Source: an uncultured Candidatus Saccharibacteria bacterium (GTDB taxonomy: Bacteria; Patescibacteriota; Doudnabacteria; UBA920). From it: a stretch of DNA of 64,000 nucleotides. The stretch covers positions 29,382-93,381 of the forward strand of contig CAZTCH010000004.1 of assembly GCA_964612745.1 (NCBI GenBank). The letters run 5' to 3'. The notes under the pieces are model-generated. The model was not told the DNA's origin. It saw only the letters and a list, made by a program, of their open reading frames with translations, and did not search any database. Shown here piece by piece: positions 1-64,000 of the stretch (the stretch's first letter is position 1; every line of letters begins with the position of its first letter). The position numbers were made by a program, and so were the translations under genes.

Positions 1-247
1 CAGAAACATAATGACTCAACGCATACGCAATATACGCCGTGCGAAGCAAGTGCTCTGCAACAGACTGCTTCCCGCTACCTAAAAACCAAAGCCCGGACCG
101 AGGAGTCTGCGCTAAGATACCAACTTCGTACACAAAATTAGCTAGATCAGCTGGAGATTTGCGTTGTTTATTTGTTTTTTTCTTTATTGGCATAATCTCT
201 TGCGCACAGCAATCCAATAGAGCTTATCACTGAGGTTTTCTTCTTGT

Positions 248-321
248 GGTCGGGCTGCTGGGAATCGAACCCAGTCTATCTGGACCCAAACCAGACGTAC
301 TACCGGTATACTACAGCCCGC
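248..321 (-). tRNA. tRNA-Pro (anticodon UGG)
   Basis: Minus-strand cloverleaf read by eye: acceptor CGGGCUG/CAGCCCG, T-arm GGTTCGATTCC, anticodon loop UUUGGGU, 3' CCA encoded. Not confirmed with tRNAscan. Confidence 0.6.
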
Positions 322-449
322 CCACAAACAGAAAACAAATAACTGACTTAGTATACCTGAATTACAAAAACTGCGCCAGACCGTGCCAAGCCAGCAGCAT
401 ACCGCCGTAATTAACCGAACCCACTGAACACTTGTAGTACAATATAGTT

Positions 450-1118
450 ATGATTTCGAAACGACTCAAGGCACAGGCCACTGCTCTCAGAGACCTTGGC
501 CATTCATATAAATATATCGAAAAAGAATTAGGGATTAATCGGAGCACTCTCAGTGGTTGGTTCAAATGGCGACCATTTTCGCCGAATCAACACACCCTAG
601 ATAAAATAAAAAATGGTCCAAAAGTATCCGCCGCAAAACGAACCCGTGAGCGCTTAGAAAGAACAAGCTCTGCCAGACAGGATGCCAAAATACTACTAGG
701 TACACTGTCTCCGCGAGACATTCTATTGCTTGGCATTGGGTTGTATATGGGCGAAGGTTCTAAAAGTGGCGACATTGTACGCTTTTCAAACTCCGACCCC
801 CGTATGGTTCGTCTCTTTATTTATTGGTCTAAGCAAGCATTACAAGTAACTAATGTACACCTTCGCCTCAGGGTTCACTCATACCCTGATTTAAATACTG
901 CGGAAATAGAAAAATACTGGCTACAACAAACAGGGCTCCCAAAGTCATGTCTCACCAAAACCTTAATCGATACTCGTCAAAAAACCAAGGAAAAAAGTGG
1001 TAAGTTGCCTTTTGGCACAGTTCATATTACCATTTGTGCAGCGGGTGACAGCCGATACGGCGTGCATCTTTTCCGATTTATCGAAGGATTGATGCTTGCC
1101 GCATATGATACAATATAA
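450..1118 (+). CDS. HTH-domain protein with a single LAGLIDADG-like motif (LLLGIGLYMGEGSKSGD). Possibly a free-standing homing-endonuclease-like gene wedged between tRNA-Pro and tRNA-Gly.
   Basis: 222-aa ORF; N-terminal helix-turn-helix (LRDLGHSYKYIEKELGINRSTLSGW); central LxGxxxGxGS block resembling the LAGLIDADG dodecapeptide; moderately AT-rich; stops 4 nt before tRNA-Gly. Confidence 0.45.
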   Translation: MISKRLKAQATALRDLGHSYKYIEKELGINRSTLSGWFKWRPFSPNQHTLDKIKNGPKVSAAKRTRERLERTSSARQDAKILLGTLSPRDILLLGIGLYMGEGSKSGDIVRFSNSDPRMVRLFIYWSKQALQVTNVHLRLRVHSYPDLNTAEIEKYWLQQTGLPKSCLTKTLIDTRQKTKEKSGKLPFGTVHITICAAGDSRYGVHLFRFIEGLMLAAYDTI

Positions 1119-1122
1119 GTCC

Positions 1123-1196
1123 GCGGGATTAGTATAATGGTAGTACGGGACCCTTCCAAGGTCTAGGCACGGGTTCGATTCCCGTATCCCGCTCCA
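1123..1196 (+). tRNA. tRNA-Gly (anticodon UCC)
   Basis: GCGGGAU...AUCCCGC acceptor, GGTTCGATTCC T-loop, anticodon loop CUUCCAA, CCA encoded. Confidence 0.75.
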
Positions 1197-1267
1197 GCCT
1201 TCGCCAAGGCTACGGCTGGCTTACGCCAATGTAGATTTAGCGAAGGTTGAGACCACAGTTATTGTAT

Positions 1268-1300
1268 TTACAAAAAAGCCCCTTCTGGGGGCTTTTTATT
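1268..1300. terminator. rho-independent terminator hairpin (AAAAGCCCC-TTCT-GGGGGCTTTTT), downstream of HU gene
   Basis: GC stem flanked by A- and T-runs on both strands, directly 3' of the minus-strand HU ORF. Confidence 0.6.
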
Positions 1301-1310
1301 TTGCACGCTT

Positions 1311-1631
1311 TTACACCGCAGGGGCATCTGTTGGAGGCACTGGTGCAGACTTGCGTAATTTAACTGCTGCCTTAAATGCTTCGCCAGCTTTAAACTTTGG
1401 CGTGTTGAGTTCAGGAATCTGAATCTTTTGACTTGGCTGCCGTGGATTAACTCCAATGCGCGGCGCGCGGTGCGACACGCTAAACTGACCAAAGCCAGAT
1501 ATGTTTACTTTTTCTCCACTGCGCAGTTGATCGTAGATAATAGTAATTAACGTATTCAACATACGCTCTGCTTCGCTGTGGGTAATAGATAGCCGTGCGG
1601 CTAAAATTTCAGTAAGTTCAAGTTTGTTCAT
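1311..1631 (-). CDS. hup: DNA-binding protein HU (histone-like)
   Basis: 106 aa; MNKLELTEILA...GFGQFSVSHRAPRIGVNPRQ...AGEAFKAAV is the HU/IHF signature with a beta-arm. Confidence 0.9.
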   Translation of the reverse strand: MNKLELTEILAARLSITHSEAERMLNTLITIIYDQLRSGEKVNISGFGQFSVSHRAPRIGVNPRQPSQKIQIPELNTPKFKAGEAFKAAVKLRKSAPVPPTDAPAV

Positions 1632-1794
1632 AGTTGGTCCTTTTTAAAAATGAGGACTAATTGAGCTACTAATAGTATAGCACAAATAAGCGGGAATTAT
1701 CGGAAAGAAAAAAGAAAGTCGAATGTCTTCACGTCGTAAAGTCTTCACGCCAGAATAGGAGTAAGACAAGATAACTCAAAAGTTTTGGTTTGAA

Positions 1795-1925
1795 ATTTCA
1801 AATAACAATAATCAAAACTCAAATAAACTCCAAGTTCCAATGCTCAGAGTAAGACCGTGTATTTGTTTGGTTATTTGATATTGGAATTTATTTGATATTT
1901 CGTGCTTGTTATTTGTGATTTTGCT
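1795..1925 (+). repeat. AT-rich ~130-bp repeated element, copy A (inverted relative to copy at 3263-3395)
   Basis: Sub-blocks AAATAACAATAATCAAAACTCAAATAAACTCC and GTGTATTTGTTTGGTTATTTGATATTGGAATTTATTTGATATTTCGTGCTTGTTATTTG are about 90% identical to the reverse complement of 3263-3395. Confidence 0.7.
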
Positions 1926-1962
1926 TGTTTTTCTTGTGCTTGTTATTTGGCATTTCCCAAAA

Positions 1963-1998
1963 CAAAGGTCACCTTCGTACTGTACGAAGGTGACCTTT
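1963..1998. terminator. strong palindromic terminator (AAAGGTCACCTTCGTAC-TG-TACGAAGGTGACCTTTGTTTTTT)
   Basis: 16-bp perfect stem with T-runs on both strands; lies 3' of nusB. Confidence 0.75.
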
Positions 1999-2012
1999 GT
2001 TTTTTCCTATTC

Positions 2013-2067
2013 CCTACCCTTCGGCCGTGAGCTCAGGGTCGAACGAAAACCTAACTCCTAATTCCTA
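2013..2067 (-). repeat. conserved 55-nt 3'-UTR element (copy 1; second copy 49641-49695)
   Basis: CCTACCCTTCGGCCGTGAGCTCAGGGTCGAACGA(A/C)AACCTAACTCCTAATTCCTA, 54/55 identical to 49641-49695. Both copies sit between a minus-strand stop codon (nusB here, uvrA there) and a terminator hairpin. Confidence 0.7.
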
Positions 2068-2496
2068 TTTGGTTTGTTTTTCTTCTGTGTGGGAATTTTT
2101 GTACAGCGTACCAAGTACACCATTTACAAACTTACCACTCGCATCTCCACCAAAAGTTTTTGCCAACTCCACTGCTTCATTAATCGCTACTTTGGGTGGC
2201 ACTTGCTTTAAAAACTGCAACTCGTAAATGCCTAAGCGCAACACACTTCTGTCTACTGCCCCAATCTGGTCCACTGGCCACTCTGGCGCGGTTTCGGCAA
2301 GTACAGTGTCTATCTCTCCCAAATGTGCTACCACACCAGTTAACAGCTCACGAGCAAAAGCGTGGTCATCCATCCCTGGCGCTTGCTGCTCCAGATTGAG
2401 TGCCAAGATTTCGTCTACATTTTGTTTCTGACCGTTGAAGTCCCACTCAAAAAGGGTTTGCATAACAACGGCCCTGCTCAAATGTCTGTTTGCCAT
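2065..2496 (-). CDS. nusB: transcription antitermination factor NusB
   Basis: 143 aa; ...[13 protein letters not shown]...[17 protein letters not shown]... is a typical NusB. Confidence 0.9.
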
Positions 2497-2588
2497 ATAA
2501 AAAAGCTAATCAGCTTTTTAGCTAACTAGCTTTTTAGCAAGTCACTTCTCACACAAGCTAAAGCAGCTAAGTAGCTAACAGCGCTGGG

Positions 2589-2759
2589 TTATTTAGTGAC
2601 TTTACGACCTTTGTAGTATCCGCAATTTGGACACGGCAAATGAGGCTTGGTTGGCTGACCACAGTTCTTACAGGTTGCAACTTGAATAGGCTTGAGCGCG
2701 TGGTGGCTTCGGCGTTGGTTACGACCAGAACGGGTCTTGTGTTTCTTTGGGACACCCAT
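2589..2759 (-). CDS. rpmF: 50S ribosomal protein L32
   Basis: Hand-translated 56-aa ORF MGVPKKHKTRSGRNQRRSHHALKPIQVATCKNCGQPTKPHLPCPNCGYYKGRKVTK (CxxC...CxxC zinc ribbon). It is below the ORF-track cutoff, and the track ORF 2567..2755 is a different frame. Confidence 0.85.
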   Translation of the reverse strand: MGVPKKHKTRSGRNQRRSHHALKPIQVATCKNCGQPTKPHLPCPNCGYYKGRKVTK

Positions 2760-2880
2760 AGGTTTAAAAATTCAAATTACAAATATCAAAATCCGTAAAG
2801 GAAAGCGAAACTAGAGGAATTATAAGGAAAAAATTCATTTTGGTCAAATCTGAGCCGACAGCATCCATAGACCTGCCTTT

Positions 2881-2942
2881 ATCCGTAGGCATCCGTAGAT
2901 TCGTAGGTATCCGTAGATCTGTATGTATCCGTAGATCTGTAG
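2881..2942. repeat. tandem ATCCGTAG/ATCTGTAT heptamer-family array (includes 18-mer GTATCCGTAGATCTGTAT x2)
   Basis: Direct visual repeat lying upstream of rpmF. The same heptamer family recurs at 5180-5280, 5631-5695 and 48947-48985. Confidence 0.7.
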
Positions 2943-3262
2943 AGCAGCCACCCAGCCTTCGCATAAAGCTACGGCGGGTTGTTTAACTATGTATTTTCAA
3001 GGGTAAACAAAAAAGCCACGAGCACAGAACCTAGAGCGCCATGTAAAATTACGCTGGTTTGTCGTGACTTTTATAGCGCCCCCAATCCGTGCGATACGGA
3101 ATCAGGAGCATGAAATCTGGCTCTAAGCCAAATAAAAAACCGTAGAATACGGGTGTTTTTAGTTTTTGCGGGTGTTTGTATGTAGACGTATAGTACCTGC
3201 TTGTTGCGGATTTGTCAAGACTCTTGGATAAACCGAAAAAGAACGCATAGATAAGGGAAAAT

Positions 3263-3395
3263 TCCAAATAACAAGCATCAAATATCAAATAAATTCCAAT
3301 ATCAAATAACAAAACGAATACACTTTCTTATTTCGGATATTGTCTATTGGAGCTTATTTGAGTTTTGGATTTTGTTGTTTGTTATTTAAAAAGCC
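3263..3395 (-). repeat. AT-rich ~130-bp repeated element, copy B (inverted vs 1795-1925)
   Basis: See copy A; for example, the reverse complement of 3263-3323 is GTGTATTCGTTTTGTTATTTGATATTGGAATTTATTTGATATTTGATGCTTGTTATTTGGA. Confidence 0.7.
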
Positions 3396-3418
3396 GGAGC
3401 TCTCGCCCCGGCTTTTGC
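3388..3418 (-). terminator. terminator hairpin 3' of groEL (GCCGGAGCTCTCGCCCCGGC + T-run)
   Basis: GC-rich hairpin between A- and T-runs, directly downstream of the groEL stop. A partial copy of the CCTAACTCCTAATTCCT motif follows at 3421-3458. Confidence 0.55.
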
Positions 3419-3459
3419 CCCCCCCTACTTACCTACAACCTAACTCCTAATTCCTGCCT

Positions 3460-5175
3460 CTAGTACATTCCGCCCATGCCGCCCATTCCTCCCATACCAC
3501 CCATAGGTGCTGCCGGTGCATCTGACTTTGGCTCAGGTTTATCTGCAATAATTGTATCTGTTGTGATTAGTGTAGAAGCAATAGAAACAGCGTTTTCTAA
3601 GGCAAGCCTGGTCACTTTTAATGGATCCAAAATCCCCGCTTTTACCAAATCTTTAATACCTGCTTCTCCCCCACCAATATAGCTAAAATCATATCCGAAA
3701 TGTTCAACCTTCGAACCTTCTGCTTCTGCCTTCTTTGGAGCAAGGTGTTTTATGTCAGACGCCAAGTCAGCGGACAGCCCCGAGTTTTCAGCCATTTGTA
3801 GGAACGGTGCGCTCAGAGATTTAGCAACAGCATTAATACCTGCCACCTCAGCTGCGTTAACCGCGCCTGATTTAATCAATTCATCACGATGCACAGCCAA
3901 CTTTGCTTCCATATGCAGCAGTGCGGCACCACCACCGGCAACAATACCTTCTTCTACCGCTGCTTTGGTCGCATTGAGCGCATCTTCTATCTTGAATTTC
4001 TTGGCTTTCATCTCGGTTTCGGTAAATGCGCCTACCTTGATAACGCCAACCCCACCAGACAAGCGTGCGATTCGTTCTTGCAACTTCTCTTTGTCATATT
4101 CACTGTTCGAGTTTTTGTACTCATTGCGAATTTGGTTTACACGGTTTTCCAAAGCAGTTTTTTCGCCTTGTCCGTCTATGATGGTTGTAAACTCTTTGGT
4201 AGCAATAACTTTGCGGGCACGACCAAGCTGTGTTAGTTCTGTTTTGTCGAGCTTGAATCCAAGGTCTTCGGTAATTACTTGTCCACCGGTTAGCACAGCA
4301 ATGTCCAACAACATTTCTTTGCGGCGGTCACCAAATCCTGGTGCCTTCACTGCCAAAATGTTAAATGTACCGCGAAGCTTGTTTAGCACAAACGTTGCCA
4401 AAGCTTCCCCTTCGACGTCATCAGCAATAATTACCAAATCTTTTTTCCCACTCTGCGCTACTTTTTCTAACAACGGCAACACATCTTGCACACTGGAAAT
4501 CTTTTTGTCGGTAATTAAAATGTATGGATCATCCCACACCGCCTCCATGCGTTCGGAGTTGCTTACCATGTAGGCAGACACAAACCCTTTGTCGAAGCGC
4601 ATGCCTTTTACCACTTCGTGCTCGAGCCCAACTTTTTGCCCTTCTTCTACGGTAATAACGCCATCTTTACCTACTTCGTCCATGACTTGCGCAATCAACT
4701 TACCCACTTCTGGGTCAAGGGAAGAGATAGTAGCTACTTGCTCTATTTCTTCTTTCGTCTTTATTTCTTGCTTCACTTTGGAAAGCTCTTCTACTACAAA
4801 GCGCACCGCAGCGTCCATCCCACGCTTAATACTGTTTGCATGTGCAGGAGCAATGGCTGCTGCTTCAAACCCTTGCTCAATCATTTTTTGTGCCAACACA
4901 GTTGCGGTAGTTGTACCGTCCCCTGCAATTTCGTTTGTCTTGTTGGCGACTTCTTGAATGAGTGATGCACCAATGTTTTCGAACTTGTCTTCGAGATCAA
5001 TTTCTTTTGCAACCGTGACCCCGTCGTCGCTAATGATTGGGCTGCCAAAACCTTTGTCGATAATAACTGGCTTCCCTGTTGGACCAAGTGTTACTTTGAC
5101 TGCATCTGCTGCAATATTTACACCATTCATGATTGCCATCTTGGCGGCAAATCCTTTTTTTATAAGTTTAGACAT
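3460..5175 (-). CDS. groL: chaperonin GroEL (Hsp60)
   Basis: 571 aa; [11 protein letters not shown]...[11 protein letters not shown]...C-terminal GGM repeat ([14 protein letters not shown]). Confidence 0.97.
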
Positions 5176-5288
5176 ATTTCACGGATTACGGATTTCACGG
5201 ATAACACAGATCCCTTGCAAGACGTTTCGAAGAAGGAGAAACAATCTGCGGAATCCGTGATATCAGTGTATCTGTGGTTTAATTATAT

Positions 5289-5594
5289 TTATTCAATAAC
5301 AGCCAGGACGTCTGACTCGTCTTTTTCGTGACCAACGTAGAGCACTTTGTACTCAACTTTTGTACCGTCTTCGTCTACTTCTACTTCGTCACCACTGTAC
5401 TTACCAAACACGACTTCGTCACCAATTTTTAAACCAAGTTTGGTAATTTCTTCTCCGGTGCCTACGGCAACAATCTTGCCACGAGCTTTCTTTTCCTTTT
5501 CAGCTGTCGCAGCGAGTACAATGCCGCTCTTTGTTACTTCCTCTTCTTTAATCGGAGCAACTAATATACGATTGCCAATTGGTTTTACTTGCAT
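5289..5594 (-). CDS. groS: co-chaperonin GroES (Hsp10)
   Basis: 101 aa; MQVKPIGNRILV...IVLAATAEKEKKARGKIVAVG; directly upstream of groEL on the same strand. Confidence 0.95.
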   Translation of the reverse strand: MQVKPIGNRILVAPIKEEEVTKSGIVLAATAEKEKKARGKIVAVGTGEEITKLGLKIGDEVVFGKYSGDEVEVDEDGTKVEYKVLYVGHEKDESDVLAVIE

Positions 5595-5731
5595 ACATTA
5601 CCCCTAATGCAGATATACAGATTGATGCTGATCTACGGATTCCTACGGATTCTAAAATCTGTAGTCATCTGTATATCTGCATGGATCTGTAAATCGGCGT
5701 TACTTTAAAAAGGCTACACAGTGACATGAAA

Positions 5732-5758
5732 TTATCACTCTCTAGCACTGACTGATAA
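5732..5758. promoter_or_regulatory. degenerate CIRCE-like operator (TTATCACTC-N9-GACTGATAA) upstream of groES
   Basis: The left half equals the left half of the hrcA-proximal element at 46179-46205; the right half matches in 7 of 9 positions. The canonical CIRCE is TTAGCACTC-N9-GAGTGCTAA. Confidence 0.35.
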
Positions 5759-6089
5759 TAGTGTAGCAAAGCCCTAGCCCCTGTCAACGTTGACAAACCA
5801 CATCCATTTTTGCGCAGTTAAAAGTCCCAACACCTGCTCTGGAGCTTGCCGAAAAACCCTGCAAAACCACTGTCCCAACCCCCTATTTACCGTACAAATA
5901 TAACCCATAAGTAAATTGACAAAACATACTAAATATGGTAAAATACCAAAGTTTTCTGGATACCGCGTTAAACAACAGCTTTACGCGTCCATGATTGTGC
6001 ATACTCACCCATACACAGCCATGGCCCTGTAAATCGTTACAGCGCGCCAGACCCACATCAGAAGGAAAACAAAAGGAGCAAAGAAATTT

Positions 6090-6281
6090 ATGTTTGATTT
6101 ACCACCAGTCGTGTACATAGCTATCGGAATAGCTGGGTTTGTTTGCGTTTGGTATTTCACACAAGTCAAATTAACCTGCCAAGAGTGCGGCGCTTCCACA
6201 CGCCCTCAAAAAGAAAAAATAGCCGGCGTTGCCTACAACTACTGCCGGAACTGCGGTAATTGTCTTGGCAAAGCCGCTTAA
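6090..6281 (+). CDS. hypothetical small membrane protein with a CxxC...CxxC zinc ribbon
   Basis: 63 aa; AGGAG Shine-Dalgarno 8 nt upstream; one TM helix followed by CQECG...CRNCGNC. Confidence 0.45.
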   Translation: MFDLPPVVYIAIGIAGFVCVWYFTQVKLTCQECGASTRPQKEKIAGVAYNYCRNCGNCLGKAA

Positions 6282-6398
6282 ACAGCGATAAAGTCCCACT
6301 CGAATGACGATAAGGGGAACAACCCCGAAAACGTCATACCGAGACAATGGGAAAAGAAAAACTAGCGGTCTTAACACCGCAAAAATCAGGAGGAACCC

Positions 6399-6782
6399 TT
6401 GAGACGTATTTTATCAATTGCCGTTTTAACTGGCTGTATTTGGTTTATTGCAAACCAAGCTGCGAAGCAGACGCCGCCGGAAGAGGTTGAAGACTCACCG
6501 ATTGTGGGCGTTTATCCCGTTGGCGAATGGCTGCCCTTGCAGCCATTTGACCCAGCAAACGGCGGCGCTTGCGCGAACAACTACATCGTTGTCAGCCGTG
6601 GCACTATCACTGGTGCCCACAGCAAGTACAAACAGTTATTCTCGCTAGAAATCGCTGATGGCGAAATCACCGCGGGCAACAGCAGGCAGATTTACTTCTT
6701 TTTGCCGGACAAAAACGGCAGGAGAAAATTTAAGATGCAGCTCACAGCTGCGGAGATGAAGTGTCTCCCAGCTAAGCAGTAA
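6399..6782 (+). CDS. hypothetical secreted/lipoprotein-like protein (TTG start)
   Basis: 127 aa; AGGAGG Shine-Dalgarno 7 nt before the TTG start; N-terminal signal-like segment SIAVLTGC. Confidence 0.5.
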   Translation: MRRILSIAVLTGCIWFIANQAAKQTPPEEVEDSPIVGVYPVGEWLPLQPFDPANGGACANNYIVVSRGTITGAHSKYKQLFSLEIADGEITAGNSRQIYFFLPDKNGRRKFKMQLTAAEMKCLPAKQ

Positions 6783-6860
6783 CAGTTTCAAAACCCCGAG
6801 GCAGAAACGCACATATGTGTCGTTTCTGCCTCTTTTCATTTTTGCGATATACTATAAGAT

Positions 6861-7628
6861 ATGAACCATGCATATAACTCAGATGCAGCAAGCCGTGCGT
6901 ACCAAGACTTTCTAGCCTCGGAAGACGGGAAACTTTTCCGTCAAATACTGGGAAGAGAGTTTACCCGAGCACTCCTTGCAAACCAGTCTACACACACAGA
7001 TTCCACTTCTACAATTCTGGATGCTGGGTGTGGAGATGGCTGGCTGGCAGGGCTTTTGTCCGAGCAGTTTCCAAGTGCGACAATCCATGCGTGCGATGCA
7101 GGAGAACCACTTATTACCACAGCAAAGGGCGCATACCCACAAGTACAGTTTTCTGTGTGCGATTTAAATCAACCTCTCCCCTACGAGAACAACATGTTCG
7201 ATGTAGCCTGTGCTTCCATGGTACTGCACGACGTAAGTGACGAAGCTGCAACACTGACCAATATAGCTCATACACTCAAGCCAAACGGCACACTATACGC
7301 CAGTATAGTAAACCCTTACTACGGCTACCCCGTGGGTGAATGGAAACGTGGTATTGTAGGCAGACTACTCGGACAAAAACCCAAGCTCAGGCTCGCCCGC
7401 GCGTACAACGTACTGGCGCGCGAAGCTAGACCAAATTTTGAGTGGCGTGAGCATTTGGGCTCCCACTTTACTCCGCTTGCAGCACACATGGCCGCTGCGC
7501 GTTCTGCTGGACTTGTGGTAAGCAATATTACCGACATTACCAGCACCGCAGACAGCGATACCTACAACCTCACGTACCAACTGCACAGATTTCCAATAAT
7601 TTTACTGCTAGAATTCAAGAAAAAATAA
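6861..7628 (+). CDS. class I SAM-dependent methyltransferase
   Basis: 255 aa; motif I ILDAGCGDGW; acidic motif II (VCDLNQ); MFDVACASMVLHDV. Confidence 0.8.
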   Translation: MNHAYNSDAASRAYQDFLASEDGKLFRQILGREFTRALLANQSTHTDSTSTILDAGCGDGWLAGLLSEQFPSATIHACDAGEPLITTAKGAYPQVQFSVCDLNQPLPYENNMFDVACASMVLHDVSDEAATLTNIAHTLKPNGTLYASIVNPYYGYPVGEWKRGIVGRLLGQKPKLRLARAYNVLAREARPNFEWREHLGSHFTPLAAHMAAARSAGLVVSNITDITSTADSDTYNLTYQLHRFPIILLLEFKKK

Positions 7629-7747
7629 TAGATACCAATATACAAATTGGTACTAATGAAACCAATACATACTAATGTGGTAGATAGCATTCGTACTCAT
7701 TCGTAACATGTGTACTCATTCGTATATTGGTATCTTATATTAGCGTT

Positions 7748-8665
7748 CTATTTAAACGCTTCTAATATCGCATCCTGCTTGCTTTTAGGGTGAAACGAAA
7801 GCTCATCTTGCGTCACAATAATATGCCGCTCGTCTTTATGAATGCGCTTGCTTTGCCAGCCACCCAACCATGCTTCGAGGTGAGCACCACCCATGTACGC
7901 TATAACTTTTTCTACTACGGCTTGTACACCACGATTTTTAGGCACGTGCAAAACTGGAAATTGCACATTGGGGAAAAACGCTTGCAACCATTCCCTGTTC
8001 ACATTTTGAAACTGGCGGATGTACACTTCTCCAAATAACGGTCGCAACTTGCAATACTCAGAAGCGGTGTACCAATTACGCCCCTCTTGCATGTGCTTGG
8101 TCCCTGCAAGGTAATGGTTCAAACAAACTCTGCGAGCAATTTTGTTCCCGTACCGCCGAATACCCAAAAAATGGAAAAATGCAGTTACTAACGTACGGGG
8201 TAGCCACAGCCACCGCGGATCAGTTATAACAAACAAATCAATATCGCTCCCTGCTTTGACCACACCGAGCGCTTGGCTTCCCGCAAGACCTGCAGCCCGC
8301 ACAAAAGGAATGACTGCACAAATAGACACGAACCAGCGGATGCGCTTTTCCCGCCAGACGCCTTGCTGGTAACCCTTCCACCGCGCAAGCAGTATGCCTT
8401 GGTTGGCAGATAGCGTGTAATAGCCATAGCGTGTGACAACCCTTCCAGATTCCACCAACTTGTCTAACACTGCCAAAACTTCTGCAAACTCCACCGTCCC
8501 AGACAGACCTTTCGGAATGTCTATAAGTTCTCCCCTTCCACCAACATGCGCATCTAGTACGTGTGGGTCCTGAACTAAATACCAAAACAACTCAAACTGA
8601 GTGAGCGCAGTACTTTGCAACGCAAAAAATGATAACGTTTTTTCTATTCGTTCTTCTACAGTCAT
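7748..8665 (-). CDS. nucleotidyltransferase-fold protein (Pol-beta/MNT-like GS...SDIDL motif) with an N-terminal helical/wH-like domain; function unknown
   Basis: 305 aa; AGLAGSQALGVVKAGSDIDLFVITD matches the hG[GS]x9-13[DE]h[DE]h NTase signature. Confidence 0.55.
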   Translation of the reverse strand: MTVEERIEKTLSFFALQSTALTQFELFWYLVQDPHVLDAHVGGRGELIDIPKGLSGTVEFAEVLAVLDKLVESGRVVTRYGYYTLSANQGILLARWKGYQQGVWREKRIRWFVSICAVIPFVRAAGLAGSQALGVVKAGSDIDLFVITDPRWLWLPRTLVTAFFHFLGIRRYGNKIARRVCLNHYLAGTKHMQEGRNWYTASEYCKLRPLFGEVYIRQFQNVNREWLQAFFPNVQFPVLHVPKNRGVQAVVEKVIAYMGGAHLEAWLGGWQSKRIHKDERHIIVTQDELSFHPKSKQDAILEAFK

Positions 8666-8694
8666 ATAAGCTTCAGCAACTACCTACACCGAAA

Positions 8695-9621
8695 TTACTT
8701 TTGACACTGCGGACAAAAACAAGCTGTTCTACCACCCATCTTCATGCTTTCTATCATACTACCACAGACTTTACACGCTTGTTTTTTCCTCCCGTACACA
8801 AAATGGTACTTACCCATACTCCCCCACGCGCCATCGGTTCGCACAAAGTCGCCCACGCTCGACCCCTTGGCGCGAATCCCTTGGCGCAATACTGGTCCGA
8901 TAGCTTCAAAGATTCGTTGCAACTCAGCAGTGGAGAGTGTAGACACGAGCCTTTCGGGACGCACCCCTGCACAAAATAAAATTTCATCGCTATATATATT
9001 CCCTATCCCAACCACCACGGCGGGGTCCATGAGCACTAGCTTTATGGGGCTCTTGGCTCGTCTCTGTACCGCAAGGATAAATTGCTCACTCGTGAACGAC
9101 TTATCCAAAGGCTCGGGGCCATAGTCTTGCAACTCTTGTATCTGTGCAACAGCATCGTCTGCTACAAGTTTCAAATACCCGAACTGGCGCATGTCATTGA
9201 AGTACAATGTACTACCATCGGTAAACTGAAACACCACATGAGTATGCTTACTGGGCAACTGTACCAGCGGTGCTGAAAGCTTGTTTAAAATTCTATATTT
9301 ACTCCCAGTCTTGGCACGCAAAGCAGGGTCTTCAAAAATAAACTGCCCTGTCATCTTCAAATGCACAAACAACGTATGCGAACCAGACAATTCGAATATA
9401 AGTAGCTTTGCTCTGCGCCGTACTGCTACAACTTGTACACCTTGCAGTGATTTGGCAAACCGTCCGGCAATTGATTTTGAACCTACACGCTTATTCCCCA
9501 GACCTTCTGGCCCAACTGCTACAAGCTTAAAAGACCGGACATCCACAGTACTTATGGTGCGTCCGGCAAGTTTTTTATGCAGCTCTCTAACTACGGTTTC
9601 GACTTCGGGTAATTCGGGCAT
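8695..9621 (-). CDS. mutM: formamidopyrimidine-DNA glycosylase (Fpg/MutM)
   Basis: 308 aa; begins MPELPEVE; H2TH region and C-terminal CxxC...CxxC zinc finger. Confidence 0.9.
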   Translation of the reverse strand: MPELPEVETVVRELHKKLAGRTISTVDVRSFKLVAVGPEGLGNKRVGSKSIAGRFAKSLQGVQVVAVRRRAKLLIFELSGSHTLFVHLKMTGQFIFEDPALRAKTGSKYRILNKLSAPLVQLPSKHTHVVFQFTDGSTLYFNDMRQFGYLKLVADDAVAQIQELQDYGPEPLDKSFTSEQFILAVQRRAKSPIKLVLMDPAVVVGIGNIYSDEILFCAGVRPERLVSTLSTAELQRIFEAIGPVLRQGIRAKGSSVGDFVRTDGAWGSMGKYHFVYGRKKQACKVCGSMIESMKMGGRTACFCPQCQK

Positions 9622-9628
9622 AAATGTA

Positions 9629-9685
9629 GTGCCTAGTGCCTAGTGCCTAGTGCCTAGTGCCTAGTGCCTAGTGCCTAGTGCCTAG
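9629..9685. repeat. 8 tandem copies of heptamer GTGCCTA
   Basis: Perfect 7-bp periodicity, visible directly, in the divergent mutM/rel intergenic region. Confidence 0.9.
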
Positions 9686-9718
9686 GAAAATTATAGCGGG
9701 CTGAGCGAGACTGTCCAG

Positions 9719-9880
9719 TGACTAAAAAGGATTGCGGATTGCGGATTGCGGATTATGAATTACGGATTACGGATTGCGTATTTTTCATTCAGCATTTTGC
9801 AATTTGCAATATGCAATATGCATTTCCGCTTTCTACTCTCTATTCTCTGCCCTCTACCCTCTCTGTTCTTTTCCCTGTAC
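9719..9880. repeat. successive heptamer-like arrays (GGATTGC x3 + GGATTAC variants; TGCAATA x4; CTCT(A/G)YY repeats)
   Basis: Direct visual repeats filling the rel upstream region; they also account for the spurious N-terminal extension of the ORF-track rel ORF. Confidence 0.8.
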
Positions 9881-9889
9881 ACTATACAC

Positions 9890-11401
9890 ATGACTTTTGA
9901 GCAATTTCTAAAATCTATCCCCCACAAGTTCAAGCCAGAAGAAGAAGCGCTTTTAGCCAACGCTTTGGAATTCGCGCGGGCCGCGCACGCTGGCCAAAAG
10001 CGCAAAAGTGGCGAGGATTACATTGTGCACCCGTACGAAGCAGCCATTTTGCTTGGGCAGATTTTTCCTGACGCCATAAGCCTTGCTGCAGTACTCTTGC
10101 ACGACGTCCCCGAAGACACGGCCAAAACCCAAGCGGATGTGCTAGAAGCTTTCGGCGAAGACGTTGCGCATTTAGTAGACGGCGTAACCAAACTCGGCCA
10201 CGTTCGCTTGCGCAACAGCAAAGACCCTCAATACGTCGAAACTTTGCGCAAAATGTTTATTGCCACCAGCAAAGACATTCGGGTCATGCTGATTAAGCTT
10301 GCCGACCGCTTGCATAACATGCGAACGCTCGAGTTTTTACCAGCAGAAAAGCAACTCAAAATCGCCACAGAAACACTGGAAGTCTACGCTCCGATTGCTG
10401 CTCGTTTGGGCATTAACTCTTGGAAAGATGAACTGGAAGACCGATCGTTTGCCATCTTTGATCCAACAACATATACCGAAACAAAAACGTTGCTCGACAC
10501 CGTTTTACAAGGGAGACAGCACTCTTACAAGCAAATCGAAAAAAAGATTACCCACGTACTGAAAACCGAAGGGATTAAATTTGTAGACATATACGGTCGC
10601 ACCAAACGTATTTATTCATTCTACAAAAAACTCAAAAAATACAATGACGACCCAAGCAATATTTACGATCTCATTGCTGTTCGGATTATTACCAAATCCA
10701 CCGCAGACTGCTACGCAGCACTGGGTGCCGTACATCAATACTTCCAACCGCTTCCTGGGCGTATTAAAGACTACATTGGCATGCCAAAGCCAAATGGCTA
10801 CCAAAGTTTGCACACTACTGTCTTAGACGAAGACGGTAGCGTATTTGAAATCCAGTTCCGTACCGATTTAATGCACGAAGCTGCCGAGCGCGGTATTGCT
10901 GCCCACTGGTTTTACAGCGAGTCTGGCAAACCAACGGCGAGCAGCAAAAAAGCTGCGGGTTGGGTCCAAGAGCTCCAACGCTGGCAAGAAGAAGCAGCCA
11001 ATTCAGATGACTTTGTAGAAAACCTGAAAATCGACTTCTTCAAAGACCGCATCTTTGTACTCACTCCCAGAGGTGACGTAAAAGACTTACCCAGTGGCGC
11101 CAGCGTTATTGACTTTGCGTTTTCCGTCCACTCTGACCTTGGATACTACATGACTGGAGCAAAGATAAACAATAAAATGTCTAAGCTCACTGCAACACTC
11201 GAACAAGGTGATGTAGTCGAAATACTGAAAAGCAAACAACCAGTAAAACTCTCACGCGACTGGCTCGCTGCCGCTCGCACCAGCACCGCCAAGAACCGCA
11301 TACGAGCGTACCTCATGGAGCATGACAAAGGCATTATGCAACGTGTACGGGAACTCAAACTTGCCGATATTGGCTTACCGACCTTCTTCCGTAAAAAATA
11401 A
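9890..11401 (+). CDS. rel: RelA/SpoT-family (p)ppGpp synthetase/hydrolase, short form (HD + synthetase + TGS, no long C-terminal regulatory region)
   Basis: HD motif (LLHDVPEDT), synthetase core, and TGS (VLTPRGDVKDLPSGASVIDFAF). Start taken at the internal ATG at 9890, after the repeat arrays; about 503 aa. Confidence 0.85.
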   Translation: MTFEQFLKSIPHKFKPEEEALLANALEFARAAHAGQKRKSGEDYIVHPYEAAILLGQIFPDAISLAAVLLHDVPEDTAKTQADVLEAFGEDVAHLVDGVTKLGHVRLRNSKDPQYVETLRKMFIATSKDIRVMLIKLADRLHNMRTLEFLPAEKQLKIATETLEVYAPIAARLGINSWKDELEDRSFAIFDPTTYTETKTLLDTVLQGRQHSYKQIEKKITHVLKTEGIKFVDIYGRTKRIYSFYKKLKKYNDDPSNIYDLIAVRIITKSTADCYAALGAVHQYFQPLPGRIKDYIGMPKPNGYQSLHTTVLDEDGSVFEIQFRTDLMHEAAERGIAAHWFYSESGKPTASSKKAAGWVQELQRWQEEAANSDDFVENLKIDFFKDRIFVLTPRGDVKDLPSGASVIDFAFSVHSDLGYYMTGAKINNKMSKLTATLEQGDVVEILKSKQPVKLSRDWLAAARTSTAKNRIRAYLMEHDKGIMQRVRELKLADIGLPTFFRKK

Positions 11402-11411
11402 AAACGACATA

Positions 11412-11452
11412 AAAAGGGTAACCCTTTCATGAGAAAGGGTTACCCTTTTTTC
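11412..11452. terminator. bidirectional terminator (AAAGGGTAACCCTTTC-ATGAG-AAAGGGTTACCCTTTTTT)
   Basis: Perfect 14-bp stem between convergent rel and ndk. Confidence 0.8.
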
Positions 11453-11465
11453 TAACTGAGAATTC

Positions 11466-11957
11466 TTACGGAAGAGTTTTGTGTGTATACCCTGGAATGT
11501 GAGAAATAATTTCTGCAGGAGTAAACCACACCGCAATTTCTTGCTCAGCTTCTTCCACAGAGGAAGAGGCGTGAATGAGATTGTAAATACCAATCTTTTT
11601 GTCGTCTGAATGCTTGAAGGACATGTGTGCGTAGTCACCACGAATGGTCCCTGGAGCAGCAGACTTTGGCTCTGTACCACCCACCATTTTCCGAATGAGC
11701 TCAACAGCATCTATCCCTTCAAGGCATAGAGCGAGAATTGGACCTTCGGTCAACATCGTAATCATCATATCTCGCACGTGCTGACCTCGGCGGATTGCCA
11801 AGTCTTCGGTATAGTGTTTTTCTGCATGCTCTTTGGTCGCTTGCACCATCTTTACCCCAACAATTTTCAGACCGACACGCTCAAAGCGTTGTATAATCTC
11901 CCCGACTAAGCCACGATCGATTGCATCTGGCTTTAAAAGCACAAGACTTTGTTCCAT
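11466..11957 (-). CDS. ndk: nucleoside diphosphate kinase
   Basis: 163 aa; MEQSLVLLKPDAIDRGLVGEII...NLIHASSS (active-site His). Confidence 0.95.
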   Translation of the reverse strand: MEQSLVLLKPDAIDRGLVGEIIQRFERVGLKIVGVKMVQATKEHAEKHYTEDLAIRRGQHVRDMMITMLTEGPILALCLEGIDAVELIRKMVGGTEPKSAAPGTIRGDYAHMSFKHSDDKKIGIYNLIHASSSVEEAEQEIAVWFTPAEIISHIPGYTHKTLP

Positions 11958-11967
11958 ATAAATTCGG

Positions 11968-12684
11968 TTACTTATTTGCGATAGTTACTGATTCAATCAC
12001 TACTGGTTCTTTTGGCGGACCGTCTTGTGAGCCAATAATCTCTACTCCACCAATCTTTTCTACTATATCCATCCCTTTTACCACTTTACCAAATACGGTA
12101 TACGCACCATCGAGCATTGGTAAAGGTTCTAACGCAATATAGAATTGACTACCAGAGGAAGCACGCTCAGGATTTACTTGGTCTCCTGTTCGCGCCATGG
12201 CGATTGCCCCTTTGGTATGCAGAAGTTTAATTTCTGCTGGAATCGTATACCCTGGGCCACCTGTACCATTCCCTGCTGGGTCTCCACCTTGCACGACAAA
12301 GTCTTTCGCAATCCGGTGGAAGGTCAAACAGTTATAAAACCCACTCTGGGAAAGCTTCACAAAATTTTCTACTGTTTTTGGAGCTACATCATCGTTTAAT
12401 TCAATTTGGATTTCACCAAAATTTTTCACTTTGAGTGTGGCAACCTTATTTTTGAAGTCAACGGTCTTCCCCGTAAATGCATCTGGATTATAATCCCGTG
12501 TACATTCACCTGTTGTTGGTGTGTCCATAGCAATAGAATTATTTACTTCTTGATTCGCTTGTTGGGTGTTGGTGGTAGTATCCGTACCGGTAACACTTGT
12601 TTCTCCACGGAAGAATAGTGCGTAGGTAGCGACTGCTACAACTGCTACACCAACTACAACCATGCTTATAACTGATTTATTCAT
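11968..12684 (-). CDS. cyclophilin-type peptidyl-prolyl cis-trans isomerase with N-terminal membrane anchor
   Basis: 238 aa; FHRIAKDFVVQGGDP...GTGGPGY...GAIAMAR; N-terminal hydrophobic helix. Confidence 0.9.
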   Translation of the reverse strand: MNKSVISMVVVGVAVVAVATYALFFRGETSVTGTDTTTNTQQANQEVNNSIAMDTPTTGECTRDYNPDAFTGKTVDFKNKVATLKVKNFGEIQIELNDDVAPKTVENFVKLSQSGFYNCLTFHRIAKDFVVQGGDPAGNGTGGPGYTIPAEIKLLHTKGAIAMARTGDQVNPERASSGSQFYIALEPLPMLDGAYTVFGKVVKGMDIVEKIGGVEIIGSQDGPPKEPVVIESVTIANK

Positions 12685-12750
12685 AACTCTTTATATGTGT
12701 AATTTTTGCTTATTTGTATGACAAGCCTGTGCGAATTGTAACATAAGTCC

Positions 12751-14223
12751 TTAGTTTTTGCTAGTTTTTACCCCAAGCAAAGCACGCCTCTTTTGACTGT
12801 ACCACCACACCACAGACAAAACACCAAATATGACACAGAGCCAAACCCCCGCCACCGCACCCGTCACGTGCAGAGGAATGCTGGCATGCGGAACTGCCGC
12901 ACCGACATGCACGCACCATAAAAGGTACTGCACACACAGCCCAGTCACAAAAGCAAAGCCCACCCCCACTGCGGGAAGTAACGACAGAACAGCCAAAAAC
13001 ATTATGACTTCTATGACCGGCACTACAAACATATTGACGACAAGCGCTACCAAAGAAAAAGTGCCGAAGTGCCACACCGTGAGTGGTGCAGTCGCAACAA
13101 TCGCACAGAGTGTGCCAATAAACACAGATGGCATGAGAGAAGTATCCTGCTGCTTACCAGCAGCCCACCCCTCTCGAATTTCCATACCGAACACAATTGC
13201 AAGTGTTGCAGCCACACTCAGTTGAAATCCAATATCCCAATACAGTAGCAACGGATTCTGCAACAACATAAGCCCCGCGCAGATGAGTACTGCATTTGGC
13301 GCGCGATATACTCGACCAAAACCAAGCGCACCCAAAACCAATACTCCCATCAACGCTGCTCGTACCACTGAAGCAGAAAATCCTGCAATAGCAACAAAGC
13401 ACAGAATACACAAAGCCGATACCACTAATTGATACCTCCGCCCAATGAGCCCTGCCAGACCGCTTAACCAAAGAATAAAAATAGTAACGTTAAACCCTGA
13501 AACTGCCAACACATGGCTCGTGCCCGTAGCTACAAAATCTGCCAACACTGAATCAGATACTCCTCGTTTCGCACCAATTAGAATACCGAGTACTATATTC
13601 CCCGCCTGTGGGTCATACCGCTCCAGCACTCGTTCATGTAACCACTGCTTTACCTCCGCCATTATTTTGAGAAAGCTCACTCCACGTTCATGACTAAGCA
13701 CAATGACTTTAGGATACCGCATAACTGCATACACCCCTTGTCGCTCCAAAAACCCTTGATAGTCAAACCCGTTAAAAGGTTCTGCCAACGCCAACGTACC
13801 CCGAACTACTACCGTATCTCCATAGAAAAACTTTGTTGCTCGCGTCGTTGTTAGCAGCACTCGATCAGTAAACCCAGCCGGCTGCACGACTACTAATTGT
13901 GTTGACTCCCGCACATCCGGATCTACCACAACTTTCCCGACAAACTCCTGCGAATGCCCGATGTACGCCTCGATTTTTGACTCATACTGCAGGACAGAGG
14001 CCACCCGCAGCCCGCCCAGGGCAAAACCGAGCAAGCTCACACCTACAAAATATGCATAAAGGTACCGACGTTGTGCCACTGAGCGATAACACAGTCCTAC
14101 GCTCACCACGCATACCGCAGTAAGCACCCACAGAAACAGTACGGGAACATGCGCTACCGAACCAAACCAAATACCAACACAAAACCATACAGAAATTGTG
14201 ACCAACCACGTATGTGTCGTCAT
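12751..14223 (-). CDS. comEC: ComEC/Rec2-family competence membrane channel (no beta-lactamase domain)
   Basis: 490 aa polytopic; DUF4131-like N-terminus and the competence domain (GTSHVLAVSGFNVTIF...). Confidence 0.75.
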   Translation of the reverse strand: MTTHTWLVTISVWFCVGIWFGSVAHVPVLFLWVLTAVCVVSVGLCYRSVAQRRYLYAYFVGVSLLGFALGGLRVASVLQYESKIEAYIGHSQEFVGKVVVDPDVRESTQLVVVQPAGFTDRVLLTTTRATKFFYGDTVVVRGTLALAEPFNGFDYQGFLERQGVYAVMRYPKVIVLSHERGVSFLKIMAEVKQWLHERVLERYDPQAGNIVLGILIGAKRGVSDSVLADFVATGTSHVLAVSGFNVTIFILWLSGLAGLIGRRYQLVVSALCILCFVAIAGFSASVVRAALMGVLVLGALGFGRVYRAPNAVLICAGLMLLQNPLLLYWDIGFQLSVAATLAIVFGMEIREGWAAGKQQDTSLMPSVFIGTLCAIVATAPLTVWHFGTFSLVALVVNMFVVPVIEVIMFLAVLSLLPAVGVGFAFVTGLCVQYLLWCVHVGAAVPHASIPLHVTGAVAGVWLCVIFGVLSVVWWYSQKRRALLGVKTSKN

Positions 14224-14229
14224 ATAGTG

Positions 14230-14870
14230 ACCTCCTCCCCGAGTTCCGCAAAGCCTACACTCGGGGTATCCAACACGGCATGAATACTAAAAGCTTCGGA
14301 TAATGAGATTCGTTAAAAGAGTCTGGTTGTCTGGGGCTTTTCTTTCTTGCCCTGCCACTCAATGTACTTCTTAACCTGCTCCTCGTTCAATCCGTTTGTT
14401 GACGAGAAATACCCCACACTCCAGATGCCGTCCCATTCTAAATACATTTCTTTGATAAATTTAAACTTCTTTTGGATGTGGATACTACTGTTGGCTTTTA
14501 ACCTTTGGACGGCATCTGAGACAGCCATATTGGGTGGTATTTCGATTTGAATATGAACATGGTCTTGGTCTGAATTAACAGCTGTAATGAAGAGTGTGGG
14601 ATATTTCTTGCAGGTTTGGTAGAGACTTGTCTTTAGTTCTGCTTTAACGTAGTCTTTGAGCCACTTTCTCCGGTGCTTAGTGCCCCAGACAATGTGATAC
14701 AAGTGTCGATATGCGCAATGGTTAAGGCTTTTCGTCTTCATGCAACCAGCCTACCACGAATTCCAACGCAATGGGAATTCGTTCCCGGGATCCCATTCAT
14801 CCCCAGACCGCGACAATGAGAGTGGTGACTTGATTGCTTTCTAGAGGGTCGCTGGTCTGGGGTTTCCTGG
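14230..14870 (-). mobile_element. IS200/IS605-family insertion sequence (tnpA only) with subterminal hairpins
   Basis: Y1 transposase ORF flanked by hairpins: CCCCGAGTTCCGCAAAGCCTACACTCGGGG at 14237-14266, CGAATTCCAACGCAATGGGAATTCG at 14757-14781, and CCCCAGACCGCGAC...GTCGCTGGTCTGGGG at 14801-14862. Lies between the comEC start and the hisS terminator. Confidence 0.6.
14313..14741 (-). CDS. tnpA: IS200-type Y1 transposase TnpA
   Basis: 142 aa; YHIVWGTKHRRKWL and HxH motif (DHVHIQIEIPP), with the catalytic Tyr region near the C-terminus. Confidence 0.9.
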   Translation of the reverse strand: MKTKSLNHCAYRHLYHIVWGTKHRRKWLKDYVKAELKTSLYQTCKKYPTLFITAVNSDQDHVHIQIEIPPNMAVSDAVQRLKANSSIHIQKKFKFIKEMYLEWDGIWSVGYFSSTNGLNEEQVKKYIEWQGKKEKPQTTRLF

Positions 14871-14903
14871 TATATAAAAACCTCGGCCAAAGGCCGAGGC
14901 GTG

Positions 14904-16184
14904 TTATGTGGTACTGGTAAGAAATGAAATGACTTCATCTTCATGCAACTCAACATTCGTTCTGGTTGAAAGCGTTCGAAGTAATAATTTCGGAGTCTGC
15001 TCCTGTGGTACTATCATGTACGGAATCCCTTTTTTCTCTGCGTATTTATATTGCTTTTCTAACTTTGCCTCAGAGAAATATGGTTCAACAGCAATCCCCT
15101 GCGTGCGCAATCTTTGTACTAACGCAAACACCCGTGACGAAGGAACCCCTGCTACCGCAGCAACAACCACCTGTGTCCCCGAAGGAACTACGAGTAGCCC
15201 TGCGGCTTCTAAATACTCGTAGAGCCTATCTACCCCTAGTGCACCACCTACTGCGGGTACTGACTCTGTGGTATACGTACTCAACAAACCGTCATACCGA
15301 CCACCACCAGCAATGCTCCCATATCCGTCAACGCCAACCAATGCGCATTCAAACACCGTGCCAGAGTAATAATCTAGTCCTCGCGCAATACTTGGGTCAA
15401 ATACTATCTTGCTTACTGGAACGCCGAGCTCTATTGCAGAATCTATAACCAAGCGCACCCCAGCACACACTTCCGCTGCGCGAGGGCTCACTTGTGCGTA
15501 CACCTCGAGGGCCGCTTCGCCTGTTGGCGCAGAAAGAATACTTGTAAGTATTTGCTGCATCCCTTCTGAAACATTCCGTTCAACTAACAATTGCTGCACT
15601 CCTGCAAGTCCAACCTTGTCGAGCTTATCAACACAACGAATAGCAGCCAACACTTCTTGTTCGTCTTCTGAAAGCAAGCCAAACAACTGACGACTATTCA
15701 CTCGAAACACATAATTCGACACACCAATGTTTTCTAAGGCTCGAGACAAACACGCAATTACTTCTGCGTCAGCAAATACTGAAGACTCCCCCACGATATC
15801 TACATCGCATTGATAAAATTCACGCAATCTGCCTTTCTGAGTATTTTCTGCACGCCATACCGGAGCTATTTGATACCGCTTAAATGGCAAAGTTAACGCA
15901 CCATAATTTTGCGCAACGTAGCGCGCGAGTGGCACTGTTAAGTCGTAGCGCATTGCCACTTCTCTTCCCCCATTATCAACAAAGCTGTACACCAGTTTTT
16001 CTTCGTCACCATATTTCCCCATGAGTATCTCTTTGTATTCCAGTGCTGGGGTAGAAAGTGGTGAAAACCCAAAAAGCTCAAAGGTATTCTGGATACGTCC
16101 AAAAAGCGCCTGCCGAGCGCGCTGCTCAGTAGCGGTAAAATCTCTAAATCCTTTCAGTGTACGTGGTTCGATTTTCTCTTGCAT
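14904..16184 (-). CDS. hisS: histidyl-tRNA synthetase (catalytically complete copy)
   Basis: 426 aa; motif 2 FKRYQIAPVWRAENTQKGRLREFYQCD; motif 3 GGGRYDGLL; anticodon-binding C-terminus. Confidence 0.95.
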   Translation of the reverse strand: MQEKIEPRTLKGFRDFTATEQRARQALFGRIQNTFELFGFSPLSTPALEYKEILMGKYGDEEKLVYSFVDNGGREVAMRYDLTVPLARYVAQNYGALTLPFKRYQIAPVWRAENTQKGRLREFYQCDVDIVGESSVFADAEVIACLSRALENIGVSNYVFRVNSRQLFGLLSEDEQEVLAAIRCVDKLDKVGLAGVQQLLVERNVSEGMQQILTSILSAPTGEAALEVYAQVSPRAAEVCAGVRLVIDSAIELGVPVSKIVFDPSIARGLDYYSGTVFECALVGVDGYGSIAGGGRYDGLLSTYTTESVPAVGGALGVDRLYEYLEAAGLLVVPSGTQVVVAAVAGVPSSRVFALVQRLRTQGIAVEPYFSEAKLEKQYKYAEKKGIPYMIVPQEQTPKLLLRTLSTRTNVELHEDEVISFLTSTT

Positions 16185-16291
16185 AGTTCATTCCTTTATC
16201 CAGATAATACCACAGAACAAAGCGCACCCGCCAGTAGCCATATAAAAAAGCACTTCCAAAATGAAAGTGCTTTTTGTGTACATCCAACATG

Positions 16292-17050
16292 CTACCGAGG
16301 GCGAACCGATACCGCATCCACTAATATCCCCTGCCGATTTTCAGGGCCTTGGCCTTGTAATGTAAGAGTATCCGAACCTGTAGCGGTCACTGCAAAGGTA
16401 TACCGTTGCCACGCAGGCTGCTTATCTTTCGTTCCGTCTGGCGAGACAGATCCTACAACTACACCATTCCACGTAATCTCTAATGCATTTTCCACTGCTG
16501 CTGTCTTTGGTTGCGCTGCAACACTCAGCGAAATGACTAACTGTTCCCCTACGGTTGTTTGTAAAACTTGACTGAGCGTGGTTAAACTTTGGCCAGCACC
16601 TGCTCTTCCTCCCAAATCAGCAGCATCCAATCGCACAAACTGTTGACCACTTGCTGCCTTCCACCCAGAAAATCCAGCCAAAAATTCTACACCTGCTTGC
16701 CTGACCGAACGCTTGAGTTTTCCGGAATCATTCGTCCAACCAACTACCCAGCCCAGCCCAGCTGTTCCGTCTACAACAAATTGTGAGTTCGAGCGAATAA
16801 TTGGGTCTTCAAAATTACCATTGCGAACGTACTCTGCTATGGCGCCCTCCTGTACCGGCGGCCGAACCACTCGATCTTGTCCACCAGTAACTTGTTCTGA
16901 AGCAGAAGAAGTGTTGTATTGCAACGAAGGCGGGTTAACCATAAGCCCCATGACCCCATAAATAGCCAACCCCGCAGCGTACGCAACTGCAATACCCCAG
17001 ACCACTTTATCTTTTGGGAAAGACGTCGATTTTGTGTTTGTTTGTAGCAT
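16292..17050 (-). CDS. hypothetical membrane-anchored extracytoplasmic protein
   Basis: 252 aa; one N-terminal TM helix followed by a Gly/Thr/Val-rich, presumably beta-rich domain; no recognisable motif. Confidence 0.5.
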   Translation of the reverse strand: MLQTNTKSTSFPKDKVVWGIAVAYAAGLAIYGVMGLMVNPPSLQYNTSSASEQVTGGQDRVVRPPVQEGAIAEYVRNGNFEDPIIRSNSQFVVDGTAGLGWVVGWTNDSGKLKRSVRQAGVEFLAGFSGWKAASGQQFVRLDAADLGGRAGAGQSLTTLSQVLQTTVGEQLVISLSVAAQPKTAAVENALEITWNGVVVGSVSPDGTKDKQPAWQRYTFAVTATGSDTLTLQGQGPENRQGILVDAVSVRPR

Positions 17051-17102
17051 ACGACTAAATAAAAAGAGTAAGAAAATTTTAACCGATAGTATCTCTTTAT
17101 TA

Positions 17103-17342
17103 CTATATCACATCTGGTATACGAAAAGCTTTTATCTTATGGGTTTTTCCACGCACTAAGATAACTTCTGATTTCGCACAACCATATATCTGCGCAACTA
17201 GCTTCTGCACTGCAGCAGTCGCCCGCCCTTCATGTGGCGGCTCGGTCACGTACACATGCAACACACCTGCTCGCAACATGTGACGCTGTTGTTTTGCACT
17301 CGGATGAACAGTAACTTGTATAATCATCAAAATAAATGCCAC
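17103..17342 (-). CDS. DUF167/YggU-family protein
   Basis: 79 aa; VTVHPSAKQQRHMLRAGVLHVYVTEPPHEGRATAAVQKLVAQIYG resembles YggU (UPF0235). The true start may be the internal Met. Confidence 0.55.
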   Translation of the reverse strand: MAFILMIIQVTVHPSAKQQRHMLRAGVLHVYVTEPPHEGRATAAVQKLVAQIYGCAKSEVILVRGKTHKIKAFRIPDVI

Positions 17343-17369
17343 TGAGCATCATACTCAGTGACATTTGCA

Positions 17370-18554
17370 TTACTTCATTTTTCTGCGAATAAACGCAGGA
17401 ATATCTAATTCGTCATCCGCTTCTTGCACTTGTGCAGGACTTTCACTAATAGGAGTGAACTGCGGCCTGCGTGGCTCAACACGCACTGGCGGCTCCACTA
17501 CTACCGGCTGTACAGGCGCAGCCTGCACTGGCGCTGGCTTGCGCTCTTCGACTGGCGTTGGTGTATGTACCTGCGCTACTGATTTTCGTGCAGTTTCATC
17601 AAACCCAGTTGCAATAACGGTAATGCGAATTTCATCACCAATCTCCTCGTCTATAACAGCACCAAACTTGACCCGAGCTTCTGGGTCAATGCTCTTCGTA
17701 ATCGCTTTTGCTGCTTCATCGATTTCGTACATGCCCAACGACGACCCACCAGTAACGTTAAACAACACACCAGTGGCACCGTCGATCGAAAGCTCGAGCA
17801 AAGGAGAATTTACCGCCATACGAGCTGCATCTTGCGCTCTATTTTCTCCACTCGCCCGACCAATACCCATAAGTGCCGTTCCTGCGTCTTGCATAATGCT
17901 TCGCACATCAGCAAAATCGGCATTGACCACACCATGACTGGTAATCAGATCGGAAATACCGGCAATACCTTGACGCAAGATATCGTCTACAGTACGAAAG
18001 GAGTCGATAAGCGAAGTCTTTTTATCGATAATTTGTAAAATTCGATCGTTATGAACAGAAATAATAGCGTCTACTTTATCTTTCAAATTGGCATACCCGA
18101 TTTCTGCAACTTCTTTTCGCTTCAACCCTTCGAATGTGAATGGTTTCGTAACAACAGCAACGGTTAAAATACCGCGGTTCTTCGCAATCTCAGCAACTAT
18201 TGGAGCCGCGCCGGTGCCCGTACCACCACCAAGACCGCAGGTAATAAATACCATGTCGGCATTGCTGATTACTTCTTCAATCTCTTCTTGTGATTCCTCT
18301 GCAGCTTGTCTACCAACATCTGGATTCATACCACTCCCCAAACCCTTGGTAACACTTTTCCCAATATGCACTTTTTTGTCTGCTGCATTGTTGTGAAGCG
18401 CTTGTGCATCTGTGTTTATAGAAACAAACTCTACACCACGAATACCCAGCTGAATCATCCGATTCACCGCATTACCGCCGCCACCACCAACACCCAATAC
18501 TTTTATTCGAGCAAATGTCTCAATTTTCGGTTTCACTTCCATGGTCTTCTTCAT
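17370..18554 (-). CDS. ftsZ: cell division GTPase FtsZ
   Basis: 394 aa; GGGTGTG tubulin signature; NTDAQAL; Pro/Gln-rich C-terminal tail ending IPAFIRRK. Confidence 0.97.
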   Translation of the reverse strand: MKKTMEVKPKIETFARIKVLGVGGGGGNAVNRMIQLGIRGVEFVSINTDAQALHNNAADKKVHIGKSVTKGLGSGMNPDVGRQAAEESQEEIEEVISNADMVFITCGLGGGTGTGAAPIVAEIAKNRGILTVAVVTKPFTFEGLKRKEVAEIGYANLKDKVDAIISVHNDRILQIIDKKTSLIDSFRTVDDILRQGIAGISDLITSHGVVNADFADVRSIMQDAGTALMGIGRASGENRAQDAARMAVNSPLLELSIDGATGVLFNVTGGSSLGMYEIDEAAKAITKSIDPEARVKFGAVIDEEIGDEIRITVIATGFDETARKSVAQVHTPTPVEERKPAPVQAAPVQPVVVEPPVRVEPRRPQFTPISESPAQVQEADDELDIPAFIRRKMK

Positions 18555-18636
18555 ACAAATACCAATACTATAAGATATACTAAATCATACCAGAAATTAC
18601 CAAATTCGCATATATGACCGAGTAAAACCAGTCATT

Positions 18637-19890
18637 TTAAGGCAAAAATGACTTAAACCACCGAATCGCTTTCTGAGCAACAGGATGTTCCAACAACTTC
18701 CCTGCTGCAGAACCAGCCCCATACCCCTGCCCACCATAGGTATGCGACCACATGACCAAACCACACACCACAGCAAAAGATGGATCTTCTACTTTATCGA
18801 TAATAGTAGTCAGACCTTGCAAAACCCCTACCTGTGCCGGCAAGCGCAATGCTTGTTTTGCGTATTGGACAATCCCTGGCATGTTGCTTGTACCACCAAC
18901 CAACACCACCCCAGCCGGTAACTGACCATCGCGATTAATTGCCTTTAATTCTCGATTCACATGTTCAAAAATTTCGGAAAGTCGAGCTTCAATAATATCT
19001 ACTACGTCTGCTCGCGCTACAGACTCTGACTCGTTCTCATCTATTTTAGATAAATCAATTGCTTGTTGCTCACCAATAGGCAAACTACCAGCGTACCCAT
19101 ACAAAATTTTTACCCGCTCTGCAGTATCAATACTTGTGCGCAGTCCAATTGCCAAATCATTGGTAATATGTAAACCGCCCAGAGGCAATACTGCCGTATG
19201 GAGCAACGTGTTCTCTTCGTATACCGCAATGCTCGTAGTACCAGCGCCAATATCAACAACAACCACACCCAACTCCTTTTGTTTCCGACTCAACACTGCT
19301 TGCGCTGCTGCCAGTGGGGTAACCACCAACTCCCGAGCCGAAACACCAGCTTGGGAACAGACTCTTTGTAAATTCTTTAGAAGAGAGCTAGAACCATGCA
19401 CCATCGTGGTGTCTACTTCGAGACGCACACCACTCATGCCCAGAGGATCTTTGATACCCTCTTGACCATCGAGCATGAATGCTTTTGGAATCACGTGAAG
19501 TACTTCTCTATTAGGAGGTATCGATACCGCCTGCGCTGCGTCCACCACTCGCACAATATCCGCCTCGCTCACTTCACCATCTGCCTTAGACACGGCAATG
19601 ACCCCTTTCGAGGTCAAAGACACGATATGCTGTCCAGAGACACTGACTACCGCTTCGCTCACTGGAACAGCAGTCATGCGCTCCAGTTTTTCTAGCGCCG
19701 TCGAAAGAGCAGACACTGCTTCATCCAGATCCGTTACCACTCCCCGTCGCAAGCCCGCAGCCGGTACTGACACAGCACCAATAACCGCCAACTTATCTTC
19801 TTCAGCGTTTAACTTTGCTTGGACTACACGAACAGAATGAGTCCCAATATCGATCCCTGCTATGTATCTATCTTTTGCCATGCAATACAT
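18637..19890 (-). CDS. ftsA: cell division protein FtsA
   Basis: 417 aa actin-like ATPase (IAGIDIGTHSVRVV...); directly upstream of ftsZ. The start may be the ATG at 19881 (MAKDRY). Confidence 0.9.
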   Translation of the reverse strand: MYCMAKDRYIAGIDIGTHSVRVVQAKLNAEEDKLAVIGAVSVPAAGLRRGVVTDLDEAVSALSTALEKLERMTAVPVSEAVVSVSGQHIVSLTSKGVIAVSKADGEVSEADIVRVVDAAQAVSIPPNREVLHVIPKAFMLDGQEGIKDPLGMSGVRLEVDTTMVHGSSSLLKNLQRVCSQAGVSARELVVTPLAAAQAVLSRKQKELGVVVVDIGAGTTSIAVYEENTLLHTAVLPLGGLHITNDLAIGLRTSIDTAERVKILYGYAGSLPIGEQQAIDLSKIDENESESVARADVVDIIEARLSEIFEHVNRELKAINRDGQLPAGVVLVGGTSNMPGIVQYAKQALRLPAQVGVLQGLTTIIDKVEDPSFAVVCGLVMWSHTYGGQGYGAGSAAGKLLEHPVAQKAIRWFKSFLP

Positions 19891-19935
19891 GAGCCATAGT
19901 GTAACTGCGTTGCCCTACACAACACACACCATGGT

Positions 19936-20379
19936 TTACGCGTTTAATGTTTCTTTTACAATACGAGCAACCAGTGCGCCATCTGCAGCAGCACCAAATC
20001 TATCTTTTACTGCCTTAATCGCAGCCCCCATATCCTTCACAGACCAAGAATGCTGCGCGTGCAACTCTACAACTACTGCTCGCAACTCCTCTTCTGTTGC
20101 TTGCTTGGGTAAATACTTTTCCAGAATAGCTGCTTCCGCTAGCTCTTGTTCTGCAAGCTCCGCCCGTCCGCCCGACACAAACTCCGCAGCTGCTTCTTTT
20201 CTGCGTTTACATTCCGACTGAATAACACGCAAAACATCTTCTGAAGAAAGGTCTCCGGAAGATGATGCAATTTTTTCATTCTTTAAACGCGCAACGAGCA
20301 TACGCAAGGTACCAAGCGTTACTGCATCCCGAGCTTTCATTGCAGCAACCAAGTCAGCCTCTATGTGAGCTATGTCCAT
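19936..20379 (-). CDS. GatB/YqeY-domain protein
   Basis: 147 aa; MDIAHIEADLVAAMKARD...LAEAAILEKYLP is characteristic of YqeY. Confidence 0.8.
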   Translation of the reverse strand: MDIAHIEADLVAAMKARDAVTLGTLRMLVARLKNEKIASSSGDLSSEDVLRVIQSECKRRKEAAAEFVSGGRAELAEQELAEAAILEKYLPKQATEEELRAVVVELHAQHSWSVKDMGAAIKAVKDRFGAAADGALVARIVKETLNA

Positions 20380-20475
20380 ATTTTTGTTTCATCTAAAATT
20401 GTAAGATCACCAGTACAAGTCAATAGTATAACTATACCAAAGCTGGTTCGTTATACTATTGTGTTGTCACATATC

Positions 20476-20712
20476 TTACCGACGACCAGTGCGCTTGGTA
20501 ATTGGTTTGCCGAGCTTCTTCAGTTCTTCGCGAATTGTGCGAAGTTGTGAACGACGACGGGCAGCGACACGCAACAAGTTGCGGCTTTTACCAGGCTCAA
20601 AAAATCGAGTCTTGCGGGCGCGAATCAAAATACCGCTCTGCTGTATCTTTCGATTAAAGCGTCTGAGCAAGCTTTCAAATGATTCACTTTCTTTACGTTT
20701 TACTTCTACCAC
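20476..20712 (-). CDS. rpsU: 30S ribosomal protein S21
   Basis: 78 aa; MVEVKRKESESFESLLRRFNRKIQQSGIL...Arg-rich tail. Confidence 0.9.
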   Translation of the reverse strand: MVEVKRKESESFESLLRRFNRKIQQSGILIRARKTRFFEPGKSRNLLRVAARRRSQLRTIREELKKLGKPITKRTGRR

Positions 20713-20857
20713 ATGACTTCACCTCACTCTCTACAAGATATGTCTAGGAGTGTTCTGGGCTGATGGAAAAACCATAGCGCTAGAACTAACTAGTGCTCCT
20801 AAATCTTCCTAAACTTTACCATAATTACGCACCTACGGTCAACAAACAGCCAGTAAG

Positions 20858-20885
20858 ACAAAAACCAAGGCACTGTGCCTTGGTC
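20858..20885 (-). terminator. terminator hairpin 3' of HIT gene (CCAAGGCAC-TG-TGCCTTGG + T-run on minus strand)
   Basis: Perfect 9-bp stem followed by TTTTTG on the coding strand of the upstream gene. Confidence 0.6.
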
Positions 20886-20906
20886 TCTTATTCCGTGCTA
20901 TGCGCC

Positions 20907-21248
20907 TTATTCAGCAAGCTGTTTGCCACCCAATACATGTAGATGAATATGTGGCACAATCTGGCCACCTTCCCTCCCCACGTTAAATGAAAGCCGGTAC
21001 CCACTCTCCCCGACACCTAAATCTGTAGCTACCTGCTTACCAGTCAGGATCATTTTTCCTAAAAGTGGTCCGTGTTCAGGCTTTGTATCACTTATTGATG
21101 GAATATGTTCTTTGCTAATCACCAGCACGTGCACTGGCGCCTTTGGTAAGATATCTTGCACGACAACAACCTCTGTATCTTCATAATACGTCTTTGCGGG
21201 GATTTTATGCTCGACAATATTACAAAATACACAATCGTCTTTTTCCAT
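20907..21248 (-). CDS. HIT-family (histidine triad) hydrolase
   Basis: 113 aa; HVHLHVLGG histidine triad. Confidence 0.9.
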   Translation of the reverse strand: MEKDDCVFCNIVEHKIPAKTYYEDTEVVVVQDILPKAPVHVLVISKEHIPSISDTKPEHGPLLGKMILTGKQVATDLGVGESGYRLSFNVGREGGQIVPHIHLHVLGGKQLAE

Positions 21249-21300
21249 AGTAATTGAGTTAGGAGCTATCCGCCGTCGCTAAAGCTATGGCGGACAAGTA

Positions 21301-21385
21301 AATTAGGAATTAGGAGTTAGGGCTATAAGCTATAAGGTATCAGGTATAAGCTATCAGCTATCAGCTATCAGCTATCAGCTATCCA
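21301..21385. repeat. heptamer arrays (AATTAGG x2-3; GCTATAA/GGTATCA/GCTATCA x about 9)
   Basis: AATTAGGAATTAGGAGTTAGG is the reverse complement of the CCTAACTCCTAATTCCT motif. AGCTATC is repeated perfectly 5 times in tandem. Confidence 0.85.
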
Positions 21386-21392
21386 CTCAACC

Positions 21393-22679
21393 CTACCTGC
21401 CAAGCCGTTTCTTTACTTCATCTACAATCTTATCATAGCTAAATACTTCTTGCATGCCACTCTTCACATCACGCAAAATGACGACTTCATCAACCGCTTC
21501 CTTCTGACCCATAATCAATGCAATAGGGCTATTAGCTTCTTGCGCTGCTTTCAGTTGGTTTTTCACACCAGCATACCCAAAATAGTCGAACACGGTTACG
21601 CCAGCTTCTACCAAATCTCGGAACAGTCGCAAACTGCGCTTGGCAGCCAGTTCCCCAAGCGGCACTAAATAGACCTCTGCAGGACGTCGTGCCAACGTAG
21701 CTGGTGCAGTGCTTCTGTCTAGAAGTGCACGATGTAGCAGCTGCAAGCTCCCATGCAGCCCAAACGCATGGATATTCTTTCCACCCAAACGCTGCACAAA
21801 TCCAGTATGCCCTTCGGCTTCTGCCACCACTGTCGCTACGCCATCGATTTTTAACTTCAGACTAACCACGGTCCCCACAGCCCCCTCCATACCGATAAGT
21901 AATGGGTTCAGCTGGTATGGTATTTGCAACTCTTCGAGCGCTTCAAGCAGGTTCGTAAATTGTTTCCGCGAAACTTCATCTAAGAAATCTAAAATAGTTG
22001 GCGCTTCACTCAAAACCATTTGGCAATCTAATTTTGTACAGCGAAGTACTTCTCGTGGCTTCTCTGACAATAGATCACCGCACGAATCACACAAATCATA
22101 ACGCTTCCCTTTTAAGTAATCGCGCAGCGCCGTCTCATACGCCTCTTGGCTTGGCTTGCTTCCACAGGTGTTCACTTCAAAAACCACATCGGTTAACGAC
22201 AAGGCTGAAAATAATTGCCACGCCGCACCCAATACTTGGGCTTCAGTCAAATGGTTAAATGCGCCCCACACTTCAAAACCAAATTCGTAATCCGAAACCA
22301 ACTCCTTTTGGCCAGCCATCAAGCACGATCCACTATATTGCCACTTTGTTAAATGCGGCTCACCCATTTTTGCCTGTGCTAAAATGCGCAACACAGATGG
22401 AAGCAACCCGACACGAAGCGCCAATTCACGCCCCGCAGCAGCAGCGAGAATAATTGCATGCACACGAGGGTGCGCCTCTCCAAGCACAGTAGTATAGAGA
22501 CTCGGATCTTCAGCTATAGGCAACTCGACTCGAGTAAAGCCATATTGTGTTGCGTACTGCTCAACTGCCAATAAGAGTGCTTGCCACAATGGGTCTTGGC
22601 TCGTCACTATATCTAAGCTTCCAGGAAGCCCAGGTGTTCGCTTACTTATTGCTTGCGAAATGGTTTTTTTCTCTGCCAT
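21393..22679 (-). CDS. HisRS-like class II aaRS paralogue with degenerate catalytic motifs (HisZ-like, probably non-catalytic)
   Basis: 428 aa; overall HisRS architecture with the C-terminal anticodon-binding-like domain (IALIMGQKEAVDEVVILRDVKSG). Motif 2 reads TKWQYSGSCLMAGQ, with its Arg residues lost, and the GGGRYD motif 3 is absent. A CxxC...CxxC insertion is present. Confidence 0.55.
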   Translation of the reverse strand: MAEKKTISQAISKRTPGLPGSLDIVTSQDPLWQALLLAVEQYATQYGFTRVELPIAEDPSLYTTVLGEAHPRVHAIILAAAAGRELALRVGLLPSVLRILAQAKMGEPHLTKWQYSGSCLMAGQKELVSDYEFGFEVWGAFNHLTEAQVLGAAWQLFSALSLTDVVFEVNTCGSKPSQEAYETALRDYLKGKRYDLCDSCGDLLSEKPREVLRCTKLDCQMVLSEAPTILDFLDEVSRKQFTNLLEALEELQIPYQLNPLLIGMEGAVGTVVSLKLKIDGVATVVAEAEGHTGFVQRLGGKNIHAFGLHGSLQLLHRALLDRSTAPATLARRPAEVYLVPLGELAAKRSLRLFRDLVEAGVTVFDYFGYAGVKNQLKAAQEANSPIALIMGQKEAVDEVVILRDVKSGMQEVFSYDKIVDEVKKRLGR

Positions 22680-22693
22680 AGTGTATTCCTCGT

Positions 22694-23326
22694 TTATTCA
22701 GGGTACGTATAATGTGGTGTAATTCCAAACAACCGTAACGGTAGTACTCGTAACCACACCTTACCGATTATGTTTGCTTTTGGCAACGGCCCCCAGACAC
22801 GTGAGTCGCTACTCTGCAAACGATTGTCACCTAAGACGTAGTACTGATTGGCAGCTAACTCAACTTCTTCTGAACGACCAAGTGTCACGTTCTGGTTTGG
22901 CAAATACTGTTCGTCCAACAATAGTCCGTTGGGATGGTCGACATTTTTAATAGTCACCCGCCCTTGCGAAACAATGACCCTATCGCCAGGAACTCCAACA
23001 ATGCGCTTAATAAAATATTGTTCAGGATCGATAGGATATTTAAAGACAATGACGTCTCCCCGCTCGGGCTCTCCAAACCGATATGATAATTTTTGGACAA
23101 TGAGATATTCTCGATTATGAAACGTGGGCACCATGGAAGATCCAGATACCACAAATGGTTCAGCGATGAATGGCCGAATGATAAGCCATACGAGGACAAA
23201 GGCAATAAAAAAGATTTTAACAAGATCCCAGATAAAAATCGCTATCGACCGAATAGTCGTAGTTACTTCTGCCTCTGACTCTTCTTTTGTTTCTTGCTCC
23301 GAAGTTTGTTGGTTTTCAGTAGTCAC
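22694..23326 (-). CDS. lepB: signal peptidase I
   Basis: SSMVPTF catalytic Ser box; GDNRLQSSDSRVWGP. The N-terminus cannot be the track start at 23554 because tRNA-Val lies inside that extension. Candidate starts are GTG at 23326 or TTG at 23383. Confidence 0.8.
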   Translation of the reverse strand: MTTENQQTSEQETKEESEAEVTTTIRSIAIFIWDLVKIFFIAFVLVWLIIRPFIAEPFVVSGSSMVPTFHNREYLIVQKLSYRFGEPERGDVIVFKYPIDPEQYFIKRIVGVPGDRVIVSQGRVTIKNVDHPNGLLLDEQYLPNQNVTLGRSEEVELAANQYYVLGDNRLQSSDSRVWGPLPKANIIGKVWLRVLPLRLFGITPHYTYPE

Positions 23327-23388
23327 AATATATTCTTTATACGTTATATTAGTGCGAGTCAGACCTGAATACAGAATGCACAAAAATT

Positions 23389-23465
23389 GGTAGCCACTGC
23401 TGGATTCGAACCAGCGACCTCGCCGATGTGAACGGCGCGCTCTAACCAACTGAGCTAAGTGGCCA
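23389..23465 (-). tRNA. tRNA-Val (anticodon CAC), CCA not encoded
   Basis: GTGGCCA...TGGCTAC acceptor, D-loop AGCTCAGTTGGTTAGAGC, anticodon loop UUCACAU, T-loop GGTTCGAATCC. Confidence 0.7.
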
Positions 23466-23613
23466 CAACAGTACATGACCACACTGTCGTACAGAGCCGA
23501 ATGACTCAAGCAATACAAGACTTTTTTGATACGAGTCCCATACGAGTACACCAACTATACCATTTCCACCCTTTGCTGCGCAAGATAGAAACAAGCCACA
23601 AAACCCCTTTTTT

Positions 23614-25203
23614 TTGCTATACTATAGAAGATGTATGCGCCAAGACTCATACCGGCTACGGCAACGCATTTCTAGCTACAAAGAAGCAATGGACGAACAC
23701 TTTTCAGGTATAAAATCAATGGACGCTGTGATGAAACCAGCACCACGAGTTTCAGTCACGTACGGCGCTCCAAAAATAGCAACACGAAAACACTCTAAAT
23801 GGCCTTGGGTTTTAGGGTTTCTTTTTCTTGTTTTGGCAGGAGGCATGTACTTCATCGTACACACTGCTCAAAAGTGGACCACCGACAGCTTTGTCGGTCA
23901 AAGCAGCAATATATTCAGTAGTGCAAAAGATATTTTCTTAGGCACCACCGGACAGGCTGACTTACAAGGAGAAAAAGAAGGAGTTGTGCGGATACTCCTG
24001 CTTGGCATTGGAGGCGAAGGCCACGACGGGCCGTATCTCTCAGATACCATCATCCTCGCCCAGCTTACATTGGCCACCAATGAAGTATCACTCACTGCAC
24101 TCCCCCGTGACTATCAAGTACAACTCCCCGATGGTTTTGGGCAAAGAAAAATTAATGCCGCCTTCGCCGAAGGGTTCAATAAAAACAAAAACTGGGAAGA
24201 AGCAGGAAGATTTGCCAGAGAAGTTGTCCAAACTGTATCCGGCCTGAATATCCCCTACTTTGCAGTGATTGACTTTAGCGGTTTTGAAAAAGCCATAGAC
24301 CAAGTGGGTGGAGTAGATGTAGCAGTCGAACGCACATTCACTGACTATAAATACCCCGATAGCAACAACGGATATTTGCCACCACAAACATTTACCGAAG
24401 GCATGCAACACTTGAACGGAGCCCGCGCCCTGATTTATGCCAGATCAAGACACGCAGCCGGACCAGAAGGAAGTGACTTTGCTCGCGGTATCCGCCAGCA
24501 AAAAATTATGCAAGCGTTAAAACAAAAAGTATTTTCGCTCAACATAGTCACGGACACTGGACAAATTGCTCAACTACTCCAAACCTTTGCAGCGCACTTC
24601 CACACCAACCTCACCCCCGGACAACTGGTGCGCTTAGCAAAAATTGGCCAAGAAATTGAGTCGCAGAACATAATCTCTACGAGCCTTGATCCTGTCACCG
24701 GACTTGTCTGCCCTGAAATAGCAGCCGAAAGCGGGGCGTATATACTTGTCCCCTGCGCTGGCAAAACAAAACAAGACATACAACAATTCTTCAAGAATGC
24801 GCTTGCAATCGGCAAACTGAGCGAAGAAAAAAGTGTTGTATGGATTGCTACCAACGACCCAAAAACTACAGTCTACCGCAGAATCAGCGCCCTCTTAGAA
24901 CAAGCAGGACTCACTGTTTGGCCAATCGCCTATACTGACTTACAGCCTGAACAGAGCGTGATTTACCAAGTCAACCCGAAAGCGGCAACGACCGACTTTC
25001 TCAAAACGACTTTGAAAGCAAAAGAAGTCACGGTTGCTCCACCAAATATTCGCATCGACTCCAGTCGGAGTGATCTCATAGTCATACTCGGAGAAAATAT
25101 CCCTGCTGAATTTAGCAAGCCACTCCCTCTCAGTACACCATCTCAAACCCAGCCCTCGCCAACGCCAACCGCGACGCAGAACAACACCAACACAGACAAC
25201 TAA
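23614..25203 (+). CDS. LytR-CpsA-Psr (LCP) family cell-envelope phosphotransferase with C-terminal LytR_C-like region
   Basis: 529 aa; one TM helix; RILLLGIGGEGHDGPYLSDTIILAQL...INAAFAEGF is the LCP core. Confidence 0.8.
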   Translation: MLYYRRCMRQDSYRLRQRISSYKEAMDEHFSGIKSMDAVMKPAPRVSVTYGAPKIATRKHSKWPWVLGFLFLVLAGGMYFIVHTAQKWTTDSFVGQSSNIFSSAKDIFLGTTGQADLQGEKEGVVRILLLGIGGEGHDGPYLSDTIILAQLTLATNEVSLTALPRDYQVQLPDGFGQRKINAAFAEGFNKNKNWEEAGRFAREVVQTVSGLNIPYFAVIDFSGFEKAIDQVGGVDVAVERTFTDYKYPDSNNGYLPPQTFTEGMQHLNGARALIYARSRHAAGPEGSDFARGIRQQKIMQALKQKVFSLNIVTDTGQIAQLLQTFAAHFHTNLTPGQLVRLAKIGQEIESQNIISTSLDPVTGLVCPEIAAESGAYILVPCAGKTKQDIQQFFKNALAIGKLSEEKSVVWIATNDPKTTVYRRISALLEQAGLTVWPIAYTDLQPEQSVIYQVNPKAATTDFLKTTLKAKEVTVAPPNIRIDSSRSDLIVILGENIPAEFSKPLPLSTPSQTQPSPTPTATQNNTNTDN

Positions 25204-25247
25204 TATCCGCATGACCAGTTTGTCTTATCAATTAACACACGCCCCTT

Positions 25248-26630
25248 ATGTCACTCCCTATCGTCGCACTCGTTGGTCTGCCCAATGCAGGAAAATCTAC
25301 CCTTTTTAACAGAATAACTGGCCAACACATGGCAGTTACCTCAGAGGTCGCCGGCACAACCCGAGACCGCCAATACGCCACCGTCGCTTGGAATATGGGC
25401 GAGTTTAATTTGGAAGACACTGCTGGTCTCGCTTTTTTCACAGAGCAAAATGAGCTGGAAGCTTCTGTGAAAAAACAAATCGATATCGCTACGAAAGAGG
25501 CGGATGTCCTTGTGTTAGTCGTGGATGGAAAAACTGGAGTAGAAGCTCTCGACCGCGAAGTGCTCCTCACTTTTCGAAGAATTAAAAAGCCAGTGGTGGT
25601 TGCAGTAAATAAGCTGGACTCGCCAAATAATTTAGAAAGCCTCAGCGCTCCTTTTTACAAGTTAGGGATCAAAGCGATATACCCAATCTCCAGCGTTACG
25701 GGGAGAGGTATTGGTGATTTGCTCGATCATATTGTTTCTCTACTCCCAAAGCCTGAAGCACCACAACCAGCGGCACTCCCCGCCGTCGACGCAGCCATAG
25801 CAGTAGCAATAGTAGGAAAACCAAACGTTGGAAAATCAAGCCTTTTTAATACTATCCTCCAAGACGAACGAGTGGTTGTTTCAAATGTACCTGGGACTAC
25901 ACGAACCGCAATAGACAGCGAGATAACAATCAACAACCAACCCTATACCTTTATTGACACAGCTGGTTTAAAGAAAAAAGCACACAGACAAGAGCGCCCA
26001 GACCTTTACTCTGGATTTCAAACATATAAATCCATTCGCCGGAGTGATGTCTGTTTGTTTGTGCTTGATGCAGGAGAACCTGTTACCAGCCAAGACCAAG
26101 CAATAGCATCGGAAATACTCGACCAAGAAAAAGGGTGCATTATGCTGGTGAATAAAATCGATGCATACAAGGAACACCGACAAGCCAAAGCAGCGAGCAT
26201 TGCTCCCCAAAACGCATCGGAAGAAGAAACAACCGCTGCGCTCCACGCTTACGTCAGTACTCATTTCCCGTTCCTTTGGATGTGTCCCGTATTTTTTGTC
26301 TCAGCCAAAACAGGCGAAGGAATCCAAGAAGCACTTGCAGAGATCCGTGGCATTTACGACCGTAGACACAAAACTGTACCAGCCGAGTCACTCAAAGGAC
26401 TACTTGCAAAGTGGAAAAAGATTAGCCCACCTCGCCGCATGCTAGACCAAAAAGAACCAAAAGTGTTTGGTTTAAGCCAGATCGATACCAACCCTCCTCG
26501 CTTCGAGCTACTCGTCAATCACACTCCAGCAATCTCCGAAAATTTCCGCAAAACAATTGAGAACGCTATTATTAAGGACCTCGACTATTGGGGCACACCT
26601 ATTAAAGTCCGCTTAGTGAAAAAAGTGTAG
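25248..26630 (+). CDS. der: ribosome-associated GTPase Der/EngA (tandem G domains + KH)
   Basis: 460 aa; two P-loops (GLPNAGKST, GKPNVGKSS) with G2/G3 motifs. Confidence 0.95.
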   Translation: MSLPIVALVGLPNAGKSTLFNRITGQHMAVTSEVAGTTRDRQYATVAWNMGEFNLEDTAGLAFFTEQNELEASVKKQIDIATKEADVLVLVVDGKTGVEALDREVLLTFRRIKKPVVVAVNKLDSPNNLESLSAPFYKLGIKAIYPISSVTGRGIGDLLDHIVSLLPKPEAPQPAALPAVDAAIAVAIVGKPNVGKSSLFNTILQDERVVVSNVPGTTRTAIDSEITINNQPYTFIDTAGLKKKAHRQERPDLYSGFQTYKSIRRSDVCLFVLDAGEPVTSQDQAIASEILDQEKGCIMLVNKIDAYKEHRQAKAASIAPQNASEEETTAALHAYVSTHFPFLWMCPVFFVSAKTGEGIQEALAEIRGIYDRRHKTVPAESLKGLLAKWKKISPPRRMLDQKEPKVFGLSQIDTNPPRFELLVNHTPAISENFRKTIENAIIKDLDYWGTPIKVRLVKKV

Positions 26631-26666
26631 TGCCGCGCACGAGAAAAACCCTGCTATACTAGTAGT

Positions 26667-27224
26667 ATGAAAGTGATCGTTGGCCTCGGTAACCCTGGAA
26701 TGAAATATGCAAAAACCAGACACAACGTCGGGTTTTTAGCATTAGACTTTTATCTTCGTGACATGCAAACTATTTCATGTTCGTCACGATTCCATGGCCA
26801 AATCTGTGAAGTGCACTTTACCCTTTCGGGTAATCCCATACCGGTGAAAACCTTTTTCATCAAACCACAAACGTATATGAATAAATCTGGGGATGCCGTC
26901 GCGGAAATTGTATCGTACTACAAGCTCCAACCAGAAACAGATTTACTCATTGTGCACGATGAAATTGATTTAAAGTTTGGTTACTCCAAGACCGCATTCG
27001 ACTCAAGACCTGCTGGACACAACGGAGTAAAAAGTATTATCGCTTCACTCGGAACTCAAAAATTTCACCGCTTACGTATTGGAGTTGAGTCACGCAAGAG
27101 TCGCCTCGAGAGCCCTACGGATGAATACGTACTCAGCCAATTCAGCTCAGACGAGTTAGCCACCCTCGAAAGCGACGTATTCCCAAAAGCTGCGCTCGTC
27201 ATACAAGAATTTATTGCGTCATAA
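26667..27224 (+). CDS. pth: peptidyl-tRNA hydrolase
   Basis: 185 aa; MKVIVGLGNPGMKYAKTRHNVGF. Confidence 0.95.
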   Translation: MKVIVGLGNPGMKYAKTRHNVGFLALDFYLRDMQTISCSSRFHGQICEVHFTLSGNPIPVKTFFIKPQTYMNKSGDAVAEIVSYYKLQPETDLLIVHDEIDLKFGYSKTAFDSRPAGHNGVKSIIASLGTQKFHRLRIGVESRKSRLESPTDEYVLSQFSSDELATLESDVFPKAALVIQEFIAS

Positions 27225-27254
27225 ACGTATGTGTGACCACACTCACATTGCAAG

Positions 27255-27295
27255 CAAACAAAAAACCCGAGTTTTCAACTCGGGTTTTTACTTTT
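27255..27295 (+). terminator. terminator (AAAAACCCGAGTT-TTCA-AACTCGGGTTTTTACTTTTT) after pth
   Basis: 12-bp stem plus T-run. Confidence 0.7.
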
Positions 27296-27299
27296 TCTT

Positions 27300-27420
27300 A
27301 CTACCCCACCTGCAAGTGAAAGGCAACAGACAATCGTCTATTAACCTTTGCTCACCGCTAGTTGCAGGAGGTAGGAGGGATGACTCCTGCGTTCGCACTT
27401 ACAAGCAGGGTACTAAGAAA
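27300..27420 (+). ncRNA. candidate structured small RNA in the pth-dprA spacer (closed by the CCTGCAAGTG / CACTTACAAGCAGG long-range helix; internal CAGGAG...CTCCTG hairpin)
   Basis: About 105 nt between a terminator and the next gene; nested complementary segments seen by eye. The size is compatible with a small SRP-type RNA, but no diagnostic motif was verified. Confidence 0.25.
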
Positions 27421-27510
27421 TAGTATTTCAAAAAACTATCTATATAAGAATTATACGCTTTTTCACTCTATTTGTCAATATTCTTCTTTTTAAGCACACC
27501 GAGACTTTCT

Positions 27511-28629
27511 ATGCCAAACTCACCAACCACACCCACACACGCACACGCAACCGATACACTGTTCCTGCATTGCACGAACTGCTTTATAGGATTCGGCCCA
27601 AAACGCCTCAGCCTACTCGAGCACTTTTTTACTTCTTGGGAAGAGGCTTTTCACGCACCACTCTCCGCACTGCGAGCAGCAGGAATCCCTGAGCCAGTTG
27701 CCGAAAAGTTCATACAGGTGCGCTCGACTATTCAGCCTGAGGCAGAGCAAGAAAAGTTAGCCAAAGAGAGCATTAGTCTCCTCACTCCAGATGAAGCTAC
27801 GTGGCCGCCCCTGTTACGTGAAATACCAGCACCACCACTCGTACTCTATTACAAAGGAGCACCGCCCGTACATCAACTCTGCATAGCTGTCGTTGGGACA
27901 CGAAATATCACCACCTATGGTAGAACAACCATACAGCTACTCATTCCCCCGCTCGCACGAGCTGGCATCTGCATAGTATCAGGCATGGCGTTTGGCGTTG
28001 ACGCTGCAGCGCACACTACCGCCTTGCACAATCACACCGCAACCATCGCAGTGCTGGGCTCTGGCTTGGACGAACTGAGTATATACCCAAAAGCACACTG
28101 TCTTCTCGCCAGCCAAATACTAGAAAATGGTGGTAGCTTACTCTCCGAGTACCCACCAGGGACTCCTGCCTACAAACAAAACTTTATTGCACGAAATAGA
28201 ATTATTTCTGGCATGAGTCACGGTACGCTCGTTGTCGAATGCAGCGCACAGAGTGGATCACTCCTGACCGCACGGTACGCCCTCGAGCAAAACAGAGATG
28301 TGTACGCCGTACCAGGCTCCATACACTCACCCCAAAGTCGGGGCACCAATGATTTACTCAAGCAAGGAGCAATCCCAGTCACCGATGCGCAAGATATTCT
28401 GACCAACTTAGGAGTGACACCAACAACTGAGGCAGAACCAACACCAAACTACACCCTAACCACAACCGAAAAAGAAATTCTTGATATACTTACCAAGACA
28501 CCAGTACATATCGATACGCTTGTCACACAAACTAATTTGACAGCAGCGCTCATACACACCACACTGAGCATGTTAGAACTTAAAGGACTCGTAGAAAACA
28601 TTGGTGCAAGCCAATACATACGCTCATAA
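27511..28629 (+). CDS. dprA: DNA-processing protein DprA (Smf)
   Basis: Rossmann-like DprA core (VVGTRNITTYG...IVSGMAFGVDAAAH...GSGLD). Start taken at the ATG at 27511; the track start at 27472 is TTG. Confidence 0.85.
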   Translation: MPNSPTTPTHAHATDTLFLHCTNCFIGFGPKRLSLLEHFFTSWEEAFHAPLSALRAAGIPEPVAEKFIQVRSTIQPEAEQEKLAKESISLLTPDEATWPPLLREIPAPPLVLYYKGAPPVHQLCIAVVGTRNITTYGRTTIQLLIPPLARAGICIVSGMAFGVDAAAHTTALHNHTATIAVLGSGLDELSIYPKAHCLLASQILENGGSLLSEYPPGTPAYKQNFIARNRIISGMSHGTLVVECSAQSGSLLTARYALEQNRDVYAVPGSIHSPQSRGTNDLLKQGAIPVTDAQDILTNLGVTPTTEAEPTPNYTLTTTEKEILDILTKTPVHIDTLVTQTNLTAALIHTTLSMLELKGLVENIGASQYIRS

Positions 28630-28637
28630 ACACCTTC

Positions 28638-29801
28638 ATGTATACAACCACATACCGAAAATTATTTTGGATCAGCGCGCTCGTTCTGAGTGTGGTCATT
28701 GTGCTTGTGCTGGAGAAAAAAGACACGCCACCACTCGCTCCAGACAAAGATCTACTCAGTTACTACACCGAAGCCCAAAGCTTACGACAAGACACAGAGC
28801 GCTCAGTCACTTTTCTGGCTGTGGGAGACATCTCCCTCTCTCGAAATATTGCCGCTGTCATTAAAAAAAAGAACGACCCGCTGTACCCTTTCAGAAAAGT
28901 GGAGACACTACTCCGCTCCACAGATTTTAATTTCGGAAATCTGGAAACACCTTTTTCACAAAGCGACGCGTTTACCGCTCAGAACACACTAGTGTTCAAC
29001 GCGCCAAAAGCAAACGTTGCAGGACTTACCGCGTACAACTTTAAAGTCCTCACCCTTGCAAATAATCATGCATACGACCAAGGGTTACAAGGCATACAAA
29101 CCACAAGGAATCTACTTGCAGACAACAACATCCTTACAACCGGAACCGGCTCGACACTCGATGAAGCATGGACGCCTGCTGTATACACTACACGTGGCAT
29201 GTCCGTCGGTTTTATTGGTGCGTCATATGCTTCCGTAAACGACGGAGGTAAAACAACCAATACGCATGTTGCGCGCATTGAAGACTTACAGAATCTGCAA
29301 TCTGCAGTTAAAAATTTGCAATCCAAAGTCGATTTTATTGTAGTAACTATGCACGCAGGCACAGAATACACTGCTAGTCCAAACCCGGATCAAATTGCAT
29401 TTGCACACGCTGCGATTGATGCAGGCGCTGACATGGTCATTGGTCACCACCCCCACTGGGTACAAGAAAAAGAATGGTACTGCACTGGCACACCGGGGAC
29501 TCGCCTACTCCCTACGCCTCCAACGACAACACAAAGCACTCGTACTTCCGGCTGTGGTTGGATCTATTATAGTCTGGGTAATTTTATTTTTGACCAATCG
29601 TGGAGCGAACAAACGAAAACCGGACTTGCGTTAAAAATTACACTGCGGTCCCGCACCAGACACACACCAGACACTTTGCTACAAAATGCTGGAACACCTA
29701 CGTCAGAGGCACCGTTTACTATTGAAATAGAAGAAGTTCCCATTCGCATAGTAGAAAACTGTTGTGCGCAAGTGCAAAGCGACTCATTTGACACAAACTA
29801 G
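28638..29801 (+). CDS. capA: CapA/PgsA-family metallophosphoesterase (poly-gamma-glutamate/capsule synthesis-type)
   Basis: 387 aa; AVGDISLSRN...LANNHAYDQG...MHAGTEY...IGHHPHWVQ, the CapA motifs. Confidence 0.7.
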   Translation: MYTTTYRKLFWISALVLSVVIVLVLEKKDTPPLAPDKDLLSYYTEAQSLRQDTERSVTFLAVGDISLSRNIAAVIKKKNDPLYPFRKVETLLRSTDFNFGNLETPFSQSDAFTAQNTLVFNAPKANVAGLTAYNFKVLTLANNHAYDQGLQGIQTTRNLLADNNILTTGTGSTLDEAWTPAVYTTRGMSVGFIGASYASVNDGGKTTNTHVARIEDLQNLQSAVKNLQSKVDFIVVTMHAGTEYTASPNPDQIAFAHAAIDAGADMVIGHHPHWVQEKEWYCTGTPGTRLLPTPPTTTQSTRTSGCGWIYYSLGNFIFDQSWSEQTKTGLALKITLRSRTRHTPDTLLQNAGTPTSEAPFTIEIEEVPIRIVENCCAQVQSDSFDTN

Positions 29802-29931
29802 TGAACATGGTTAAAATTGCGGTTACGAGTGAGACACCTGTATATATAGAGTGTTTCTTGTATACCCCGTGCAATCATCCATAGTTGTCGGTATTTTACC
29901 AAGCATACGTACTACCTAATTTTCATTTCAT

Positions 29932-32346
29932 ATGCCAAAGCCACTCATTATAGTAGAGTCTCCAACCAAAGCGAAAACCATTTCGAAGTTTCTTGGTGGC
30001 GCGTACGACGTCGAGGCGTCTTTTGGCCATATCCGTGATTTGCCCAAAAGTAAGTTATCTATAGATGTAGAACACAATTTTGAGCCAAAATATGCTATCC
30101 CCCCAAAAGCCAAAGAAACCGTAGAAAAATTACAAGCTCTTGCCAAACACGCTCCAGAGATTATCTTGGCGAGTGATGAAGACAGAGAAGGAGAATCTAT
30201 CGCATGGCACCTTGTCCAAGCCCTTGGTCTTGAAAGCTCCAAATCACCAAAAACAAGAAAACAAAGCTCCAAATCTAAAAAGTCAAAAATTGATACTGAA
30301 GCATTTTCCAATACCGAAGCGGTTGCAGTAGACCCCCACAAAGTAAAACGAATTGTGTTTCATGAAATAACTAAGTCTGCTATAGAAGAAGCACTCGCCC
30401 ACCCAAGAACTATTGACCAAAACCTCGTCGACGCACAGCAAGCACGGCGCATTTTGGACAGACTCGTAGGGTACGAACTATCACCTTTCTTGTGGAGGAA
30501 AATCCGCTATGGTCTTTCTGCTGGTCGTGTACAAAGTGTTGCCGTCCGTCTGGTAGTAGAGCGAGAACGAGAAATTCAAGCATTTAAAAGTGATGAATAC
30601 TGGAGCATAGAAGCAAAGCTTTCTCCAGCAGACAGCGCTGCTATTTTTACGGCGCGCTTATCTAAAATTGATGGAGCATCCGTAGGCAAACTAGATATTG
30701 CGTCCCACGCAGCAGCACATGAGATTGTCTCGAACCTCACCGGTGCAACGTATACCGTTGCAGATATATCTAAAAAAGAAACAAAGCGAAACCCCGCTGC
30801 GCCATTTACCACCTCGACCCTCCAACAAGAAGCAGCACGCAAACTCGGCTACTCTGCCAAACAAACCATGATGATTGCCCAACAGCTCTATGAGCATGGG
30901 CATATCACCTACATGCGTACTGACAGCTTAAACTTAGCTGCGAGTGCTCTTGCGCAAGCACAAGGAGTCATTGGCACTGAGTTTGGTGCAGCATATACAC
31001 TGCCTACCCCACGCACTTTTACAAACAAATCCAAAGGAGCGCAAGAAGCCCACGAAGCAATTCGTCCAACTGACCTGACCGTGCTCCCCCAAAACTTAAA
31101 AGTTGGCACTGCAGATAAAGGGCATAGCAAGTTATATGACTTGATTTGGAAACGCACCATTGCCTCGCAAATGCCTCAGGCAGTCTTTGACCAAACCAGT
31201 ATCGACATTGCAGCTCAAAGTAAAACGAGCACTCCCGCATATACATTTCGTGCCAGTGGCCAAGTTATTAAGTTTGACGGCTTTATTCGCGCGTACACCG
31301 AAGGAGTAGACGAAGAAGATGTTGCTCAAGCAGAAGCTGAATTAGAAGGAGTACTGCCAGAGCTGACGTTGCAAGAACAACTGAAACTCAAGGAGCTACT
31401 GCCTTTGCAACACTTTACAGAGCCACCCGCACGCTACACTGACGCAACGCTCGTAAAAGCACTCGAAGCACACGGCATTGGTAGACCGTCGACATACGCT
31501 CCGACACTGGCGACTATTCAAGAGCGGGACTATGTGACAAAGGAAGATAAAAAATATAGTCCGACCGAAGTAGGCATACTGGTAACCGACATGCTCGTTG
31601 CCAATTTTCCAGAGATTGTAGATATTGGCTTCACCGCTAAAATCGAAGCCGATTTCGACAAGATTGCTGAAGGAGAAGTAGAATGGGTGCCAGTCATCCG
31701 TGATTTTTACGCCCCATTTAAAAAGCACCTTGTAGAAAAAGAAGCTACCGTAGAAAAACAAATCGAAACATCTACTACACCCTGCCCACACTGCAGCAAG
31801 ATGATGGTGATTAAGTTTGGCAGAATGGGTAAATTCCTTGCATGCCCAGATCCAGAGTCAAAAGTAACCCTCCCCCTCCCAGAAGAGGCAGCAAAAATCG
31901 CTGAATTGGAAGCAAAGACCAAAGGTGAACTATGCCCCCTCTGTGGCAAACACATGGAAGTAAAACGAGGACGATTTGGTTACTTCCTTGGTTGCGTTGA
32001 CTACCCAACGTGTAAAGGTATTTCGAAAATTTGGAATAAGACTGGTTTTAAATGTCCAAGCTGTCTAGTCTCCGACAACCGTAAAGACAAGCCTGGTGAC
32101 ATTGTAGAAAAGAAGTCTCGTGGCAGGGGTAAGCCTTTCTTTGCCTGTACGAGGTGGCCTGACTGCGAATTTATTACCAACATAAAACCAGAAAGTGAAA
32201 CGCACCTCCAAGAGCTGCACAAGCTATGGTTAGAAAATAAGGATAAACCGAAAACTCCAAAAAAGTTTAGCAGGAAAACAACTACTAAAAAGTCAACTAA
32301 GAAAACTGCGAAAGCATCCACCATACAAAAAACCGTCGAGGCTTAA
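29932..32346 (+). CDS. topA: DNA topoisomerase I with C-terminal zinc ribbons and Lys-rich tail
   Basis: 804 aa; TOPRIM start (LIIVESPTKAKTI); active-site Tyr region; several CxxC...CxxC ribbons. Confidence 0.95.
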   Translation: MPKPLIIVESPTKAKTISKFLGGAYDVEASFGHIRDLPKSKLSIDVEHNFEPKYAIPPKAKETVEKLQALAKHAPEIILASDEDREGESIAWHLVQALGLESSKSPKTRKQSSKSKKSKIDTEAFSNTEAVAVDPHKVKRIVFHEITKSAIEEALAHPRTIDQNLVDAQQARRILDRLVGYELSPFLWRKIRYGLSAGRVQSVAVRLVVEREREIQAFKSDEYWSIEAKLSPADSAAIFTARLSKIDGASVGKLDIASHAAAHEIVSNLTGATYTVADISKKETKRNPAAPFTTSTLQQEAARKLGYSAKQTMMIAQQLYEHGHITYMRTDSLNLAASALAQAQGVIGTEFGAAYTLPTPRTFTNKSKGAQEAHEAIRPTDLTVLPQNLKVGTADKGHSKLYDLIWKRTIASQMPQAVFDQTSIDIAAQSKTSTPAYTFRASGQVIKFDGFIRAYTEGVDEEDVAQAEAELEGVLPELTLQEQLKLKELLPLQHFTEPPARYTDATLVKALEAHGIGRPSTYAPTLATIQERDYVTKEDKKYSPTEVGILVTDMLVANFPEIVDIGFTAKIEADFDKIAEGEVEWVPVIRDFYAPFKKHLVEKEATVEKQIETSTTPCPHCSKMMVIKFGRMGKFLACPDPESKVTLPLPEEAAKIAELEAKTKGELCPLCGKHMEVKRGRFGYFLGCVDYPTCKGISKIWNKTGFKCPSCLVSDNRKDKPGDIVEKKSRGRGKPFFACTRWPDCEFITNIKPESETHLQELHKLWLENKDKPKTPKKFSRKTTTKKSTKKTAKASTIQKTVEA

Positions 32347-32442
32347 GCCTGGCGGTTTTTTATCACACGTGTTAGTCCAATATATCTTATAATCCCGTCT
32401 CGCTTATGGCCCCTATTCGCCCAACAATCTCTCTATTAAACC

Positions 32443-33249
32443 CTAAACGTCTACCCCGCCTAGATTGTCTCCAAAAACATATTTCGACCATCTCCTAAAA
32501 ACTTTATCATTGTTCGTATAATAATCTGGCTCATACTGTGGGTCTTTTTTATATAAATTTATTTCTTTATAGCCCTGCGTAGTTTCTAATAAAGTTGATA
32601 AAGATTTTTTAACAACTTCTTGAGGAGTTAGCCAATACGTTGTGTCCGCGTGTGGCCTTATCTTCAACGCACTCTTAGTAATTGTGGAACTAATATTTAT
32701 CGCTAAACTCGTTACCCAAGGATACCGGCCAACAGCATCCCGCATATAACCCCTCACAATGTTTTTTGATTCTGAAAAAGAAGTTAGAAAGATTAGACCG
32801 TGCTTATCGGCCACCGAACCAATCATGGCCAGTGTTAGTTGAGTTTTTGCCCCACCCTTACGTTCTTGACCCAACTTTTTAATTAAAGCAGTGGCGAAGT
32901 ATTTATACGTATTTACGTTAGAGTTGTAAACTACTGGGTCAATAGTTTCGATTTTATCAATACGAGGATAATCAATATTTTCAAATTTGTCTATTCCAAT
33001 AGAATGTATAAAGACTACTCTAGCAAATTTACTAAAGTCCATCCTCTCAACAATCTTATACGTCTCATTTGGATTTGCTAGATCAAAATGTAACCACCGT
33101 AGATTTGTGCTACTAATATCCAACTCATTTTCCCTGCTTATACCGATAACCTGCTGACTTACTATTAGTCGACGCACAAATTCTGCGCCAATCTCGCCAC
33201 TCGCACCTCCAATAATAAATAAGGTTTTAAGCTTAACTACTCTATTCAT
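32443..33249 (-). CDS. NAD(P)-binding Rossmann-fold (SDR-like) protein on AT-rich island
   Basis: 268 aa; IIGGASGEIGAEFVRRL glycine-rich dinucleotide motif; GC of this gene and its neighbour is about 35% versus about 48% for the surroundings. Confidence 0.5.
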   Translation of the reverse strand: MNRVVKLKTLFIIGGASGEIGAEFVRRLIVSQQVIGISRENELDISSTNLRWLHFDLANPNETYKIVERMDFSKFARVVFIHSIGIDKFENIDYPRIDKIETIDPVVYNSNVNTYKYFATALIKKLGQERKGGAKTQLTLAMIGSVADKHGLIFLTSFSESKNIVRGYMRDAVGRYPWVTSLAINISSTITKSALKIRPHADTTYWLTPQEVVKKSLSTLLETTQGYKEINLYKKDPQYEPDYYTNNDKVFRRWSKYVFGDNLGGVDV

Positions 33250-33396
33250 ACATTCTCAAAATAATAACTATCTGAATACACATGTCACCGTGAAAATATT
33301 GACATAAAAACAATAAAATGTCATAAAATAGGCTATATTTTGATACTTAGTAAAAAATAATTTTACTTTTATGCCTACTTATGCTATGCTGAACTT

Positions 33397-34254
33397 ATGA
33401 TACTTACTCCCCCAATAAGCATCGAGGACTACATTATTCAACTGCTCCGAGACGGCCCAATCGGAACCATTGAGTTAATTGCGCGCATCCGAAAACATCT
33501 GCCAAATGCAACAAAGCAAGCCGTATACTCTGCGCTTCGTAAACTTAAAGGCCAAGAAGTCGTAGTTGTACACAACAAGCAAGCGTCCCTCAGCATACAG
33601 TGGTTACGAAAGCTCGAGGTATTTGTAAATATAGCTGCAGAACGATCATTCGACGCTGAATTACGTTCCAATGGAATTTTGGCGCTTACAGATGGCGATC
33701 GAATTGAATACCATTTTAAAAATGCCCATCTCATGGACTCGTTTTGGTGGCATGCGTCAGCGTTACTCCTAGAAACACAACCCGACACAGAGCCAGTCTA
33801 TATATATCACAGTCATGAGTGGTTTCTCCACGCAAGGCGAAACACTGAGTTAGACTTTATACGATATATAAAAAATAAACGGCGCACGCTCTTTTTGGCA
33901 GTCAGCAGGAACACGCCGTTAGACAAGCTGGCAGCCGAAGACTTTGACGGAAACACGGCTCAATACTACATGTACCCAACTCCCCCATTTCCCAAAAATA
34001 ATTATTACCTAAACGTATTTAACGACTATGTCTTTGAGGTATGGTTGGACAAAGCCATGTCCAACGAGCTAGATTCACTCTACCTAAATGCTAAAACCAT
34101 CACCCCAAACACCTTAGAAGAAATAAAACTCCTTATAAGCAAATCTGGGAAAAGTCGCATGATAATTTCCCGTGACCAAAACCGGGCAGAGAAGCTAAAA
34201 AAGTTTTTAGGCAAACACTTTATTATCCCTCTAAGAGAGGCTACTAAACGCTAA
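33397..34254 (+). CDS. hypothetical protein with N-terminal winged-helix-like domain, on AT-rich island
   Basis: 285 aa; N-terminus (IIQLLRDGPIGTIELIARIRKHLPNATKQAVYSALRKL) looks like wHTH; the remainder has no motif I recognise; divergent from the SDR-like gene. Confidence 0.45.
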   Translation: MILTPPISIEDYIIQLLRDGPIGTIELIARIRKHLPNATKQAVYSALRKLKGQEVVVVHNKQASLSIQWLRKLEVFVNIAAERSFDAELRSNGILALTDGDRIEYHFKNAHLMDSFWWHASALLLETQPDTEPVYIYHSHEWFLHARRNTELDFIRYIKNKRRTLFLAVSRNTPLDKLAAEDFDGNTAQYYMYPTPPFPKNNYYLNVFNDYVFEVWLDKAMSNELDSLYLNAKTITPNTLEEIKLLISKSGKSRMIISRDQNRAEKLKKFLGKHFIIPLREATKR

Positions 34255-34313
34255 CCTACTAACGCGTTAGCGAACTGCAGTTCATGTGGAAATACTACGC
34301 TATCACAAAATTA

Positions 34314-34346
34314 TAAAAAACCTGCACTCGTGCAGGTTTTTATTTT
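34314..34346. terminator. bidirectional terminator (AAAAAACCTGCACTCGTGCAGGTTTTTATTTTT)
   Basis: Hairpin with A- and T-runs, between convergent genes. Confidence 0.7.
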
Positions 34347-35389
34347 TGCTTTCGCTTCAGGACTCGACCACCATCTACCAACACTTCCCACCCAGCTCCC
34401 ACGTATATACTTTCTGCTGATGGCCTTATCTGGCGAGTGGGAGGTACACGATTTTGTGCAAACGAAGCAATCACCGTACTCAGATACTGCGCTTCAGAAA
34501 AAATCTCTGCGGCGGTTGGCCCACGATGCACTACCGGCACACGCGCTGCATCCCCAAGAGCGAACACCGTATCATATGGTCGTAACTGAAATTGCATATT
34601 CACTCCACCAGTAAATGGAAGTGCTTTTACCTTATCTTGTCCAAACAGAGGAACTCCGACTGGAGTATGCGCGCCTGCCCACACGCACACGTCGGCACGG
34701 GCAACCGTACCGGAAACGCCACCGCACACCCCACTTTTGCTCACCGCTGTTATTGCAGTATTACAGACTACCTGCACACCCAAACTGTGTAGAGCACTCT
34801 CTAGTATACGGGCCGCTTCTGCTGGTAAGGCGGGTACTAAACGCGACTGTTGCTCCACCAGAATAATTTCTAGTTTTGTGTGTGCAAACTCAGTTGATTT
34901 CCAAAAGTCATACACATGGCCAGCAGTTGCGACACCCACTCTTCCCCCACCAACCACACACACAGTCGCACACGGCGCTAGGCCTTGCGCGGCAAGCGCA
35001 AGTGCGCTGTGAACGGCTTGCCTGATTTGCACACGTCCGTGCATACGCCAAGGTGAATACAACGGGGCACCAGGTGCGAAGTGTTCATCTGACACACGAA
35101 ACTCTGCACCAGTAGCCACCACAGCAAAATCGTACGGTACTGTTTTTGTATCGGTCACCACCTGCTTCTGTACAACATCTATCCCTTTCACTTTTCCATG
35201 TACAAACTGCACATGTGGAGCCACATGCACAGACGCTGCAGATGTCGACACGTTTGGCGCTATACGCAAATCTTCTTGCTGGCCAAGTGCTGCATCAAAA
35301 ATAGTTGTTTGGAGATTTGGATAGTGACTGAGCGCCACAGCAAGAGACTTCCCCGCCACCCCCGCTCCTATAACAACAACGTGCTTCAT
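34340..35389 (-). CDS. FAD/NAD(P)-binding pyridine nucleotide-disulfide oxidoreductase (NDH-2-like)
   Basis: Two Rossmann motifs (VVVIGAGVAGKS, VCVVGGGRVGVATAG); start taken at the internal Met (MKHVVVIG). Confidence 0.7.
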   Translation of the reverse strand: MKHVVVIGAGVAGKSLAVALSHYPNLQTTIFDAALGQQEDLRIAPNVSTSAASVHVAPHVQFVHGKVKGIDVVQKQVVTDTKTVPYDFAVVATGAEFRVSDEHFAPGAPLYSPWRMHGRVQIRQAVHSALALAAQGLAPCATVCVVGGGRVGVATAGHVYDFWKSTEFAHTKLEIILVEQQSRLVPALPAEAARILESALHSLGVQVVCNTAITAVSKSGVCGGVSGTVARADVCVWAGAHTPVGVPLFGQDKVKALPFTGGVNMQFQLRPYDTVFALGDAARVPVVHRGPTAAEIFSEAQYLSTVIASFAQNRVPPTRQIRPSAESIYVGAGWEVLVDGGRVLKRKQK

Positions 35390-35431
35390 AGTAAAAAAAT
35401 CCCTGCACAAAAGTGTGCAGGGAAGAAATAA

Positions 35432-35947
35432 TTAGCGAATACCTTTTGGGGTTAATGCATGCGTCCCTGCTACTAAGTCACCTGTTTTGCCACCGAGACA
35501 AAAATAGTAATTATAGTTCGGATACACCGTCAAACCATTGACCACCGACGCAGTTCCTGTTGGAGCGTAAAAATACGTAGTAGCTGGCTCACCATTTGGA
35601 TAATCGAGCAACTCACAACCACCATCTGCGGGGAGTGGATTTTCTGGCTGGCTGGCAATAAATGATGGCGTCATGTCTGCTGGAATGCCGCTACCAGTCG
35701 CAGCTGGGTAGCCCCTGTTGGTGTTGTAAAACAGCTCAAACGCCGTGACCATACGGGACATGTCGCCGACACGCTTGGCGTCTCTGCCTTTTGCTCGTGC
35801 GTTGTATACGGCCACCAGTACAATTGAGCTCAAGAGCCCAATAATTGCTATGACCACCAACAATTCAATAAGAGTAAACCCGCGTCCGCTTGCTCGCGTC
35901 ACACGTCTTTTTTGCTCGGCGGAAGAAAATTCCACTTCTACTTGCAT
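35432..35947 (-). CDS. type IV pilin / pseudopilin (prepilin-type N-terminal cleavage/methylation domain)
   Basis: 171 aa; G|FTLIELLVVIAIIGLL class III signal peptide motif. Confidence 0.8.
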   Translation of the reverse strand: MQVEVEFSSAEQKRRVTRASGRGFTLIELLVVIAIIGLLSSIVLVAVYNARAKGRDAKRVGDMSRMVTAFELFYNTNRGYPAATGSGIPADMTPSFIASQPENPLPADGGCELLDYPNGEPATTYFYAPTGTASVVNGLTVYPNYNYYFCLGGKTGDLVAGTHALTPKGIR

Positions 35948-36092
35948 TTTGTTTCTTTTGTAACTAGTAAGTTATTACTAGTATACCATAGCCTAGCTGC
36001 ACTTGAAAAATTTAGCGATTTTAGGTAGAATAGCAAAGAAATGCATTTAGGGAGCTTCTCGCACGCTTTTGCAGTATTCACTATATACAGAT

Positions 36093-36168
36093 GGGTCTGT
36101 AGCTCAGTTGGTAGAGCAGTGGCCTTTTAAGCCAACGGTCGCGGGTTCGAATCCCGCCGGACCCACCA
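36093..36168 (+). tRNA. tRNA-Lys (anticodon UUU), CCA encoded
   Basis: GGGTCTGTAGCTCAGTTGGTAGAGC...CUUUUAA anticodon loop...GGTTCGAATCC...GACCCACCA; near-identical in layout to canonical bacterial tRNA-Lys. Confidence 0.9.
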
Positions 36169-36171
36169 AAG

Positions 36172-36200
36172 AATAAAGAACCTTACCGTAGGTTCTTTTT
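36172..36200 (+). terminator. terminator after tRNA-Lys (AAAGAACCTTACCGTAGGTTCTTTTTCTTTTT)
   Basis: Hairpin plus T-run. Confidence 0.7.
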
Positions 36201-36254
36201 CTTTTTGTCGACTACTCCCCATCTACTCAGGGGCTCGAGTTGCTTTTATCCTCA

Positions 36255-36295
36255 AGCTTGAAAGCTGAAAAGCTAAGAAGCTAGAAAGCTTTGCT
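36255..36295. repeat. tandem (G)AAAGCT octamer/heptamer array x about 5
   Basis: AAGCTTGAAAGCTGAAAAGCTAAGAAGCTAGAAAGCTTTGC read directly from the sequence. Confidence 0.7.
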
Positions 36296-36359
36296 ACTAC
36301 TCACCTCACTAGCCAGTACGTCATAAATATGGTAAATTCTTAGTACTTTTAGGAGCAGC

Positions 36360-37289
36360 TTGGAAAGACAGCACTTAATTTTCCAGCACCAAAACTTCAT
36401 GGAAATCTTTGCAGACAAAACTTTGTGGGACTACAAACTCCTCGACTCTGGTAACGGACAAAGGCTGGAACAATGGGGCAAATATCGACTTTCGCGACCA
36501 GACCCCCAAGCAATTTGGAATACGCACATCCCCGAGTCGGAGTGGCAAAAAGCAGATGCTACGTTTGACCGTTCATGGCATATTCGAACTACCATGCCGA
36601 AGATGTGGGAAGTGCGCTTCCCCCTCCCCCTACAACGAGGCCAAACCCACACAGGACCGTGGGAGCTCACACTCGCAGCCAGACTTACCCCTTTTAAACA
36701 CACGGGCATATTTGCCGAACAATCTGCTAACTGGAACTGGCTCGCAGAACAAGTACTCAATAACCCTGCACACGAACAGAAGAAGGTGTTAAACCTGTTT
36801 GGCTACACTGGTGCTGCCACAGTATTGCTCGCAAAGCTGGGCTGCTTTGTCACACACGTAGACGCAAGCAAGCCTGCTATTGGCTGGGCAAAAGAAAATC
36901 AAGCACTCAACGACCTCCCCGAAGATAGTATTCGATGGATTTTAGATGATGCATTCAAATTTGTGAAACGAGAAGTAAAACGCGGAGCACACTATGACGG
37001 AGTCGTCATGGACCCCCCTGCATTTGGCCATGCTCCAGATGGAAGAACATGGAAATTCGCCGAAGACTTTCCATTACTCCTCGCCGAAGTGCAAAAGCTC
37101 TTAGCTCCAAAAAATAGTTTTTTACTCGTCAATGCATACGCTACAAACTCCTCTGCAATCGCTTTGCAAAATGTAGTGGAAGACATTTTCCCCAGCGCTG
37201 GAACTCTGACCGCTGGTGAATTGTGCGTCTCTCAAGCAGATGGACGACTACTCTCGACAGGTATTGTCGCTCGAAGAACCAACATATAA
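36360..37289 (+). CDS. class I SAM-dependent RNA methyltransferase, RlmI/YccW-like
   Basis: 309 aa; VLNLFGYTGAATVLLAKLG (motif I), DASKPAIGWAKEN, VVMDPPAFG (motif IV). Confidence 0.7.
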   Translation: MERQHLIFQHQNFMEIFADKTLWDYKLLDSGNGQRLEQWGKYRLSRPDPQAIWNTHIPESEWQKADATFDRSWHIRTTMPKMWEVRFPLPLQRGQTHTGPWELTLAARLTPFKHTGIFAEQSANWNWLAEQVLNNPAHEQKKVLNLFGYTGAATVLLAKLGCFVTHVDASKPAIGWAKENQALNDLPEDSIRWILDDAFKFVKREVKRGAHYDGVVMDPPAFGHAPDGRTWKFAEDFPLLLAEVQKLLAPKNSFLLVNAYATNSSAIALQNVVEDIFPSAGTLTAGELCVSQADGRLLSTGIVARRTNI

Positions 37290-37302
37290 TCCTCACTCTC
37301 GT

Positions 37303-38559
37303 ATGCACGTACTGAAACCAGCCAAAAAAATAATCTACCTTGATCACGCGGCCACCACACCAGTACGCCCTGAGGTGCTCACTGCAATGCAACCCTACTG
37401 GGCAAAAGAGTTCGGAAACCCATCCACACTCTATACGCTCGGACAACACGCAGCAGAGGCAGTATCTACTGCGCGTGCGAGCTGTGCCTCCATCTTACAT
37501 TGCACCCCACACGAAATTGTTTTTACCGCTGGCGGAAGTGAGAGCGACAACATTGCAATTCTCGGGGCAGCGCGGGCGTATCGAGAAAAACACCGCACGG
37601 GTGGCCATATTATCACTTCCCCCATCGAACACCATGCAGTGCTCGAAACAGTGCGCGCCCTCGAAACTCAAGGCTTTACCGTTACTTACACACCTGTAAC
37701 ACCAGAAGGTTTTGTAACTACAGAAGCAATAGCTACTGCGCTCCGACCAGATACTTTTTTGGTAAGCATTATGTATGCCAATAACGAAATTGGCACCGTC
37801 CAGCCACTCACTCAAATTAGTCAGTTGCTCAAGAAAGAAAATGTTCGCAGACAATCTGTACACCCCAAAGCTGGTACTGCAACACGAATCTTGTTTCACA
37901 CGGATGCGTGCCAAGCCGCTGGATACCTTTCTCTTGATACCACAGCACTTGGTGTAGACATGCTCACGGTAAATAGCAGCAAAGTGTACGGTCCAAAACA
38001 AGTGGGACTGCTCTACGTAAAACGAGGCACACCTATCCTCCCTATCACTTTTGGTGGAGGTCAAGAAAATGGACTTCGGAGTGGCACAGAAAATGTTGCA
38101 GGCATTGTGGGATTTGCCACAGCTCTGAAACTCGCAGAGAAAGAAAAACTAAAAGAAGTACGGCGACTACTCACCCTCCAAAAATATTTCGTGCGTACCC
38201 TTTCAAAGCATATACCGCGCACTATACTGAACGGCCCTAAGGTTGCTCAGGATACAAAAGAAATAACCCGTCTCCCAAACAATATAAATGTTTCTTTTGA
38301 TGGCTGCGATGGCGAAGCGCTCGTTATTTACTTAGACGCATACAATATCGCCGCTGCAACGGGTAGCGCATGCGCGACTGGATCCACAGAGCCTTCGCAT
38401 GTCTTAACGGCTATTGGCGTAACACCAAATCATATCCGTGGTAGCCTGCGGCTCACGATGGGTAAATCAACTACGCAAAAAGAGCTCGATTTTACCTGCA
38501 CAGTACTCGCCTTCTTAGTCCGTGAACAGCGTGCAACTACCAACATGCTTATACAATAA
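37303..38559 (+). CDS. cysteine desulfurase (IscS/NifS class V aminotransferase)
   Basis: IYLDHAATTP...PLP Lys region SSKVYGPKQVGLLYV...catalytic Cys loop ATGSACATGS. Start set at the ATG at 37303 to avoid overlap with the upstream gene. Confidence 0.9.
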   Translation: MHVLKPAKKIIYLDHAATTPVRPEVLTAMQPYWAKEFGNPSTLYTLGQHAAEAVSTARASCASILHCTPHEIVFTAGGSESDNIAILGAARAYREKHRTGGHIITSPIEHHAVLETVRALETQGFTVTYTPVTPEGFVTTEAIATALRPDTFLVSIMYANNEIGTVQPLTQISQLLKKENVRRQSVHPKAGTATRILFHTDACQAAGYLSLDTTALGVDMLTVNSSKVYGPKQVGLLYVKRGTPILPITFGGGQENGLRSGTENVAGIVGFATALKLAEKEKLKEVRRLLTLQKYFVRTLSKHIPRTILNGPKVAQDTKEITRLPNNINVSFDGCDGEALVIYLDAYNIAAATGSACATGSTEPSHVLTAIGVTPNHIRGSLRLTMGKSTTQKELDFTCTVLAFLVREQRATTNMLIQ

Positions 38560-38585
38560 AACCCCTCGTATGAGGGGTTTTCTTT

Positions 38586-39179
38586 TTAAACTTCGTTTCG
38601 CTGCGAAATAAATTTGCCAAGGACGATAAGATACACAATCGGAGCTACAAGCCACAAGAAACTCACACCGTGCTGTACAAATAAGAACTGCACAAGAGGG
38701 TGCAAACTTTGTTGTACATGAGCGGGTACAAACCCCAAAATAATATTGATTAGCAAACCAATCTGTAACAACGCAAACGGAATACCAAAAACCAACGTTG
38801 CTCCGTTACGGCCTTCCGCTGCTGTTCTAAATCCATATTTTGAAAGGAAGAAAAAGAGTACCAAAAAGAGCACCGCAAAAGCAGCAAGGTGCTGTAAGCT
38901 CACAGTAACAATGTTCAGTTTTGCATTTACCAACGTCTGCAAAAATGGCGCTTCAATCACAAGCAGTTTGGCCATGTAGACAGACACTAAAATAGAAAGG
39001 AGTCTTCCCCTGCCCGCTGCAAATGCATACAAAACCGAAGCCACCACCCAAAAAAGCAAAATAAACAAATCCCAGCTTGGAGCTTGCCAGTTGAAACTGC
39101 GAATGAGATGTTGAAATTCGATATACTTTTGCATGAAGCGCGCTGAAAATTCTGATACTAATAGTATAGCATTAACCAT
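38586..39179 (-). CDS. hypothetical polytopic membrane protein
   Basis: 197 aa; about 5 hydrophobic helices; no motif recognised. Confidence 0.5.
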   Translation of the reverse strand: MVNAILLVSEFSARFMQKYIEFQHLIRSFNWQAPSWDLFILLFWVVASVLYAFAAGRGRLLSILVSVYMAKLLVIEAPFLQTLVNAKLNIVTVSLQHLAAFAVLFLVLFFFLSKYGFRTAAEGRNGATLVFGIPFALLQIGLLINIILGFVPAHVQQSLHPLVQFLFVQHGVSFLWLVAPIVYLIVLGKFISQRNEV

Positions 39180-39218
39180 TCTACAAAGCCTGAAACCGAA
39201 TGCTATATACTACTGTAT

Positions 39219-40085
39219 ATGTCGAGTGGAATTCTATTTGCAATCTGCGCGCTCTTTGCGTGGGCCTTCGATGATTTTTACATCGGTCGCGCTACCAAAA
39301 AAATCCAGAGTCTTCCGGCACTACTTGGTCTTTCCGTGCTTGGTCTGGTTATCCTCACTCCATTTGTGCTACCGCAACTTGTATCCCTGTCTATTTCCAC
39401 ACAATTGTGGACGGCTTTGTTCTACCTTGTACTCTGTACATGCGTGGCTGCATATGCAGATTTTGAAGCGCTGAGACTGGGCAAGCTTTCCGTTATCGAT
39501 GCATTGTACGCATTCGAAATTCCGATAACTGCCATATTAGCTTTTGCGTTTCTTGGAGAACGTTTGAGCCCAGTGCAGATATGCCTTGTCGTAAGTCTTG
39601 TGACAGGAATGCTCCTTGTGGCTACACAAAATCTTCCGAGCCGCAAAACATTTCACTGGGAAAAAGGTGTCGGTTATGCCATTATATCGATTATCTGCAT
39701 GGGTGCGGTGAATTTTTTAATCGGCTATAGCGCCCGCCTGAGCAGTCCACTCTTGGTAAATTGGGTTAGTTACTTTGGCCTCGCTTTGTTTAGCATGACC
39801 CTGCTCTCTCTGAAAGGGGTTTTTATAAAAACAATAGGTATAGTTCGGGAGAATAAGCGCTTTGTGATCCCACTGGCAATAGCCGATGTGATTGCGTGGT
39901 CAGCGTTTGCCTATAGCACCACTCGTATCCCTATTGGCATTGCCACTGCGATTAGCGAAACCTACATACTCGTTGCAATTATACTTGGCATTACACTCAA
40001 CAAAGAGCGGATAACCCCACGGCAAGTACTAGGTATATGCATTACGCTGACGAGTGGTGGATTACTCCTCTTCACGCTTACCTAA
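39219..40085 (+). CDS. EamA/DMT-family transporter
   Basis: 288 aa; about 10 TM helices with the two-repeat EamA pattern. Confidence 0.7.
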   Translation: MSSGILFAICALFAWAFDDFYIGRATKKIQSLPALLGLSVLGLVILTPFVLPQLVSLSISTQLWTALFYLVLCTCVAAYADFEALRLGKLSVIDALYAFEIPITAILAFAFLGERLSPVQICLVVSLVTGMLLVATQNLPSRKTFHWEKGVGYAIISIICMGAVNFLIGYSARLSSPLLVNWVSYFGLALFSMTLLSLKGVFIKTIGIVRENKRFVIPLAIADVIAWSAFAYSTTRIPIGIATAISETYILVAIILGITLNKERITPRQVLGICITLTSGGLLLFTLT

Positions 40086-40103
40086 GCAAAAGAAAAGACA
40101 GCT

Positions 40104-41240
40104 TTAGAAGCTGTCTTTTATATTTTCCCAAAAACTTTTGTTGACTGAAATACTTTCTCCATTCAGCTCGCCGAGCTGCTCTATGAGTTCTCGCTCTTTC
40201 TTTGCTAGTTTATTTGGAATAATTACCCGAACAGTCAGGAGTAAATCACCTCGCTTACCAGAGTTTACGTGCGGTACCCCTTTATTTGAAACCTTTAGCA
40301 CTGTACCTGGTTGCGTTCCTGCCGGCACCTTCACTTCCAAAAGTTCGTCCACTGTCTTCACCTCTAGCTTTGCGCCCAAAGCCGCCTGTACGAAGCTAAT
40401 AGGCACTTCTTTATGTAAGTTATACCCGTCTCTGCGAAACTCTTTCGAAGCTGCTACGCGCACAACCAAATACAAATCTCCTGCATTGGATCCTTTATAG
40501 CCAACTTCCCCTTCTCCTTGCATGCGGATACGTTGCCCGTTGTCAATACCTGCAGGGATTTTTACTTCGAGTGTTTTTGGTCTGCGCAACACACCAGATC
40601 CACGACAGATACTACAGGCAACCTCGGGCGTTTTTCCGTCACCCTCACACTGGTCACAGGTGGCTGCAGACTGCATGTTGCCAAAGATTGTCCGTTTGGT
40701 AGTGAGTATCTGCCCTTGCCCATGACACTTCGAACATGTTACCACCTTGGAGCCTTCTGCCGCACCAGTCCCGTGACACACATGGCAGGTGTCTTGTTTT
40801 TCCAGCGTAACACTTTTTGTCACGCCATGGACTGACTCTTCAAAAGAAATACTGAGTGGCATTTCCAAATCTATGCCACGGTTTCGTCTGGACTGCGCCC
40901 CCGCACCACGCCCACCACCAAAAATATCGGAGAAAATATCCCCCAAATCAAATTCAACACCACCTTGACCACCAAAGCCAAAGCCATCAAATGGATTACC
41001 CGCCTGACCACCACCAAAACCACCCGCTTGCTGGTAGTTCTCGCCAAACCGGTCATACTGAGAACGCTTCCCTTGATCAGAAAGTACTTGGTATGCTTCG
41101 TTGACTTCTTTAAATTTTTCTTCGTTTCCTGAACCTTTATCTGGATGAAATTCGTGCGCTTTCTTGCGATACGCTTTTTTTATCTCATCGGCAGATGCAG
41201 ATTTGGAAACACCTAAAATGTCGTAAAAGTTTTTTGCCAT
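40104..41240 (-). CDS. dnaJ: chaperone DnaJ
   Basis: 378 aa; J domain (YDILGV...HPDK), G/F region, four CxxCxGxG repeats. Confidence 0.95.
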
Positions 41241-41280
41241 AGTAGTAAAGCTTATAGCGAGATACCTAATACCTTATAGA

Positions 41281-41643
41281 TCAAGAGCGCATGGTGTTAA
41301 TCATAGCATTCAACATTTTCATAACTTCTGTAAGCACACTTTTTACCTTTTTAATTTCATTTTGATTTGCAAGCCCCAGCATAGAAGCAACTTCTATCTG
41401 AGTTTCAAGTTCTGCGCCTGAAGCAAAAGCGATGGTAAGAAACTGACAATAATCTTTTTTGGTGCTTCTATATCTACCCTCAGCAATATTTGAAGGAATA
41501 GAAACTGCACTGCGCCTCATCTGCGACACTAAACCGAACCTTTCAGCATCAGGAAACTGAGCACTGAGCTCATAAACAAATTTAACTACCACCATTGCTT
41601 TTTGCCAAACAATTAAATCTCTATAACTTTGCTTTGTTTCCAT
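41281..41643 (-). CDS. four-helix-bundle protein (TIGR02436 / '23S rRNA intervening-sequence protein' family; same fold family as DGR Avd)
   Basis: 120 aa; YRDLIVWQKA...SQMRRSAVSIPSNIAEGRYR...FLTIAFASGAELETQIEVA. Inserted between DUF3467 and dnaJ inside the dnaK operon. Confidence 0.85.
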   Translation of the reverse strand: METKQSYRDLIVWQKAMVVVKFVYELSAQFPDAERFGLVSQMRRSAVSIPSNIAEGRYRSTKKDYCQFLTIAFASGAELETQIEVASMLGLANQNEIKKVKSVLTEVMKMLNAMINTMRS

Positions 41644-41698
41644 AGATTATTCTGCTATAAGCTATTTTGCTATGAAATGCCCACCTAACAACTATCCG

Positions 41699-41754
41699 CT
41701 ATAAGGTATAAGGTATCAGGTATAAGGTATCAGGTATAAGGTATCAGGTATAAC
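41699..41754. repeat. tandem GGTATAA/GGTATCA heptamers x8
   Basis: GGTATAAGGTATCAGGTATAAGGTATCAGG..., directly upstream of the 4HB gene. Confidence 0.9.
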
Positions 41755-42063
41755 CTACTCCGTTCTAAACCCTATATGCGGCTGTTGGTCGCTTCCGGCT
41801 TTGATTACTCCAAACTGATCTTCGTACCGCTTCACGTTTTCTTGGAGCGCTGCAGCAAGACGCTTGGCATGCTGCGGTGAAAGTATAACGCGCGCTGTCA
41901 CAACCCCAGAGGGTGGAAACAAGTTCATAAAGTCTATTATGAACTCTTCTGGCGTATGCGCTACTTGTGCCATATTGGCGTACACACCTGCCAAGATTTC
42001 GTCACTCAACTTTACCTGCATCTGGCCTTGCCCTTGTGGAGCCTGTGGATTATTTTGTTGCAT
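41755..42063 (-). CDS. DUF3467-family protein
   Basis: 102 aa; EEFIIDFMNLFPP...ARVILSPQHAKRLAAALQENVKRYE. Confidence 0.6.
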   Translation of the reverse strand: MQQNNPQAPQGQGQMQVKLSDEILAGVYANMAQVAHTPEEFIIDFMNLFPPSGVVTARVILSPQHAKRLAAALQENVKRYEDQFGVIKAGSDQQPHIGFRTE

Positions 42064-42397
42064 GTACGTTTTTTCTAAGTATTAGTTTAGTTTATTTATT
42101 ATTAGCTTTGCGGTAACATCAAAGTAATTAATCGCAACAGCCAAACCATTTCACACAGTAGCACCTACTGTGCCCGCCAAAGCTGTAATCTAGCAAGCCA
42201 CTTCAGCCAAAAGAAGACGAGCGTCTTCTTAAAACCAAAACTGTTCGAATGATGTCGCCCGTGGGCATCGGGGAGGTGGTCCAGTTTTTGCCGAAAATTC
42301 AGTCGCTCAGTAAACTGAGCAAAGGAGGAAACAAGATCGGGTCCGAGTCAACACAACCCTGACACGCACAGCAATGTGCGCGTCAGGGTTGCTTCTT

Positions 42398-44284
42398 TTA
42401 TTTCTTCTCTTCGAATTCTGCATCCACTGTCGGGCTACCATCTGCATTTGGTTGTGCACCACCGTCTGCCGAAGCCCCTGCTGCGGAGTCCGCCGTAGCT
42501 TCAGCGGAGGAGGAATACATCGCTGCTCCTACTTTCTGGATAGCGTCAGACAGTTCAGACATAGCTTTCTGAATAGCTTCGGTGTCTTCTTTGTCTTTTA
42601 CTTCTTTTAAGGCAGCTACTTTTGCTTCCACTGCTGCTTTGTCTTCTGCAGCAGCTTTTTCACCAGCGTCTTTCAAAGTTTTTTCGGACACAGCAATAAG
42701 CTGGTCTGCTTGGTTGCGCAAATCAATTACCTCGCGACGCTTCTTGTCTTCGGACGCATGCGTTTCTGCTTCTTGTTTCATGCGTTCAACTTCTTCTTTG
42801 GACAAGTTAGAAGAACCTTGAATTGTAATGTGCTGCTCTTTACCACTCGCCTTGTCTTTTGCTTTTACAGTCAAAATACCATTCGCATCAATATCGAAAG
42901 TTACTTCTACTTGTGGTACGCCACGAGGTGCTGGAGGTAACCCGTCCAAAATAAACCGACCGAGCGACTTGTTGTCTTGGGCAAACTCACGCTCACCTTG
43001 CAGCACATTGATTTCTACTGATGTCTGATTATCTGCTGCAGTAGAAAATACTTGTGACTTGGAAGTTGGTACAGTGGTATTGCGGTCAATTAATGGAGTG
43101 CGAATGCCGCCCATGGTTTCCAACCCCAAGGTCAAAGGAGTCACGTCCAAAAGCAGAATTTCTTTTCCTTGTACGTCACCAGACAAAATGCCTGCTTGAA
43201 TTGCAGCACCTTTTGCCACTGCTTCCATTGGGTCTACGCCACGCTCTACTTGCTTGCCAATGAACTCTTCCACGAACTTCTGCACTACCGGCATGCGAGT
43301 TGGCCCACCAATCAAAATGATCTTGTCGATTTGTGTTGGGGTCAACTTGGCATCACCCAGAGCTTGGGTTACTGGCTGACGCATGCGATCCACAATAGGC
43401 TTTACTAAATCTTCTAGTCCTGCGCGGGTGTATTTCTTTTGGAAATGCTTTGGCCCATTCGCGTCTGCGGTTATAAACGGCAAGTTAATTTCCGTTTCCA
43501 AGGTAGTAGAAAGTTCTATCTTAGCCTTTTCCGCTGCTTCTCTAACGCGGTTCATAGCCATCTTATCTGTTGTCACATCGACACCTTGTTCAGTCTTGAT
43601 GTCTGCTAAAATACGATCGATAAAGGCCTTGTCCATATCCTTCCCACCAAGCGCTGTATCACCAGAAGTAGAAAGTACTTCAAAAGTCGCTTGCTGCTTC
43701 CCGTCCTCTTCCACTTCACTAAAATCCATAATGGTGACATCGAGCGTACCACCACCCAAATCGAATACTAAAATTTTCTGGTCCTTTGCCGATGTTTTAT
43801 CTAACCCGTAGGCAAATGCAGCAGCAGTAGGTTCGTTGATAACACGTACTACTTCCAAGCCAGCAATCTCACCAGCATTTTTTGTTGCTTGACGTTGAGC
43901 ATCATCAAAATACGCAGGTACGGTAATAACTGCTTTTTCAACTTTACCACCAGTGTAGCTTTCTGCATCACGCTTTATCTTTTGCAAGATAAATGCCGAA
44001 ATTTGCTCAGGGGCATATTCTTTGCCGTTTGCAGAGAACTTTTGACTCGTTCCCATCTTGCGCTTGGCTTCAAAAATAGTACCGTCTGGGTTCGTAACAG
44101 CTTGTCTACGAGCTGGTTCCCCTACCAAAAGCTCACCTTCTTTTGTAAATGCTACATAGGAAGGAAATGCTTTCCCACCCAAAGAAGCACCTTCTGCAGC
44201 TGGAATGATTACTGCTTTGCCGCCTTCCATTACAGAAGCTGCACTGTTGGAAGTACCTAAGTCAATACCAATTATTTTACTCAT
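42398..44284 (-). CDS. dnaK: chaperone DnaK (Hsp70)
   Basis: 628 aa; [18 protein letters not shown], and a C-terminal EEKK-like acidic tail. Confidence 0.97.
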
Positions 44285-44411
44285 ATAAGTATGATTCTTG
44301 TATTACTAATAAACTATCTATTTTAATACAACGTATATACATTTAGTTGGACTTGGCCCAAAATCTGAAAGCAAACTCGTTACTTCCATATTTTGGACCA
44401 ACCCCTATACC

Positions 44412-44747
44412 TTACAACTCGTCTATTGATAACTTTTTAAATGCACCAATAGACATACCGACAATCTTCGTACTCCCGAGCAATTTACGAGAGGTAGCAA
44501 AATCAGATTGGAACTCATCTTTCAACTTCACAAAGACATTCCCTTCTGAACCATCTGACTGTCGCTTCACATGCAATATAATCTTTTTCTTGTTCAGTGT
44601 TTTTCCGGTAATAACACAGTCACTTTGGCTCAGTGCCGGAATATCCGAAGACTTGTCTTCCCATTCGAGAATATCACCTACATCAAACTGATCTTTAATA
44701 AGCATGGTATCTGTTGTTCTGCGCTGATTAGTTATTTCTATTTGCAT
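44412..44747 (-). CDS. hypothetical small protein between dnaK and grpE
   Basis: 111 aa; no motif recognised; coding potential supported only by ORF length and its position in the operon. Confidence 0.4.
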   Translation of the reverse strand: MQIEITNQRRTTDTMLIKDQFDVGDILEWEDKSSDIPALSQSDCVITGKTLNKKKIILHVKRQSDGSEGNVFVKLKDEFQSDFATSRKLLGSTKIVGMSIGAFKKLSIDEL

Positions 44748-44770
44748 AGAAGACGCGCTTTGAGACTGAA

Positions 44771-45334
44771 TTAGTTCGCTTGCTTGCCAATTGCGACTTG
44801 CGCTGGACGTATGAGTTTCCCATTCAGCGTAAACCCTGTTTGGTACACTTGTACGACTACCCCCACCTCCCCGCCATCTACTTCTCGAACAGCTTCGTGG
44901 AAATTGGGATCAAACTTTTGCCCCATGGCTTCTATCTTTGTTACCCCGAGCTCTTCCAAAGCTTTATCTAACTGCTTTACGAAGCCTGCAACACCAGACT
45001 GCCACGTTGCATAGTCTTCCACAAACTTTTTTGCATCCTGACCGCTATCCCTGGTCCATTGCCCGCTCGCCTCAGGTGCGTGCTTCAAAGCTTGTTCGAG
45101 CGTATCTAAGCTTGGTAACAATTTGGCCACCGCTACCTCTCGAGCGAAATCAATGAGCTCCGCATTTTCCTGTTCTTTCCGCTTTTGGTAATTTTGGAAA
45201 TCCGCCTCGCTGCGTCGCCAGCCATTTAAATTTCGTTCTGCTTCTGCACGAGCATCAAACAGTTGTTGGTGCAAATCTGCAGCGTCCTCACTGACTATTT
45301 GTTGTGCATTATCTTGTTCATTCATGTGTTTCAT
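44771..45334 (-). CDS. grpE: nucleotide exchange factor GrpE
   Basis: 187 aa; coiled-coil N-terminus and the GrpE beta domain (GFTLNGKLIRPAQV). Confidence 0.9.
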   Translation of the reverse strand: MKHMNEQDNAQQIVSEDAADLHQQLFDARAEAERNLNGWRRSEADFQNYQKRKEQENAELIDFAREVAVAKLLPSLDTLEQALKHAPEASGQWTRDSGQDAKKFVEDYATWQSGVAGFVKQLDKALEELGVTKIEAMGQKFDPNFHEAVREVDGGEVGVVVQVYQTGFTLNGKLIRPAQVAIGKQAN

Positions 45335-45417
45335 TTAAACATACAAGCATCGAAGCATACAAACAATTGAGCGCACCCTGTTTATATGTTTACACGTTCG
45401 ATGCTTACATGACTGTA

Positions 45418-46158
45418 TTATTTCTCTTTCCCTCCAAGCAGTTTACTAATGTACTCCATGAGACTGACGTTCTTCTCGTATTGCATTGCCTTTGGTCCAA
45501 TAAGACCAAGCACACCCTTTTTACCAGAAGGTAGATTTAAGCCAGACACAATCATGCTGTAATCGCTGCCTTGAGAAAGAGCTATTTCTTTTACGTCACT
45601 CCCAATCATCGCTTTTGGAGAATCGCTTCCACTAAACTCTTTCAGAAGCTCCGGAGCTTTGTCGTCTATGTTGTCAAAAAACTCTGCGACGGCCTTGGCA
45701 TCGTCTGCGGTAAGCTGGGGGTTCCCCAAAAGATTTGCAATACCCATGGTAGACGAATCTTCTGGAAACAAAGCGAAGCTTGCGCCACCAGAAATCTCTG
45801 CGGTGAGCCGTGCTAGTCTTCGACTCATTTCGACATGTGCTGTTTGTAAATGTGCAATTTCTCTCCGCAATCGTTCTTGCTCTTTCATGGATAGCTTCAC
45901 CCGCTCCATAAGCTCCGTTACAAAGTAGCGAAAACCCATATCGGTCGGTACTCTTCCTGCGGACGTATGCGGTTGCATTATGTATCCCAACTTTTCAAGC
46001 ACCTGCATTTCGTTACGAATACTTGCACCCGACAAATCAAAGTAGTCTTTCTCTACTAAATCCTTGCTGGCGACCGGCTGGCCGGTATCGCAATTTTCTT
46101 TCACAATTGCAGCCAAAATCTTGGCTTGGCGAGATGATATCTCTGGGTAATCTGACAT
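45418..46158 (-). CDS. hrcA: heat-inducible transcription repressor HrcA
   Basis: N-terminal wHTH (RQAKILAAIVKENCDTGQPVASKDL); start at MSDYPEISS. Confidence 0.9.
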   Translation of the reverse strand: MSDYPEISSRQAKILAAIVKENCDTGQPVASKDLVEKDYFDLSGASIRNEMQVLEKLGYIMQPHTSAGRVPTDMGFRYFVTELMERVKLSMKEQERLRREIAHLQTAHVEMSRRLARLTAEISGGASFALFPEDSSTMGIANLLGNPQLTADDAKAVAEFFDNIDDKAPELLKEFSGSDSPKAMIGSDVKEIALSQGSDYSMIVSGLNLPSGKKGVLGLIGPKAMQYEKNVSLMEYISKLLGGKEK

Positions 46159-46178
46159 GCATATAGAATATAAAAATA

Positions 46179-46205
46179 TTATCACTCTGTCAAGAAGAGT
46201 GACAA
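46179..46205. promoter_or_regulatory. CIRCE-variant operator TTATCACTC-N9-GAGTGACAA, 20 bp upstream of hrcA
   Basis: 9-bp inverted repeat with a 9-bp spacer. It matches CIRCE (TTAGCACTC-N9-GAGTGCTAA) in 7 of 9 positions in each half. Confidence 0.6.
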
Positions 46206-46298
46206 TATGAAAACATCACGCTATGTAAAGTTGACTTGACATTACATACGCCCCCATATATGCTCTCTATATATTACTAAGTGTTCAGATTCAATCGC

Positions 46299-46799
46299 AT
46301 GAAACAAACAAAAGCTGCCTTTGCCCTCCTTGCTGTAGTTTTTATCGCTGCAGGATGCAGTAAAGCAACCACGCAAAACAACGAGCCAACACCGACCCCG
46401 CTCCCAAGCCAAGCACAAGAGAGTACTCCCCTCCCTACTCCAAGTAAGATGAGCCTCAATCAACCATCACCCACCACTCCTACGGCCACTGCACAATATA
46501 AAGACTACTCAGCAGATGCTGTTGCCAAAGCCCAACAAGAAAACAAACGAGTGGTGCTATTTTTCCACGCAGCATGGTGTCCTACCTGTATAGCTGCAAA
46601 CAAAGCATTTAACGCAAACACGAACCAACTCCCCGCAGATGTTGTATTGCTCAAAACTGACTACGACACAGAAACAACACTCAAGAAAAAATATGCAATC
46701 ACCTACCAACACACATTCGTGCAAATAGATGCTTCCGGTAACCAAATAAGCAAGTGGACCGGTGGAGACGTGGAGAGTTTGAAGAAATACTTAAAATAG
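46299..46799 (+). CDS. thioredoxin-fold lipoprotein (WCPTC active site)
   Basis: Lipobox LAAGC; Pro/Thr-rich linker; LFFHAAWCPTC. Confidence 0.75.
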   Translation: MKQTKAAFALLAVVFIAAGCSKATTQNNEPTPTPLPSQAQESTPLPTPSKMSLNQPSPTTPTATAQYKDYSADAVAKAQQENKRVVLFFHAAWCPTCIAANKAFNANTNQLPADVVLLKTDYDTETTLKKKYAITYQHTFVQIDASGNQISKWTGGDVESLKKYLK

Positions 46800-46834
46800 C
46801 TATTAGGTGCTAGGAACTAGCTTCTAGTAAACAT

Positions 46835-47200
46835 ATGATTCAAAGCCATAAAGACCTCATAGTTTGGCAAAAGTCGATTACCTTAGTGACAGAGATTTAC
46901 CTTCTTACAAAAAACTTTCCGAAGGAAGAAATGTTTGGCCTAACGAGCCAAATTCGACGTACGGCAGTCTCAATACCTGCAAATATCGCCGAAGGTAGGA
47001 ACAGAGGTAGTAAAAGAGATTTTAGACACTTTTTATTGATTGCTTTTGCATCAGCAAATGAATTAGAGACACATTTGCTTATAGCAAAAAACCTATCTTA
47101 CACCACAGAAAATGAATTTTCTAGCACAACTGTTGCCACCACAGAAATATGCAAAATGTTGAGCACGATGATTAATAAATTGTCTGAACCTAGCTCCTAG
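46835..47200 (+). CDS. four-helix-bundle protein (TIGR02436 family), second copy
   Basis: 121 aa; HKDLIVWQKS...SQIRRTAVSIPANIAEGRNRGSKRDFRHFLLIAFASANELETHLLIA. Confidence 0.85.
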   Translation: MIQSHKDLIVWQKSITLVTEIYLLTKNFPKEEMFGLTSQIRRTAVSIPANIAEGRNRGSKRDFRHFLLIAFASANELETHLLIAKNLSYTTENEFSSTTVATTEICKMLSTMINKLSEPSS

Positions 47201-47224
47201 ATCCTAACTCCTAACAGCTATCCT

Positions 47225-48856
47225 ATGATTGAACTTCTTCTCTCCTTCATTGCCGGCATACTGACTATTGCCGCTCCGTGCATACTGTTGCCGTTGCCCA
47301 TTCTTCTTGGCGCATCGGTTGGACAATCGCATAAAGCTCGCCCACTGTTTATTACAGCCGGGTTTGTGGTCACTTTTTCCGCGCTCGGAATTAGCATTAA
47401 CCTGCTCGTTCGCACACTTGGCATTGACCCAACAACACTGAGACATGCTGCAGTAGTTCTCCTGAGTCTGTTTGCCCTGTTCATGATTTGGCCAACACCC
47501 TTTGAGCGAGCCATGCAACACATGTCCGGACTCATTGCAAAAGCTGCAAAAACTGGCCAGCGCGCTGGGTCTGGTAACTGGGGTGGTTTTGTTATGGGTG
47601 TAATTATTGGCGTTGTCTGGGCACCATGCGCTGGGCCAATATTGGGCTCTATTTTAACACTCATCGCTCAGGAGTCCGAATCACTCCAAGCTTTTGCCTT
47701 GCTCGTCGCCTACTCTCTAGGGGCTGGAGTACCCATGCTACTTATTGCCTATGGCAGCCAAACTTTGAGCACAAAAATAAAGGTAATCGCTCAGTACGCA
47801 ACTCGTCTCCAACAAGTTTTTGGAGTCATCCTACTTTTAGTAGCTGCAAGCATTTATTTCCAATACGATACAAAAATCCAAGCATACTTAGTAGAGCAGT
47901 TTCCTGTGTTCGGTACGACACTGGAAAGCAAAATCCAAAAACAACTCGCGCCAACGCCAACCCCTTCCAGCAGCAACGCGCCAGCTCCAGAATTTTCCGA
48001 AATTTCTGCTTGGTTAAATACGTCTGAGCCAATTACACTTTCCTCCCTCCGTGGCAAAGTAGTCTTAGTAGATTTCTGGACATACTCGTGCATTAATTGT
48101 GTGCGTACCTTACCGTACATAACCAAACTGTACGAAACATACAAAGACCAAGGACTGGTAGTCATTGGCGTGCACACTCCGGAATTTGCTTTTGAGAAAG
48201 ACAAGACCAATGTTGCAAAAGCGCTTACGCAATACGACATTACATACCCCGTTGCTTTAGACAATGCATACGGCACATGGAATGCGTACGATAACCAATA
48301 CTGGCCAGCAAAATACCTTGTAGACCAACAAGGGAACATTATATACACCCACTTTGGTGAAGGCGCATACACAGAAACAGAAAACGCAGTCAGAAAACTG
48401 CTTGGACTTAGCACCAACACCACCCTCTCTGAAACGCCGAAAATAAATTACTCACAAACTCCAGAAATATATTTTGGTACCAATCGTCTTGAGTACTTTG
48501 CGTACTCCACCAAGCCCAGCTTTAACGCAACGGAATACGTCATCCCCAACAGACTCAGCCTGAACTATTTTGCACTGTCTGGAACATGGCAATTTAGCGC
48601 AGACAAAACCAAACTCACCAAGCCAACTGGTACAATCAAACTACACTTCCAAGGTAAGACTGTGTACATGGTTGCGGCAAGCCCAGAGAAAGCTCAAAGT
48701 GTGACTGTGCGAGCAGACAGTGGAGAAAATGCCACCGTGCAAATATCTGAGCACACCCTCTACCCCCTACTCCAATTCCCCACTGCTGGAGAACACACTA
48801 TTGAAATTAACATCCCCACCGCTGGGTTTGAGGCGTACACATTTACGTTTGGCTAA
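47225..48856 (+). CDS. DsbD/CcdA-like membrane thiol-disulfide transporter fused to a TlpA/ResA-type thioredoxin domain
   Basis: 543 aa; CcdA-type TM Cys (IAAPC..., VWAPCAGP) and C-terminal WTYSCINCVRTLP thioredoxin motif. Confidence 0.8.
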   Translation: MIELLLSFIAGILTIAAPCILLPLPILLGASVGQSHKARPLFITAGFVVTFSALGISINLLVRTLGIDPTTLRHAAVVLLSLFALFMIWPTPFERAMQHMSGLIAKAAKTGQRAGSGNWGGFVMGVIIGVVWAPCAGPILGSILTLIAQESESLQAFALLVAYSLGAGVPMLLIAYGSQTLSTKIKVIAQYATRLQQVFGVILLLVAASIYFQYDTKIQAYLVEQFPVFGTTLESKIQKQLAPTPTPSSSNAPAPEFSEISAWLNTSEPITLSSLRGKVVLVDFWTYSCINCVRTLPYITKLYETYKDQGLVVIGVHTPEFAFEKDKTNVAKALTQYDITYPVALDNAYGTWNAYDNQYWPAKYLVDQQGNIIYTHFGEGAYTETENAVRKLLGLSTNTTLSETPKINYSQTPEIYFGTNRLEYFAYSTKPSFNATEYVIPNRLSLNYFALSGTWQFSADKTKLTKPTGTIKLHFQGKTVYMVAASPEKAQSVTVRADSGENATVQISEHTLYPLLQFPTAGEHTIEINIPTAGFEAYTFTFG

Positions 48857-48993
48857 AGAACACAGATACACCCGACTTCGCTAAAGCTACGACGGGCAAG
48901 CAAGCAAAACCGATTACACGGATGCAAACCCACTGATGAACAGCATGAATCCGTGTTATCTGTGAAATCTGTGTATCTGTGGTTACACATAAT

Positions 48994-49191
48994 ATGACTA
49001 TTCAAAATTCACTCAAACACTACCGAACAGAAAAAAACCTCACGCAAGAAGACTTGGCGGAGGCTGTTGGCGTATCCAGACAAACCATCATCGCTATAGA
49101 GAAAGGTAACTACACTCCTTCGCTCATGCTTGCAATGCAGCTGGCGCAGTATTTTGCTGTGCCCGTAGAAAAGCTCTTTGTGGTATCCTAA
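48994..49191 (+). CDS. XRE-family HTH transcriptional regulator
   Basis: LTQEDLAEAVGVSRQTIIAIEKGNYTPSLMLAMQLAQYF, a Cro/CI-type HTH. Confidence 0.8.
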   Translation: MTIQNSLKHYRTEKNLTQEDLAEAVGVSRQTIIAIEKGNYTPSLMLAMQLAQYFAVPVEKLFVVS

Positions 49192-49217
49192 AGACTAGTA
49201 AGCAAACTTTATACCAT

Positions 49218-49577
49218 ATGAAAATTCTTATTTACTACCTCTTGCTCCTCATTGCCATAGCACTTATTACCGGCTTTAGCATTTCTACCAGTGGCAATAT
49301 GGCCATGCCACAAATGCTCGCACTTTCTGCTGGGCTCGTGCTCTATGTAGTCGCTCTTTCTTTTGTCGGAGAAGGCGTACCAGAAGACGAACGAGAACAA
49401 CACCACCGGCACATCGCCAACCGTGCTGCTCTTGTTGCAGGCACTATTGTACTTTGTTTAGGAGTTGTCACCCAGCTCTTTATTTCCCACCGCATTGACT
49501 ACTGGCTCCTCTTTGGTTTAGTTACCATCAACCTCACCAAAATAATCAGCCTCATCTGGTTGAACTATAAGAAATAG
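49218..49577 (+). CDS. hypothetical membrane protein co-transcribed with the XRE regulator
   Basis: 119 aa; 3-4 TM helices. Confidence 0.55.
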   Translation: MKILIYYLLLLIAIALITGFSISTSGNMAMPQMLALSAGLVLYVVALSFVGEGVPEDEREQHHRHIANRAALVAGTIVLCLGVVTQLFISHRIDYWLLFGLVTINLTKIISLIWLNYKK

Positions 49578-49597
49578 AGGGTAGAGAATAGAGAATA

Positions 49598-49630
49598 GTA
49601 AAACAAAAAACCGCTTTTGCGGTTTTTTGT
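49598..49630. terminator. terminator (AAAACAAAAAACCGC-TTTT-GCGGTTTTTTGT)
   Basis: Hairpin with flanking A- and T-runs. Confidence 0.7.
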
Positions 49631-49640
49631 ATTACTACCA

Positions 49641-49695
49641 CCTACCCTTCGGCCGTGAGCTCAGGGTCGAACGACAACCTAACTCCTAATTCCTA
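49641..49695 (-). repeat. conserved 55-nt 3'-UTR element (copy 2)
   Basis: See 2013-2067; lies immediately 3' of the uvrA stop. Confidence 0.7.
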
Positions 49696-49704
49696 GCCCC
49701 TACT

Positions 49705-52563
49705 CTAAAGCATTTTCTTCAAATACTGCCCTGTGTAGCTCGTTTTTACTTTGGCAACTTCTTCTGGTGTTCCCACGGCAACGACTTGCCCACCTTTGTT
49801 TCCACCTTCGGGACCAAGGTCAATAATCCAGTCTGCAGTTTTAATCATGTCTAAGTTGTGTTCAATGACCACAACCGTGTTTCCTTTTTCTACCAACCGA
49901 TTTAACACATGCACCAGTCTTCGTACGTCTCCAAAATGCAACCCTGTGGTTGGCTCGTCTAAGATGTACAGTGTTTTACCAGTGGAAGCACGAGAGAGTT
50001 CGGTTGCCAGTTTAATACGCTGCGCTTCTCCACCAGACAGAGTGGTCGCATTTTGCCCTAAGTGCATATACCCCAACCCAACTTCGGAGAGTGTATCTAA
50101 TTTTTTCTTGATTGCGGGTATATGCGCAAAGAACGTTGCACCTTCATCTACGGTCATTTCAAGTACATCGGAAATAGTTTTACTATTGTAGTGAATCTCG
50201 AGTGCTTCTCTGTTATATCGCTTCCCCTTACATTCTTCACAGGTAATGTACACATCTGGCAAAAAGTTCATTTCCACCTTCAACACACCATCACCAGAAC
50301 ACTTTTCGCACCGCCCACCTTTTACATTAAAGCTAAAACGTCCTGCGCCATAGCCTTTCATTTTGGCTTCTCTGGTTTCTGCAAACAAATCACGAATTGG
50401 CGTGAATAAACCGGTATAGGTAGCAGGGTTACTGCGTGGAGTTCTCCCGATTGGCGACTGGTCAATGTTAATAAACTTGTCGATATGGTCGACGCCCAAA
50501 ATTTTCTTAAACGCCCCTGGTTCGTCTACACTATCGTAAAAAAACTGACCTAAGTGCTTTGCCAAAATATCGTTTAGGAGTGTTGATTTACCACTACCAG
50601 ACACACCGGTAATGCACACCATTTTCCCCAAAGGAATATCCACGTTCACATCTTTCAAGTTAAACTCGGACGCACCAATAATAGACAACTTCTTGCCGTT
50701 GCCTGCTCTGCGCCGTTTTGGAACTTCGATTTTTTCTGTACCAGCCAAGTATCGTCCGGTGCTCGATGCTGTATTTTTCTCTACTTGCGCCGGTGTTCCT
50801 TCTGCAACGAGTTGCCCACCGTGCTTGCCAGCCCCTGGGCCAATGTCTATTAACCAATCTGCTTCGCGCATAGTTTCTTCGTCGTGTTCCACCACAATAA
50901 CGGTATTACCAAGGTCGCGTAAGTTTCTGAGCGTGGCTAAAAGCCGCGTGTTATCGCGTTGGTGCAACCCAATAGATGGTTCATCTAAAATATAGAGCAC
51001 ACCGGTTAGTCCACTCCCAATTTGAGTTGCTAGTCGAATGCGCTGTGCTTCCCCACCAGACAAAGTGTCTGCGGTTCTGTCGAGCGTCAAATATGACAAC
51101 CCTACATTAAGCAAGAAAGACAAGCGAGCACTTACTTCTTTTAATACAAGTTTTGCTATGGCGAGATCTTTAGCATTGAGCTGTTTTGGAAGTGCTTCAA
51201 AAAACTCTGCAGTCTGTTCTATGCTCTGCGCCGATACTTCCACAATCCCTTTTCCGCCAATGGTTACTGCAAGCACTTCTGGTTTTAACCGCTTCCCATT
51301 ACATGTTGGACATGACCGAATGCGCATGTACGTCTCTATATCTGTACGCATAAAGTCTGACTCGGTTTCGCCGTATCTGCGTTCTAAGTTCGGGATGACC
51401 CCTTCGAAGATTGCCACGTAGGAGTTCTGCCCGTAATCCATAGGCATCTGAATTTTTTTGTCGCCCGTACCGTACAAAATTATATCTATATGCTTTTTGG
51501 CAATATCTTTAACGGGTACTTCCAAAGAAAACCCGTACTCTTTCGCAAGAGCAGTCAGCACCCGCAAGTACCAACTCTGACGCCCCACACTTTTACTCCA
51601 TGGGCGAATAGCCCCTTCTGCCAAAGTAAGTTTTAGATTTGGAATAACCAGTTCTGGTTCTACAATAAGCTTATTCCCCAGCCCTTTACACTCGGGACAG
51701 GCACCATGCGGGCTGTTGAAACTAAAGTCACGTGGATCAAGTGAAGTCATTTGTACATGCCCTTCTGGACACGCAAAGTTTTGCGACATCATGGACTCGC
51801 CCAATACTTTTCCTGCTTCGTCTACGGTAAGCACAATAACCAAGCCGTCACCCATTTCTGCTGCTTTTTCTAATGCCTCTGTAAGACGACCACGCTCTTC
51901 TGCGTGCACGCTAATCCGGTCTACCACTACTTCTATAGTATGTTTCTTTTGCTTATCCAAAACACTCGACAGTGCTTCTTGCAAATCCATAACTACACCA
52001 TCTAGGCGAACTCTGGAAAAACCTGCTTTGCGGATATTTTCAAACACCAATCGGTGCTCCCCTTTTTGGTCACGAATAAATGGCGCAAGCAACATAATGC
52101 GCGTACCGGAAGGAAGCCCGAGCAACTGTTCGGTCATGGCGTGGAGCGTCTGCCCTGTAATACGCTTTCCACACACCGGACAATGTGGCACACCAACGCG
52201 CGCCCACAACAGACGCATGTAGTCGTAAATTTCCGTAACCGTACCTACAGTCGAACGCGGGTTGTGGGAAGCAGACTTTTGGTCAATGGAGATTGCCGGA
52301 GAAAGACCATCTATACGGTCCACGTCTGGCTTGTCCATGAGACCAATAAACTGCCGAGCGTACGCAGACAAAGACTCGACGTAGCGCCGTTGTCCTTCTG
52401 CATAAATAGTGTCAAACGCAAGACTCGACTTCCCCGAGCCAGACAACCCTGTAATAACTACCAACTTGTTGCGGGGAATGTCTATGTCTATACCTTTTAA
52501 ATTGTGCTGCCGCGCTCCACGGACAGAAATATATTTAGATGAGTCTTTGGTTTCTTTAGCCAT
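49705..52563 (-). CDS. uvrA: excinuclease ABC subunit A
   Basis: 952 aa; two ABC ATPase modules and Zn fingers. Confidence 0.97.
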   Translation of the reverse strand: MAKETKDSSKYISVRGARQHNLKGIDIDIPRNKLVVITGLSGSGKSSLAFDTIYAEGQRRYVESLSAYARQFIGLMDKPDVDRIDGLSPAISIDQKSASHNPRSTVGTVTEIYDYMRLLWARVGVPHCPVCGKRITGQTLHAMTEQLLGLPSGTRIMLLAPFIRDQKGEHRLVFENIRKAGFSRVRLDGVVMDLQEALSSVLDKQKKHTIEVVVDRISVHAEERGRLTEALEKAAEMGDGLVIVLTVDEAGKVLGESMMSQNFACPEGHVQMTSLDPRDFSFNSPHGACPECKGLGNKLIVEPELVIPNLKLTLAEGAIRPWSKSVGRQSWYLRVLTALAKEYGFSLEVPVKDIAKKHIDIILYGTGDKKIQMPMDYGQNSYVAIFEGVIPNLERRYGETESDFMRTDIETYMRIRSCPTCNGKRLKPEVLAVTIGGKGIVEVSAQSIEQTAEFFEALPKQLNAKDLAIAKLVLKEVSARLSFLLNVGLSYLTLDRTADTLSGGEAQRIRLATQIGSGLTGVLYILDEPSIGLHQRDNTRLLATLRNLRDLGNTVIVVEHDEETMREADWLIDIGPGAGKHGGQLVAEGTPAQVEKNTASSTGRYLAGTEKIEVPKRRRAGNGKKLSIIGASEFNLKDVNVDIPLGKMVCITGVSGSGKSTLLNDILAKHLGQFFYDSVDEPGAFKKILGVDHIDKFINIDQSPIGRTPRSNPATYTGLFTPIRDLFAETREAKMKGYGAGRFSFNVKGGRCEKCSGDGVLKVEMNFLPDVYITCEECKGKRYNREALEIHYNSKTISDVLEMTVDEGATFFAHIPAIKKKLDTLSEVGLGYMHLGQNATTLSGGEAQRIKLATELSRASTGKTLYILDEPTTGLHFGDVRRLVHVLNRLVEKGNTVVVIEHNLDMIKTADWIIDLGPEGGNKGGQVVAVGTPEEVAKVKTSYTGQYLKKML

Positions 52564-52858
52564 AAAGCAGTGAATAGTGGACAGTCGTTCGAGACCCTAA
52601 TGGGTTCTCAGACCCCCGAAGGGTGGGCAGTGACTAGTGGACCAACTGGTGCACTGTTCACTGATAACTGTTTACTGTTATTTATACTAACGTACACCTT
52701 AGCATAAAAATGGAAAAGTTTCAACTGTCTAAGGGTTTCTTAGGGTATTTACCAAGTTAAAGTTAAACAGAATAAAAAAAGAGCGGTGCGTTATTCAAAC
52801 ACATCGCCCGCAAGCCATAAAGACTTTTCAAAGAACAAAAAACTTAGGATTGCTAAGT

Positions 52859-52945
52859 TTATCTTATAGCGACAAAAATGACTGCCGCCCAAAACCCAGC
52901 CAGCGCCAGCACCACCCATCCACATGGAGTGATTCTGGATTTCAT
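52859..52945 (-). CDS. mini-ORF 4 of tandem set (28 aa, MKSRITPCGWVVLALAGFWAAVIFVAIR)
   Basis: AAGGAGG Shine-Dalgarno 6 nt upstream; single TM-like segment; hand-translated, below the ORF-track cutoff. Confidence 0.35.
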   Translation of the reverse strand: MKSRITPCGWVVLALAGFWAAVIFVAIR

Positions 52946-52956
52946 GGCTTGCCTCC

Positions 52957-53076
52957 TTATTCAACAGCCTGAACTGCTGTTGTGAATCTGTCAGTTAATT
53001 TGTGACCGCCGCGCGTAGCAGATAAAACCACTAAGCACAACGCGATTAGAATCAGAATTGAAACAAATGCTTTCAT
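52957..53076 (-). CDS. mini-ORF 3 (39 aa, MKAFVSILILIALCLVVLSATRGGHKLTDRFTTAVQAVE)
   Basis: Its ATG overlaps the stop of mini-ORF 2 (ATGA coupling). Confidence 0.35.
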   Translation of the reverse strand: MKAFVSILILIALCLVVLSATRGGHKLTDRFTTAVQAVE

Positions 53077-53210
53077 AGCACTACCACCGTTACCACATAC
53101 ATAACTATGGCGGCGGCGGCGCCGAAAGCTAGGGCTTTTGGGCTTCTGCTAAATATGGCGGTGACAGCACCACCAACGAAGCCAGAAGCTATAAATGATG
53201 CGAGATTCAT
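53073..53210 (-). CDS. mini-ORF 2 (45 aa, MNLASFIASGFVGGAVTAIFSRSPKALAFGAAAAIVMYVVTVVVL)
   Basis: CAGGAG Shine-Dalgarno upstream; two hydrophobic segments. Confidence 0.4.
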   Translation of the reverse strand: MNLASFIASGFVGGAVTAIFSRSPKALAFGAAAAIVMYVVTVVVL

Positions 53211-53235
53211 AAAACTCCTGTAGTTGTGTCAATTT

Positions 53236-53346
53236 TTACAGTAGCCAAAAATATGCAGCCACTGCGATTACCGTAGCCAAAAGTACGACTACGACAGAAA
53301 CTACACACCCCAATGGTGGTAGTTCTGGCCCGTCGCCTGGGTTCAT
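53236..53346 (-). CDS. mini-ORF 1 (36 aa, MNPGDGPELPPLGCVVSVVVVLLATVIAVAAYFWLL)
   Basis: GGAGGAG Shine-Dalgarno 4 nt upstream of the ATG. Confidence 0.4.
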   Translation of the reverse strand: MNPGDGPELPPLGCVVSVVVVLLATVIAVAAYFWLL

Positions 53347-53507
53347 TTATCTCCTCCTAAAGAGCCAAACAATAGGCTTTTGTGGCAGGTCAGCCGCTTG
53401 GCTGCCTGCGGGGTTTTATACATAACTACTCGCGCAAGTGCGAGTATTTATGCTATGGTTATACCACAATAGTCAACATTCGGCAATAGCCAGCACACAC
53501 CCCCAAA

Positions 53508-55553
53508 ATGGCCCAAACACTACAAAACCAAATAGTTCACTTCCCTCACGCTGCAGGATGCTACCTTTTTAAGGACGCCGCTGGAGTGGTTTTGTACGTG
53601 GGCAAAGCAAAAGACTTGCGAAAGCGCACATCGCAATACTTCGGGCAAGACAAACGACCACAGCTCCCCTTTTTAATAGAGGAAGCCACGAGCATAGATT
53701 TTATAGTAGCCCGAACTGAGCTAGAGGCGCTGTTTTTGGAAAACACGCTCATTAAAAAGCACAATCCTAAGTACAACATTAAACTAAAGGACGACAAAAA
53801 CTACGCGTTCATTGCCATTAACAACAGCACGCAAATCCCCCAAATTGGGTATGTCCGCAAAATTACTGACTCGGCTAGTTTTACCCCATTTGTAAATCCA
53901 TCCGCCTCTTGGGGTAGTGGCAAACACGAACGCAAACGGCTAAAAGTAACCAGCAGCAAACGAGGGGCATCCTCGTCTGCCGCTGACGAGGATGCCCCTC
54001 GTCGTGCAGCAACCCATCTCTTACCAGCTAATTCCTACTTCGGGCCGTACAGTTCGGTAAAAAAAATCCGCGATACGCTAGATTTTGTGCGGAAGATTTT
54101 CCCTTACTGTGCAAATACCGAAGTTGGTACGCGTCCTTGTTTTTACTACCACCTACATCGCTGTCCTGGGGTTTGTATTGGCGTAATTAGCTTAGAAGAA
54201 TACGCTGGCAGTCTTGAACGTATAAAACTGTTTTTGCAAGGAAAGACTCAAGCAATAAAGAAAGAACTACGCACGAGCATGCACGCAGCTTCTGCCAACA
54301 AACGGTTCGAGCTTGCCGCACGATTGCGTGACCAACTCAAGGCACTTGAGCTACTAGACGAACGACAGATTGCCCAGTTCCCCAGCAAAGTAAATTATGA
54401 CTTTATATCTACCGCAGAATCCGGTGCTTTGTGTTGTGTGAATTTGTTTAAAGTACGCGACGGCAAACTCACCGACAAAGAAAGTTTTGTGTACAGCCAA
54501 ACAACCACCGAGCAAGTTATCGAAGAAGAAAATACAAACCAAGTTGTTTCTTCTGCGGCCATGTTCCAACAAAAATTTGCCGAAACGTACTACGCAGAAA
54601 CAACAGACGTCCCTGCTGCGATTTTTACGCAACACGCATTCCCCGACCCTGACTTTATTACCGCCGTCCTCCAACATCGCACAACAAAGAAAATACCACT
54701 CAGCGTGCCCAAACGTGGTAAACAAGTACAACTCATTTCTCTTGGTGCAACAAATGCAGCAGAGTACTTGCGCAAAACACTCGCCACAGACGCTACCGAT
54801 GCCGACAAGCTACACGAAGCACTCGTCTTTCTACAGCAAACACTCAAGCTACCTACCTTACCCAGACGAATAGAATGCTACGACATGTCCAACACGCAAG
54901 GCACCAACCCTGTGGGAAGTATGGTTGTGTTTGTAGACGGCAAACCAGCCAAATCGGAATACCGTAAATTTAAAATCCGAAGCAAAGACACTCCGGACGA
55001 CTTTGCCATGATGCGAGAAGTACTAACTCGTAGACTCGCCAGAATGCAAAATGCAAAATTAGAAATGCAAAATGAAGAGCAAGAGACTTCTGCGCTCCCG
55101 CTCTGGCCAAGACCCGACCTTATAGTAATTGACGGTGGCAAAGGACAACTCTCGGCTGCTCTATCTGCGCAAGATTCATTTCTAAAAGGTATAAGCTATA
55201 AGCTAGCAGCTATTCCAATGGTTGGACTTGCCAAGCGCATAGAAGAAATTTTCCTACCAGAAAACCCTGTACCAATTATTCTGAATCACGACACTCCTGC
55301 ACTGCAAATGTTGCAAAGGCTACGTGACGAAGCTCATCGTTTTGGCATAACCTTCCACCGCTCTTTGCGCAGCAAACAAGCTACCAAATCTGCGCTGGAC
55401 ACCATTGCTGGAATTGGTCCAAAAACAAAAAAACTGCTCAAACAAAAGTTTGGAACAGTCAGCGCCATAAAAGAAGCGCTCCGCACAGAACCAGAAAAAC
55501 TGGAAGCACTCGTAGGTAAAGTAAAAGCAGAGATACTAAAGAAAAATCTGTAA
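53508..55553 (+). CDS. uvrC: excinuclease ABC subunit C
   Basis: 681 aa; GIY-YIG N-terminus (GCYLFKDAAGVVLYVGKAKDLRKR), UvrBC region, C-terminal HhH. Confidence 0.95.
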   Translation: MAQTLQNQIVHFPHAAGCYLFKDAAGVVLYVGKAKDLRKRTSQYFGQDKRPQLPFLIEEATSIDFIVARTELEALFLENTLIKKHNPKYNIKLKDDKNYAFIAINNSTQIPQIGYVRKITDSASFTPFVNPSASWGSGKHERKRLKVTSSKRGASSSAADEDAPRRAATHLLPANSYFGPYSSVKKIRDTLDFVRKIFPYCANTEVGTRPCFYYHLHRCPGVCIGVISLEEYAGSLERIKLFLQGKTQAIKKELRTSMHAASANKRFELAARLRDQLKALELLDERQIAQFPSKVNYDFISTAESGALCCVNLFKVRDGKLTDKESFVYSQTTTEQVIEEENTNQVVSSAAMFQQKFAETYYAETTDVPAAIFTQHAFPDPDFITAVLQHRTTKKIPLSVPKRGKQVQLISLGATNAAEYLRKTLATDATDADKLHEALVFLQQTLKLPTLPRRIECYDMSNTQGTNPVGSMVVFVDGKPAKSEYRKFKIRSKDTPDDFAMMREVLTRRLARMQNAKLEMQNEEQETSALPLWPRPDLIVIDGGKGQLSAALSAQDSFLKGISYKLAAIPMVGLAKRIEEIFLPENPVPIILNHDTPALQMLQRLRDEAHRFGITFHRSLRSKQATKSALDTIAGIGPKTKKLLKQKFGTVSAIKEALRTEPEKLEALVGKVKAEILKKNL

Positions 55554-55601
55554 ATACGCTTCGATACCACGGGTCCTTTTTACCACATTAAAATGAAAAC
55601 C

Positions 55602-55648
55602 GGTTAGAGTGCATGTTTCATCTGTCGCACACTAACCGGTAATTAGAC
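55602..55648. terminator. long bidirectional hairpin (ACCGGTTAGAGTGC...GCACACTAACCGGT)
   Basis: 13/14-bp stem between convergent uvrC and the secreted-protein gene. Confidence 0.55.
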
Positions 55649-55667
55649 TACCTCAGTCATTCCCCCT

Positions 55668-56027
55668 TCATTTTACCCAAGACACGTTGTATTTTGGGAA
55701 TTTTGTTTTTACATACTTTTGGATTTCGCTTCGTTGCTGGTGACACCCCTCCTTATAGCCGCGATATTGGTACGAGGCCTGTCCAGCTGGACCAGCAGCT
55801 TCTTGAGGGGAAAAACCAACGATCTCCACCTTGTTTTTTGTCACATACAAAAGCAATTGCGCACCCTTGTATAGAACATCTGTTTTTATGTTGTCGCGAT
55901 TCGGCGTCGTGAAGATGCCGATTTCTCCAACGCAACTAACTGGTGGAGCTTCGTCCTGAGCATTCACTACAACTGCAAAGCAGCTTGTGAAAGTCAGCAC
56001 CAACACCAACTTGAACACTAATTTCAT
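55668..56027 (-). CDS. hypothetical secreted protein (signal peptide)
   Basis: 119 aa; N-terminal signal peptide; no motif recognised. Confidence 0.5.
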   Translation of the reverse strand: MKLVFKLVLVLTFTSCFAVVVNAQDEAPPVSCVGEIGIFTTPNRDNIKTDVLYKGAQLLLYVTKNKVEIVGFSPQEAAGPAGQASYQYRGYKEGCHQQRSEIQKYVKTKFPKYNVSWVK

Positions 56028-56095
56028 CTCTAACTCCCTCGGAATAGGTCAAGGCTGCAGTTGCCCTGAGATGTTTTTTATTTTTAGCCAATCAC

Positions 56096-56845
56096 CTACA
56101 AAGGCAGCTTTGCCAAGCCGTGATGGTAAGAGTAAATTGCCAGCTCAAAGCGGTCACCCACATCAAGCTTGGCAAAAATCGAAGACAAGTGATGCCGAAC
56201 GGTAATAACACTCAGCGAGAGCCGGTCGGCAATTTGTTGATTGCGCAAACCCTCACCGAGTAAACCAATAACTTCTCGCTCGCGTTCAGTAAGCTGTGCA
56301 ATCTTGGCTGCTTCGTCAGGTTCGCTTGAACCCGCTTGTTGCCAAGTTTGTACTATTTGCACAGCCTGTGACCCTATAGCTTGAGCTGTTGGCACGTCAG
56401 ATTGTTTGGTAGTCCACAGATCAGACAACATTCTTGCGGCCAACGCTCCATCTACCCATACTTCACCAGCATGGACTTTTGTTATAGCAGCCACCAGAGC
56501 TTCACTGGAATCCGTTTTTCGAACAATGCCGTATGCGCCAATCATTACGATTTTGTACAACATGCCTAAGTCGCGCACGCCAGTCAAAACCAAAATTTTA
56601 GCTAGGGGCATTTTTTCCAGTAACTTTGGAATACAGTCAAAATCTAGCCCCCCATCTTTTTGATGGATGTCAAGCAAAATTACATCTGGTTGGTAGTGCG
56701 CAGCAGACGCCCCACCAAGTTCTTCTAACGTTAATTGAGCTACAACTTGGAATCTTTGTGATTCAAGCAGTAGCACTAAGCCAGCACGCATGACTCCTTC
56801 GCCTTGCACGACTAGAACCTTTATGGCAGGTGCGATAGCAGACAT
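56096..56845 (-). CDS. LuxR/NarL-family response regulator with an atypical receiver (acidic pocket replaced, VVQGEG)
   Basis: REC-like N-terminus with conserved LLD and T/K positions; C-terminal LuxR HTH (LTEREREVIGLLGEGLRNQQIADRLSLSVITVRHHL). Confidence 0.75.
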   Translation of the reverse strand: MSAIAPAIKVLVVQGEGVMRAGLVLLLESQRFQVVAQLTLEELGGASAAHYQPDVILLDIHQKDGGLDFDCIPKLLEKMPLAKILVLTGVRDLGMLYKIVMIGAYGIVRKTDSSEALVAAITKVHAGEVWVDGALAARMLSDLWTTKQSDVPTAQAIGSQAVQIVQTWQQAGSSEPDEAAKIAQLTEREREVIGLLGEGLRNQQIADRLSLSVITVRHHLSSIFAKLDVGDRFELAIYSYHHGLAKLPL

Positions 56846-57094
56846 AGTCCCCCCTATTTTGATGCATTCTAAATCTGTATCTACGAAGCTGTATACGAGA
56901 AGCTTCGAGTACCGTTTGAAGTAGGCGCGATTGCCTGCCCCAAATTAGAACTCGAAAACGCCAGAAACCCTAAACAAGAAAACATACTATACCATATATC
57001 CACAAAAAATACAAGATTGACCAGAACCCCAATTTTCCAGTATGCTAAATGTGCTTTAGTTGGAATTTTCTATTCATAAGTCACTTTCCACTAT

Positions 57095-57343
57095 TTGTTT
57101 AATTCCATGAAACTTCTCCCTCAGATAATCCAGCTAGCAAACATTATTTCAATGGTTTTGCTTATCATTTTCATTACTTTGCAAAACCGCTCTCAGGGGC
57201 TTTCCACCGTTTTTGGTGGTTCCGGTACTATTACCGGTAGTCGCCGTGGGTTTGAAAAATGGTTGTTTTACGCAACTATTGTGGTAGCAATTCTTTTTTG
57301 CGGACTTAGCATTGCCAGCATCTTGATTGCTGTCAAAGCCTAA
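57095..57343 (+). CDS. secG: preprotein translocase subunit SecG
   Basis: Two TM helices flanking a Gly-rich loop (QGLSTVFGGSGTITGSRRG). The start may be the ATG at 57107. Confidence 0.75.
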   Translation: MFNSMKLLPQIIQLANIISMVLLIIFITLQNRSQGLSTVFGGSGTITGSRRGFEKWLFYATIVVAILFCGLSIASILIAVKA

Positions 57344-57349
57344 CCTTTT

Positions 57350-59044
57350 GTGAGGACATACACTATCCCCCACATATCCATACCGAAACTTTCCACCATT
57401 CGGAAAGTTTTTTCACTCTTACAGCCAGCAGAAAAATGGCTGGTCATGTTTTTATGCGTCACCATAATCCTCACTGGATTTTGGAATTGGCGTATTTTTT
57501 ATGCACGACACACGACGAGCATTCCTACTACTGGCGGCAGCATCACCGAAGGTGTGGTTGGACAACCAGAAGTAATCAACCCACTTCTCGCCACCACCCC
57601 CACAGACGAAGCTCTGGTACGCGCACTGTTCAGTGGTCTGTACCGCTACAACGAAGTGGGCCAAATCGTTCCCGACCTTGCTGCTGCTCTTCCAGAAATA
57701 AGCCCAGATGGCAAACAGTACCGCATTACTCTGCAAAACGATTTGCACTGGCATGATGGAGCACCACTCACCGCAAACGATGTGCTTTTTACTATTGCCC
57801 AAATCCAAAACGAAGCAATTGGCAGCCCACACAGAGAAGCTTGGCTTTCTACCACAGTGCAAAAGATAGACGACGTAACTGTAGTCTTTACCACCAAAGA
57901 AGTCAGTGGCCCATTTTTGCACAACCTAACTCTCCCACTCCTTTCTGAGCGAGCGTGGAAGACAATACCTGCAAGCCAATACAAACAATCGAGCAACAAC
58001 TTAAAACCAATTGGCAATGGTCCATTTAGCTTTGACCAAATAAAGAAAAACCCGACAGGGCAATACAGCATGCTCATTTTAAAACGGTTTGCCTTACACC
58101 CACGAGCGCCACACATAGACGAACTTCGTATTGCATTTTACGAAAACAGTTCAGACCTTACCCAAGCGTTTATTAACGGTAACGTCCAGCTTGTCGGTAG
58201 CATTGCTAGTGAAGCACCTGCAGAACTGGTAGAAACCCGTGCGAAACAAACCACCAGTCTGCTTGCGCAATATCAAGCTGCATTCTTCAACACCGAACGA
58301 CCAGTGCTCAAAGAGTTAGCTGTTCGCAAAGCGTTACGCATGGCAGTAGACAGCACTGCTATTGCAACTACAGCTTGGCAAAACAAAAACCGTGCGATTT
58401 CAGAAACACCATTTGGGCTCATGCTGGGCACAGTCAAAACCGCGCAGAGTAATGCAGCAACCGCCGCACAAATACTGGAAAATGCTGGGTGGCGCAAAAA
58501 CGCGCAAGGCATTCGTAGTAAAGGTGGCACCGCGCTCACTTTACACCTCTACACGAGCAGTAACCCTTCGTTCCGAGCAGCTGCTGAACTCCTCGCAGAA
58601 ACATGGAAACCACTTGGCGTACAAGTGATTGTGCATGCCGTACCCACGAACACGCTCATTGCCGAACATGTCCGCCCACGAGAATATGACATTTTACTAT
58701 TTTCACAACGCACAAGTGTAGACCCTGACCCTTTTGCATTTTGGCATTCTAGCCAAACCAAAGACCCTGGGCTGAACGTGTCCAACTTTGCCTCAAACGA
58801 AGCAGACCAGCTGATTACCGCAGCACGCAAAAATACCAACATAGCACTGCGCACTCCACTGTACGACCAACTCAAAGGCTTACTCGACACCCAAATCCCC
58901 GCCCTATACCTTACACAAGTTCAGTACACCTACTTCTCCAAAGATACAGTCACCACCCCTAGCATGAGTGGGTTACCTGACCCCAGCTGGCGCATGTCGT
59001 TTCTGTCTGATTTTTACGCTGAACAAAGCAGACGCTGGAAGTAA
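57350..59044 (+). CDS. ABC-transporter family-5 substrate-binding protein (Opp/Dpp-like), membrane anchored
   Basis: 564 aa; N-terminal TM anchor followed by an SBP_bac_5-like domain (RYNEVGQIVPDLA...). Confidence 0.8.
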   Translation: MRTYTIPHISIPKLSTIRKVFSLLQPAEKWLVMFLCVTIILTGFWNWRIFYARHTTSIPTTGGSITEGVVGQPEVINPLLATTPTDEALVRALFSGLYRYNEVGQIVPDLAAALPEISPDGKQYRITLQNDLHWHDGAPLTANDVLFTIAQIQNEAIGSPHREAWLSTTVQKIDDVTVVFTTKEVSGPFLHNLTLPLLSERAWKTIPASQYKQSSNNLKPIGNGPFSFDQIKKNPTGQYSMLILKRFALHPRAPHIDELRIAFYENSSDLTQAFINGNVQLVGSIASEAPAELVETRAKQTTSLLAQYQAAFFNTERPVLKELAVRKALRMAVDSTAIATTAWQNKNRAISETPFGLMLGTVKTAQSNAATAAQILENAGWRKNAQGIRSKGGTALTLHLYTSSNPSFRAAAELLAETWKPLGVQVIVHAVPTNTLIAEHVRPREYDILLFSQRTSVDPDPFAFWHSSQTKDPGLNVSNFASNEADQLITAARKNTNIALRTPLYDQLKGLLDTQIPALYLTQVQYTYFSKDTVTTPSMSGLPDPSWRMSFLSDFYAEQSRRWK

Positions 59045-59105
59045 CATATTGGCAGAGCTAGTATTCTTCGGCTATACTACACACTGTTGCGATAGCTAGG
59101 CTTTT

Positions 59106-59143
59106 GCCCAGGTGGTGGAATTGGTATGGTAGCGTATAAATGA
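59106..59143 (+). repeat. degenerate duplicate of a Leu-type tRNA 5' portion (GCCCAGGTGGTGGAATTGGTATGGTAGCG)
   Basis: Shares TGGTGGAATTGGTAT with the tRNA-Leu D-arm 34 nt downstream. Its 5' acceptor strand GCCCAGG is complementary to the TTCTGGGC 3' acceptor strand in unit X at 59296-59303. Confidence 0.5.
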
Positions 59144-59144
59144 T

Positions 59145-59231
59145 GGGCGTATGGTGGAATTGGTATACACGTACGCTTCAGGTGCGTATGGGAGTAATCC
59201 CGTGAGAGTTCGAGTCTCTCTACGCCCACCA
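59145..59231 (+). tRNA. tRNA-Leu (anticodon CAG), long variable arm, CCA encoded
   Basis: GGGCGTA acceptor, TGGTGGAATTGGTA D-arm (the Leu signature), anticodon loop UUCAGGU, variable arm GGGAGTAATCCC, T-arm GAGTTCGAGTCTC, ...TACGCCCACCA. Confidence 0.8.
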
Positions 59232-59303
59232 TTTATATACAACACGTCCCGCCGCATGGCGGGGTGACCGCAAGGTCGTGGAGGTTCGAGTCCTCTTCTG
59301 GGC
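59228..59303 (+). repeat. tRNA-3'-half-like unit X (ACCA + 19-nt spacer TTTATATACAACACGTCCC + hairpin + T-arm + acceptor 3' strand + ACCA). A partial copy lies at 60402-60456.
   Basis: 59228-59282 is identical to 60402-60456 (55/55). Confidence 0.7.
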
Positions 59304-59380
59304 ACCATTTATATACAACACGTCCCGATGTCGCATCGGGATGGGAGCAATCCCGTGAGAGTTCGAGTCTCTCTACGCCC
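59304..59380 (+). repeat. 77-bp direct repeat Y-left (contains the 3' 40 nt of tRNA-Leu: variable arm + T-arm + acceptor 3' strand). Putative attL.
   Basis: Identical to 60325-60401 (77/77). The internal GGGAGCAATCCCGTGAGAGTTCGAGTCTCTCTACGCCC matches tRNA-Leu 59192-59228 with one mismatch. Confidence 0.8.
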
Positions 59381-59425
59381 GCAGTAAGAAAAAAGTATCG
59401 GCAGACCCGAGTGCTTTTAAAAAAT

Positions 59426-60241
59426 ATGTCTCACGGATTAACATATATAAAATCAAAAGGTAAATGTATTTATTGCGATAAATCAGATACCGATCTTAGC
59501 GATGAACATATTGTACCACTTTCCCTTGGCGGCGTTCATATTATACAAAAAGCGAGTTGTTCTAATTGTGCAAAAATAACAAGTGGTTTTGAAGGTAACG
59601 TTGCTCAGGGTTTATGGGGTGATGCGAGGGTAGCTTTTAACGCTCCGACGCGACACCTTAAAAAAAGAAAGGGTGTTATTTCTACTAAAATTTCTCAAGG
59701 CACTAAAGAAATTGAAATTTCAAGTACTGAATATCCTGCCGGCTTTGTTTTTTACCGCATGAATATTCCAGGTATATTACAAGGACTACCAGAAAATAAG
59801 GATGTTTCTGCTTTATGGACAATGGATATGGTTGACGATGACAAAAGGAGAGAGGATTTTTTTAAGAAACACGGTAGCTATCCAACACTAAAGTTTAAAC
59901 ACGTACCTCAAGATTTTGGGCGAATGCTGATTAAGATAGGCTATGGACATATTCTGACCTTTCTCGAGCCTGAAGATTTCAACCCTTTCTGTTTGCCATA
60001 TATTTTGGGAGAAAAACAAAATGTATCTTATTTGGTTGGGGAGCAGGCAAAAAATGTTGCTCCTAGCCTTGACCTGGGATATTCGCTTCATGCAAAAGGT
60101 TTTGTGATTTCAGAAAATAGACTTTTACTAATTGCAATAGTTAGACTTTATGCGAACACACATTCTCCTGAATATGAAATAGTGGTTGGTGATGTTCTTG
60201 GTTTTGAAAAAATTACTCAAGTTTTGAAAAAGATAACATGA
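59426..60241 (+). CDS. HNH-endonuclease-domain protein (N-terminal CxxC...HIVPLSLGG...CxxC HNH motif; C-terminal about 200 aa of unknown function) on an AT-rich cassette
   Basis: 271 aa from the ATG at 59426; the track ORF upstream extension is read-through of the tRNA-like repeats. GC is about 35%. Confidence 0.6.
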   Translation: MSHGLTYIKSKGKCIYCDKSDTDLSDEHIVPLSLGGVHIIQKASCSNCAKITSGFEGNVAQGLWGDARVAFNAPTRHLKKRKGVISTKISQGTKEIEISSTEYPAGFVFYRMNIPGILQGLPENKDVSALWTMDMVDDDKRREDFFKKHGSYPTLKFKHVPQDFGRMLIKIGYGHILTFLEPEDFNPFCLPYILGEKQNVSYLVGEQAKNVAPSLDLGYSLHAKGFVISENRLLLIAIVRLYANTHSPEYEIVVGDVLGFEKITQVLKKIT

Positions 60242-60324
60242 CCTAAGTGCCCCACAAACCCAAGAGAAAAGTGCTAGAATGTCCTTACAAGGGTTATATC
60301 TCTGGGTACTTAACCCGAGTGGTC

Positions 60325-60401
60325 TACCATTTATATACAACACGTCCCGATGTCGCATCGGGATGGGAGCAATCCCGTGAGAGTTCGAGTCTCTCTACGC
60401 C
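60325..60401 (+). repeat. 77-bp direct repeat Y-right (putative attR)
   Basis: See Y-left. Confidence 0.8.
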
Positions 60402-60480
60402 CACCATTTATATACAACACGTCCCGCCGCATGGCGGGGTGACCGCAAGGTCGTGGATGCTTAAATCTTCTTCCGAGGAG

Positions 60481-60522
60481 CAGTAATAGTGGCTGACCAA
60501 TTTGGTCAGTCACTATTACTTT
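60481..60522 (+). terminator. near-perfect 18-bp hairpin (AGTAATAGTGGCTGACCAA-TTT-GGTCAGTCACTATTACT) followed by TTTG
   Basis: Visible palindrome immediately after the repeat block. Confidence 0.6.
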
Positions 60523-60623
60523 GTGTGCAAGAGAGGGCAAGAAGAACAACATCCAAAACCTTGAAACCCCTACAAATCCTCACTGTTACTCCCTATATTT
60601 AAGCGCTATTTACGCTATTTCGA

Positions 60624-60652
60624 TTGACAAAAGCAGATGACCAAGCTATAAT
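60624..60652 (+). promoter_or_regulatory. consensus sigma70-type promoter TTGACA-N17-TATAAT, about 385 nt upstream of rnj
   Basis: Perfect -35 and -10 hexamers with a 17-nt spacer; no ORF with a Shine-Dalgarno downstream until rnj. Confidence 0.6.
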
Positions 60653-61036
60653 GTGTTGGCAAGTAGACGAACTCCAAAGAAACAAAATTCTTACAGTTTA
60701 CAAATCAGACCTAGAAAACAGTTTTTTATTTTTGATTTGTTAATTGTGCCCCATCTTTTTGTGGGACCAAATTCTTATTGTGGCGATTGCATAAATCACA
60801 CGGTAAGCCTCAGGCATTTTTTGCCCAGCACGAGTTAACAATTTGCGTAATTCGAAAGAGCATAGCATCTACTGACGTTTATTAGGTGCAGAGATAAGAC
60901 GCTATATTTCTCAAGAATTATTCTTCTATCAAATAAGTGGCGAACCAGCTTTTCGCGACCAATAATACAGCGACCGATTTTATTTTACCGCTTGTTATTC
61001 TGGACCTGCACGAGCTGGTCACCACAATAGACACAC

Positions 61037-62932
61037 ATGATTAAAAATACTTCGCAACATTTGCATCGACCAAGTGGTCCACAACAGCCAAATAATCGCC
61101 CTCCTCGCAAAACTGGTGGGCATAGCATGGGCGGATCCCGACGGCCAATGCCACGCAGACAACCTGGACAAGACTTTATTGATCGTCAGGTTGCACTCGC
61201 AAACTTAGAAGCCAAAAATAAGCACCTTACCCCTGTAAAAACCAGCGCACATACACAAAGCAGAAATGTTTTGCGCGTTATTCCTTTGGGTGGGGTAGAA
61301 GAAATCGGTGTTAACTGTACCGTTTTTGAATTTGGTGATGATATTATCATTATCGACTGTGGTCTCGCCTTCCCAGACGAAACCATGCCAGGGGTAGATT
61401 ACATTATTCCTGATATTACCTACTTAGAAGAGAACAAGCACAAAATCCGTGGTGTATTTATTACCCACGCTCACTTGGACCACATTGGTGCTCTTCCATA
61501 CGTATTGGCAAAACTTGGTGACCCAGCTGTGTACACCATGCCTTTGTCTGCTGGACTTATCCGCAAACGCTTAGAAGAGTTTAACCTCGCCGAACGCACT
61601 CGCTTACATGCAGTAGACAAAGACGATACCATTCAGCTTGGTAACTTTAAAGTAGAATTTTTCCGCCTGAACCACAACATTCCAGATTGTGTCGGTATGC
61701 GGATTCAAACCCCAGTTGGTAACGTTGTATACGCAACAGACTGGAAGTTTGACCACACCCCAACAGACGAAAAACCAACTGAGTTCGAAAAGATTGCTCG
61801 TTTTGGTGGCGAAGGTGTGTTGCTTCTTATGAGCGACTCCACAAACGCCATGAAACCAGGGTACTGTATTTCCGAACGCGAGCTGGCAAATACAATTGAC
61901 CGAGTATTCCAAGATACCAAAGGTCGTATTATTTTTGCTACGTTCTCACAGCTTATTTCTCGTATCCAGTCAGTCTGCGATTCTGCAGCAAAATATAATC
62001 GCAAAATCGTTGTAACTGGACGTTCCATGGTGAATGCAATAGAAATTGCACTCTCTTTGGGCTACCTCCGCATACAACCAAAAATATTTATTAAATCCGA
62101 ACAAGCTTCCAAGTTTCCAGACGCAAGCCTTGTAGTACTGACTACTGGCTCACAAGGTGAAGAATCTTCTGCGCTCGCTCGCATGGCTCGTGGCGAACAC
62201 AAAACCATTCAAGTACGCAAAGGTGACACCGTGGTTATGTCTGCTTCTCCAATTCCTGGCAACGAACGCTCGGTAGTAGAAGTCATAGACAACCTGACCC
62301 GCCAAGGTGCAAACGTTATCTACAACAAAATTCTAGATATTCACGCATCGGGACACGCTCAGCAAGAAGAACTCAAGATGATGTTCGGCTTGGTGAAACC
62401 AAAGTACTTTGTTCCAATCCACGGTGAACACCACATGATTGTGGCTCACAACAAATTAGCACAAAGTGTTGGTCTCCCTCCAGAAAATACATTCGCACTC
62501 GACAACGGTAACGTACTCGAATTCAACGAGCACAGCCAAGCCAAGCTTGCAGACGGCAAAGTACAAGCTGGTTACGTCTATGTAGATGGTCTTGGTGTTG
62601 GCGATGTTGGTGAAGTTGTCTTACGTGACCGCCAAGTCATGAGCAAAGATGGTATGTTTGTTATTATCGTCTCTCTTGACCGCAAAACAAGCAAACTGAT
62701 TAACCAACCAGATATTATTTCTCGTGGTTTCATTTATATGAAAGGCAACGAAGATATTATCCGAGAAGTGAAGCACGAAGTCAGAAAAATCTGTGAGAAC
62801 AAAGGCCCAGAAAAGGCTTCTGAACCAGACTATTCTTACCTCAGACAAGTAGTCCGTGACCAAGTTGGCGAATATTTGTTCCAAAAGACAAACCGTCGCC
62901 CAATGGTACTGCCGGTGATTATAGAGGTATAA
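61037..62932 (+). CDS. rnj: ribonuclease J (metallo-beta-lactamase/beta-CASP) with Arg/Pro-rich N-terminal extension
   Basis: 631 aa; HxHxDH (ITHAHLDHIG), beta-CASP motifs, C-terminal domain. Confidence 0.9.
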   Translation: MIKNTSQHLHRPSGPQQPNNRPPRKTGGHSMGGSRRPMPRRQPGQDFIDRQVALANLEAKNKHLTPVKTSAHTQSRNVLRVIPLGGVEEIGVNCTVFEFGDDIIIIDCGLAFPDETMPGVDYIIPDITYLEENKHKIRGVFITHAHLDHIGALPYVLAKLGDPAVYTMPLSAGLIRKRLEEFNLAERTRLHAVDKDDTIQLGNFKVEFFRLNHNIPDCVGMRIQTPVGNVVYATDWKFDHTPTDEKPTEFEKIARFGGEGVLLLMSDSTNAMKPGYCISERELANTIDRVFQDTKGRIIFATFSQLISRIQSVCDSAAKYNRKIVVTGRSMVNAIEIALSLGYLRIQPKIFIKSEQASKFPDASLVVLTTGSQGEESSALARMARGEHKTIQVRKGDTVVMSASPIPGNERSVVEVIDNLTRQGANVIYNKILDIHASGHAQQEELKMMFGLVKPKYFVPIHGEHHMIVAHNKLAQSVGLPPENTFALDNGNVLEFNEHSQAKLADGKVQAGYVYVDGLGVGDVGEVVLRDRQVMSKDGMFVIIVSLDRKTSKLINQPDIISRGFIYMKGNEDIIREVKHEVRKICENKGPEKASEPDYSYLRQVVRDQVGEYLFQKTNRRPMVLPVIIEV

Positions 62933-62940
62933 CTTTTCAA

Positions 62941-62972
62941 AAACAGCTGAGCACGACTCAGCTGTTTTTTTG
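62941..62972 (+). terminator. terminator (AAAACAGCTGAGCACGACTCAGCTGTTTTTTTG)
   Basis: 10-bp stem plus T-run. Confidence 0.75.
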
Positions 62973-63022
62973 CGTAAACCCCTACTGGCACAAGCCAATC
63001 CCTCCTTGCTATACTAATACAT

Positions 63023-64000
63023 ATGCAAAAAGAACGAATTCTCTCGGGCATCCGCGCCACAAGCAAACTCCACATTGGTAATTACCTCGGTGCTTTAAAA
63101 CAGTTTGTTGACCTCCAAAACAACACTGATTCAGAGTGCTTGTTTTTCATAGCAGATTTACACGCTCTGACCACCCCGTTTGTCCCTGCTGACCTACGCC
63201 ACATTACTCTCGAAGTTGCTGCAGAATACATTGCTGCGGGGCTTGATCCAGAAAAGTCAGTTTTGTTTTTACAAAACCAAGTACATGAACACACAGAGCT
63301 TGCTTGGATATTTGAATGCATCAGTCCTTTAGGTGAACTGGAACGCATGACCCAGTTCAAAGATAAAAGCAAACAACAAGCTGAAAGTATTAACGCAGGA
63401 CTCCTGACCTACCCTGTACTGATGAGTGCCGACATCTTGCTGTACAAACCTAAATTCGTACCTGTCGGAGAAGACCAGATGCAGCACCTTGAGCTTGCCC
63501 GTATTGTGGCTCGCAAGTTCAACACACAATTTGGGAAAGTATTCCCAGAGCCAAAAAATCATGCGTTAAAACCATTACGCATTATGAGCTTGAAGGATCC
63601 AAGCAAAAAAATGAGTAAGACTGGAGATATTCCCCTCTTTTTAGCAGACACCCCAGAGGAGATTTACGCAAAAATAAAAAAAGCAGTTACCGCAAGCGAC
63701 TCGCATGGCGCATCTGCTGGCGCGGAAAACTTAATCTATCTTTTGTCTCACTTTGGCACATCGGAACATGTTGCCCAAATTGCTGACGCAGTAAAGACTG
63801 AGGCACTCAAATATAGTGAACTCAAAGATGTTCTCGCTGCAGATATCGCTGAACATTTTGCACAATTCCGTGAGAAGAAAGCAGAACTCTTATCTCGCCC
63901 AGACACGCTCGCCCAAATCCTTGGCGACGGTGCACACAAAGCGAGAAAAATTGCACAACAAACGTTAGCAGAAGTGAAAGAGAAGATTGGATTGTTGTAG
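63023..64000 (+). CDS. trpS: tryptophanyl-tRNA synthetase
   Basis: 325 aa; HIGH-type motif (TSKLHIGNYLG) and KMSKS (KMSKTG). The ORF ends at the window edge with a TAG. Confidence 0.95.
   Translation: MQKERILSGIRATSKLHIGNYLGALKQFVDLQNNTDSECLFFIADLHALTTPFVPADLRHITLEVAAEYIAAGLDPEKSVLFLQNQVHEHTELAWIFECISPLGELERMTQFKDKSKQQAESINAGLLTYPVLMSADILLYKPKFVPVGEDQMQHLELARIVARKFNTQFGKVFPEPKNHALKPLRIMSLKDPSKKMSKTGDIPLFLADTPEEIYAKIKKAVTASDSHGASAGAENLIYLLSHFGTSEHVAQIADAVKTEALKYSELKDVLAADIAEHFAQFREKKAELLSRPDTLAQILGDGAHKARKIAQQTLAEVKEKIGLL

Follow-up and report, generated by a model that had tools for sequence, protein, structure and literature searches.

In the window, the whole 64,000-nt stretch of a Patescibacteria (CPR) genome analysed here, the spacer between fpg and rel holds a succession of tandem arrays built from 7-nt units. 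The array next to fpg, (GTGCCTA)8.4 at 9627-9685 on the minus strand, is perfect (100% matches in TRF, which gives the unit as TAGTGCC); its minus-strand reading is (CUAGGCA)n, and it ends 5 nt from the fpg start codon (9621). On its other side lies a promoter-like site directed at fpg, TGGACA-16-TATAAT (9690-9717, minus strand, 11/12 matches), within a 36-nt non-repeat block, GGAAAATTATAGCGGGCTGAGCGAGACTGTCCAGTG, that is 100% identical in the related sequence L001, although the two genomes are overall only 88-92% identical. Because it is placed between this conserved near-consensus promoter and the start codon, the array probably forms the whole 5' leader of fpg, and would then be transcribed. 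Towards rel follow (GGATTGC/GGATTAC)7.7 at 9729-9782, with seven units in the window, (TGCAATA)3.6 at 9798-9822, which is a partial inverted complement of the GGATTGC array, and a weak (CTCTAYY)4.4 (TRF unit TCTACCC) at 9832-9862. The GGATTGC and TGCAATA arrays together are predicted to form a hairpin of ~15 contiguous pairs plus extensions (-33 kcal/mol, z -5.3), a fold that is not conserved in L001 (z -0.8). A -10-like hexamer, TACACT (9878-9883, plus strand), stands 6 nt before the rel ATG, and TAYAHT hexamers cluster 6-8 nt ahead of the ATG (8 of 61 genes). The rel gene probably lacks a leader, which would put the arrays on its left upstream of its promoter. The final 31 nt before rel are identical in L001.

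The 7-nt period is a property of the non-coding DNA of the window. Exact runs of at least three copies number three at period 7, against 0.0 expected from 50 dinucleotide shuffles of the window, and none was found in the window at periods 6 or 8-13. A tolerant detector returned six intergenic period-7 arrays (322 nt) where 0.05 were expected, while periods 4-6 and 8-12 stayed at chance level in intergenic DNA. In coding DNA the same detector found just two weak period-7 arrays, so that arrays take up 3.5% of intergenic and 0.09% of coding bases. Since TRF at score 30 favours period 7, for which 2.1 copies suffice, raw counts at that score were rejected as evidence, and comparisons were restricted to arrays of at least four copies or to the separate detector. 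The autocorrelation of intergenic DNA peaks at lags 7, 14, 21, and 28, and the lag-7 excess disappears from the remaining intergenic DNA once the arrays are masked, leaving no decayed periodicity; this lack of decayed arrays is compatible with rapid purging and with maintenance by selection. The preliminary description had intergenic regions filled with heptamer arrays. The arrays are real, 7 is the sole enriched period, and nearly all are non-coding, but "filled" overstates their extent, which is ~12 arrays spread over ~8 of 58 spacers; of the 9272 intergenic bases, between 3.5% (strict) and 5.6% (generous mask) are covered. Spacers of all three kinds, divergent, tandem, and convergent, carry arrays, and the lag-7 excess favors neither gene flank, being similar before starts and after stops.

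The examples of heptamers listed earlier at 9629-9880, 21321-21385, and 41699-41754 were recovered by TRF as period-7 arrays. In contrast, TRF assigns period 8 to the (G)AAAGCT tract at 36261-36290, and the ATCCGTAG/ATCTGTAT family (2881-2942, 5176-5288, 5605-5702, and 48909-48981) has periods of 8-10/18 in TRF and consists largely of arms of inverted repeats. The claim that the unit differs at each locus holds only in part. At least eight unrelated units occur within 64 kb, but two families recur between loci. The CCTAAYT family is present at five loci of the window; its recurrence, noted earlier as CCTAACT/CCTAATT, is exemplified by the 18-mer CCTAACTCCTAATTCCTA (2.5 heptamers), which lies on the plus strand at 2050-2067 with other copies at 3439-3456, 49678-49695, and, on the minus strand, 21304, and has seven matches against 0.02 expected. 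Units of the KATACCT/GSTATMA family are present at 21322, 41241-41280, and 41698, and also within uvrC, at 55183. An (AATAGAG)3.7 array at 49573-49598 occupies a convergent (3'/3') spacer, where it adjoins a bidirectional terminator hairpin. With contiguous 7-nt units of many unrelated sequences, the arrays are, as had been argued, neither a CRISPR array nor a single transcription-factor site; the 24-48 nt repeats with unique spacers of similar length that characterize CRISPR were not found in them. The Rfam covariance models reached the gathering score only for tRNAs in the window; the sub-threshold matches are almost all to miRNA-precursor models and were taken as hairpin-like chance matches.

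The behavior of the arrays over short evolutionary distances is displayed in the spacer between hisS and HIT, which contains (CCTAAYT)3 at 21301-21321 and, at 21322-21383, (GATAGCT)5 followed by KATACCT/TATAGCT units, nine units in all (TRF (GCTATCA)8.9; both on the minus strand). A strain series obtained by exact-protein look-ups gave six sequences with five alleles, whose lengths differ by 7, 14, and 21 nt. The CCTAAYT tract has six units in strains L162-L165 versus three in the window, and the neighboring array has 10 or 11 units in close strains, with different variant blocks; alleles also differ by which variant unit makes the long block. The flanks are ~98.7% identical over 3.7 kb, all 28-35 gap positions of the alignment fall within the arrays, and no indel was found elsewhere in these flanks among the six sequences. 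Contigs from JGI metagenomes were uninformative for strain variants, their best Rel match being only 47% identical. Differences in exact multiples of 7 nt indicate that the arrays behave as slippage or unequal-exchange tracts, as the suggestion of slipped-strand tracts had anticipated. The accompanying notion of classical phase variation, in which the arrays would be contingency loci for high-frequency on/off switching, fares worse. Copy number is indeed polymorphic between strains and the sites are intergenic and near promoters, but the neighbors are the housekeeping genes fpg, rel, hisS, HIT, dnaJ, uvrA, and nusB, with no surface or restriction-modification genes among them; no frame-shifting arrays occur inside reading frames, arrays also lie in 3' and convergent spacers, and free-living Desulfobacterota and cyanobacteria have the same pattern. 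Such switching is therefore very unlikely.

Comparison with L001, at 88-92% DNA identity, shows the fpg/rel arrays kept in place but changed in unit or copy number. Every unit of the array at 9627-9685 reads GCTTAGT instead of GCCTAGT in L001, one C/T change in all eight to nine units. The GGATTGC/GGATTAC array has eight units in L001 versus seven in the window, with different variant positions; the TGCAATA array is two units (14 nt) shorter; and at the position of the CTCTAYY array L001 alone has an extra 88 nt of further heptamers (TAAGACN, CCTAAYY). No multiple-of-7 indel was found outside arrays relative to L001, the other intergenic indels being 1-4 nt. The intergenic differences between the two also include one 650-nt IS200-like insertion. 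Heptamer arrays, with unrelated units, also precede rel or fpg in more distant relatives (64-79% Rel identity). Orthologous loci in relatives thus do carry arrays, and copy number varies, whereas invariant copy number and absence from relatives had been named beforehand as the outcome that would tell against the original claim; the claim withstands that check. The same comparisons bear on the idea that the arrays are an assembly or sample artefact. Short-read contigs, those of the source sample included, break inside arrays, and L001 has N gaps beside one array; however, the same arrays appear with flanks in register in independent assemblies of different studies (GenBank MAG, ENA, Logan), which makes an artefact extremely improbable.

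Binding of a single DNA-binding regulator to tandem, iteron- or operator-like sites would have a precedent in the TTTTGAT heptads to which ToxR is linked at the cholera toxin promoter (bioRxiv 10.1101/2021.05.14.444153). Against this, the window alone has eight or more unrelated units, orthologous spacers have different units, and in L001 a unit change swept an entire array while the array was kept. There is little probability in such a role.

Among loci fetched with the same protein, the arrays are lineage-restricted. Per 100 kb, the window has 15.6 arrays, CPR relatives have 15-29, and Desulfobacterota-type MAGs have 12-39, as against 1.1 for Firmicutes and 0 for Myxococcota. Of the array bases in the Desulfobacterota-type loci, 95% fall outside long ORFs. 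Conservation of the units themselves across phyla was considered and rejected, as the six canonical units common to CPR and non-CPR arrays do not differ significantly from the 3.2 +/- 1.7 expected.

A functional role for copy number, with the arrays as selected expression rheostats, would place them in 5' leader or intercistronic RNA; there they would control translation or mRNA stability, with output tuned by the number of units. The exact placement of the fpg array between promoter and start codon fits this role, as do the retention of arrays upstream of fpg and rel in distant relatives, the several arrays or degenerate arrays that end within 10 nt of a start codon, and an SD-like motif in just 7 of 61 genes. 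As for the earlier suggestion that repeats may tune promoter spacing, the layout at the fpg array suggests a 5' leader instead. Precedents exist in the TAACTGA repeats of Beggiatoaceae (PMC4679880) and in the (ATCTTTC)n leader of H. influenzae hmw1A/hmw2A (PMC12721329). The latter is likewise a 7-nt SSR, whose own role is that of a transcribed 5' leader with copy number changing by slippage and a hairpin involving RNase III, but it belongs to a single virulence locus with proven phase variation, whereas the arrays described here adjoin housekeeping genes. Leader structure is not conserved. The fpg array is predicted to fold at -25.9 kcal/mol (z -6.6) and, with the L001 unit, at just -3.4 kcal/mol, so that a conserved leader hairpin of the kind cut by RNase III in hmw was not found for it. 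The units are also unrelated between orthologous spacers, and the lag-7 excess is undiminished after stop codons, with arrays in convergent spacers as well. Selected rheostats are accordingly a rather doubtful explanation. A common RNA or DNA fold was rejected for the arrays as a whole, with z ranging from -6.6 to +2.1 and an MFE of 0 for two arrays.

The arrays are likely to be heptanucleotide simple-sequence repeats of the long SSR or STRR kind, occupying non-coding spacers in a genome of the Patescibacteria (CPR) and turned over by slippage with homogenization. They have the characteristics of heptanucleotide long SSRs, namely head-to-tail 7-nt units, a period-7 excess, a non-coding location, and whole-unit length polymorphism, and slippage is suggested by its products, the indels in multiples of 7 nt and the concerted change of all units of an array. 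Under this mechanism, arrays would arise, grow, shrink, and homogenize by replication strand slippage or unequal sister-strand exchange in a 7-nt register, and because of that register new unit variants would sweep through an array or drop out of it. Turnover of the arrays would be much faster than that of the flanking DNA, while the spacer that holds them stays the same. They would be (nearly) neutral, offering no sequence-specific binding sites and no common RNA fold, and any effect on a gene would depend on chance position. The preference for 7 would be a property of the slippage or repair machinery of certain lineages, a published hypothesis. Several observations count against this account. 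It leaves the preference for 7 nt and the limitation to some lineages unexplained; selection, instead of repeated birth, could account for arrays that persist in the same spacers of deeply diverged genomes; and identical or related unit families at separate loci, together with whole arms that move with PF05635 genes, speak against purely local slippage.

Cyanobacteria provide a parallel in organization. Mazel et al. reportedly described in 1990 the STRR heptamers CCCCAGT, TTGGTCA, and CAACAGT of Calothrix and Nostoc. The window resembles these STRRs in having spacer heptamer arrays and a few unit families that recur at many loci, but the unit sequences are unrelated, and the genome is tiny and belongs to another phylum; none of the three strict STRR1-3 units matches a unit consensus of the window or of its CPR relatives. 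Heptanucleotide repeats are the most abundant class of long SSR in many bacteria, with polymerase slippage proposed as their source (Mrazek, Guo and Shah 2007, as relayed in PMC4679880 and PMC4692102). The likeness to these, so far as the second-hand accounts of that work convey it, extends to 7-nt units, enrichment of period 7 over 5-11, intergenic sites, many units per genome, sporadic phylogeny, and the proposed slippage; the difference is that no report for Patescibacteria was found in the searchable literature. The GGGAATC repeats of Xanthomonas and Nostoc (Rehm et al. 2015, PMC4692102) are similarly intergenic heptamers at orthologous spacers, and close relatives differ widely in their length and sequence. 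Some form inverted pairs; one repeat lies between groES and groEL, and another adjoins a PF05635 gene. Their units are G-rich and quadruplex-capable, whereas those of the window are not G-rich. The TAACTGA repeats of marine Beggiatoaceae, Cyanobacteria, and Bacteroidetes (MacGregor 2015, PMC4679880) are also heptamer direct repeats a few nucleotides upstream of start codons, although there one unit dominates the genome, whereas here many units occur, in 3' spacers too. The suggestion of an undescribed family of repetitive elements is thus not sustained, as an excess of intergenic heptanucleotide repeats was described for bacteria in 2007 and for cyanobacteria in 1990, according to the accounts in PMC4679880 and PMC4692102. 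The window adds a new lineage to a kind of repeat already known from cyanobacteria and other bacteria.

Two pairs of arrays in the window flank genes of the PF05635 family (23S rRNA IVS protein/Avd-like), whose products are pentameric four-helix bundles. IVP1 (41281-41643, minus strand; Pfam E=1.9e-37) lies between DUF3467 and dnaJ. Its upstream arm, (KATACCT)7.7 at 41693-41753 on the minus strand (TRF (TATAAGG/TATCAGG)7.7 at 41700-41753), is unstructured alone (MFE 0); its downstream arm, degenerate (AGGTATW) heptamers at 41241-41280 on the same strand, is the inverted complement of the upstream arm and occupies the entire spacer to dnaJ. The two arms are predicted to pair at -29.6 kcal/mol (z -3.5). 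IVP2 (46835-47200, plus strand; Pfam E=1.8e-40), which is matched by PDB 2GSC (XCC0516) at E=7.9e-22, lies between a 167-aa gene and a DsbD-like gene. Its upstream arm, AATAGC TATTAGG TGCTAGG AACTAGC TTCTAG (46795-46834, plus strand), could pair with the downstream arm, (CCTARNT)3.9 at 47189-47215 on the plus strand (TRF (CCTAACT)3.9), at -28.6 kcal/mol (z -5.8); the downstream arm stops 9 nt short of the DsbD-like gene. Both genes therefore show the arrangement of an rRNA intervening sequence, in which a PF05635 ORF is flanked by inverted repeats that are predicted to pair as a stem. Intervening sequences of 23S rRNA with a PF05635 ORF are known from Leptospira and Coxiella. The likeness lies in the shared protein family and the long stem that the inverted repeats can form; the difference is that here and at 17 other loci examined the cassette stands between protein genes of operons and not in rRNA, with heptamer arrays as its arms. 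Neither IVP1 nor IVP2 lies in a 23S rRNA helix, both being between protein genes.

An alternative explanation, possible but less likely than not, is that the arrays belong to mobile PF05635 cassettes or derive from them. In such a cassette the ORF would be enclosed by array arms that can pair as a long stem, like the rRNA intervening sequences cut by RNase III. Free arrays such as those of fpg/rel and hisS/HIT would then be solo arms, derivatives without the ORF, or arrays seeded by cassettes. The association itself is reproducible. Of 17 PF05635 genes, 13 have a strict period-7 array no more than 90 nt away, versus 21 of 147 control genes of the same loci (P=2e-7), and arrays occupy both flanks of 5/17 PF05635 genes versus 1/147 controls (P=4e-5); the sample, however, comprises 17-19 PF05635 genes, some in orthologous slots, with control genes from 15 loci. 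Period 7 is specific, being found at 19 of 38 PF05635 flanks against 0-4 of 38 for periods 5, 6, and 8-11. In flank-to-flank complementarity the PF05635 gene ranks first in L168, L170, L174, L177, L178, and L179 and second in L176, and in the window IVP1 and IVP2 are third and fourth of 60 genes. The pattern extends across CPR, Desulfobacterota, Cyanobacteria, Bacteroidota, and Xanthomonas, where GGGAATC repeat #15 extends over the start of the gene for XCC0516 (PDB 2GSC). Within L130 alone the link was not demonstrable, since most spacers of that contig carry arrays; it is significant only with controls across the 15 loci.

Further evidence comes from the arms. The upstream arm of IVP2 is homologous to an arm of an IVP cassette that occupies another genomic slot in L168, L169, and L186, and the hisS-HIT array and the IVP1 arm have ...GATACCTTATA(C/G)CTTATAGC in common. 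A tblastn search of 72,556 plasmids found the PF05635 family almost only in cyanobacteria and Riemerella, a distribution that also favors a cassette origin. Both belong to groups reported to have heptamer repeats. As part of such an origin, the cassettes may insert co-directionally in operon spacers (DUF3467/dnaJ, cas6/cas4, cas10/cmr3, parA/parB, prfA/ftsE, and one beginning with accB) in at least five phyla. On the other hand, neither a PF05635 ORF nor a remnant of one was found in the fpg-rel and hisS-HIT spacers of the window and six relatives, and the majority of arrays in array-rich genomes are not beside PF05635 genes. The arrays that bracket PF05635 genes are mostly inverted, but they are direct in L181 and L184, and the association could equally be explained if cassettes insert into pre-existing arrays. 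It is possible, though the balance lies against it, that the heptamer arrays are tied to the PF05635 family more broadly, with the genes traveling as cassettes with array arms and either seeding and spreading arrays or encoding a protein that binds or acts on heptamer RNA or DNA. If the protein binds, each paralogue might have units of its own, KATACCT for IVP1 and CCTARNT for IVP2, both of which recur elsewhere in the window.

Taken as heptanucleotide SSRs, the arrays add the Patescibacteria to the lineages in which this known but unexplained class of repeats occurs, which is mildly surprising because these genomes are ~1 Mb with little spacer DNA. The arrays break short-read assemblies and serve as natural strain markers, and through them close relatives come to differ in the leader and promoter-proximal sequence of housekeeping genes. 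Should the tie to the PF05635 family be true, the lineage-restricted abundance of heptamer repeats, STRRs among them, would track that family. The larger point is that the reproducible physical link between arrays and PF05635 genes across five phyla gives a concrete experiment to two questions, the origin and function of the cyanobacterial STRR heptamers and the function of the stand-alone "23S rRNA IVS proteins".

Tandem heptamers do lie between the genes of the window, as the preliminary description stated, and their presence is detected by TRF, shuffles, a tolerant detector and autocorrelation. TRF reports a (TAGTGCC)8.4 array at 9627-9685 with 100% matches, followed to the right in the same spacer by (GGATTGC)7.7, (TGCAATA)3.6 and (TCTACCC)4.4, and more arrays at 21301-21383, 41693-41753, 47189-47215 and 49573-49598. 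Because TRF at its lowest score is biased to period 7 by construction, raw TRF counts were left out of the evidence. Three exact tandem runs of three or more copies were counted at period 7, while 50 dinucleotide-preserving shuffles gave none, and the same test revealed no enrichment of exact runs at other periods within 6-13. The tolerant detector identified six period-7 arrays between genes, totalling 322 nt, where 0.05 were expected, with periods 4-6 and 8-12 no higher than chance and coding DNA nearly devoid of period-7 arrays. Lags 7, 14, 21 and 28 are the peaks of the intergenic autocorrelation.

The spacers are not, however, 'filled' with heptamers as had been claimed, since arrays make up 3.5-5.6% of the intergenic DNA (9.3 kb in total) and are present in ∼8 of 58 spacers, and the lag-7 excess vanishes once they are masked. 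The claim that the unit differs at each locus holds only in part, as the 18-mer CCTAACTCCTAATTCCTA (identical at three loci, with one mismatch at a fourth) and the KATACCT/GSTATMA family both recur. Divergent, tandem and convergent spacers all harbor arrays, and the lag-7 excess is equally strong 3' of stop codons and 5' of starts. No fold common to all spacers was found, and two arrays, at 21300 and 41698, are wholly unstructured. Heptamers that share their unit family with intergenic arrays (GGTATAA/GCTATAA-type) are also present in frame within uvrC at 55183-55212, where they encode the peptide KGISYKLAA of the UvrC RNase H-like domain and may represent a 21-nt array captured by coding sequence.

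The region flagged earlier (9622-9889) separates two divergent genes, fpg (8695-9621, minus strand) and rel (9890-11401, plus strand). The window belongs to an uncultured Patescibacteria (CPR) genome. Its Rel is 98% identical to that of L001, a relative whose MAG is labelled Candidatus Saccharibacteria, and 64-79% identical to Rel of further CPR MAGs, which carry the labels Saccharibacteria or Doudnabacteria. A promoter-like TGGACA-16-TATAAT on the minus strand, matching the consensus at 11 of 12 positions, is located in a conserved 36-nt block. The predicted transcript would start ∼7 nt past this site, at the first unit of a (CUAGGCA)8 array, and would reach the fpg ATG ∼62 nt from the predicted start, so that the array probably constitutes essentially the complete 5' leader. 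The predicted leader would fold at about -25 kcal/mol (z -6.6); its structure is not conserved, as the L001 unit gives only -3.4 kcal/mol. On the other side of the spacer, a -10-like TACACT sits 6 nt upstream of the rel ATG. Throughout the window, an SD-like motif precedes only 7 of 61 genes, while -10-like hexamers, often TGCTATACT, cluster 6-8 nt ahead of the ATG in 8 of 61. The scarcity of the former and the position of the latter suggest that leaderless mRNAs are widespread in the window; if the rel mRNA is leaderless, the arrays left of rel would lie upstream of its promoter.

The preliminary description held that arrays invariant in copy number and absent from relatives would indicate an assembly or sample-specific oddity; the arrays vary in copy number and are present in relatives. 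Four contigs of other samples, found by exact-protein look-up, encode the identical HIT protein and have flanks ∼98.7% identical to the window. In the hisS-HIT spacer, the window and these contigs, as well as the contigs among themselves, differ only by gaps of 7, 14 or 21 nt, all inside the two arrays, and by the choice of unit in the long block, which is (GATAGCT)5 in the window and (GATACCT)4, 5 or 7 in the other contigs. L001, a separate species-level relative with 88-92% DNA identity, retains the array upstream of fpg with GCTTAGT in every unit, compared with GCCTAGT in the window. The second array of its fpg-rel spacer has 8 units against 7, the third is 14 nt shorter, and the spacer contains an additional 88 nt of other heptamers. 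The 36-nt non-repeat block separating the arrays is 100% identical between the two, and the remaining intergenic indels are 1-4 nt. Remoter relatives display heptamer arrays upstream of rel or by the fpg start, with unrelated units. As read from these alignments, the array changes are the signature of slippage or unequal exchange, either of them in a 7-nt register and accompanied by homogenisation, and the arrays appear to turn over fast at a fixed place. Elsewhere, a 650-nt segment (14227-14876) that contains an IS200-like Y1 transposase ORF (14313-14741, minus strand; PF01797) is missing from the 88%-identical L001 and looks like a recent insertion.

According to passages of PMC4679880 and PMC4692102, Mrazek et al. 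(2007) found heptanucleotide tandem repeats over-represented in bacterial intergenic DNA and proposed that slippage is favoured because the polymerase interacts with ∼7 nt of DNA. Known cases include the STRRs of Calothrix/Nostoc (a passage of PMC4692102), the GGGAATC repeats of Xanthomonas/Nostoc (PMC4692102), the Beggiatoaceae TAACTGA repeats just ahead of start codons (PMC4679880), the experimentally studied (ATCTTTC)n of the H. influenzae hmw leader (PMC12721329), Chloroflexus (GATAGRA)n and Geobacter heptamers. No report of heptamer arrays in Patescibacteria was found in the literature searched. Array density proved lineage-specific across the loci that Rel retrieved: per 100 kb, the window has 15.6 arrays, CPR relatives 15-29, Desulfobacterota-type MAGs 12-39, Firmicutes 1.1 and Myxococcota 0. 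Of the array bases in the Desulfobacterota-type loci, 95% fall outside long ORFs. Sharing of unit sequences between phyla does not exceed chance. The arrays are therefore a known kind of repeat in a new lineage. Classical phase variation, which had been proposed earlier, is unlikely, given the housekeeping genes next to the arrays. On the best-supported reading, which we consider likely, the arrays are heptanucleotide SSRs changing by 7-nt register slippage, mostly neutral or at most modulatory, with one of them probably the fpg leader.

The 16 Desulfobacterota-type MAG loci (L015, L017, L019, L021, L024, L036, L038, L041, L046, L130 and others) hold 127 strict arrays, far richer than the window and often in adjacent inverted pairs; the Firmicutes and Myxococcota loci are almost without arrays. 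Adjacent inverted pairs with no ORF between them, such as TAAGCAG/GCTTACT and TTTATCC/AAGGATA, are frequent too in the CPR relatives L003 (11020-11103), L005 (12239-12303 and 9713-9770) and L006 (4422-4524), and are potential expandable hairpins.

Two array pairs of the window are the arms of PF05635 cassettes. PF05635 is the 23S rRNA IVS protein, an Avd-like four-helix bundle, and the window encodes two members, IVP1 (41281-41643, minus strand) and IVP2 (46835-47200, plus strand). IVP1 is bracketed by (KATACCT)n and its reverse complement (AGGTATW)n (arm-arm duplex z -3.5), and IVP2 by (NNYTAGG)n and its reverse complement (CCTARNT)n (z -5.8); the two rank third and fourth among 60 window genes in flank-to-flank complementarity. 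Family members were added from a Desulfobacterota-like contig (two), other CPR genomes (five) and cyanobacterial or Riemerella plasmids (ten). By the same measure, the PF05635 gene comes first in six other loci and second in one more. Of 17 PF05635 genes, 13 have a strict period-7 array no more than 90 nt away, compared with 21 of 147 control genes from those loci (Fisher P=2e-7); such arrays on both sides were seen for 5 of the 17 and for 1 of the 147 (P=4e-5). Period-7 arrays occupy 19 of 38 flanks, and periods 5, 6 and 8-11 only 0-4 of 38. The arm pairs are mostly inverted, with two direct (Pseudanabaena, Oscillatoria). Array-bracketed PF05635 genes span five phyla (the window and contigs L130, L168, L170, L174 and L176-L187), and PF05635 genes are co-directional within operons, including DUF3467/dnaJ, cas6/cas4, cas10/cmr3, parA/parB, prfA/ftsE and type IV secretion. 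A tblastn search of 72,556 plasmids with IVP2 matched 49 records, nearly all of them cyanobacterial or from Riemerella.

The upstream arm of IVP2 is homologous to an arm of the cassette that fills the DUF3467/dnaJ slot in contigs L168, L169 and L186, and arms and ORF therefore move together; in the window, this slot is filled by IVP1, whose arms differ from those of the three contigs. In rRNA intervening sequences, an ORF lies in the loop and the stem is cut by RNase III. The PF05635 cassettes resemble them in placing an ORF between arms able to pair, but are located in mRNA spacers with heptamer arrays as arms. In Xanthomonas campestris, the repeat table of PMC4692102 puts GGGAATC repeat #15 over the beginning of XCC0516, whose PF05635 protein is that of PDB 2GSC. 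No paper linking the family with heptamer repeats was found in the literature searched.

The window holds other repeats as well. Two that had been listed among the heptamers, the ATCCGTAG/ATCTGTAT family and the AAAGCT tract, have periods of 8-10. The former consists of ATCYGTRK repeats (2881-2942, 5176-5288, 5605-5702 and 48909-48981), mostly imperfect inverted-repeat arms upstream of groES, in the groES/groEL gap and elsewhere; groES ranks fifth among the 60 genes in flank complementarity, and no CIRCE-like sequence was seen. A dispersed ∼55-nt element, CCTACCCTTCGGCCGTGAGCTCAGGGTCGAACGAMAACCTAACTCCTAATTCCTA, lies directly 3' of the nusB and uvrA stop codons (1995-2067 and 49640-49695), its copies adjoining terminator hairpins; the flanks of uvrA are complementary (duplex -60 kcal/mol, z -3.7). 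A small hairpin-like motif, TTCGCTAAAGCTACGRCGG, is present at 1200, 2955, 21275, 42490 (minus strand) and 48877; a search that tolerated as many as 3 mismatches found four of these sites against 0.03 expected, and the fifth, 2955, was picked out by eye in the alignment. One copy is directly 3' of tRNA-Gly, and another, which separates the heptamer arrays from the HIT start, is conserved in every strain. Three stretches of 550-940 nt (52564-53507, 5595-6398 and 60487-61036) lack an ORF of at least 70 aa, and Rfam at E<=0.1 returned for them only weak miRNA-precursor matches, taken as hairpin-like chance matches.

It is a tentative suggestion, and on balance a doubtful one, that the PF05635 family also accounts for the free-standing arrays, those of the fpg-rel spacer included, where a PF05635 gene is absent in the window and in relatives. 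This possible cause of the free-standing arrays is the part of the finding worth following.

Follow-up and report, generated by a model that had tools for sequence, protein, structure and literature searches.

Between the genes for a DUF3467 protein (positions 41755 to 42063, minus strand; PF11950, E 3.6e-28) and for DnaJ (40104 to 41240, minus strand; domains DnaJ, DnaJ_C, and DnaJ_CXXCXGXG), the window, that is, the whole 64-kb stretch of DNA that was analyzed, contains an additional small gene flanked by arrays of heptameric repeats. The gene order at this locus is hrcA-grpE-orf111-dnaK-DUF3467-dnaJ. A previous sequence-only reading had described the small gene as an interruption of a canonical hrcA-grpE-dnaK-dnaJ operon. 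The comparison with relatives described below confirmed an insertion, but the operon also contains orf111, a 111-aa open reading frame (ORF) between grpE and dnaK that recurs in four relatives, and DUF3467, which was present in 12 related loci and recurs between dnaK and dnaJ in most relatives, so that the inserted DNA is located between DUF3467 and dnaJ and not between dnaK and dnaJ. The same junction was found in the independent Logan contig L001 and in the conspecific metagenome-assembled genome L006, which rules out an assembly artefact.

The inserted gene, the first cargo ORF, occupies positions 41281 to 41643 on the minus strand and comprises, as had been read before, 363 bp including the stop codon, encoding 120 aa. 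In transcript orientation, the ORF is preceded by a 5' arm of about eight tandem heptamers (41693 to 41754, minus strand; TRF and inverted-repeat search), which begins immediately past the DUF3467 stop codon, and by a leader between this array and the ATG (41644 to 41692, minus strand; inverted-repeat search). It is followed by a 3' arm (41241 to 41280, minus strand; inverted-repeat search) of reverse-complement heptamers at 41261 to 41279 plus the 10-mer AGCTTATAGC, and the end of this arm is 8 nt away from the dnaJ ATG. The units of the 5' arm are TTATACC and TGATACC on the coding strand, which are GGTATAA and GGTATCA on the plus strand. The eight-copy array of these units noted earlier was recovered by TRF at 41700 to 41753, either with a period of 7 and 7.7 copies or with a period of 14 and 97% match. 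The copy number of the array varies within the species, with about 8 units (7.7 by TRF) in the window compared to about 4 to 5 in L006. Contig L001 ends within a heptamer array.

Two pairs of inverted repeats surround the ORF, one of 19 nt with 95% identity (41261 to 41279 and 41699 to 41717) and one of 21 nt with 81% identity (41238 to 41258 and 41654 to 41674). They are arranged in the order A-B-ORF-A'-B', and both can therefore not form together as nested stems. The 5' arm is complementary to positions 41261 to 41279 in several registers. The inner pair contains the 10-bp inverted repeat that the sequence-only reading had regarded as the border of the unit: AGCTTATAGC is at 41249 to 41258, 22 nt past the stop codon as claimed, and its counterpart GCTATAAGCT in the leader is at 41654 to 41663, extendable to 41674, with a gap of 10 nt to the start codon instead of the 11 that had been counted as an offset. 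This 10-mer occurred four times in the window with 0.11 copies expected, and none of 100 shuffled sequences reached four. All four copies, at 21322, 41249, 41654, and 55195, are inside heptamer arrays, which makes the 10-mer part of a heptamer family spread over the genome and not a unique terminus. The repeat is real, but the bounds of the unit are the inverted heptamer arrays and not the 10-mer alone.

The flank-to-flank inverted-repeat score at this locus was 35, exceeding the value of 30 that marks the 99th percentile of a cross-locus null; 74 homologous loci served to build this null. A closing stem of 17 bp (41262 to 41278 with 41707 to 41723) was present in both the minimum-free-energy and the centroid fold of the whole unit, and the stability of the whole-unit fold showed no excess over shuffled sequences (z -0.9). 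A search of positions 39000 to 48500 against Rfam (E ≤ 1) gave no family match except one chance sRNA.

The assignment of the protein to the four-helix-bundle (4HB) family TIGR02436 was confirmed by the profile scores. PF05635 matched with 128.1 bits (cutoff 33.8), aligning residues 8 to 113 to all of its positions (1 to 106 of 106), and TIGR02436 matched with 120.4 bits (cutoff 24). Members of this family are proteins of about 110 to 130 aa with one domain and an S-I-P-x-N-I-A-E-G core; the cargo protein is a single-domain protein of 120 aa, and its residues S48, I49, P50, N52, I53, A54, E55, and G56 were invariant in the alignment of homologues. The family is very large, with 20,034 clusters at 50% identity at E ≤ 1e-3 and 6,996 at E ≤ 1e-10. 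To our knowledge, PF05635 has been without an assigned function since the ORFs of intervening sequences (IVSs) were described in the 1990s. A catalytic motif is not known for the 4HB protein, and PADLOC gave no match that would link it to a defence system. By sequence homology, the nearest solved structure is 2gsc (XCC0516; E 4.7e-26, residues 6 to 119), a homopentamer as cited in PMC4990558. As judged by its substitution pattern, the cargo ORF is under purifying selection (dN/dS of 0.06 compared to the copy in L006). The dS value between the window and L006 was 0.12 for the cassette and 0.41 to 0.44 for the flanking genes, corresponding to identities of 97% and 90 to 92%, respectively. A recent sweep of the cassette was considered as a cause, but the sliding identity plot displayed a mosaic in which parts of dnaK and dnaJ are just as conserved, so that this difference is not decisive.

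A second cassette is present in the window on the plus strand. Its cargo ORF (46835 to 47200, 121 aa; PF05635 with 138 bits, tblastn) shares 52% protein identity with the first and is flanked by a thioredoxin-like gene and a DsbD-like gene. The 5' arm (46796 to 46827), composed of TTAGGTG, CTAGGAA, and CTAGCTT units, starts within the stop codon of the thioredoxin-like gene. The 3' arm (47186 to 47221; TRF period of 7 at 47189 to 47215), composed of CCTAGCT, CCTAGAT, and CCTAACT units, extends over the final codons of the ORF and stops 3 nt short of the ATG of the next gene. These arms differ from those of the first cassette and form their own inverted repeat of 32 nt with 78% identity (46796 to 46827 with 47190 to 47221). 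At the position expected for this second cassette, L006 has a run of N. An ORF-less array at the hisS-HIT junction (21301 to 21383, unstranded; repeat searches and neighbour domains) contains AATTAGG and AGTTAGG followed by GCTATAA, GGTATCA, and GCTATCA, that is, units of the arms of both cassettes. Further palindromic elements with repeat-built arms are also present in the window.

Comparison of the spacer upstream of dnaJ in related genomes, as had been proposed, revealed that only 2 to 8 nt separate the DUF3467 stop codon from the dnaJ ATG in the more distant relatives L007, L009, L011, and L012; the cassette is therefore an insertion relative to the ancestral junction. Apart from the window and L006, a 4HB gene was found at this site solely in L016, which has a different paralogue. 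Among the close relatives, the occupant of the site differed in almost every genome and was the gene, another paralogue, or an ORF-less heptamer hairpin. In L002 to L005, the spacers are 70 to 85 nt long and contain inverted repeat arrays, the folds of which were more stable than those of shuffled sequences in L002 (z -2.2), L003 (z -7.0), and L005 (z -5.5) but not in L004 (z -0.8). The sister pairs L002/L005 and L003/L004, with 95 to 96% identity of DnaK plus DnaJ, possess unrelated occupants, and the arms of L004 resemble those of the non-sister L016. The junction between the thioredoxin-like and the DsbD-like gene displayed the same series of abutting stop and start codons, hairpins, and 4HB genes. 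This shows that the occupants of the dnaJ junction and of the second junction are rapidly exchanged among sister genomes. The hairpin is, besides the gene, part of what turns over because ORF-less heptamer hairpins hold the same junction in sister genomes. Possible remnants of an ORF in the loops, an ACGAGGC shared by the ORF-less loops of L002 and L004 and AGACGAGGC inside the 4HB gene of L005, were discarded as too short and post hoc.

The 5' arm and the ORF were also shown to move jointly into different genomic contexts. The cassette at the dnaJ site of L016 and the second cassette of the window, on the hrcA side, have a homologous 5' arm plus ORF, and the arm score ranked within the highest 0.12% among 2,404 non-orthologous pairs. 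The similarity of the arms grew with the identity of the ORFs, from 0.4% over 13.6% to 25% of the pairs. A target-site duplication was not seen at the junctions that were read by eye, and a Pfam scan of the two cargo ORFs and 16 other ORFs of the window revealed no recombinase or transposase domain. The claim of an insertion cassette is borne out with respect to gain, loss, and relocation, but "selfish" is still an inference.

The possibility that each copy of the gene carries its own inverted repeat, which the sequence-only reading had suggested to examine within the genome, holds for the second cassette and was also evaluated in a metagenomic sample. This sample consisted of the 80 loci that matched CPR-type queries best, and any family-wide statement is one about this sample. 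The inverted flanks of 68% of 74 homologues scored above the 95th percentile of the null and those of 38% above the 99th percentile, compared to 5% and 4%, respectively, in a direct-repeat control at the same thresholds. The arms of a cassette paired much better with each other than with arms of other loci (p ~1e-18). Autocorrelation at lags of 7 and 14 was found in both flanks only, and the density of period-7 arrays close to the gene exceeded that of the remaining locus sequence about 18-fold, although the enrichment is probably modest when compared to intergenic DNA only. The neighbouring genes were co-oriented in 84% and 81%, mostly with small gaps, a proportion that probably does not exceed the genomic background. 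None of the 20 strongest homologous loci had an rRNA gene nearby. Three of five cyanobacterial plasmid loci contained the design, in Nostoc punctiforme, Anabaena sp. 90 (cas6-cas4), and Picosynechococcus (cmr2-cmr3); in the other two, L099 and L103, no inverted repeat stood out clearly, and the signal at the Gemmatirosa locus was weak. The 4HB gene between accB and accC of Xanthomonas is enclosed by a 47-nt inverted repeat based on GGGAATC, which none of 1,000 shuffled sequences matched, and each of the variant units GGGAGT and GAGAAT has its mirrored counterpart in the opposite arm. The same architecture was thus shown to surround most of the sampled homologues, including copies in cultured cyanobacteria and in Xanthomonas. 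A weak nTAGnnn core was visible in the heptamer consensus (4.5 bits compared to 3.3 in the shuffled control, n = 26) and is not present in the first cassette. Heptamer arrays reached 2.3 to 5.3 per 10 kb in the subclade versus 0 to 1.5 in more distant relatives, and many junctions without a 4HB gene carry them, too. Two observations that the sequence-only reading had named as speaking against it, the same gene at the same place without an inverted repeat or an inverted repeat at random frequency, were not made in this form.

IVSs with an S23p ORF are located in the 23S rRNA genes of Coxiella burnetii, Leptospira, Brucella, and Xanthomonas. The IVS of Coxiella contains a stem of 28-bp terminal repeats with the S23p ORF in the loop, is cut by RNase III in the stem, and harbors two to three GACAGAT heptamers upstream of the ORF in a strain-variable copy number; the IVS is viewed as selfish, with its mode of mobility unknown (PMC4990558). 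The cassette shares with these IVSs the PF05635 protein, complementary termini enclosing the ORF, and variable upstream heptamers. In contrast to them, it is situated at the junction of an mRNA operon and not in helix 25 or 45 of the 23S rRNA, both of its arms are themselves heptamer arrays, sister genomes have ORF-less derivatives at the same junctions, and excision by RNase III, which has been demonstrated for IVSs, can be considered for the cassette by analogy only. Correia, ERIC/IRU, REP/BIME, and REPIN elements form hairpins in mRNA, with RNase III cleavage in the case of Correia elements. Like the cassette, they are small, have terminal inverted repeats, occupy transcribed spacers, and are present or absent in close relatives; they do not encode proteins, however, and are found in numerous nearly identical copies that follow a fixed consensus, whereas the cassette carries a conserved ORF and its arms have no common sequence but only a common period, possibly with the weak nTAGnnn core. 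Of the features of a MITE, terminal inverted repeats and presence or absence at orthologous sites were found, but neither a target-site duplication at the junctions read by eye nor many near-identical non-coding copies. We know of no partner transposase for the cassette.

The cassette arms also resemble the intergenic tandem heptamers known as STRR in cyanobacteria, GGGAATC in Xanthomonas, GGGGA(C/T)T in Nostoc, and TAACTGA in Beggiatoaceae, which are similarly variable in length among close relatives (comparison drawn from PMC4692102 and PMC4679880). The Xanthomonas 4HB gene is flanked by exactly the GGGAATC units of the known arrays. Different from these simple sequence repeats (SSRs), the arrays described here are mirror pairs around a specific ORF, and neither PMC4692102 and PMC4679880 nor any other paper retrieved by full-text searching ties such repeats to a gene family. 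A TIGR-Tas array, in which a unit measures about 36 nt and consists of an edge repeat, a 9-nt spacer, a loop repeat, and another spacer, and which is located next to a Nop-domain Tas protein (PMC12045711), was rejected as an explanation; the units here are 7 nt without spacers, and the adjacent protein belongs to PF05635.

Taken together, the region from 41241 to 41754 is, with reasonable but not high confidence, one copy of a mobile, IVS-like stem-loop gene cassette between DUF3467 and dnaJ, and it is apparently related to the intervening sequences of rRNA genes but of a type not yet described. The 4HB gene is located between two inverted arrays of approximately 7-nt repeats, in what would be the loop, and the cassette occupies precisely the intercistronic junction of the heat-shock operon. 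Presumably without its own promoter, the cassette would be co-transcribed with the operon, and the arms may pair in the transcript to a stem of about 17 to 30 bp around the ORF, as in the ORF-bearing IVSs of 23S rRNA. By analogy, RNase III may cut in this stem, so that a 4HB mRNA with a hairpin cap would be set free and dnaJ would no longer be coupled to dnaK-DUF3467. Movement and replacement would take place in the DNA, perhaps through recombination or template switching between heptamer arrays with units in common at many junctions, or alternatively by a trans-acting enzyme. The ORF-less hairpins may be decayed cassettes or the basal element. RNase III processing stays an analogy because the tests for RNA-strand-specific pairing were negative: G·U-type and A·C-type mismatches were similarly frequent in 38 stems (38 versus 33, p 0.64), giving no sign of selection for pairing in the coding-strand RNA, and sense and antisense duplex energies did not differ (p 0.9). 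Four ORF-less hairpins displayed an advantage of the sense over the antisense strand, which is too small a sample.

These symmetric mismatch types and duplex energies are what DNA-level repeats predict, and it is possible, albeit not the favored interpretation, that the cassette is a palindromic mobile element similar to MITEs or REPs, with the RNA structure being incidental and the 4HB gene being cargo or an accessory factor. An enzyme encoded elsewhere would use its arms, in single-stranded or cruciform DNA, as recognition or hairpin sites, as with RAYT for REPs, TnpA of IS200/IS605, or the integron integrase at attC. The presence or absence, replacement, and relocation at two junctions, the ORF-less versions at the same sites, and the other palindromic elements in the window agree with such an element, as do the 70 convergent, inverted pairs of GGGAATC arrays reported in Xanthomonas campestris, for which cruciforms were discussed (Rehm et al., PMC4692102). 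However, a candidate enzyme was absent among the 18 ORFs of the window scanned against Pfam, the junctions read by eye showed no target-site duplication, and a single sequence-specific enzyme can hardly account for arm sequences that are wholly different from one cassette to the next. Both explanations overlap because the stem-loop cassette would likewise move as DNA, and they differ mainly in the denial of a role at the transcript level.

It is unlikely that the hairpins are instead intercistronic regulatory elements made by the host via polymerase slippage, serving as processing or stability signals, attenuators, or terminators, next to an ordinary resident 4HB gene that is not mobile and perhaps encodes a regulator binding to them. 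Heptamer arrays are indeed a lineage-wide intergenic feature present at many junctions without the gene, the difference in copy number within the species fits slippage, the neighbours are mostly co-oriented with small gaps, and heptameric SSRs are over-represented in bacteria (PMC4692102). This explanation nevertheless does not account for a 5' arm and ORF found together at non-orthologous sites, for different paralogues or none at the same junction of sister genomes, or for the match of the L004 arms to those of L016; moreover, slippage alone cannot mirror two flanks unit by unit, as in the case of the GGGAGT and GAGAAT variants of Xanthomonas. The gene as the Avd accessory subunit of a diversity-generating retroelement (DGR), or a remnant thereof, is very improbable. 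DGRs are described as abundant in CPR genomes. The fold family of the 4HB protein is homologous to that of Avd, and 2gsc is described as structurally alignable with Avd, 4DWL (PMC10053308). The Avd-like part of the earlier assignment did not hold, however: the bAvd model PF22296 with 27.4 bits and the Avd equivalog model NF033474 with 34 bits indicated a weak similarity below the curated cutoffs of 40 and 80, respectively, compared to 120 to 128 bits for the IVS-protein models. The proposed search for a reverse transcriptase or a TR/VR pair retrieved neither in the 64-kb window; the motifs YxDD and GNxxSQ were absent from the six-frame translation, and the sole repeat of 126 nt is tRNA-associated with mismatches that are not adenine-specific. 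The neighbouring genes encode chaperones.

At intercistronic junctions of essential operons, 4HB genes typically belong to a defined cassette that has inverted heptamer arms and is exchanged between sister genomes. This finding provides a concrete genetic context for the PF05635 family and a link to the excess of heptameric repeats in bacteria, for which an explanation is lacking. Xanthomonas campestris, for which the crystal structure of XCC0516 is available, Picosynechococcus, and Nostoc are tractable hosts. For annotation, it is relevant that heptamer arrays break assemblies and split conserved operons. A broader interpretation, which is tentative and more doubtful than that of the single cassette, would regard the TIGR02436 proteins as dedicated partners, that is, mobility, maintenance, or processing factors, of genome-wide heptamer-repeat hairpins across bacteria. 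If true, one element family would colonize transcribed junctions, the ORF-bearing intervening sequences of rRNA would belong to this same family, and the excess of heptameric repeats such as the cyanobacterial STRR and the GGGAATC of Xanthomonas would be one facet of it. This would also explain thousands of orphan 4HB genes in dnaK-dnaJ, accB-accC, cas6-cas4, and cmr2-cmr3 operons.

The first cassette, which brings an open reading frame (ORF) of the four-helix-bundle (4HB) family into the junction between the DUF3467 gene (41755-42063) and dnaJ (40104-41240) of the heat-shock operon, is an insertion, and this junction turns over among relatives. A DnaJ scan of species-representative genomes yielded 17 relative loci from CPR (Patescibacteria) metagenome-assembled genomes (MAGs) labelled Doudnabacteria or Saccharibacteria, and most of them had DUF3467 between dnaK and dnaJ. 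In the outgroup L007, L009, L011 and L012, whose DnaJ is about 62% identical, the DUF3467 stop codon was just 2-8 nt away from the dnaJ ATG. The window and the conspecific MAG L006 contained the 120-aa 4HB ORF at this junction, L016 contained a different paralogue (54% identical to the first ORF of the window and 68% to the second copy), and L002, L003, L004 and L005 contained an ORF-less spacer of 70-85 nt composed of two inverted repeat arrays with a short loop. Compared to shuffled sequences, this spacer folded far better in L003 (z = -7.0) and L005 (z = -5.5) and modestly better in L002 (z = -2.2), while that of L004 had decayed (z = -0.8). The DnaK plus DnaJ tree was (L016,((L002,L005),((window,L006),(L003,L004)))). 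Within the sister pairs L002/L005 and L003/L004, 95-96% identical, the spacers were unrelated, and the 3' arm of L004 was nearly identical to that of L016, not to that of its sister.

A second cassette (46796-47221) showed the same behavior at another junction. Its cargo, 46835-47200 on the plus strand, was the sole other 4HB homologue in the window, 52% identical to the first, and was located between a thioredoxin-like (trx) and a DsbD-like gene. It possessed its own 32-nt inverted repeat with 78% complementarity (46796-46827/47190-47221), made from heptamers different from those of the first cassette: TTAGGTG/CTAGGAA in the 5' arm, CCTAGAT/CCTAACT in the 3' arm. At the trx to DsbD-like junction, stop codon and ATG abutted in L007, L011 and L012; L003 had an ORF-less heptamer hairpin, L004 a solo arm, and L002, L005 and the window had 4HB genes with differing arms. 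The claim of the sequence-only reading that the 4HB gene is an inserted cassette thus holds, given the 2-8 nt outgroup junction, the turnover in relatives and the second copy with its own inverted repeat.

Arm and ORF relocate as one unit. The alignment of the dnaJ-site cassette of L016 with the second cassette of the window began 49 nt before the ATG, covered the whole 5' arm, continued into the ORF and ended at the host gene. Among 2,404 homologue pairs in non-orthologous contexts, the 5'-arm score of this pair was the third highest (top 0.12%). Similar 5' arms were found in 0.4% of the pairs with 40-50% protein identity, in 13.6% at 60-70%, and in 25% above 70%.

All genes of the heat-shock locus are encoded on the minus strand. 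Upstream of DUF3467 are hrcA (45418-46185), grpE (44771-45334), a 111-aa ORF without a Pfam or NCBIfam match (44412-44747), which kept its position between grpE and dnaK in L002, L005, L006 and L015, and dnaK (42398-44284). A CIRCE-like inverted repeat, TTGTCACTC-N9-GAGTGATAA (46176-46208, minus strand), which we take to resemble the CIRCE consensus, overlapped promoter-like hexamers just upstream of hrcA. Terminator-like hairpins followed dnaK (42303-42322) and dnaJ (40093-40119), the latter strong and bidirectional. No promoter-like site was present upstream of the 120-aa 4HB ORF (41281-41643), so that the gene would be co-transcribed with the operon. This ORF belongs, over its full length, to both PF05635 (bit score 128, cutoff 33.8) and TIGR02436 (bit score 120, cutoff 24); the Xanthomonas campestris protein XCC0516 (PDB 2gsc, E = 4.7e-26) is its nearest relative with a solved structure. 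It differed from the L006 copy by 8 synonymous and 2 non-synonymous changes (dN/dS = 0.06) and is under purifying selection.

The coordinates previously assigned to ORF, 10-bp inverted repeat and array were correct. As a bracket of the cassette, the 10-bp repeat is present but is only part of longer arms. The 10-mer GCTATAAGCT occurred 4 times in the window versus 0.11 expected, and since all four copies were inside heptamer arrays, the 10-bp inverted repeat amounts to two units of the family GCTATAA/GGTATAA/GCTATCA/GGTATCA. Complementarity was 95% between 41261-41279 and 41699-41717, also with later registers of the array (heptamer run 41693-41754), and 81% between 41238-41258 and 41654-41674. 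The order of these pairs, A-B-ORF-A'-B', indicates alternative rather than nested helices. Folding of the whole unit as RNA gave a 17-bp closing stem (41262-41278 with 41707-41723) in the minimum free energy and centroid structures alike; the total energy was no better than that of shuffled sequences. The arm structure is real and may act in RNA or in DNA. Mismatches of the G.U type (38) and the A.C type (33) were equal, and sense and antisense duplex energies were alike, so that neither measure gave an RNA signature. An assembly artefact was ruled out because the independent Logan contig L001 and L006 have the same junction; the copy number of the 5' array differed between the window and L006. 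Assemblies also break at such arrays: positions 391-491 of L006 are a run of N exactly at the site of the second cassette, and L001 breaks off at a point that, in window coordinates, is within the heptamer array, 90 nt before the ATG.

A related arrangement has been described in the 23S rRNA of Coxiella burnetii, where a 428-nt intervening sequence (IVS) with terminal inverted repeats forms a 28-bp stem cut by RNase III, its loop holds an ORF for S23p of the same protein family, and 2-3 tandem GACAGAT heptamers, strain-variable in number, are upstream of the ORF (PMC4990558). The first cassette resembles this IVS in its protein family, in having a stem around the ORF and in the varying number of heptamers upstream, but it is outside rRNA, and heptamer arrays make up both of its arms. 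It may be transcribed together with the heat-shock operon, the arms may pair in the transcript, and cleavage by RNase III would then liberate the 4HB message with a hairpin cap and cut dnaJ off from dnaK-DUF3467.

The scan of the two cargo ORFs and 16 other ORFs of the window turned up neither a recombinase nor a transposase domain, and reading of the junctions by eye revealed no target-site duplication. An array at 21301-21383 joined units of the arms of both cassettes, and other junctions of the same genome shared such units. These common units suggest that cassettes may be moved and replaced by recombination or template switching between arrays.

Repeats were also found elsewhere in the window. 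A 32-nt motif, CCGCCGTCGCTAAAGCTATGGCGG..., occurred three times beside repeat arrays (21270-21301, 48872-48903, 5021-5052), and a 72-nt dispersed repeat (1996-2067 and 49624-49695, 89% identical) terminated in CCTAACT/CCTAATT heptamers, units of the 3' arm of the second cassette. The reading frame of uvrC (53508-55553) contained two heptamer-type arrays in the RNase H-like domain region, AATGCAA x4.6 (55043-55074) and GGTATAA-GCTATAA-GCTAGCA (55182-55213), the latter including GCTATAAGCT; UvrC has 681 aa here and is typically shorter. One divergent intergenic region (9627-9880) harbored consecutively TAGTGCC x8.4 (perfect), GGATTGC x7.7, TGCAATA x3.6 and TCTACCC x4.4, with partial complementarity including G.U pairs between GGATTGC and TGCAAT(A/T). 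Two palindromic elements of about 130 nt (1789-1922 and 3258-3391, mutually 81% complementary), each a hairpin whose arms, about 50 nt long, consist of short A/T-rich repeats, flanked nusB (2065-2496) and the arrays 2504-2582 and 2881-2942. A hairpin between convergent genes (7624-7741) had 54-nt arms with 74% complementarity and a 10-nt loop, one arm being a tandem repeat of about 10 nt (CATTCGTACT). An HNH-endonuclease ORF (59264-60241) after tRNA-Leu (59145-59231) was bracketed by duplicated tRNA 3' parts (59304-59380 and 60326-60402, 100%; 59188-59313 and 60363-60488, 90%); this unit (59145-60488) has the appearance of a small mobile insertion at the tRNA gene.

Among the homologues sampled, the cassette design was general. 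A metagenome scan with a four-protein alignment of 4HB proteins gave 80 loci, with both flanks available for 74 genes. The inverted-repeat score of the flanks exceeded the 95th percentile of a cross-locus null in 68% and the 99th in 38% of these genes, compared to 5% and 4% in the direct-repeat control. Own-arm duplexes were far better than arms paired across loci (p about 1e-18). Autocorrelation of both flanks peaked at lags 7 (0.38) and 14 (0.34) versus about 0.27, and no such peak existed in the 4HB coding sequence. Within 150 nt of the gene, the density of period-7 arrays was about 18 times that in the remainder of the loci, which is mostly coding, so that the enrichment over intergenic DNA is smaller. 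Most neighboring genes had the same orientation as the 4HB gene, at median distances of 49 and 32 nt, the last ORF codons often held the start of the 3' arm, and the 20 strongest loci contained no rRNA.

Matches of a tblastn search against plasmids were almost all cyanobacterial. Arrays were GGGTGTG/CCCACAC after an integrase gene on pNPUN01 of Nostoc punctiforme and GGTGACA/CTGTCAC between cas6 and cas4 on pANA02 of Anabaena sp. 90, and GGAGATA/TATCTCC units were located between cmr2 and cmr3 on a Picosynechococcus PCC 7003 plasmid. No clear inverted repeat was seen at the 4HB loci of Nostoc sp. PCC 7120 and Calothrix, and that of Gemmatirosa was weak. Loci of X. campestris and X. arboricola were added from genome records. 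Here, the orthologue of XCC0516 between accB and accC was flanked by GGGAATC-type heptamers that form an inverted repeat of 47 nt (score 54 versus 29 for the best of 1,000 shuffles); the arms mirrored unit variants, and every seventh position was mismatched. The cas6-cas4, cmr2-cmr3 and accB-accC cases place 4HB homologues within further conserved operons. GGGAATC arrays of X. campestris and X. axonopodis have been reported as an unexplained enriched repeat (PMC4692102); the X. campestris count was 84 arrays on the plus strand, 102 on the minus strand and 70 convergent pairs. The 4HB family is mentioned neither there nor in a paper on Beggiatoaceae heptamers (PMC4679880), and a full-text literature search returned no paper tying heptamer repeats to this family outside rRNA.

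Other readings of the cassette were rejected. For the Avd protein of a diversity-generating retroelement, the 120-aa ORF scored below the cutoff of both Avd models, and the window had neither a reverse transcriptase nor a TR/VR pair. A TIGR-Tas array would have another unit structure and another associated protein, and for a known defence system PADLOC gave no match. The first cassette is one instance of an apparently undescribed, cross-phylum architecture. This carries the IVS concept beyond rRNA, to junctions within protein-coding operons, and ties heptameric repeats to a very large orphan protein family with 20,034 clusters at 50% identity.

Follow-up and report, generated by a model that had tools for sequence, protein, structure and literature searches.

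The window analysed here is a 64,000-nt stretch of the genome of an uncultured ultra-small CPR/Patescibacteria bacterium (Candidatus Saccharibacteria; GTDB Patescibacteriota; Doudnabacteria; UBA920), and corresponds to positions 29,382-93,381 of the forward strand of contig CAZTCH010000004.1 (assembly GCA_964612745.1). A spacer of 944 bp separates uvrA (start at 52563) from uvrC (start at 53508). On the minus strand, the interval 52859-53346 is occupied by four mini-ORFs, p1 to p4 (Table 1). A sequence-only reading had recognized them as co-oriented, Shine-Dalgarno (SD)-led genes for small membrane peptides, 28-45 aa in length and missed by a 60-aa cutoff; all four are present, and the description is borne out. 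The same reading credited each ORF with a strong SD, which holds for only three of the four, because p3 is not preceded by a canonical SD. The single ATGA-coupled pair that it reported is formed by the ATG of p3 and the stop codon of p2, which overlap by 4 nt. The surrounding 450 bp, to which it assigned no function, can now be resolved into a divergent promoter/5'UTR block, two terminators, and a uvrA promoter followed by a hairpin leader. A literature search returned no description of a mini-ORF locus in the uvrA-uvrC spacer.

Table 1. Mini-ORFs and putative control elements of the uvrA-uvrC spacer (window coordinates).
Feature	Position	Strand	Description or basis
p1	53346..53236	minus	ORF, 36 aa, MNPGDGPELPPLGCVVSVVVVLLATVIAVAAYFWLL; SD AGGAGGAG at 53358-53351
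p2	53210..53073	minus	ORF, 45 aa, MNLASFIASGFVGGAVTAIFSRSPKALAFGAAAAIVMYVVTVVVL; SD CAGGAG at 53220-53215
p3	53076..52957	minus	ORF, 39 aa, MKAFVSILILIALCLVVLSATRGGHKLTDRFTTAVQAVE; only GGUGGU at 53088-53083
p4	52945..52859	minus	ORF, 28 aa, MKSRITPCGWVVLALAGFWAAVIFVAIR; SD AAGGAGG at 52958-52952, 6 nt ahead of the ATG
Replaceable cassette (SD-led ORFs and terminators)	~52752-53374 (623 bp)	minus	sharp identity boundaries
Conserved divergent control region, common to cassette and uvrC	53375..53507	.	92-95% identical in L005 despite a different cassette
uvrC extended -10, TGCTATGGT	53451-53459	plus	motif
Candidate cassette -10, TGGTATAAC	53466-53458	minus	motif; promoter inferred
20-bp palindrome/hairpin, TACTCGC-N6-GCGAGTA	53427-53446	.	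hairpin scan
Second 5'UTR hairpin	53409-53385	minus	fold
Terminator-like hairpin 1, AACUUAG-CAAUC-CUAAGUU and U run	52834..52860	minus	fold; directly after the p4 stop
Terminator 2, GC-rich hairpin then UCUUUUUUU	52771..52809	minus	fold
uvrA promoter and ~130-nt hairpin leader	52567..52724	minus	TTGAAA at 52724-52719; TGCTAAGGT at 52704-52696
Candidate antisense promoter, extended -10-like TGCTAAGTT, toward p4	52851..52859	plus	9-nt motif; hypothetical

All four peptides are strongly hydrophobic, as had been proposed, with GRAVY values of 1.0-1.6 and a G+A+V+L+I content of 54-62%. The p1 peptide is acidic (pI 4.1); it carries a proline-rich motif at its N-terminus and a single TM helix, and its C-terminus is aromatic. 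AlphaFold2 places two helices in p2, at residues 3-21 and 24-44 (pLDDT 81.5), and (G/A/S)xxx(G/A/S)-type repeats run along both (S5-S9-G13-T17-S21 and A26-G30-A34); p2 is thus predicted to be a two-helix hairpin with small-xxx-small, glycine-zipper-like faces. The N-terminus of p3, which includes a conserved LSA, is probably a signal-anchor or signal peptide, and is followed by a polar tail of 19 aa. The p4 peptide has a single TM helix, and its SD is the best of the four. P-(L/C)-G-(C/W)-VV strings are found, as reported, in p1 and p4, but p1 homologues do not carry them, and the paralogy of the two peptides suggested on these grounds has been dropped. No significant similarity was detected among the four peptides; p1 and p4, the best pair, reach a Smith-Waterman z of 2.5 (4/300 shuffles).

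The mini-ORFs form a small operon of their own, on the same strand as uvrA. An own transcription unit is indicated by the tandem terminators, followed by the conserved uvrA promoter. Being AT-rich, the first terminator-like hairpin escaped the scanner, which asks for at least 3 G-C pairs. The second has a counterpart (hairpin and T-run) in the related loci L001, L002 and L005, where it marks the end of the cassette, ahead of the uvrA promoter. The uvrA promoter and leader flank the cassette and lie outside of it. The candidate cassette promoter is weak by consensus (the TATAAC hexamer ends in C), and was not called by the promoter/hairpin scanner.

Various data argue that the ORFs are genes. 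SD matches of at least 4 nt precede only 7 of the 49 long ORFs of the window. ATG ORFs of 25-70 aa combining an SD and a TM-grade hydrophobic stretch are only four in the six frames of the 64 kb, and three reside here. Among 5000 dinucleotide-preserving shuffles of the region, three or more SD-led ORFs no shorter than 28 aa arose once, and an ORF coverage of at least 89% in 13. Codon usage is gene-like in p1-p3 (scores of 0.25 in p1 and 0.23 in p2), ambiguous in p4 (0.01). The p2, p3 and relatives' ORFs have been gene-called in public sets, p2 and p3 as proteins P0003 and P0004 of an NCBI-derived set, in which both, as UvrC, are singletons. In L005 and L164, which carry a sister cassette, dN/dS values are 0.15 (p3 homologue), 0.22, 0.13 (p1-like) and 0.30 (zipper peptide). 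Changes are biased toward third positions (p = 0.004; 10 of 15 changes in the p3 homologue), and synonymous and nonsynonymous substitutions are unevenly distributed (Fisher p = 2e-4), a pattern which bears the signature of purifying selection on the sister cassette. The sequence-only reading had held that reading frames lacking conservation, with substitutions evenly distributed, would speak against genes; frames are conserved in relatives, and substitutions are mostly synonymous. All the homologues found are themselves proteins of 35-48 aa, none being part of a larger protein, and the idea that the ORFs are pseudogene fragments of a larger gene is rejected for this reason. Overall, we hold it very probable that the mini-ORFs encode resident small membrane proteins. 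There is strong evidence for coding in the case of p1-p3, moderate evidence in that of p4. The latter, for which a homologue search found nothing, is the least certain ORF of the four.

Syntenic homologues of p1 and p3 reside beside uvrA and uvrC in related CPR genomes. Homologues of p1 occur in L003/L161 (z 15.8) and L002 (z 11.1), more distant ones in L005/L164; L002 carries p1 alone. The gene is kept at the locus, under purifying selection, in relatives with ~66% UvrC identity; among the genes of the spacer, p1 is the conserved core. A p3 homologue is found in L005/L164 (z 8.0), and there too its ATGA overlaps the upstream ORF; through its own ATGA overlap, p3 would be translated in coupling with p2. 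Both p1, marked by the motif MNPxDGPxxPP, and p3 are new families, with two to three known relatives each. Profile searches with p1 and p3, as the search with p2 alone, returned only proteins of the window and of close relatives, and one further protein, P0007, came from an exhaustive profile search across 1.84 billion representatives. Neither p1 nor p4 is found in a collection of 15 billion proteins. No significant family match to p1-p4 was obtained in Pfam or NCBIfam, PHROGs, NCBIfam and PADLOC searches yielded nothing significant, and no Rfam match was found in the spacer. Phage and defence matches for the cassette were not found either; a degenerate p1 DNA pattern had no match, and p3 no relative, in viral collections. 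A metagenome scan with UvrC retrieved only relatives of at most 55% identity, none of which carries mini-ORFs. A weak match of p3 to the Flp/Fap pilin family (PF04964; E = 0.04, 14.2 bits) is far under the 32.2-bit cutoff. Like these pilins, p3 begins with a hydrophobic helix and ends in a short tail; unlike them, it has no G/XXXXEY prepilin cleavage motif, tad genes are lacking, and the assignment was discarded.

The content of the spacer changes abruptly among relatives. The window is 97.1% identical to L164 up to position 52750, and no similarity is found beyond; it is 93.9% identical to L005 up to 52751, and again 92.3% identical from 53375 on. The slot of L005 and L164 is filled by another set of peptides, 53, 32, 42 and 43/41 aa long, with diverged homologues of p1 and p3 among them. 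The dS of uvrA between the window and L164 is only 0.15, yet the cassettes are unrelated. UvrA proteins are 98.8% identical, but dS values range from 0.15 to 0.40, so that it is the sharp boundaries and the window-L164 pair that carry the claim of cassette replacement. On this comparative basis, the cassette appears to have been swapped between closely related strains. Flanking att-like repeats were looked for at the boundaries, and only short repeats at chance level were found. In other lineages the slot hosts unrelated cargo, such as patatin, zf-HC2 or PaaX-like genes, and across the wider lineage the uvrA-uvrC spacer serves as a hotspot for SD-led accessory genes.

The sense mRNA of the cassette is predicted to be exceptionally folded, with a z of -6.3, compared to -0.53 +/- 1.17 (minimum -3.3) for controls, and is far beyond the range of the other membrane-protein genes of the window. 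Five non-homologous cassettes have sense mRNAs with z values from -3.3 to -5.6. After synonymous permutation z is -4.5 in the window and -3.2 in L005 (controls -0.74 +/- 1.23; one control segment, the 5' part of uvrC, reached -4.06). Predicted unpaired probabilities are 0.06 for the p2 AUG and 0.08 for the p4 AUG, and ~0.5 for the p1 SD; the start codons of p2 and p4 are hence predicted to be occluded. In L005/L164 the two start regions are predicted to pair with one another, and no substitution disrupts any predicted base pair, in an alignment of two sequences on which RNAalifold favours compatible pairs. A putative antisense promoter at the 3' end of the cassette points into p4. Intergenic TGCTANNNT motifs with no gene downstream on the same strand number only three in the window, and this is one of them; in L001, L003, L005 and L164, cassette ORFs have similar antisense motifs at their 3' ends or close by. 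L002, which has p1 only, is devoid of such a motif. The scanner found no antisense terminator.

We tentatively interpret the cassette as a translationally throttled, membrane-active module of toxin type, a reading which we favour while rating its chances somewhat below even. All four peptides would insert into the cytoplasmic membrane of the producer. The p1 peptide would be a single-pass anchor, probably showing its acidic, proline-rich motif to the cytoplasm, and p4 a single-pass helix; the p2 hairpin would be able to self-associate through its small-xxx-small faces. The p3 peptide would be signal-anchored, or secreted as a 19-aa tail, and be made only upon translation of p2. Output may be throttled post-transcriptionally by a compact mRNA which hides start sites, possibly also by an antisense RNA overlapping the 3' end. 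The zipper hairpin would be the likely membrane-perturbing component, and single-pass peptides may act as modulators or antidotes. The turnover of cassettes between strains would reflect selection of the conflict type.

Type I toxins are normally monocistronic. Their hallmarks are a size below 60 aa, hydrophobicity, mRNAs which sequester the ribosome binding site, and antitoxin RNAs overlapping at the 3' end; two such membrane toxins, TisB and DinQ, are under SOS regulation (PMC8309996). As the toxins of bsrG/SR4 of B. subtilis, sprG1/SprF1 of S. aureus, and zorO, tisB and dinQ of E. coli, p1-p4 are hydrophobic peptides of less than 60 aa, each with a predicted TM helix. The cassette resembles type I loci also in lying in a strain-variable slot beside SOS-type genes, and would resemble them in its compact mRNA, predicted to occlude start sites, and in the candidate antisense promoter at the 3' end (PMC8309996). 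The type I-like option, one of those offered by the sequence-only reading, is strengthened by the predictions of a hyper-structured mRNA and of occluded starts. Differences are evident: four cistrons for unrelated peptides make up the operon, strong SDs and ATGA coupling are present, p1-p4 have no sequence similarity to those toxins, and the antisense RNA is a candidate. A 2025 paper (PMC12390103) states that, up to that point, type I systems were known solely from Proteobacteria, Firmicutes and Tenericutes.

In its predicted hairpin and small-xxx-small faces, p2 recalls the glycine-zipper 2TM domains (PF05433 Rick_17kDa_Anti, PF13441, PF13488). A peptide of 54 aa from the L003/L161 cassette scores 24.1 bits on PF05433, the cutoff being 24.2. 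The zipper peptides of relatives share the architecture of p2, and their homology to it is only marginal (hhalign P = 0.011); p2 itself matches no Pfam glycine-zipper HMM at E <= 10. The tie of p2 to glycine-zipper families is therefore architectural only. CdiA-CT/CdiI pairs comprise glycine-zipper ionophoric toxins and polymorphic membrane immunity proteins, and the cassette is likewise polymorphic between strains (PMC11630599). In contrast to CdiA-CT, p2 is a free-standing peptide with no delivery domain and no HMM match.

A quite possible alternative, though one that we would not bet on, is that the peptides are benign resident membrane proteins, regulators or accessory partners of larger membrane proteins, comparable to AcrZ, MgrB and MgtS of E. 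coli, and that folding stabilizes the message or enforces a coupled stoichiometry. Small membrane regulators of this kind are single-pass, shorter than 50 aa, and have been found by means of ribosome binding sites and conservation (reviewed in PMC12648545). Everything that speaks for coding and for a membrane location holds for such proteins too, the retention of p1 under purifying selection suits a housekeeping-like gene more than an expendable toxin, and no antitoxin, exporter or immunity gene has been identified in the window. AcrZ, MgrB and MgtS are usually encoded singly, near or co-regulated with their targets; here, four peptides share a swappable cassette that has no target beside it. 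The neighbours, uvrA and uvrC, are cytoplasmic repair genes, and no gene for a membrane partner lies next to the locus; the small subunits of a membrane complex envisaged by the sequence-only reading, for which partner genes are absent, are not supported. The replacement of the cassette between very close strains, and mRNA folding beyond that of other membrane-protein genes, also speak against a benign role.

It is improbable that the cassette encodes a secreted multi-peptide bacteriocin, class II or leaderless, directed with a small immunity protein against competitors or hosts. The aureocin A70, garvicin KS and staphylococcal PSM-alpha operons similarly consist of several tandem SD-led ORFs of 20-45 aa, are transcribed as one unit and easily escape annotation; a strain-polymorphic cassette and the signal-peptide-like N-terminus of p3 also fit. 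The zipper peptides of relatives weakly match both Bacteriocin_IIc (PF10439), a member of the glycine-zipper clan, and glycine-zipper families. Leaderless bacteriocins and PSM-alpha are mutually homologous, amphipathic, mostly cationic peptides with dedicated ABC exporters. In contrast to these ~30 aa peptides, p1-p4 are mutually unrelated and of TM-grade hydrophobicity, and p1 is acidic. Double-glycine leaders of the LSxxELxxIxGG type and PF10439 matches are absent from p1-p4, and no ABC/C39 exporter or immunity gene was found among the 20 window ORFs scanned; the class II bacteriocin-like peptides of the sequence-only reading are thus disfavoured.

Also improbable, and rated slightly lower, is the view that p1-p4 are DNA-damage-coupled membrane proteins, analogues of TisB, DinQ and SidA, co-regulated with uvrC through the divergent control region. 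Besides the location between uvrA and uvrC and the SOS regulation of TisB and DinQ, the putative cassette promoter lies back-to-back with the uvrC extended -10, the palindrome in between, and the -10 regions of uvrA and uvrC have in common the motif TTTATGCTA[A/T]GGT. The palindrome has no other copy in the window, and the uvrA leader repeats are missing from the cassette promoter; a LexA-type shared operator is disfavoured on these grounds, and no LexA was identified. In addition, intergenic sequences are not conserved in L001, L002 and L003, and the unrelated cargo of the slot in other lineages suggests a hotspot rather than a regulon.

That there are no genes at all, the ORFs having arisen by chance over a structured non-coding RNA or as frameshifted remnants of a larger membrane-protein gene, would agree with the sense-strand folding, the poor credentials of p4, and the absence of p1 and p4 from the protein collection, and is very improbable given a cassette whose nucleotide sequence is not kept among close strains, the lack of Rfam matches, codon-periodic substitutions in the sister cassette, in-frame codon usage in p1-p3, an SD or ATGA coupling on each ORF and the small size of all homologues.

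A broader extension of the toxin-type reading, speculative and in our opinion unlikely, is that the spacer is a new chromosomal "expression slot" of CPR/Patescibacteria, in which a conserved promoter/5'UTR beside uvrC drives interchangeable sets of toxin/modulator mini-proteins, gated by hyper-structured polycistronic mRNAs, with an antisense RNA at the 3' end as a possible second gate. Should this hold, no earlier type I-like membrane-toxin system has, to our knowledge, been described in the phylum; this one would be polycistronic and cassette-swapping, and a coupling to DNA-damage responses would be possible.

Annotation systematically overlooks small hydrophobic proteins, and those of CPR bacteria have received almost no study. 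The locus adds four candidates with comparative support, p1 and p3 representing two new families. If the peptides are toxic, type I-like toxin biology would extend to a new phylum, in a polycistronic format. The sharp exchange of cassettes, together with an outlying predicted mRNA structure, makes the spacer a testable case for the control of membrane-active peptides in ultra-small episymbiotic bacteria.

The spacer between uvrA and uvrC in the window holds four minus-strand mini-ORFs, p1 to p4, which form an SD-driven operon in its own right; the operon encodes small hydrophobic proteins and sits on a cassette that is swappable between strains. All are extremely hydrophobic (GRAVY 1.0-1.6), and p3 is ATGA-coupled to p2, as the sequence-only reading had stated; the strong SD it gave to each ORF is found in p1, p2 and p4, 4-6 nt ahead of the ATG, and not in p3. 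These three SDs are conspicuous because an SD-like match of any kind was seen in 7 of 49 long ORFs of the window. In the six frames of the 64-kb window, an SD and a TM-grade segment are combined in four ATG ORFs of 25-70 aa, three of them in the spacer. At least three SD-led ORFs arose in 1 of 5000 dinucleotide-preserving shuffles, and an ORF coverage matching the observed one in 13 of 5000. The arrangement is not due to chance. The sole SD-led hydrophobic small ORF of the window outside the spacer (6090-6281, plus strand, 63 aa) lies within an 804-bp gap, and combines a single TM helix with a zinc-ribbon-like CxxC...CxxC tail; a comparable 54-aa ORF, with zinc ribbon and hydrophobic tail, resides in the uvrA-uvrC island of the related locus L162.

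Features of the uvrA-uvrC region of the window
Feature	Position	Strand	Remarks
uvrA	52563..49705	minus	
uvrC	53508..55553	plus	
p1	53346..53236	minus	36 aa; SD AGGAGGAG
p2	53210..53073	minus	45 aa; SD CAGGAG
p3	53076..52957	minus	39 aa; GGUGGU only; ATG overlaps p2 stop as ATGA
p4	52945..52859	minus	28 aa; SD AAGGAGG
Terminator-like hairpin 1 + U run	52860-52834	minus	downstream of p4
Terminator-like hairpin 2 + U run	52809-52771	minus	downstream of p4
Extended -10-like motif TGCTAAGTT	52851-52859	plus	opposite strand, abuts p4 stop
uvrC extended -10 TGCTATGGT	in 53375-53507		
Candidate cassette -10 TGGTATAAC	in 53375-53507		back-to-back with uvrC -10
20-bp palindrome/hairpin	53427-53446		in conserved block
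Second hairpin	in 53375-53507		

Relatives retrieved with UvrC are MAGs labelled Candidatus Saccharibacteria or Doudnabacteria (CPR/Patescibacteria). The divergent uvrA-uvrC pair is kept in all, with spacers of 150-3000 bp, which in the closest clade hold SD-led hydrophobic mini-ORFs on the uvrA strand. Homologues of p1 occupy the same locus in L003/L161 (MNPEDGPELPPFGKW...YYWW; Smith-Waterman z 15.8 versus shuffles) and L002 (z 11.1), where p1 is the sole gene of the spacer; L005, L164 and L165 have a more distant p1-like form. The p3 homologue of L005/L164 (z 8.0), in which LSA, T-R and AV-E positions are conserved, is likewise ATGA-coupled, but to a different upstream ORF. Synteny next to uvrA/uvrC, a check proposed in the sequence-only reading, is found for p1 and p3. 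A codon-level test was possible on L005 versus L164, which bear the same cassette type at moderate divergence. The dN/dS ratio is 0.15 in the p3 homologue (10 synonymous and 5 nonsynonymous changes, 10 of 15 in third positions), 0.22 in a 32-aa ORF, 0.13 in the p1-like ORF and 0.30 in a glycine-zipper ORF; the even spread of synonymous and nonsynonymous changes that would have spoken against coding is not seen in this sister cassette. With the p3 homologue and the 32-aa ORF pooled, changes are biased to third positions (p = 0.004), and a Fisher test of synonymous against nonsynonymous changes has p = 2e-4. Codon-usage log-likelihoods, trained on the long genes of the window, are 0.25 (p1), 0.23 (p2) and 0.14 (p3), against 0.23 +/- 0.12 for in-frame and -0.31 for out-of-frame gene segments; p4 (0.01) is ambiguous. 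Public protein sets include p2 (P0003), p3 (P0004) and several mini-ORFs of relatives as called genes. All homologues found, also by exhaustive profile search of 1.84 billion representatives, measure 35-48 aa, and fragments of a decayed larger gene are therefore excluded. p1 to p3 are taken as real genes and p4 as a probable one. p1 and p3 each represent a new and very narrow family of small proteins, and both p2 and p4 are orphans.

In p1, a conserved N-terminal motif, MNP(E/G)DGPxxPP, is combined with a single TM helix and an aromatic end (YFW/YYWW). Three homologues have K/R residues N-terminal to the helix, which suggests an N-in orientation; the window p1 has no basic residue. AlphaFold2 predicts helices 3-21 and 24-44 in p2 (pLDDT 81.5), with small-residue faces S5-S9-G13-T17-S21 and A26-G30-A34. 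Relatives' peptides of p2-like architecture touch the glycine-zipper Pfam families PF05433 (24.1 bits versus a 24.2 cutoff), PF13441, PF13488 and, weakly, PF10439; p2 itself has no Pfam match, and its homology to them is marginal. p3 features a signal-anchor or signal peptide with the conserved LSA, then a 19-aa polar tail; a match to Flp_Fap was far below threshold. p4 is one helix, for which no relatives were found. No significant match came from PHROGs, NCBIfam, PADLOC, viral contigs or Rfam. Exporter or immunity genes, which the sequence-only reading had suggested looking for elsewhere in the genome, were sought in the window, where 20 ORFs scanned include no ABC/C39 exporter or other obvious partner.

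Over 751 nt that span the 5' part of uvrA, the leader and the promoter, window and L164 share 97.1% identity, and the similarity ends abruptly at 52750. Identity to L005 is 93.9% up to 52751 and resumes, at 92.3%, at 53375, 29 nt upstream of the p1 ATG. The 623 bp in between (52752-53374) have no nucleotide similarity to L005/L164, which carry a 53-aa glycine-zipper peptide, a 32-aa peptide, the 42-aa p3 homologue, an internal terminator and the p1-like ORF. As uvrA dS between window and L164 is only 0.15, the difference is due to replacement rather than drift. In the L005/L164 cassette, two ORFs have dS ~0.13-0.37 and the other two ~1.5, which indicates a recombinational mosaic. More distant relatives fill the same slot, on the same (uvrA) strand, with unrelated, mostly SD-led cargo: a Trypsin_2 protease and Zn-ribbon proteins (L161), a zf-HC2 protein (L084), a patatin (L086), a PaaX-like protein (L010), and also ORFans (cargo surveyed in these loci and L081, L006, L016). 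The spacer is thus a hotspot for accessory genes, and it looks like one of insertion or recombination. p1 is its most persistent occupant. In L001 (~5929-5735, minus strand) an ORF (MNSKELS) with a strong SD ends at TAG, beyond which the same frame runs on into a signal-peptide-like ORF of 36 aa (MKILVVVLVLLLGVIAFGLSGSK...); the two could be separate ORFs or one small gene split by a nonsense codon.

A counterpart of the second terminator-like hairpin closes the cassette in L001, L002 and L005. The terminators are followed by the conserved uvrA promoter TTGAAA-17-TAAGGT, with extended -10 TGCTAAGGT; uvrA has no SD and a 5' leader of ~130 nt (52567-52700, minus strand). The leader, which is retained in L001 and L005, contains a CAGTGAACAGTG-like 12-mer five times, in both orientations, and is predicted to form a single long hairpin. 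L002 has a hairpin of the same shape made by quite different TACGAA/TTCGTA repeats (z -4.3), suggesting that structure, not sequence, is conserved. On the other side, the 132-nt block 53375-53507 has stayed conserved although the cassette is swapped. A promoter of its own, presumably at the candidate -10, must serve the cassette from within this block, since minus-strand genes resume only past uvrC. The 13-nt motif TTTATGCTA[A/T]GGT (extended -10) is common to the uvrA (52696-52708, minus) and uvrC (53447-53459, plus) promoters. The palindrome TACTCGCGCAAGTGCGAGTA, a perfect 7-6-7 unit unique in the window, coincides with the position expected of a uvrC -35 and with the beginning of the putative cassette transcript. 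It may act as an operator, perhaps one bound by the nearby LuxR-type response regulator (56096-56845) or by the HTH_3 protein (48979-49191).

Across the window, 42 of 49 long genes have no SD, and many bear in its place an extended -10 (TGnTAnnnT), which ends 6 nt before the ATG in three cases. TGCTATACT-type boxes end 6-7 nt ahead of several starts (as at 26652-26660, 33382-33390 and 63007-63015, plus strand), which suggests that leaderless mRNAs are widespread in the genome. Intergenic DNA, 16% of the sequence, is enriched in TGCTANNNT, with 13 of 36 sites; two such motifs, unassigned (60272, plus; 60867, minus), mark a 795-bp gap without called genes (60242-61036) after an HNH_5 endonuclease ORF (59145-60241) that directly follows tRNA-Leu(CAG). 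Three TGATACCTT copies at exact 14-nt spacing (41710-41746, minus) precede a 120-aa ORF (41281-41643), and short direct repeats (6-9 nt) lie just upstream of other starts (groEL, 8695-9621, 47225, 48979).

The cassette mRNA is predicted to be hyper-structured. For the sense RNA (488 nt), the MFE is -187.9 kcal/mol, with z = -6.3/-6.4 versus dinucleotide shuffles; the antisense strand reaches only z -3.2, and 40 sense segments of equal length from long genes average -0.53 +/- 1.17 (minimum -3.3). Non-homologous cassettes from relatives show the same trend (L005 -5.4, L164 -5.6, L001 -4.0, L161 -3.3), as does p1 alone in L002 (-3.4). When synonymous codons were permuted with protein sequences unchanged, the native RNA was still more stable in the window (z -4.5; 0/100 permutations) and in L005 (z -3.2; 0/80), against -0.74 +/- 1.23 in 44 control segments; the one outlier (-4.06) is the 5' part of the uvrC coding sequence (53601-54089, plus). 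In the predicted whole-transcript fold, the p2 SD pairs with codons 7-9 of p2 and the p2 AUG is paired as well (unpaired probability 0.06); for the p4 start region (0.08), the partner is a complementary 12-nt stretch of the 3'UTR. Burial of the p3 RBS in the p2 coding sequence fits translational coupling to p2, and the p1 SD is roughly half open. In L005/L164 the two start regions are predicted to pair with each other, and 22 substitutions break 0 of 92 predicted pairs, an outcome that the method favours. Cassette ORFs of L001, L003, L005 and L164 have, at or near their 3' ends, motifs similar to the antisense -10-like motif of the window, and L002 has none; as a candidate control element the motif is suggestive only.

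The peptides presumably reside in the membrane of the producer. Membrane-associated type I toxins are hydrophobic, shorter than 60 aa, and encoded by compact, RBS-occluding mRNAs under 3' antisense control (PMC8309996); glycine-zipper helices occur in ionophoric toxins that are as polymorphic as their membrane immunity proteins (PMC11630599). The cassette resembles the former in peptide size and hydrophobicity and in its predicted compact mRNA, but it is polycistronic and its antisense RNA is a candidate motif only, so that it is not a member of the type I family as defined. Because of these likenesses, and of turnover between strains, which fits conflict-type loci, we tentatively favour a membrane-active toxin-type module, whose synthesis would be throttled by the predicted structure of its mRNA, possibly with added 3' antisense control. 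The main rival, a set of benign small membrane regulators, is somewhat less likely; the long retention of p1 lends it support. A secreted bacteriocin, the class II option of the sequence-only reading included, is unlikely and fails the tests for leader, exporter (among the 20 window ORFs scanned), charge and homology. Co-regulation with the SOS response, for which support is positional only, is quite improbable, and a non-coding or pseudogene origin hardly credible in the face of homologues, dN/dS, codon usage and cassette replacement. Small membrane proteins and accessory-gene hotspots are both already known kinds. Their combination here is not described in the literature searched: four unrelated mini-proteins, a sharply bounded strain-swappable cassette and an outlier predicted mRNA structure, in a CPR bacterium.
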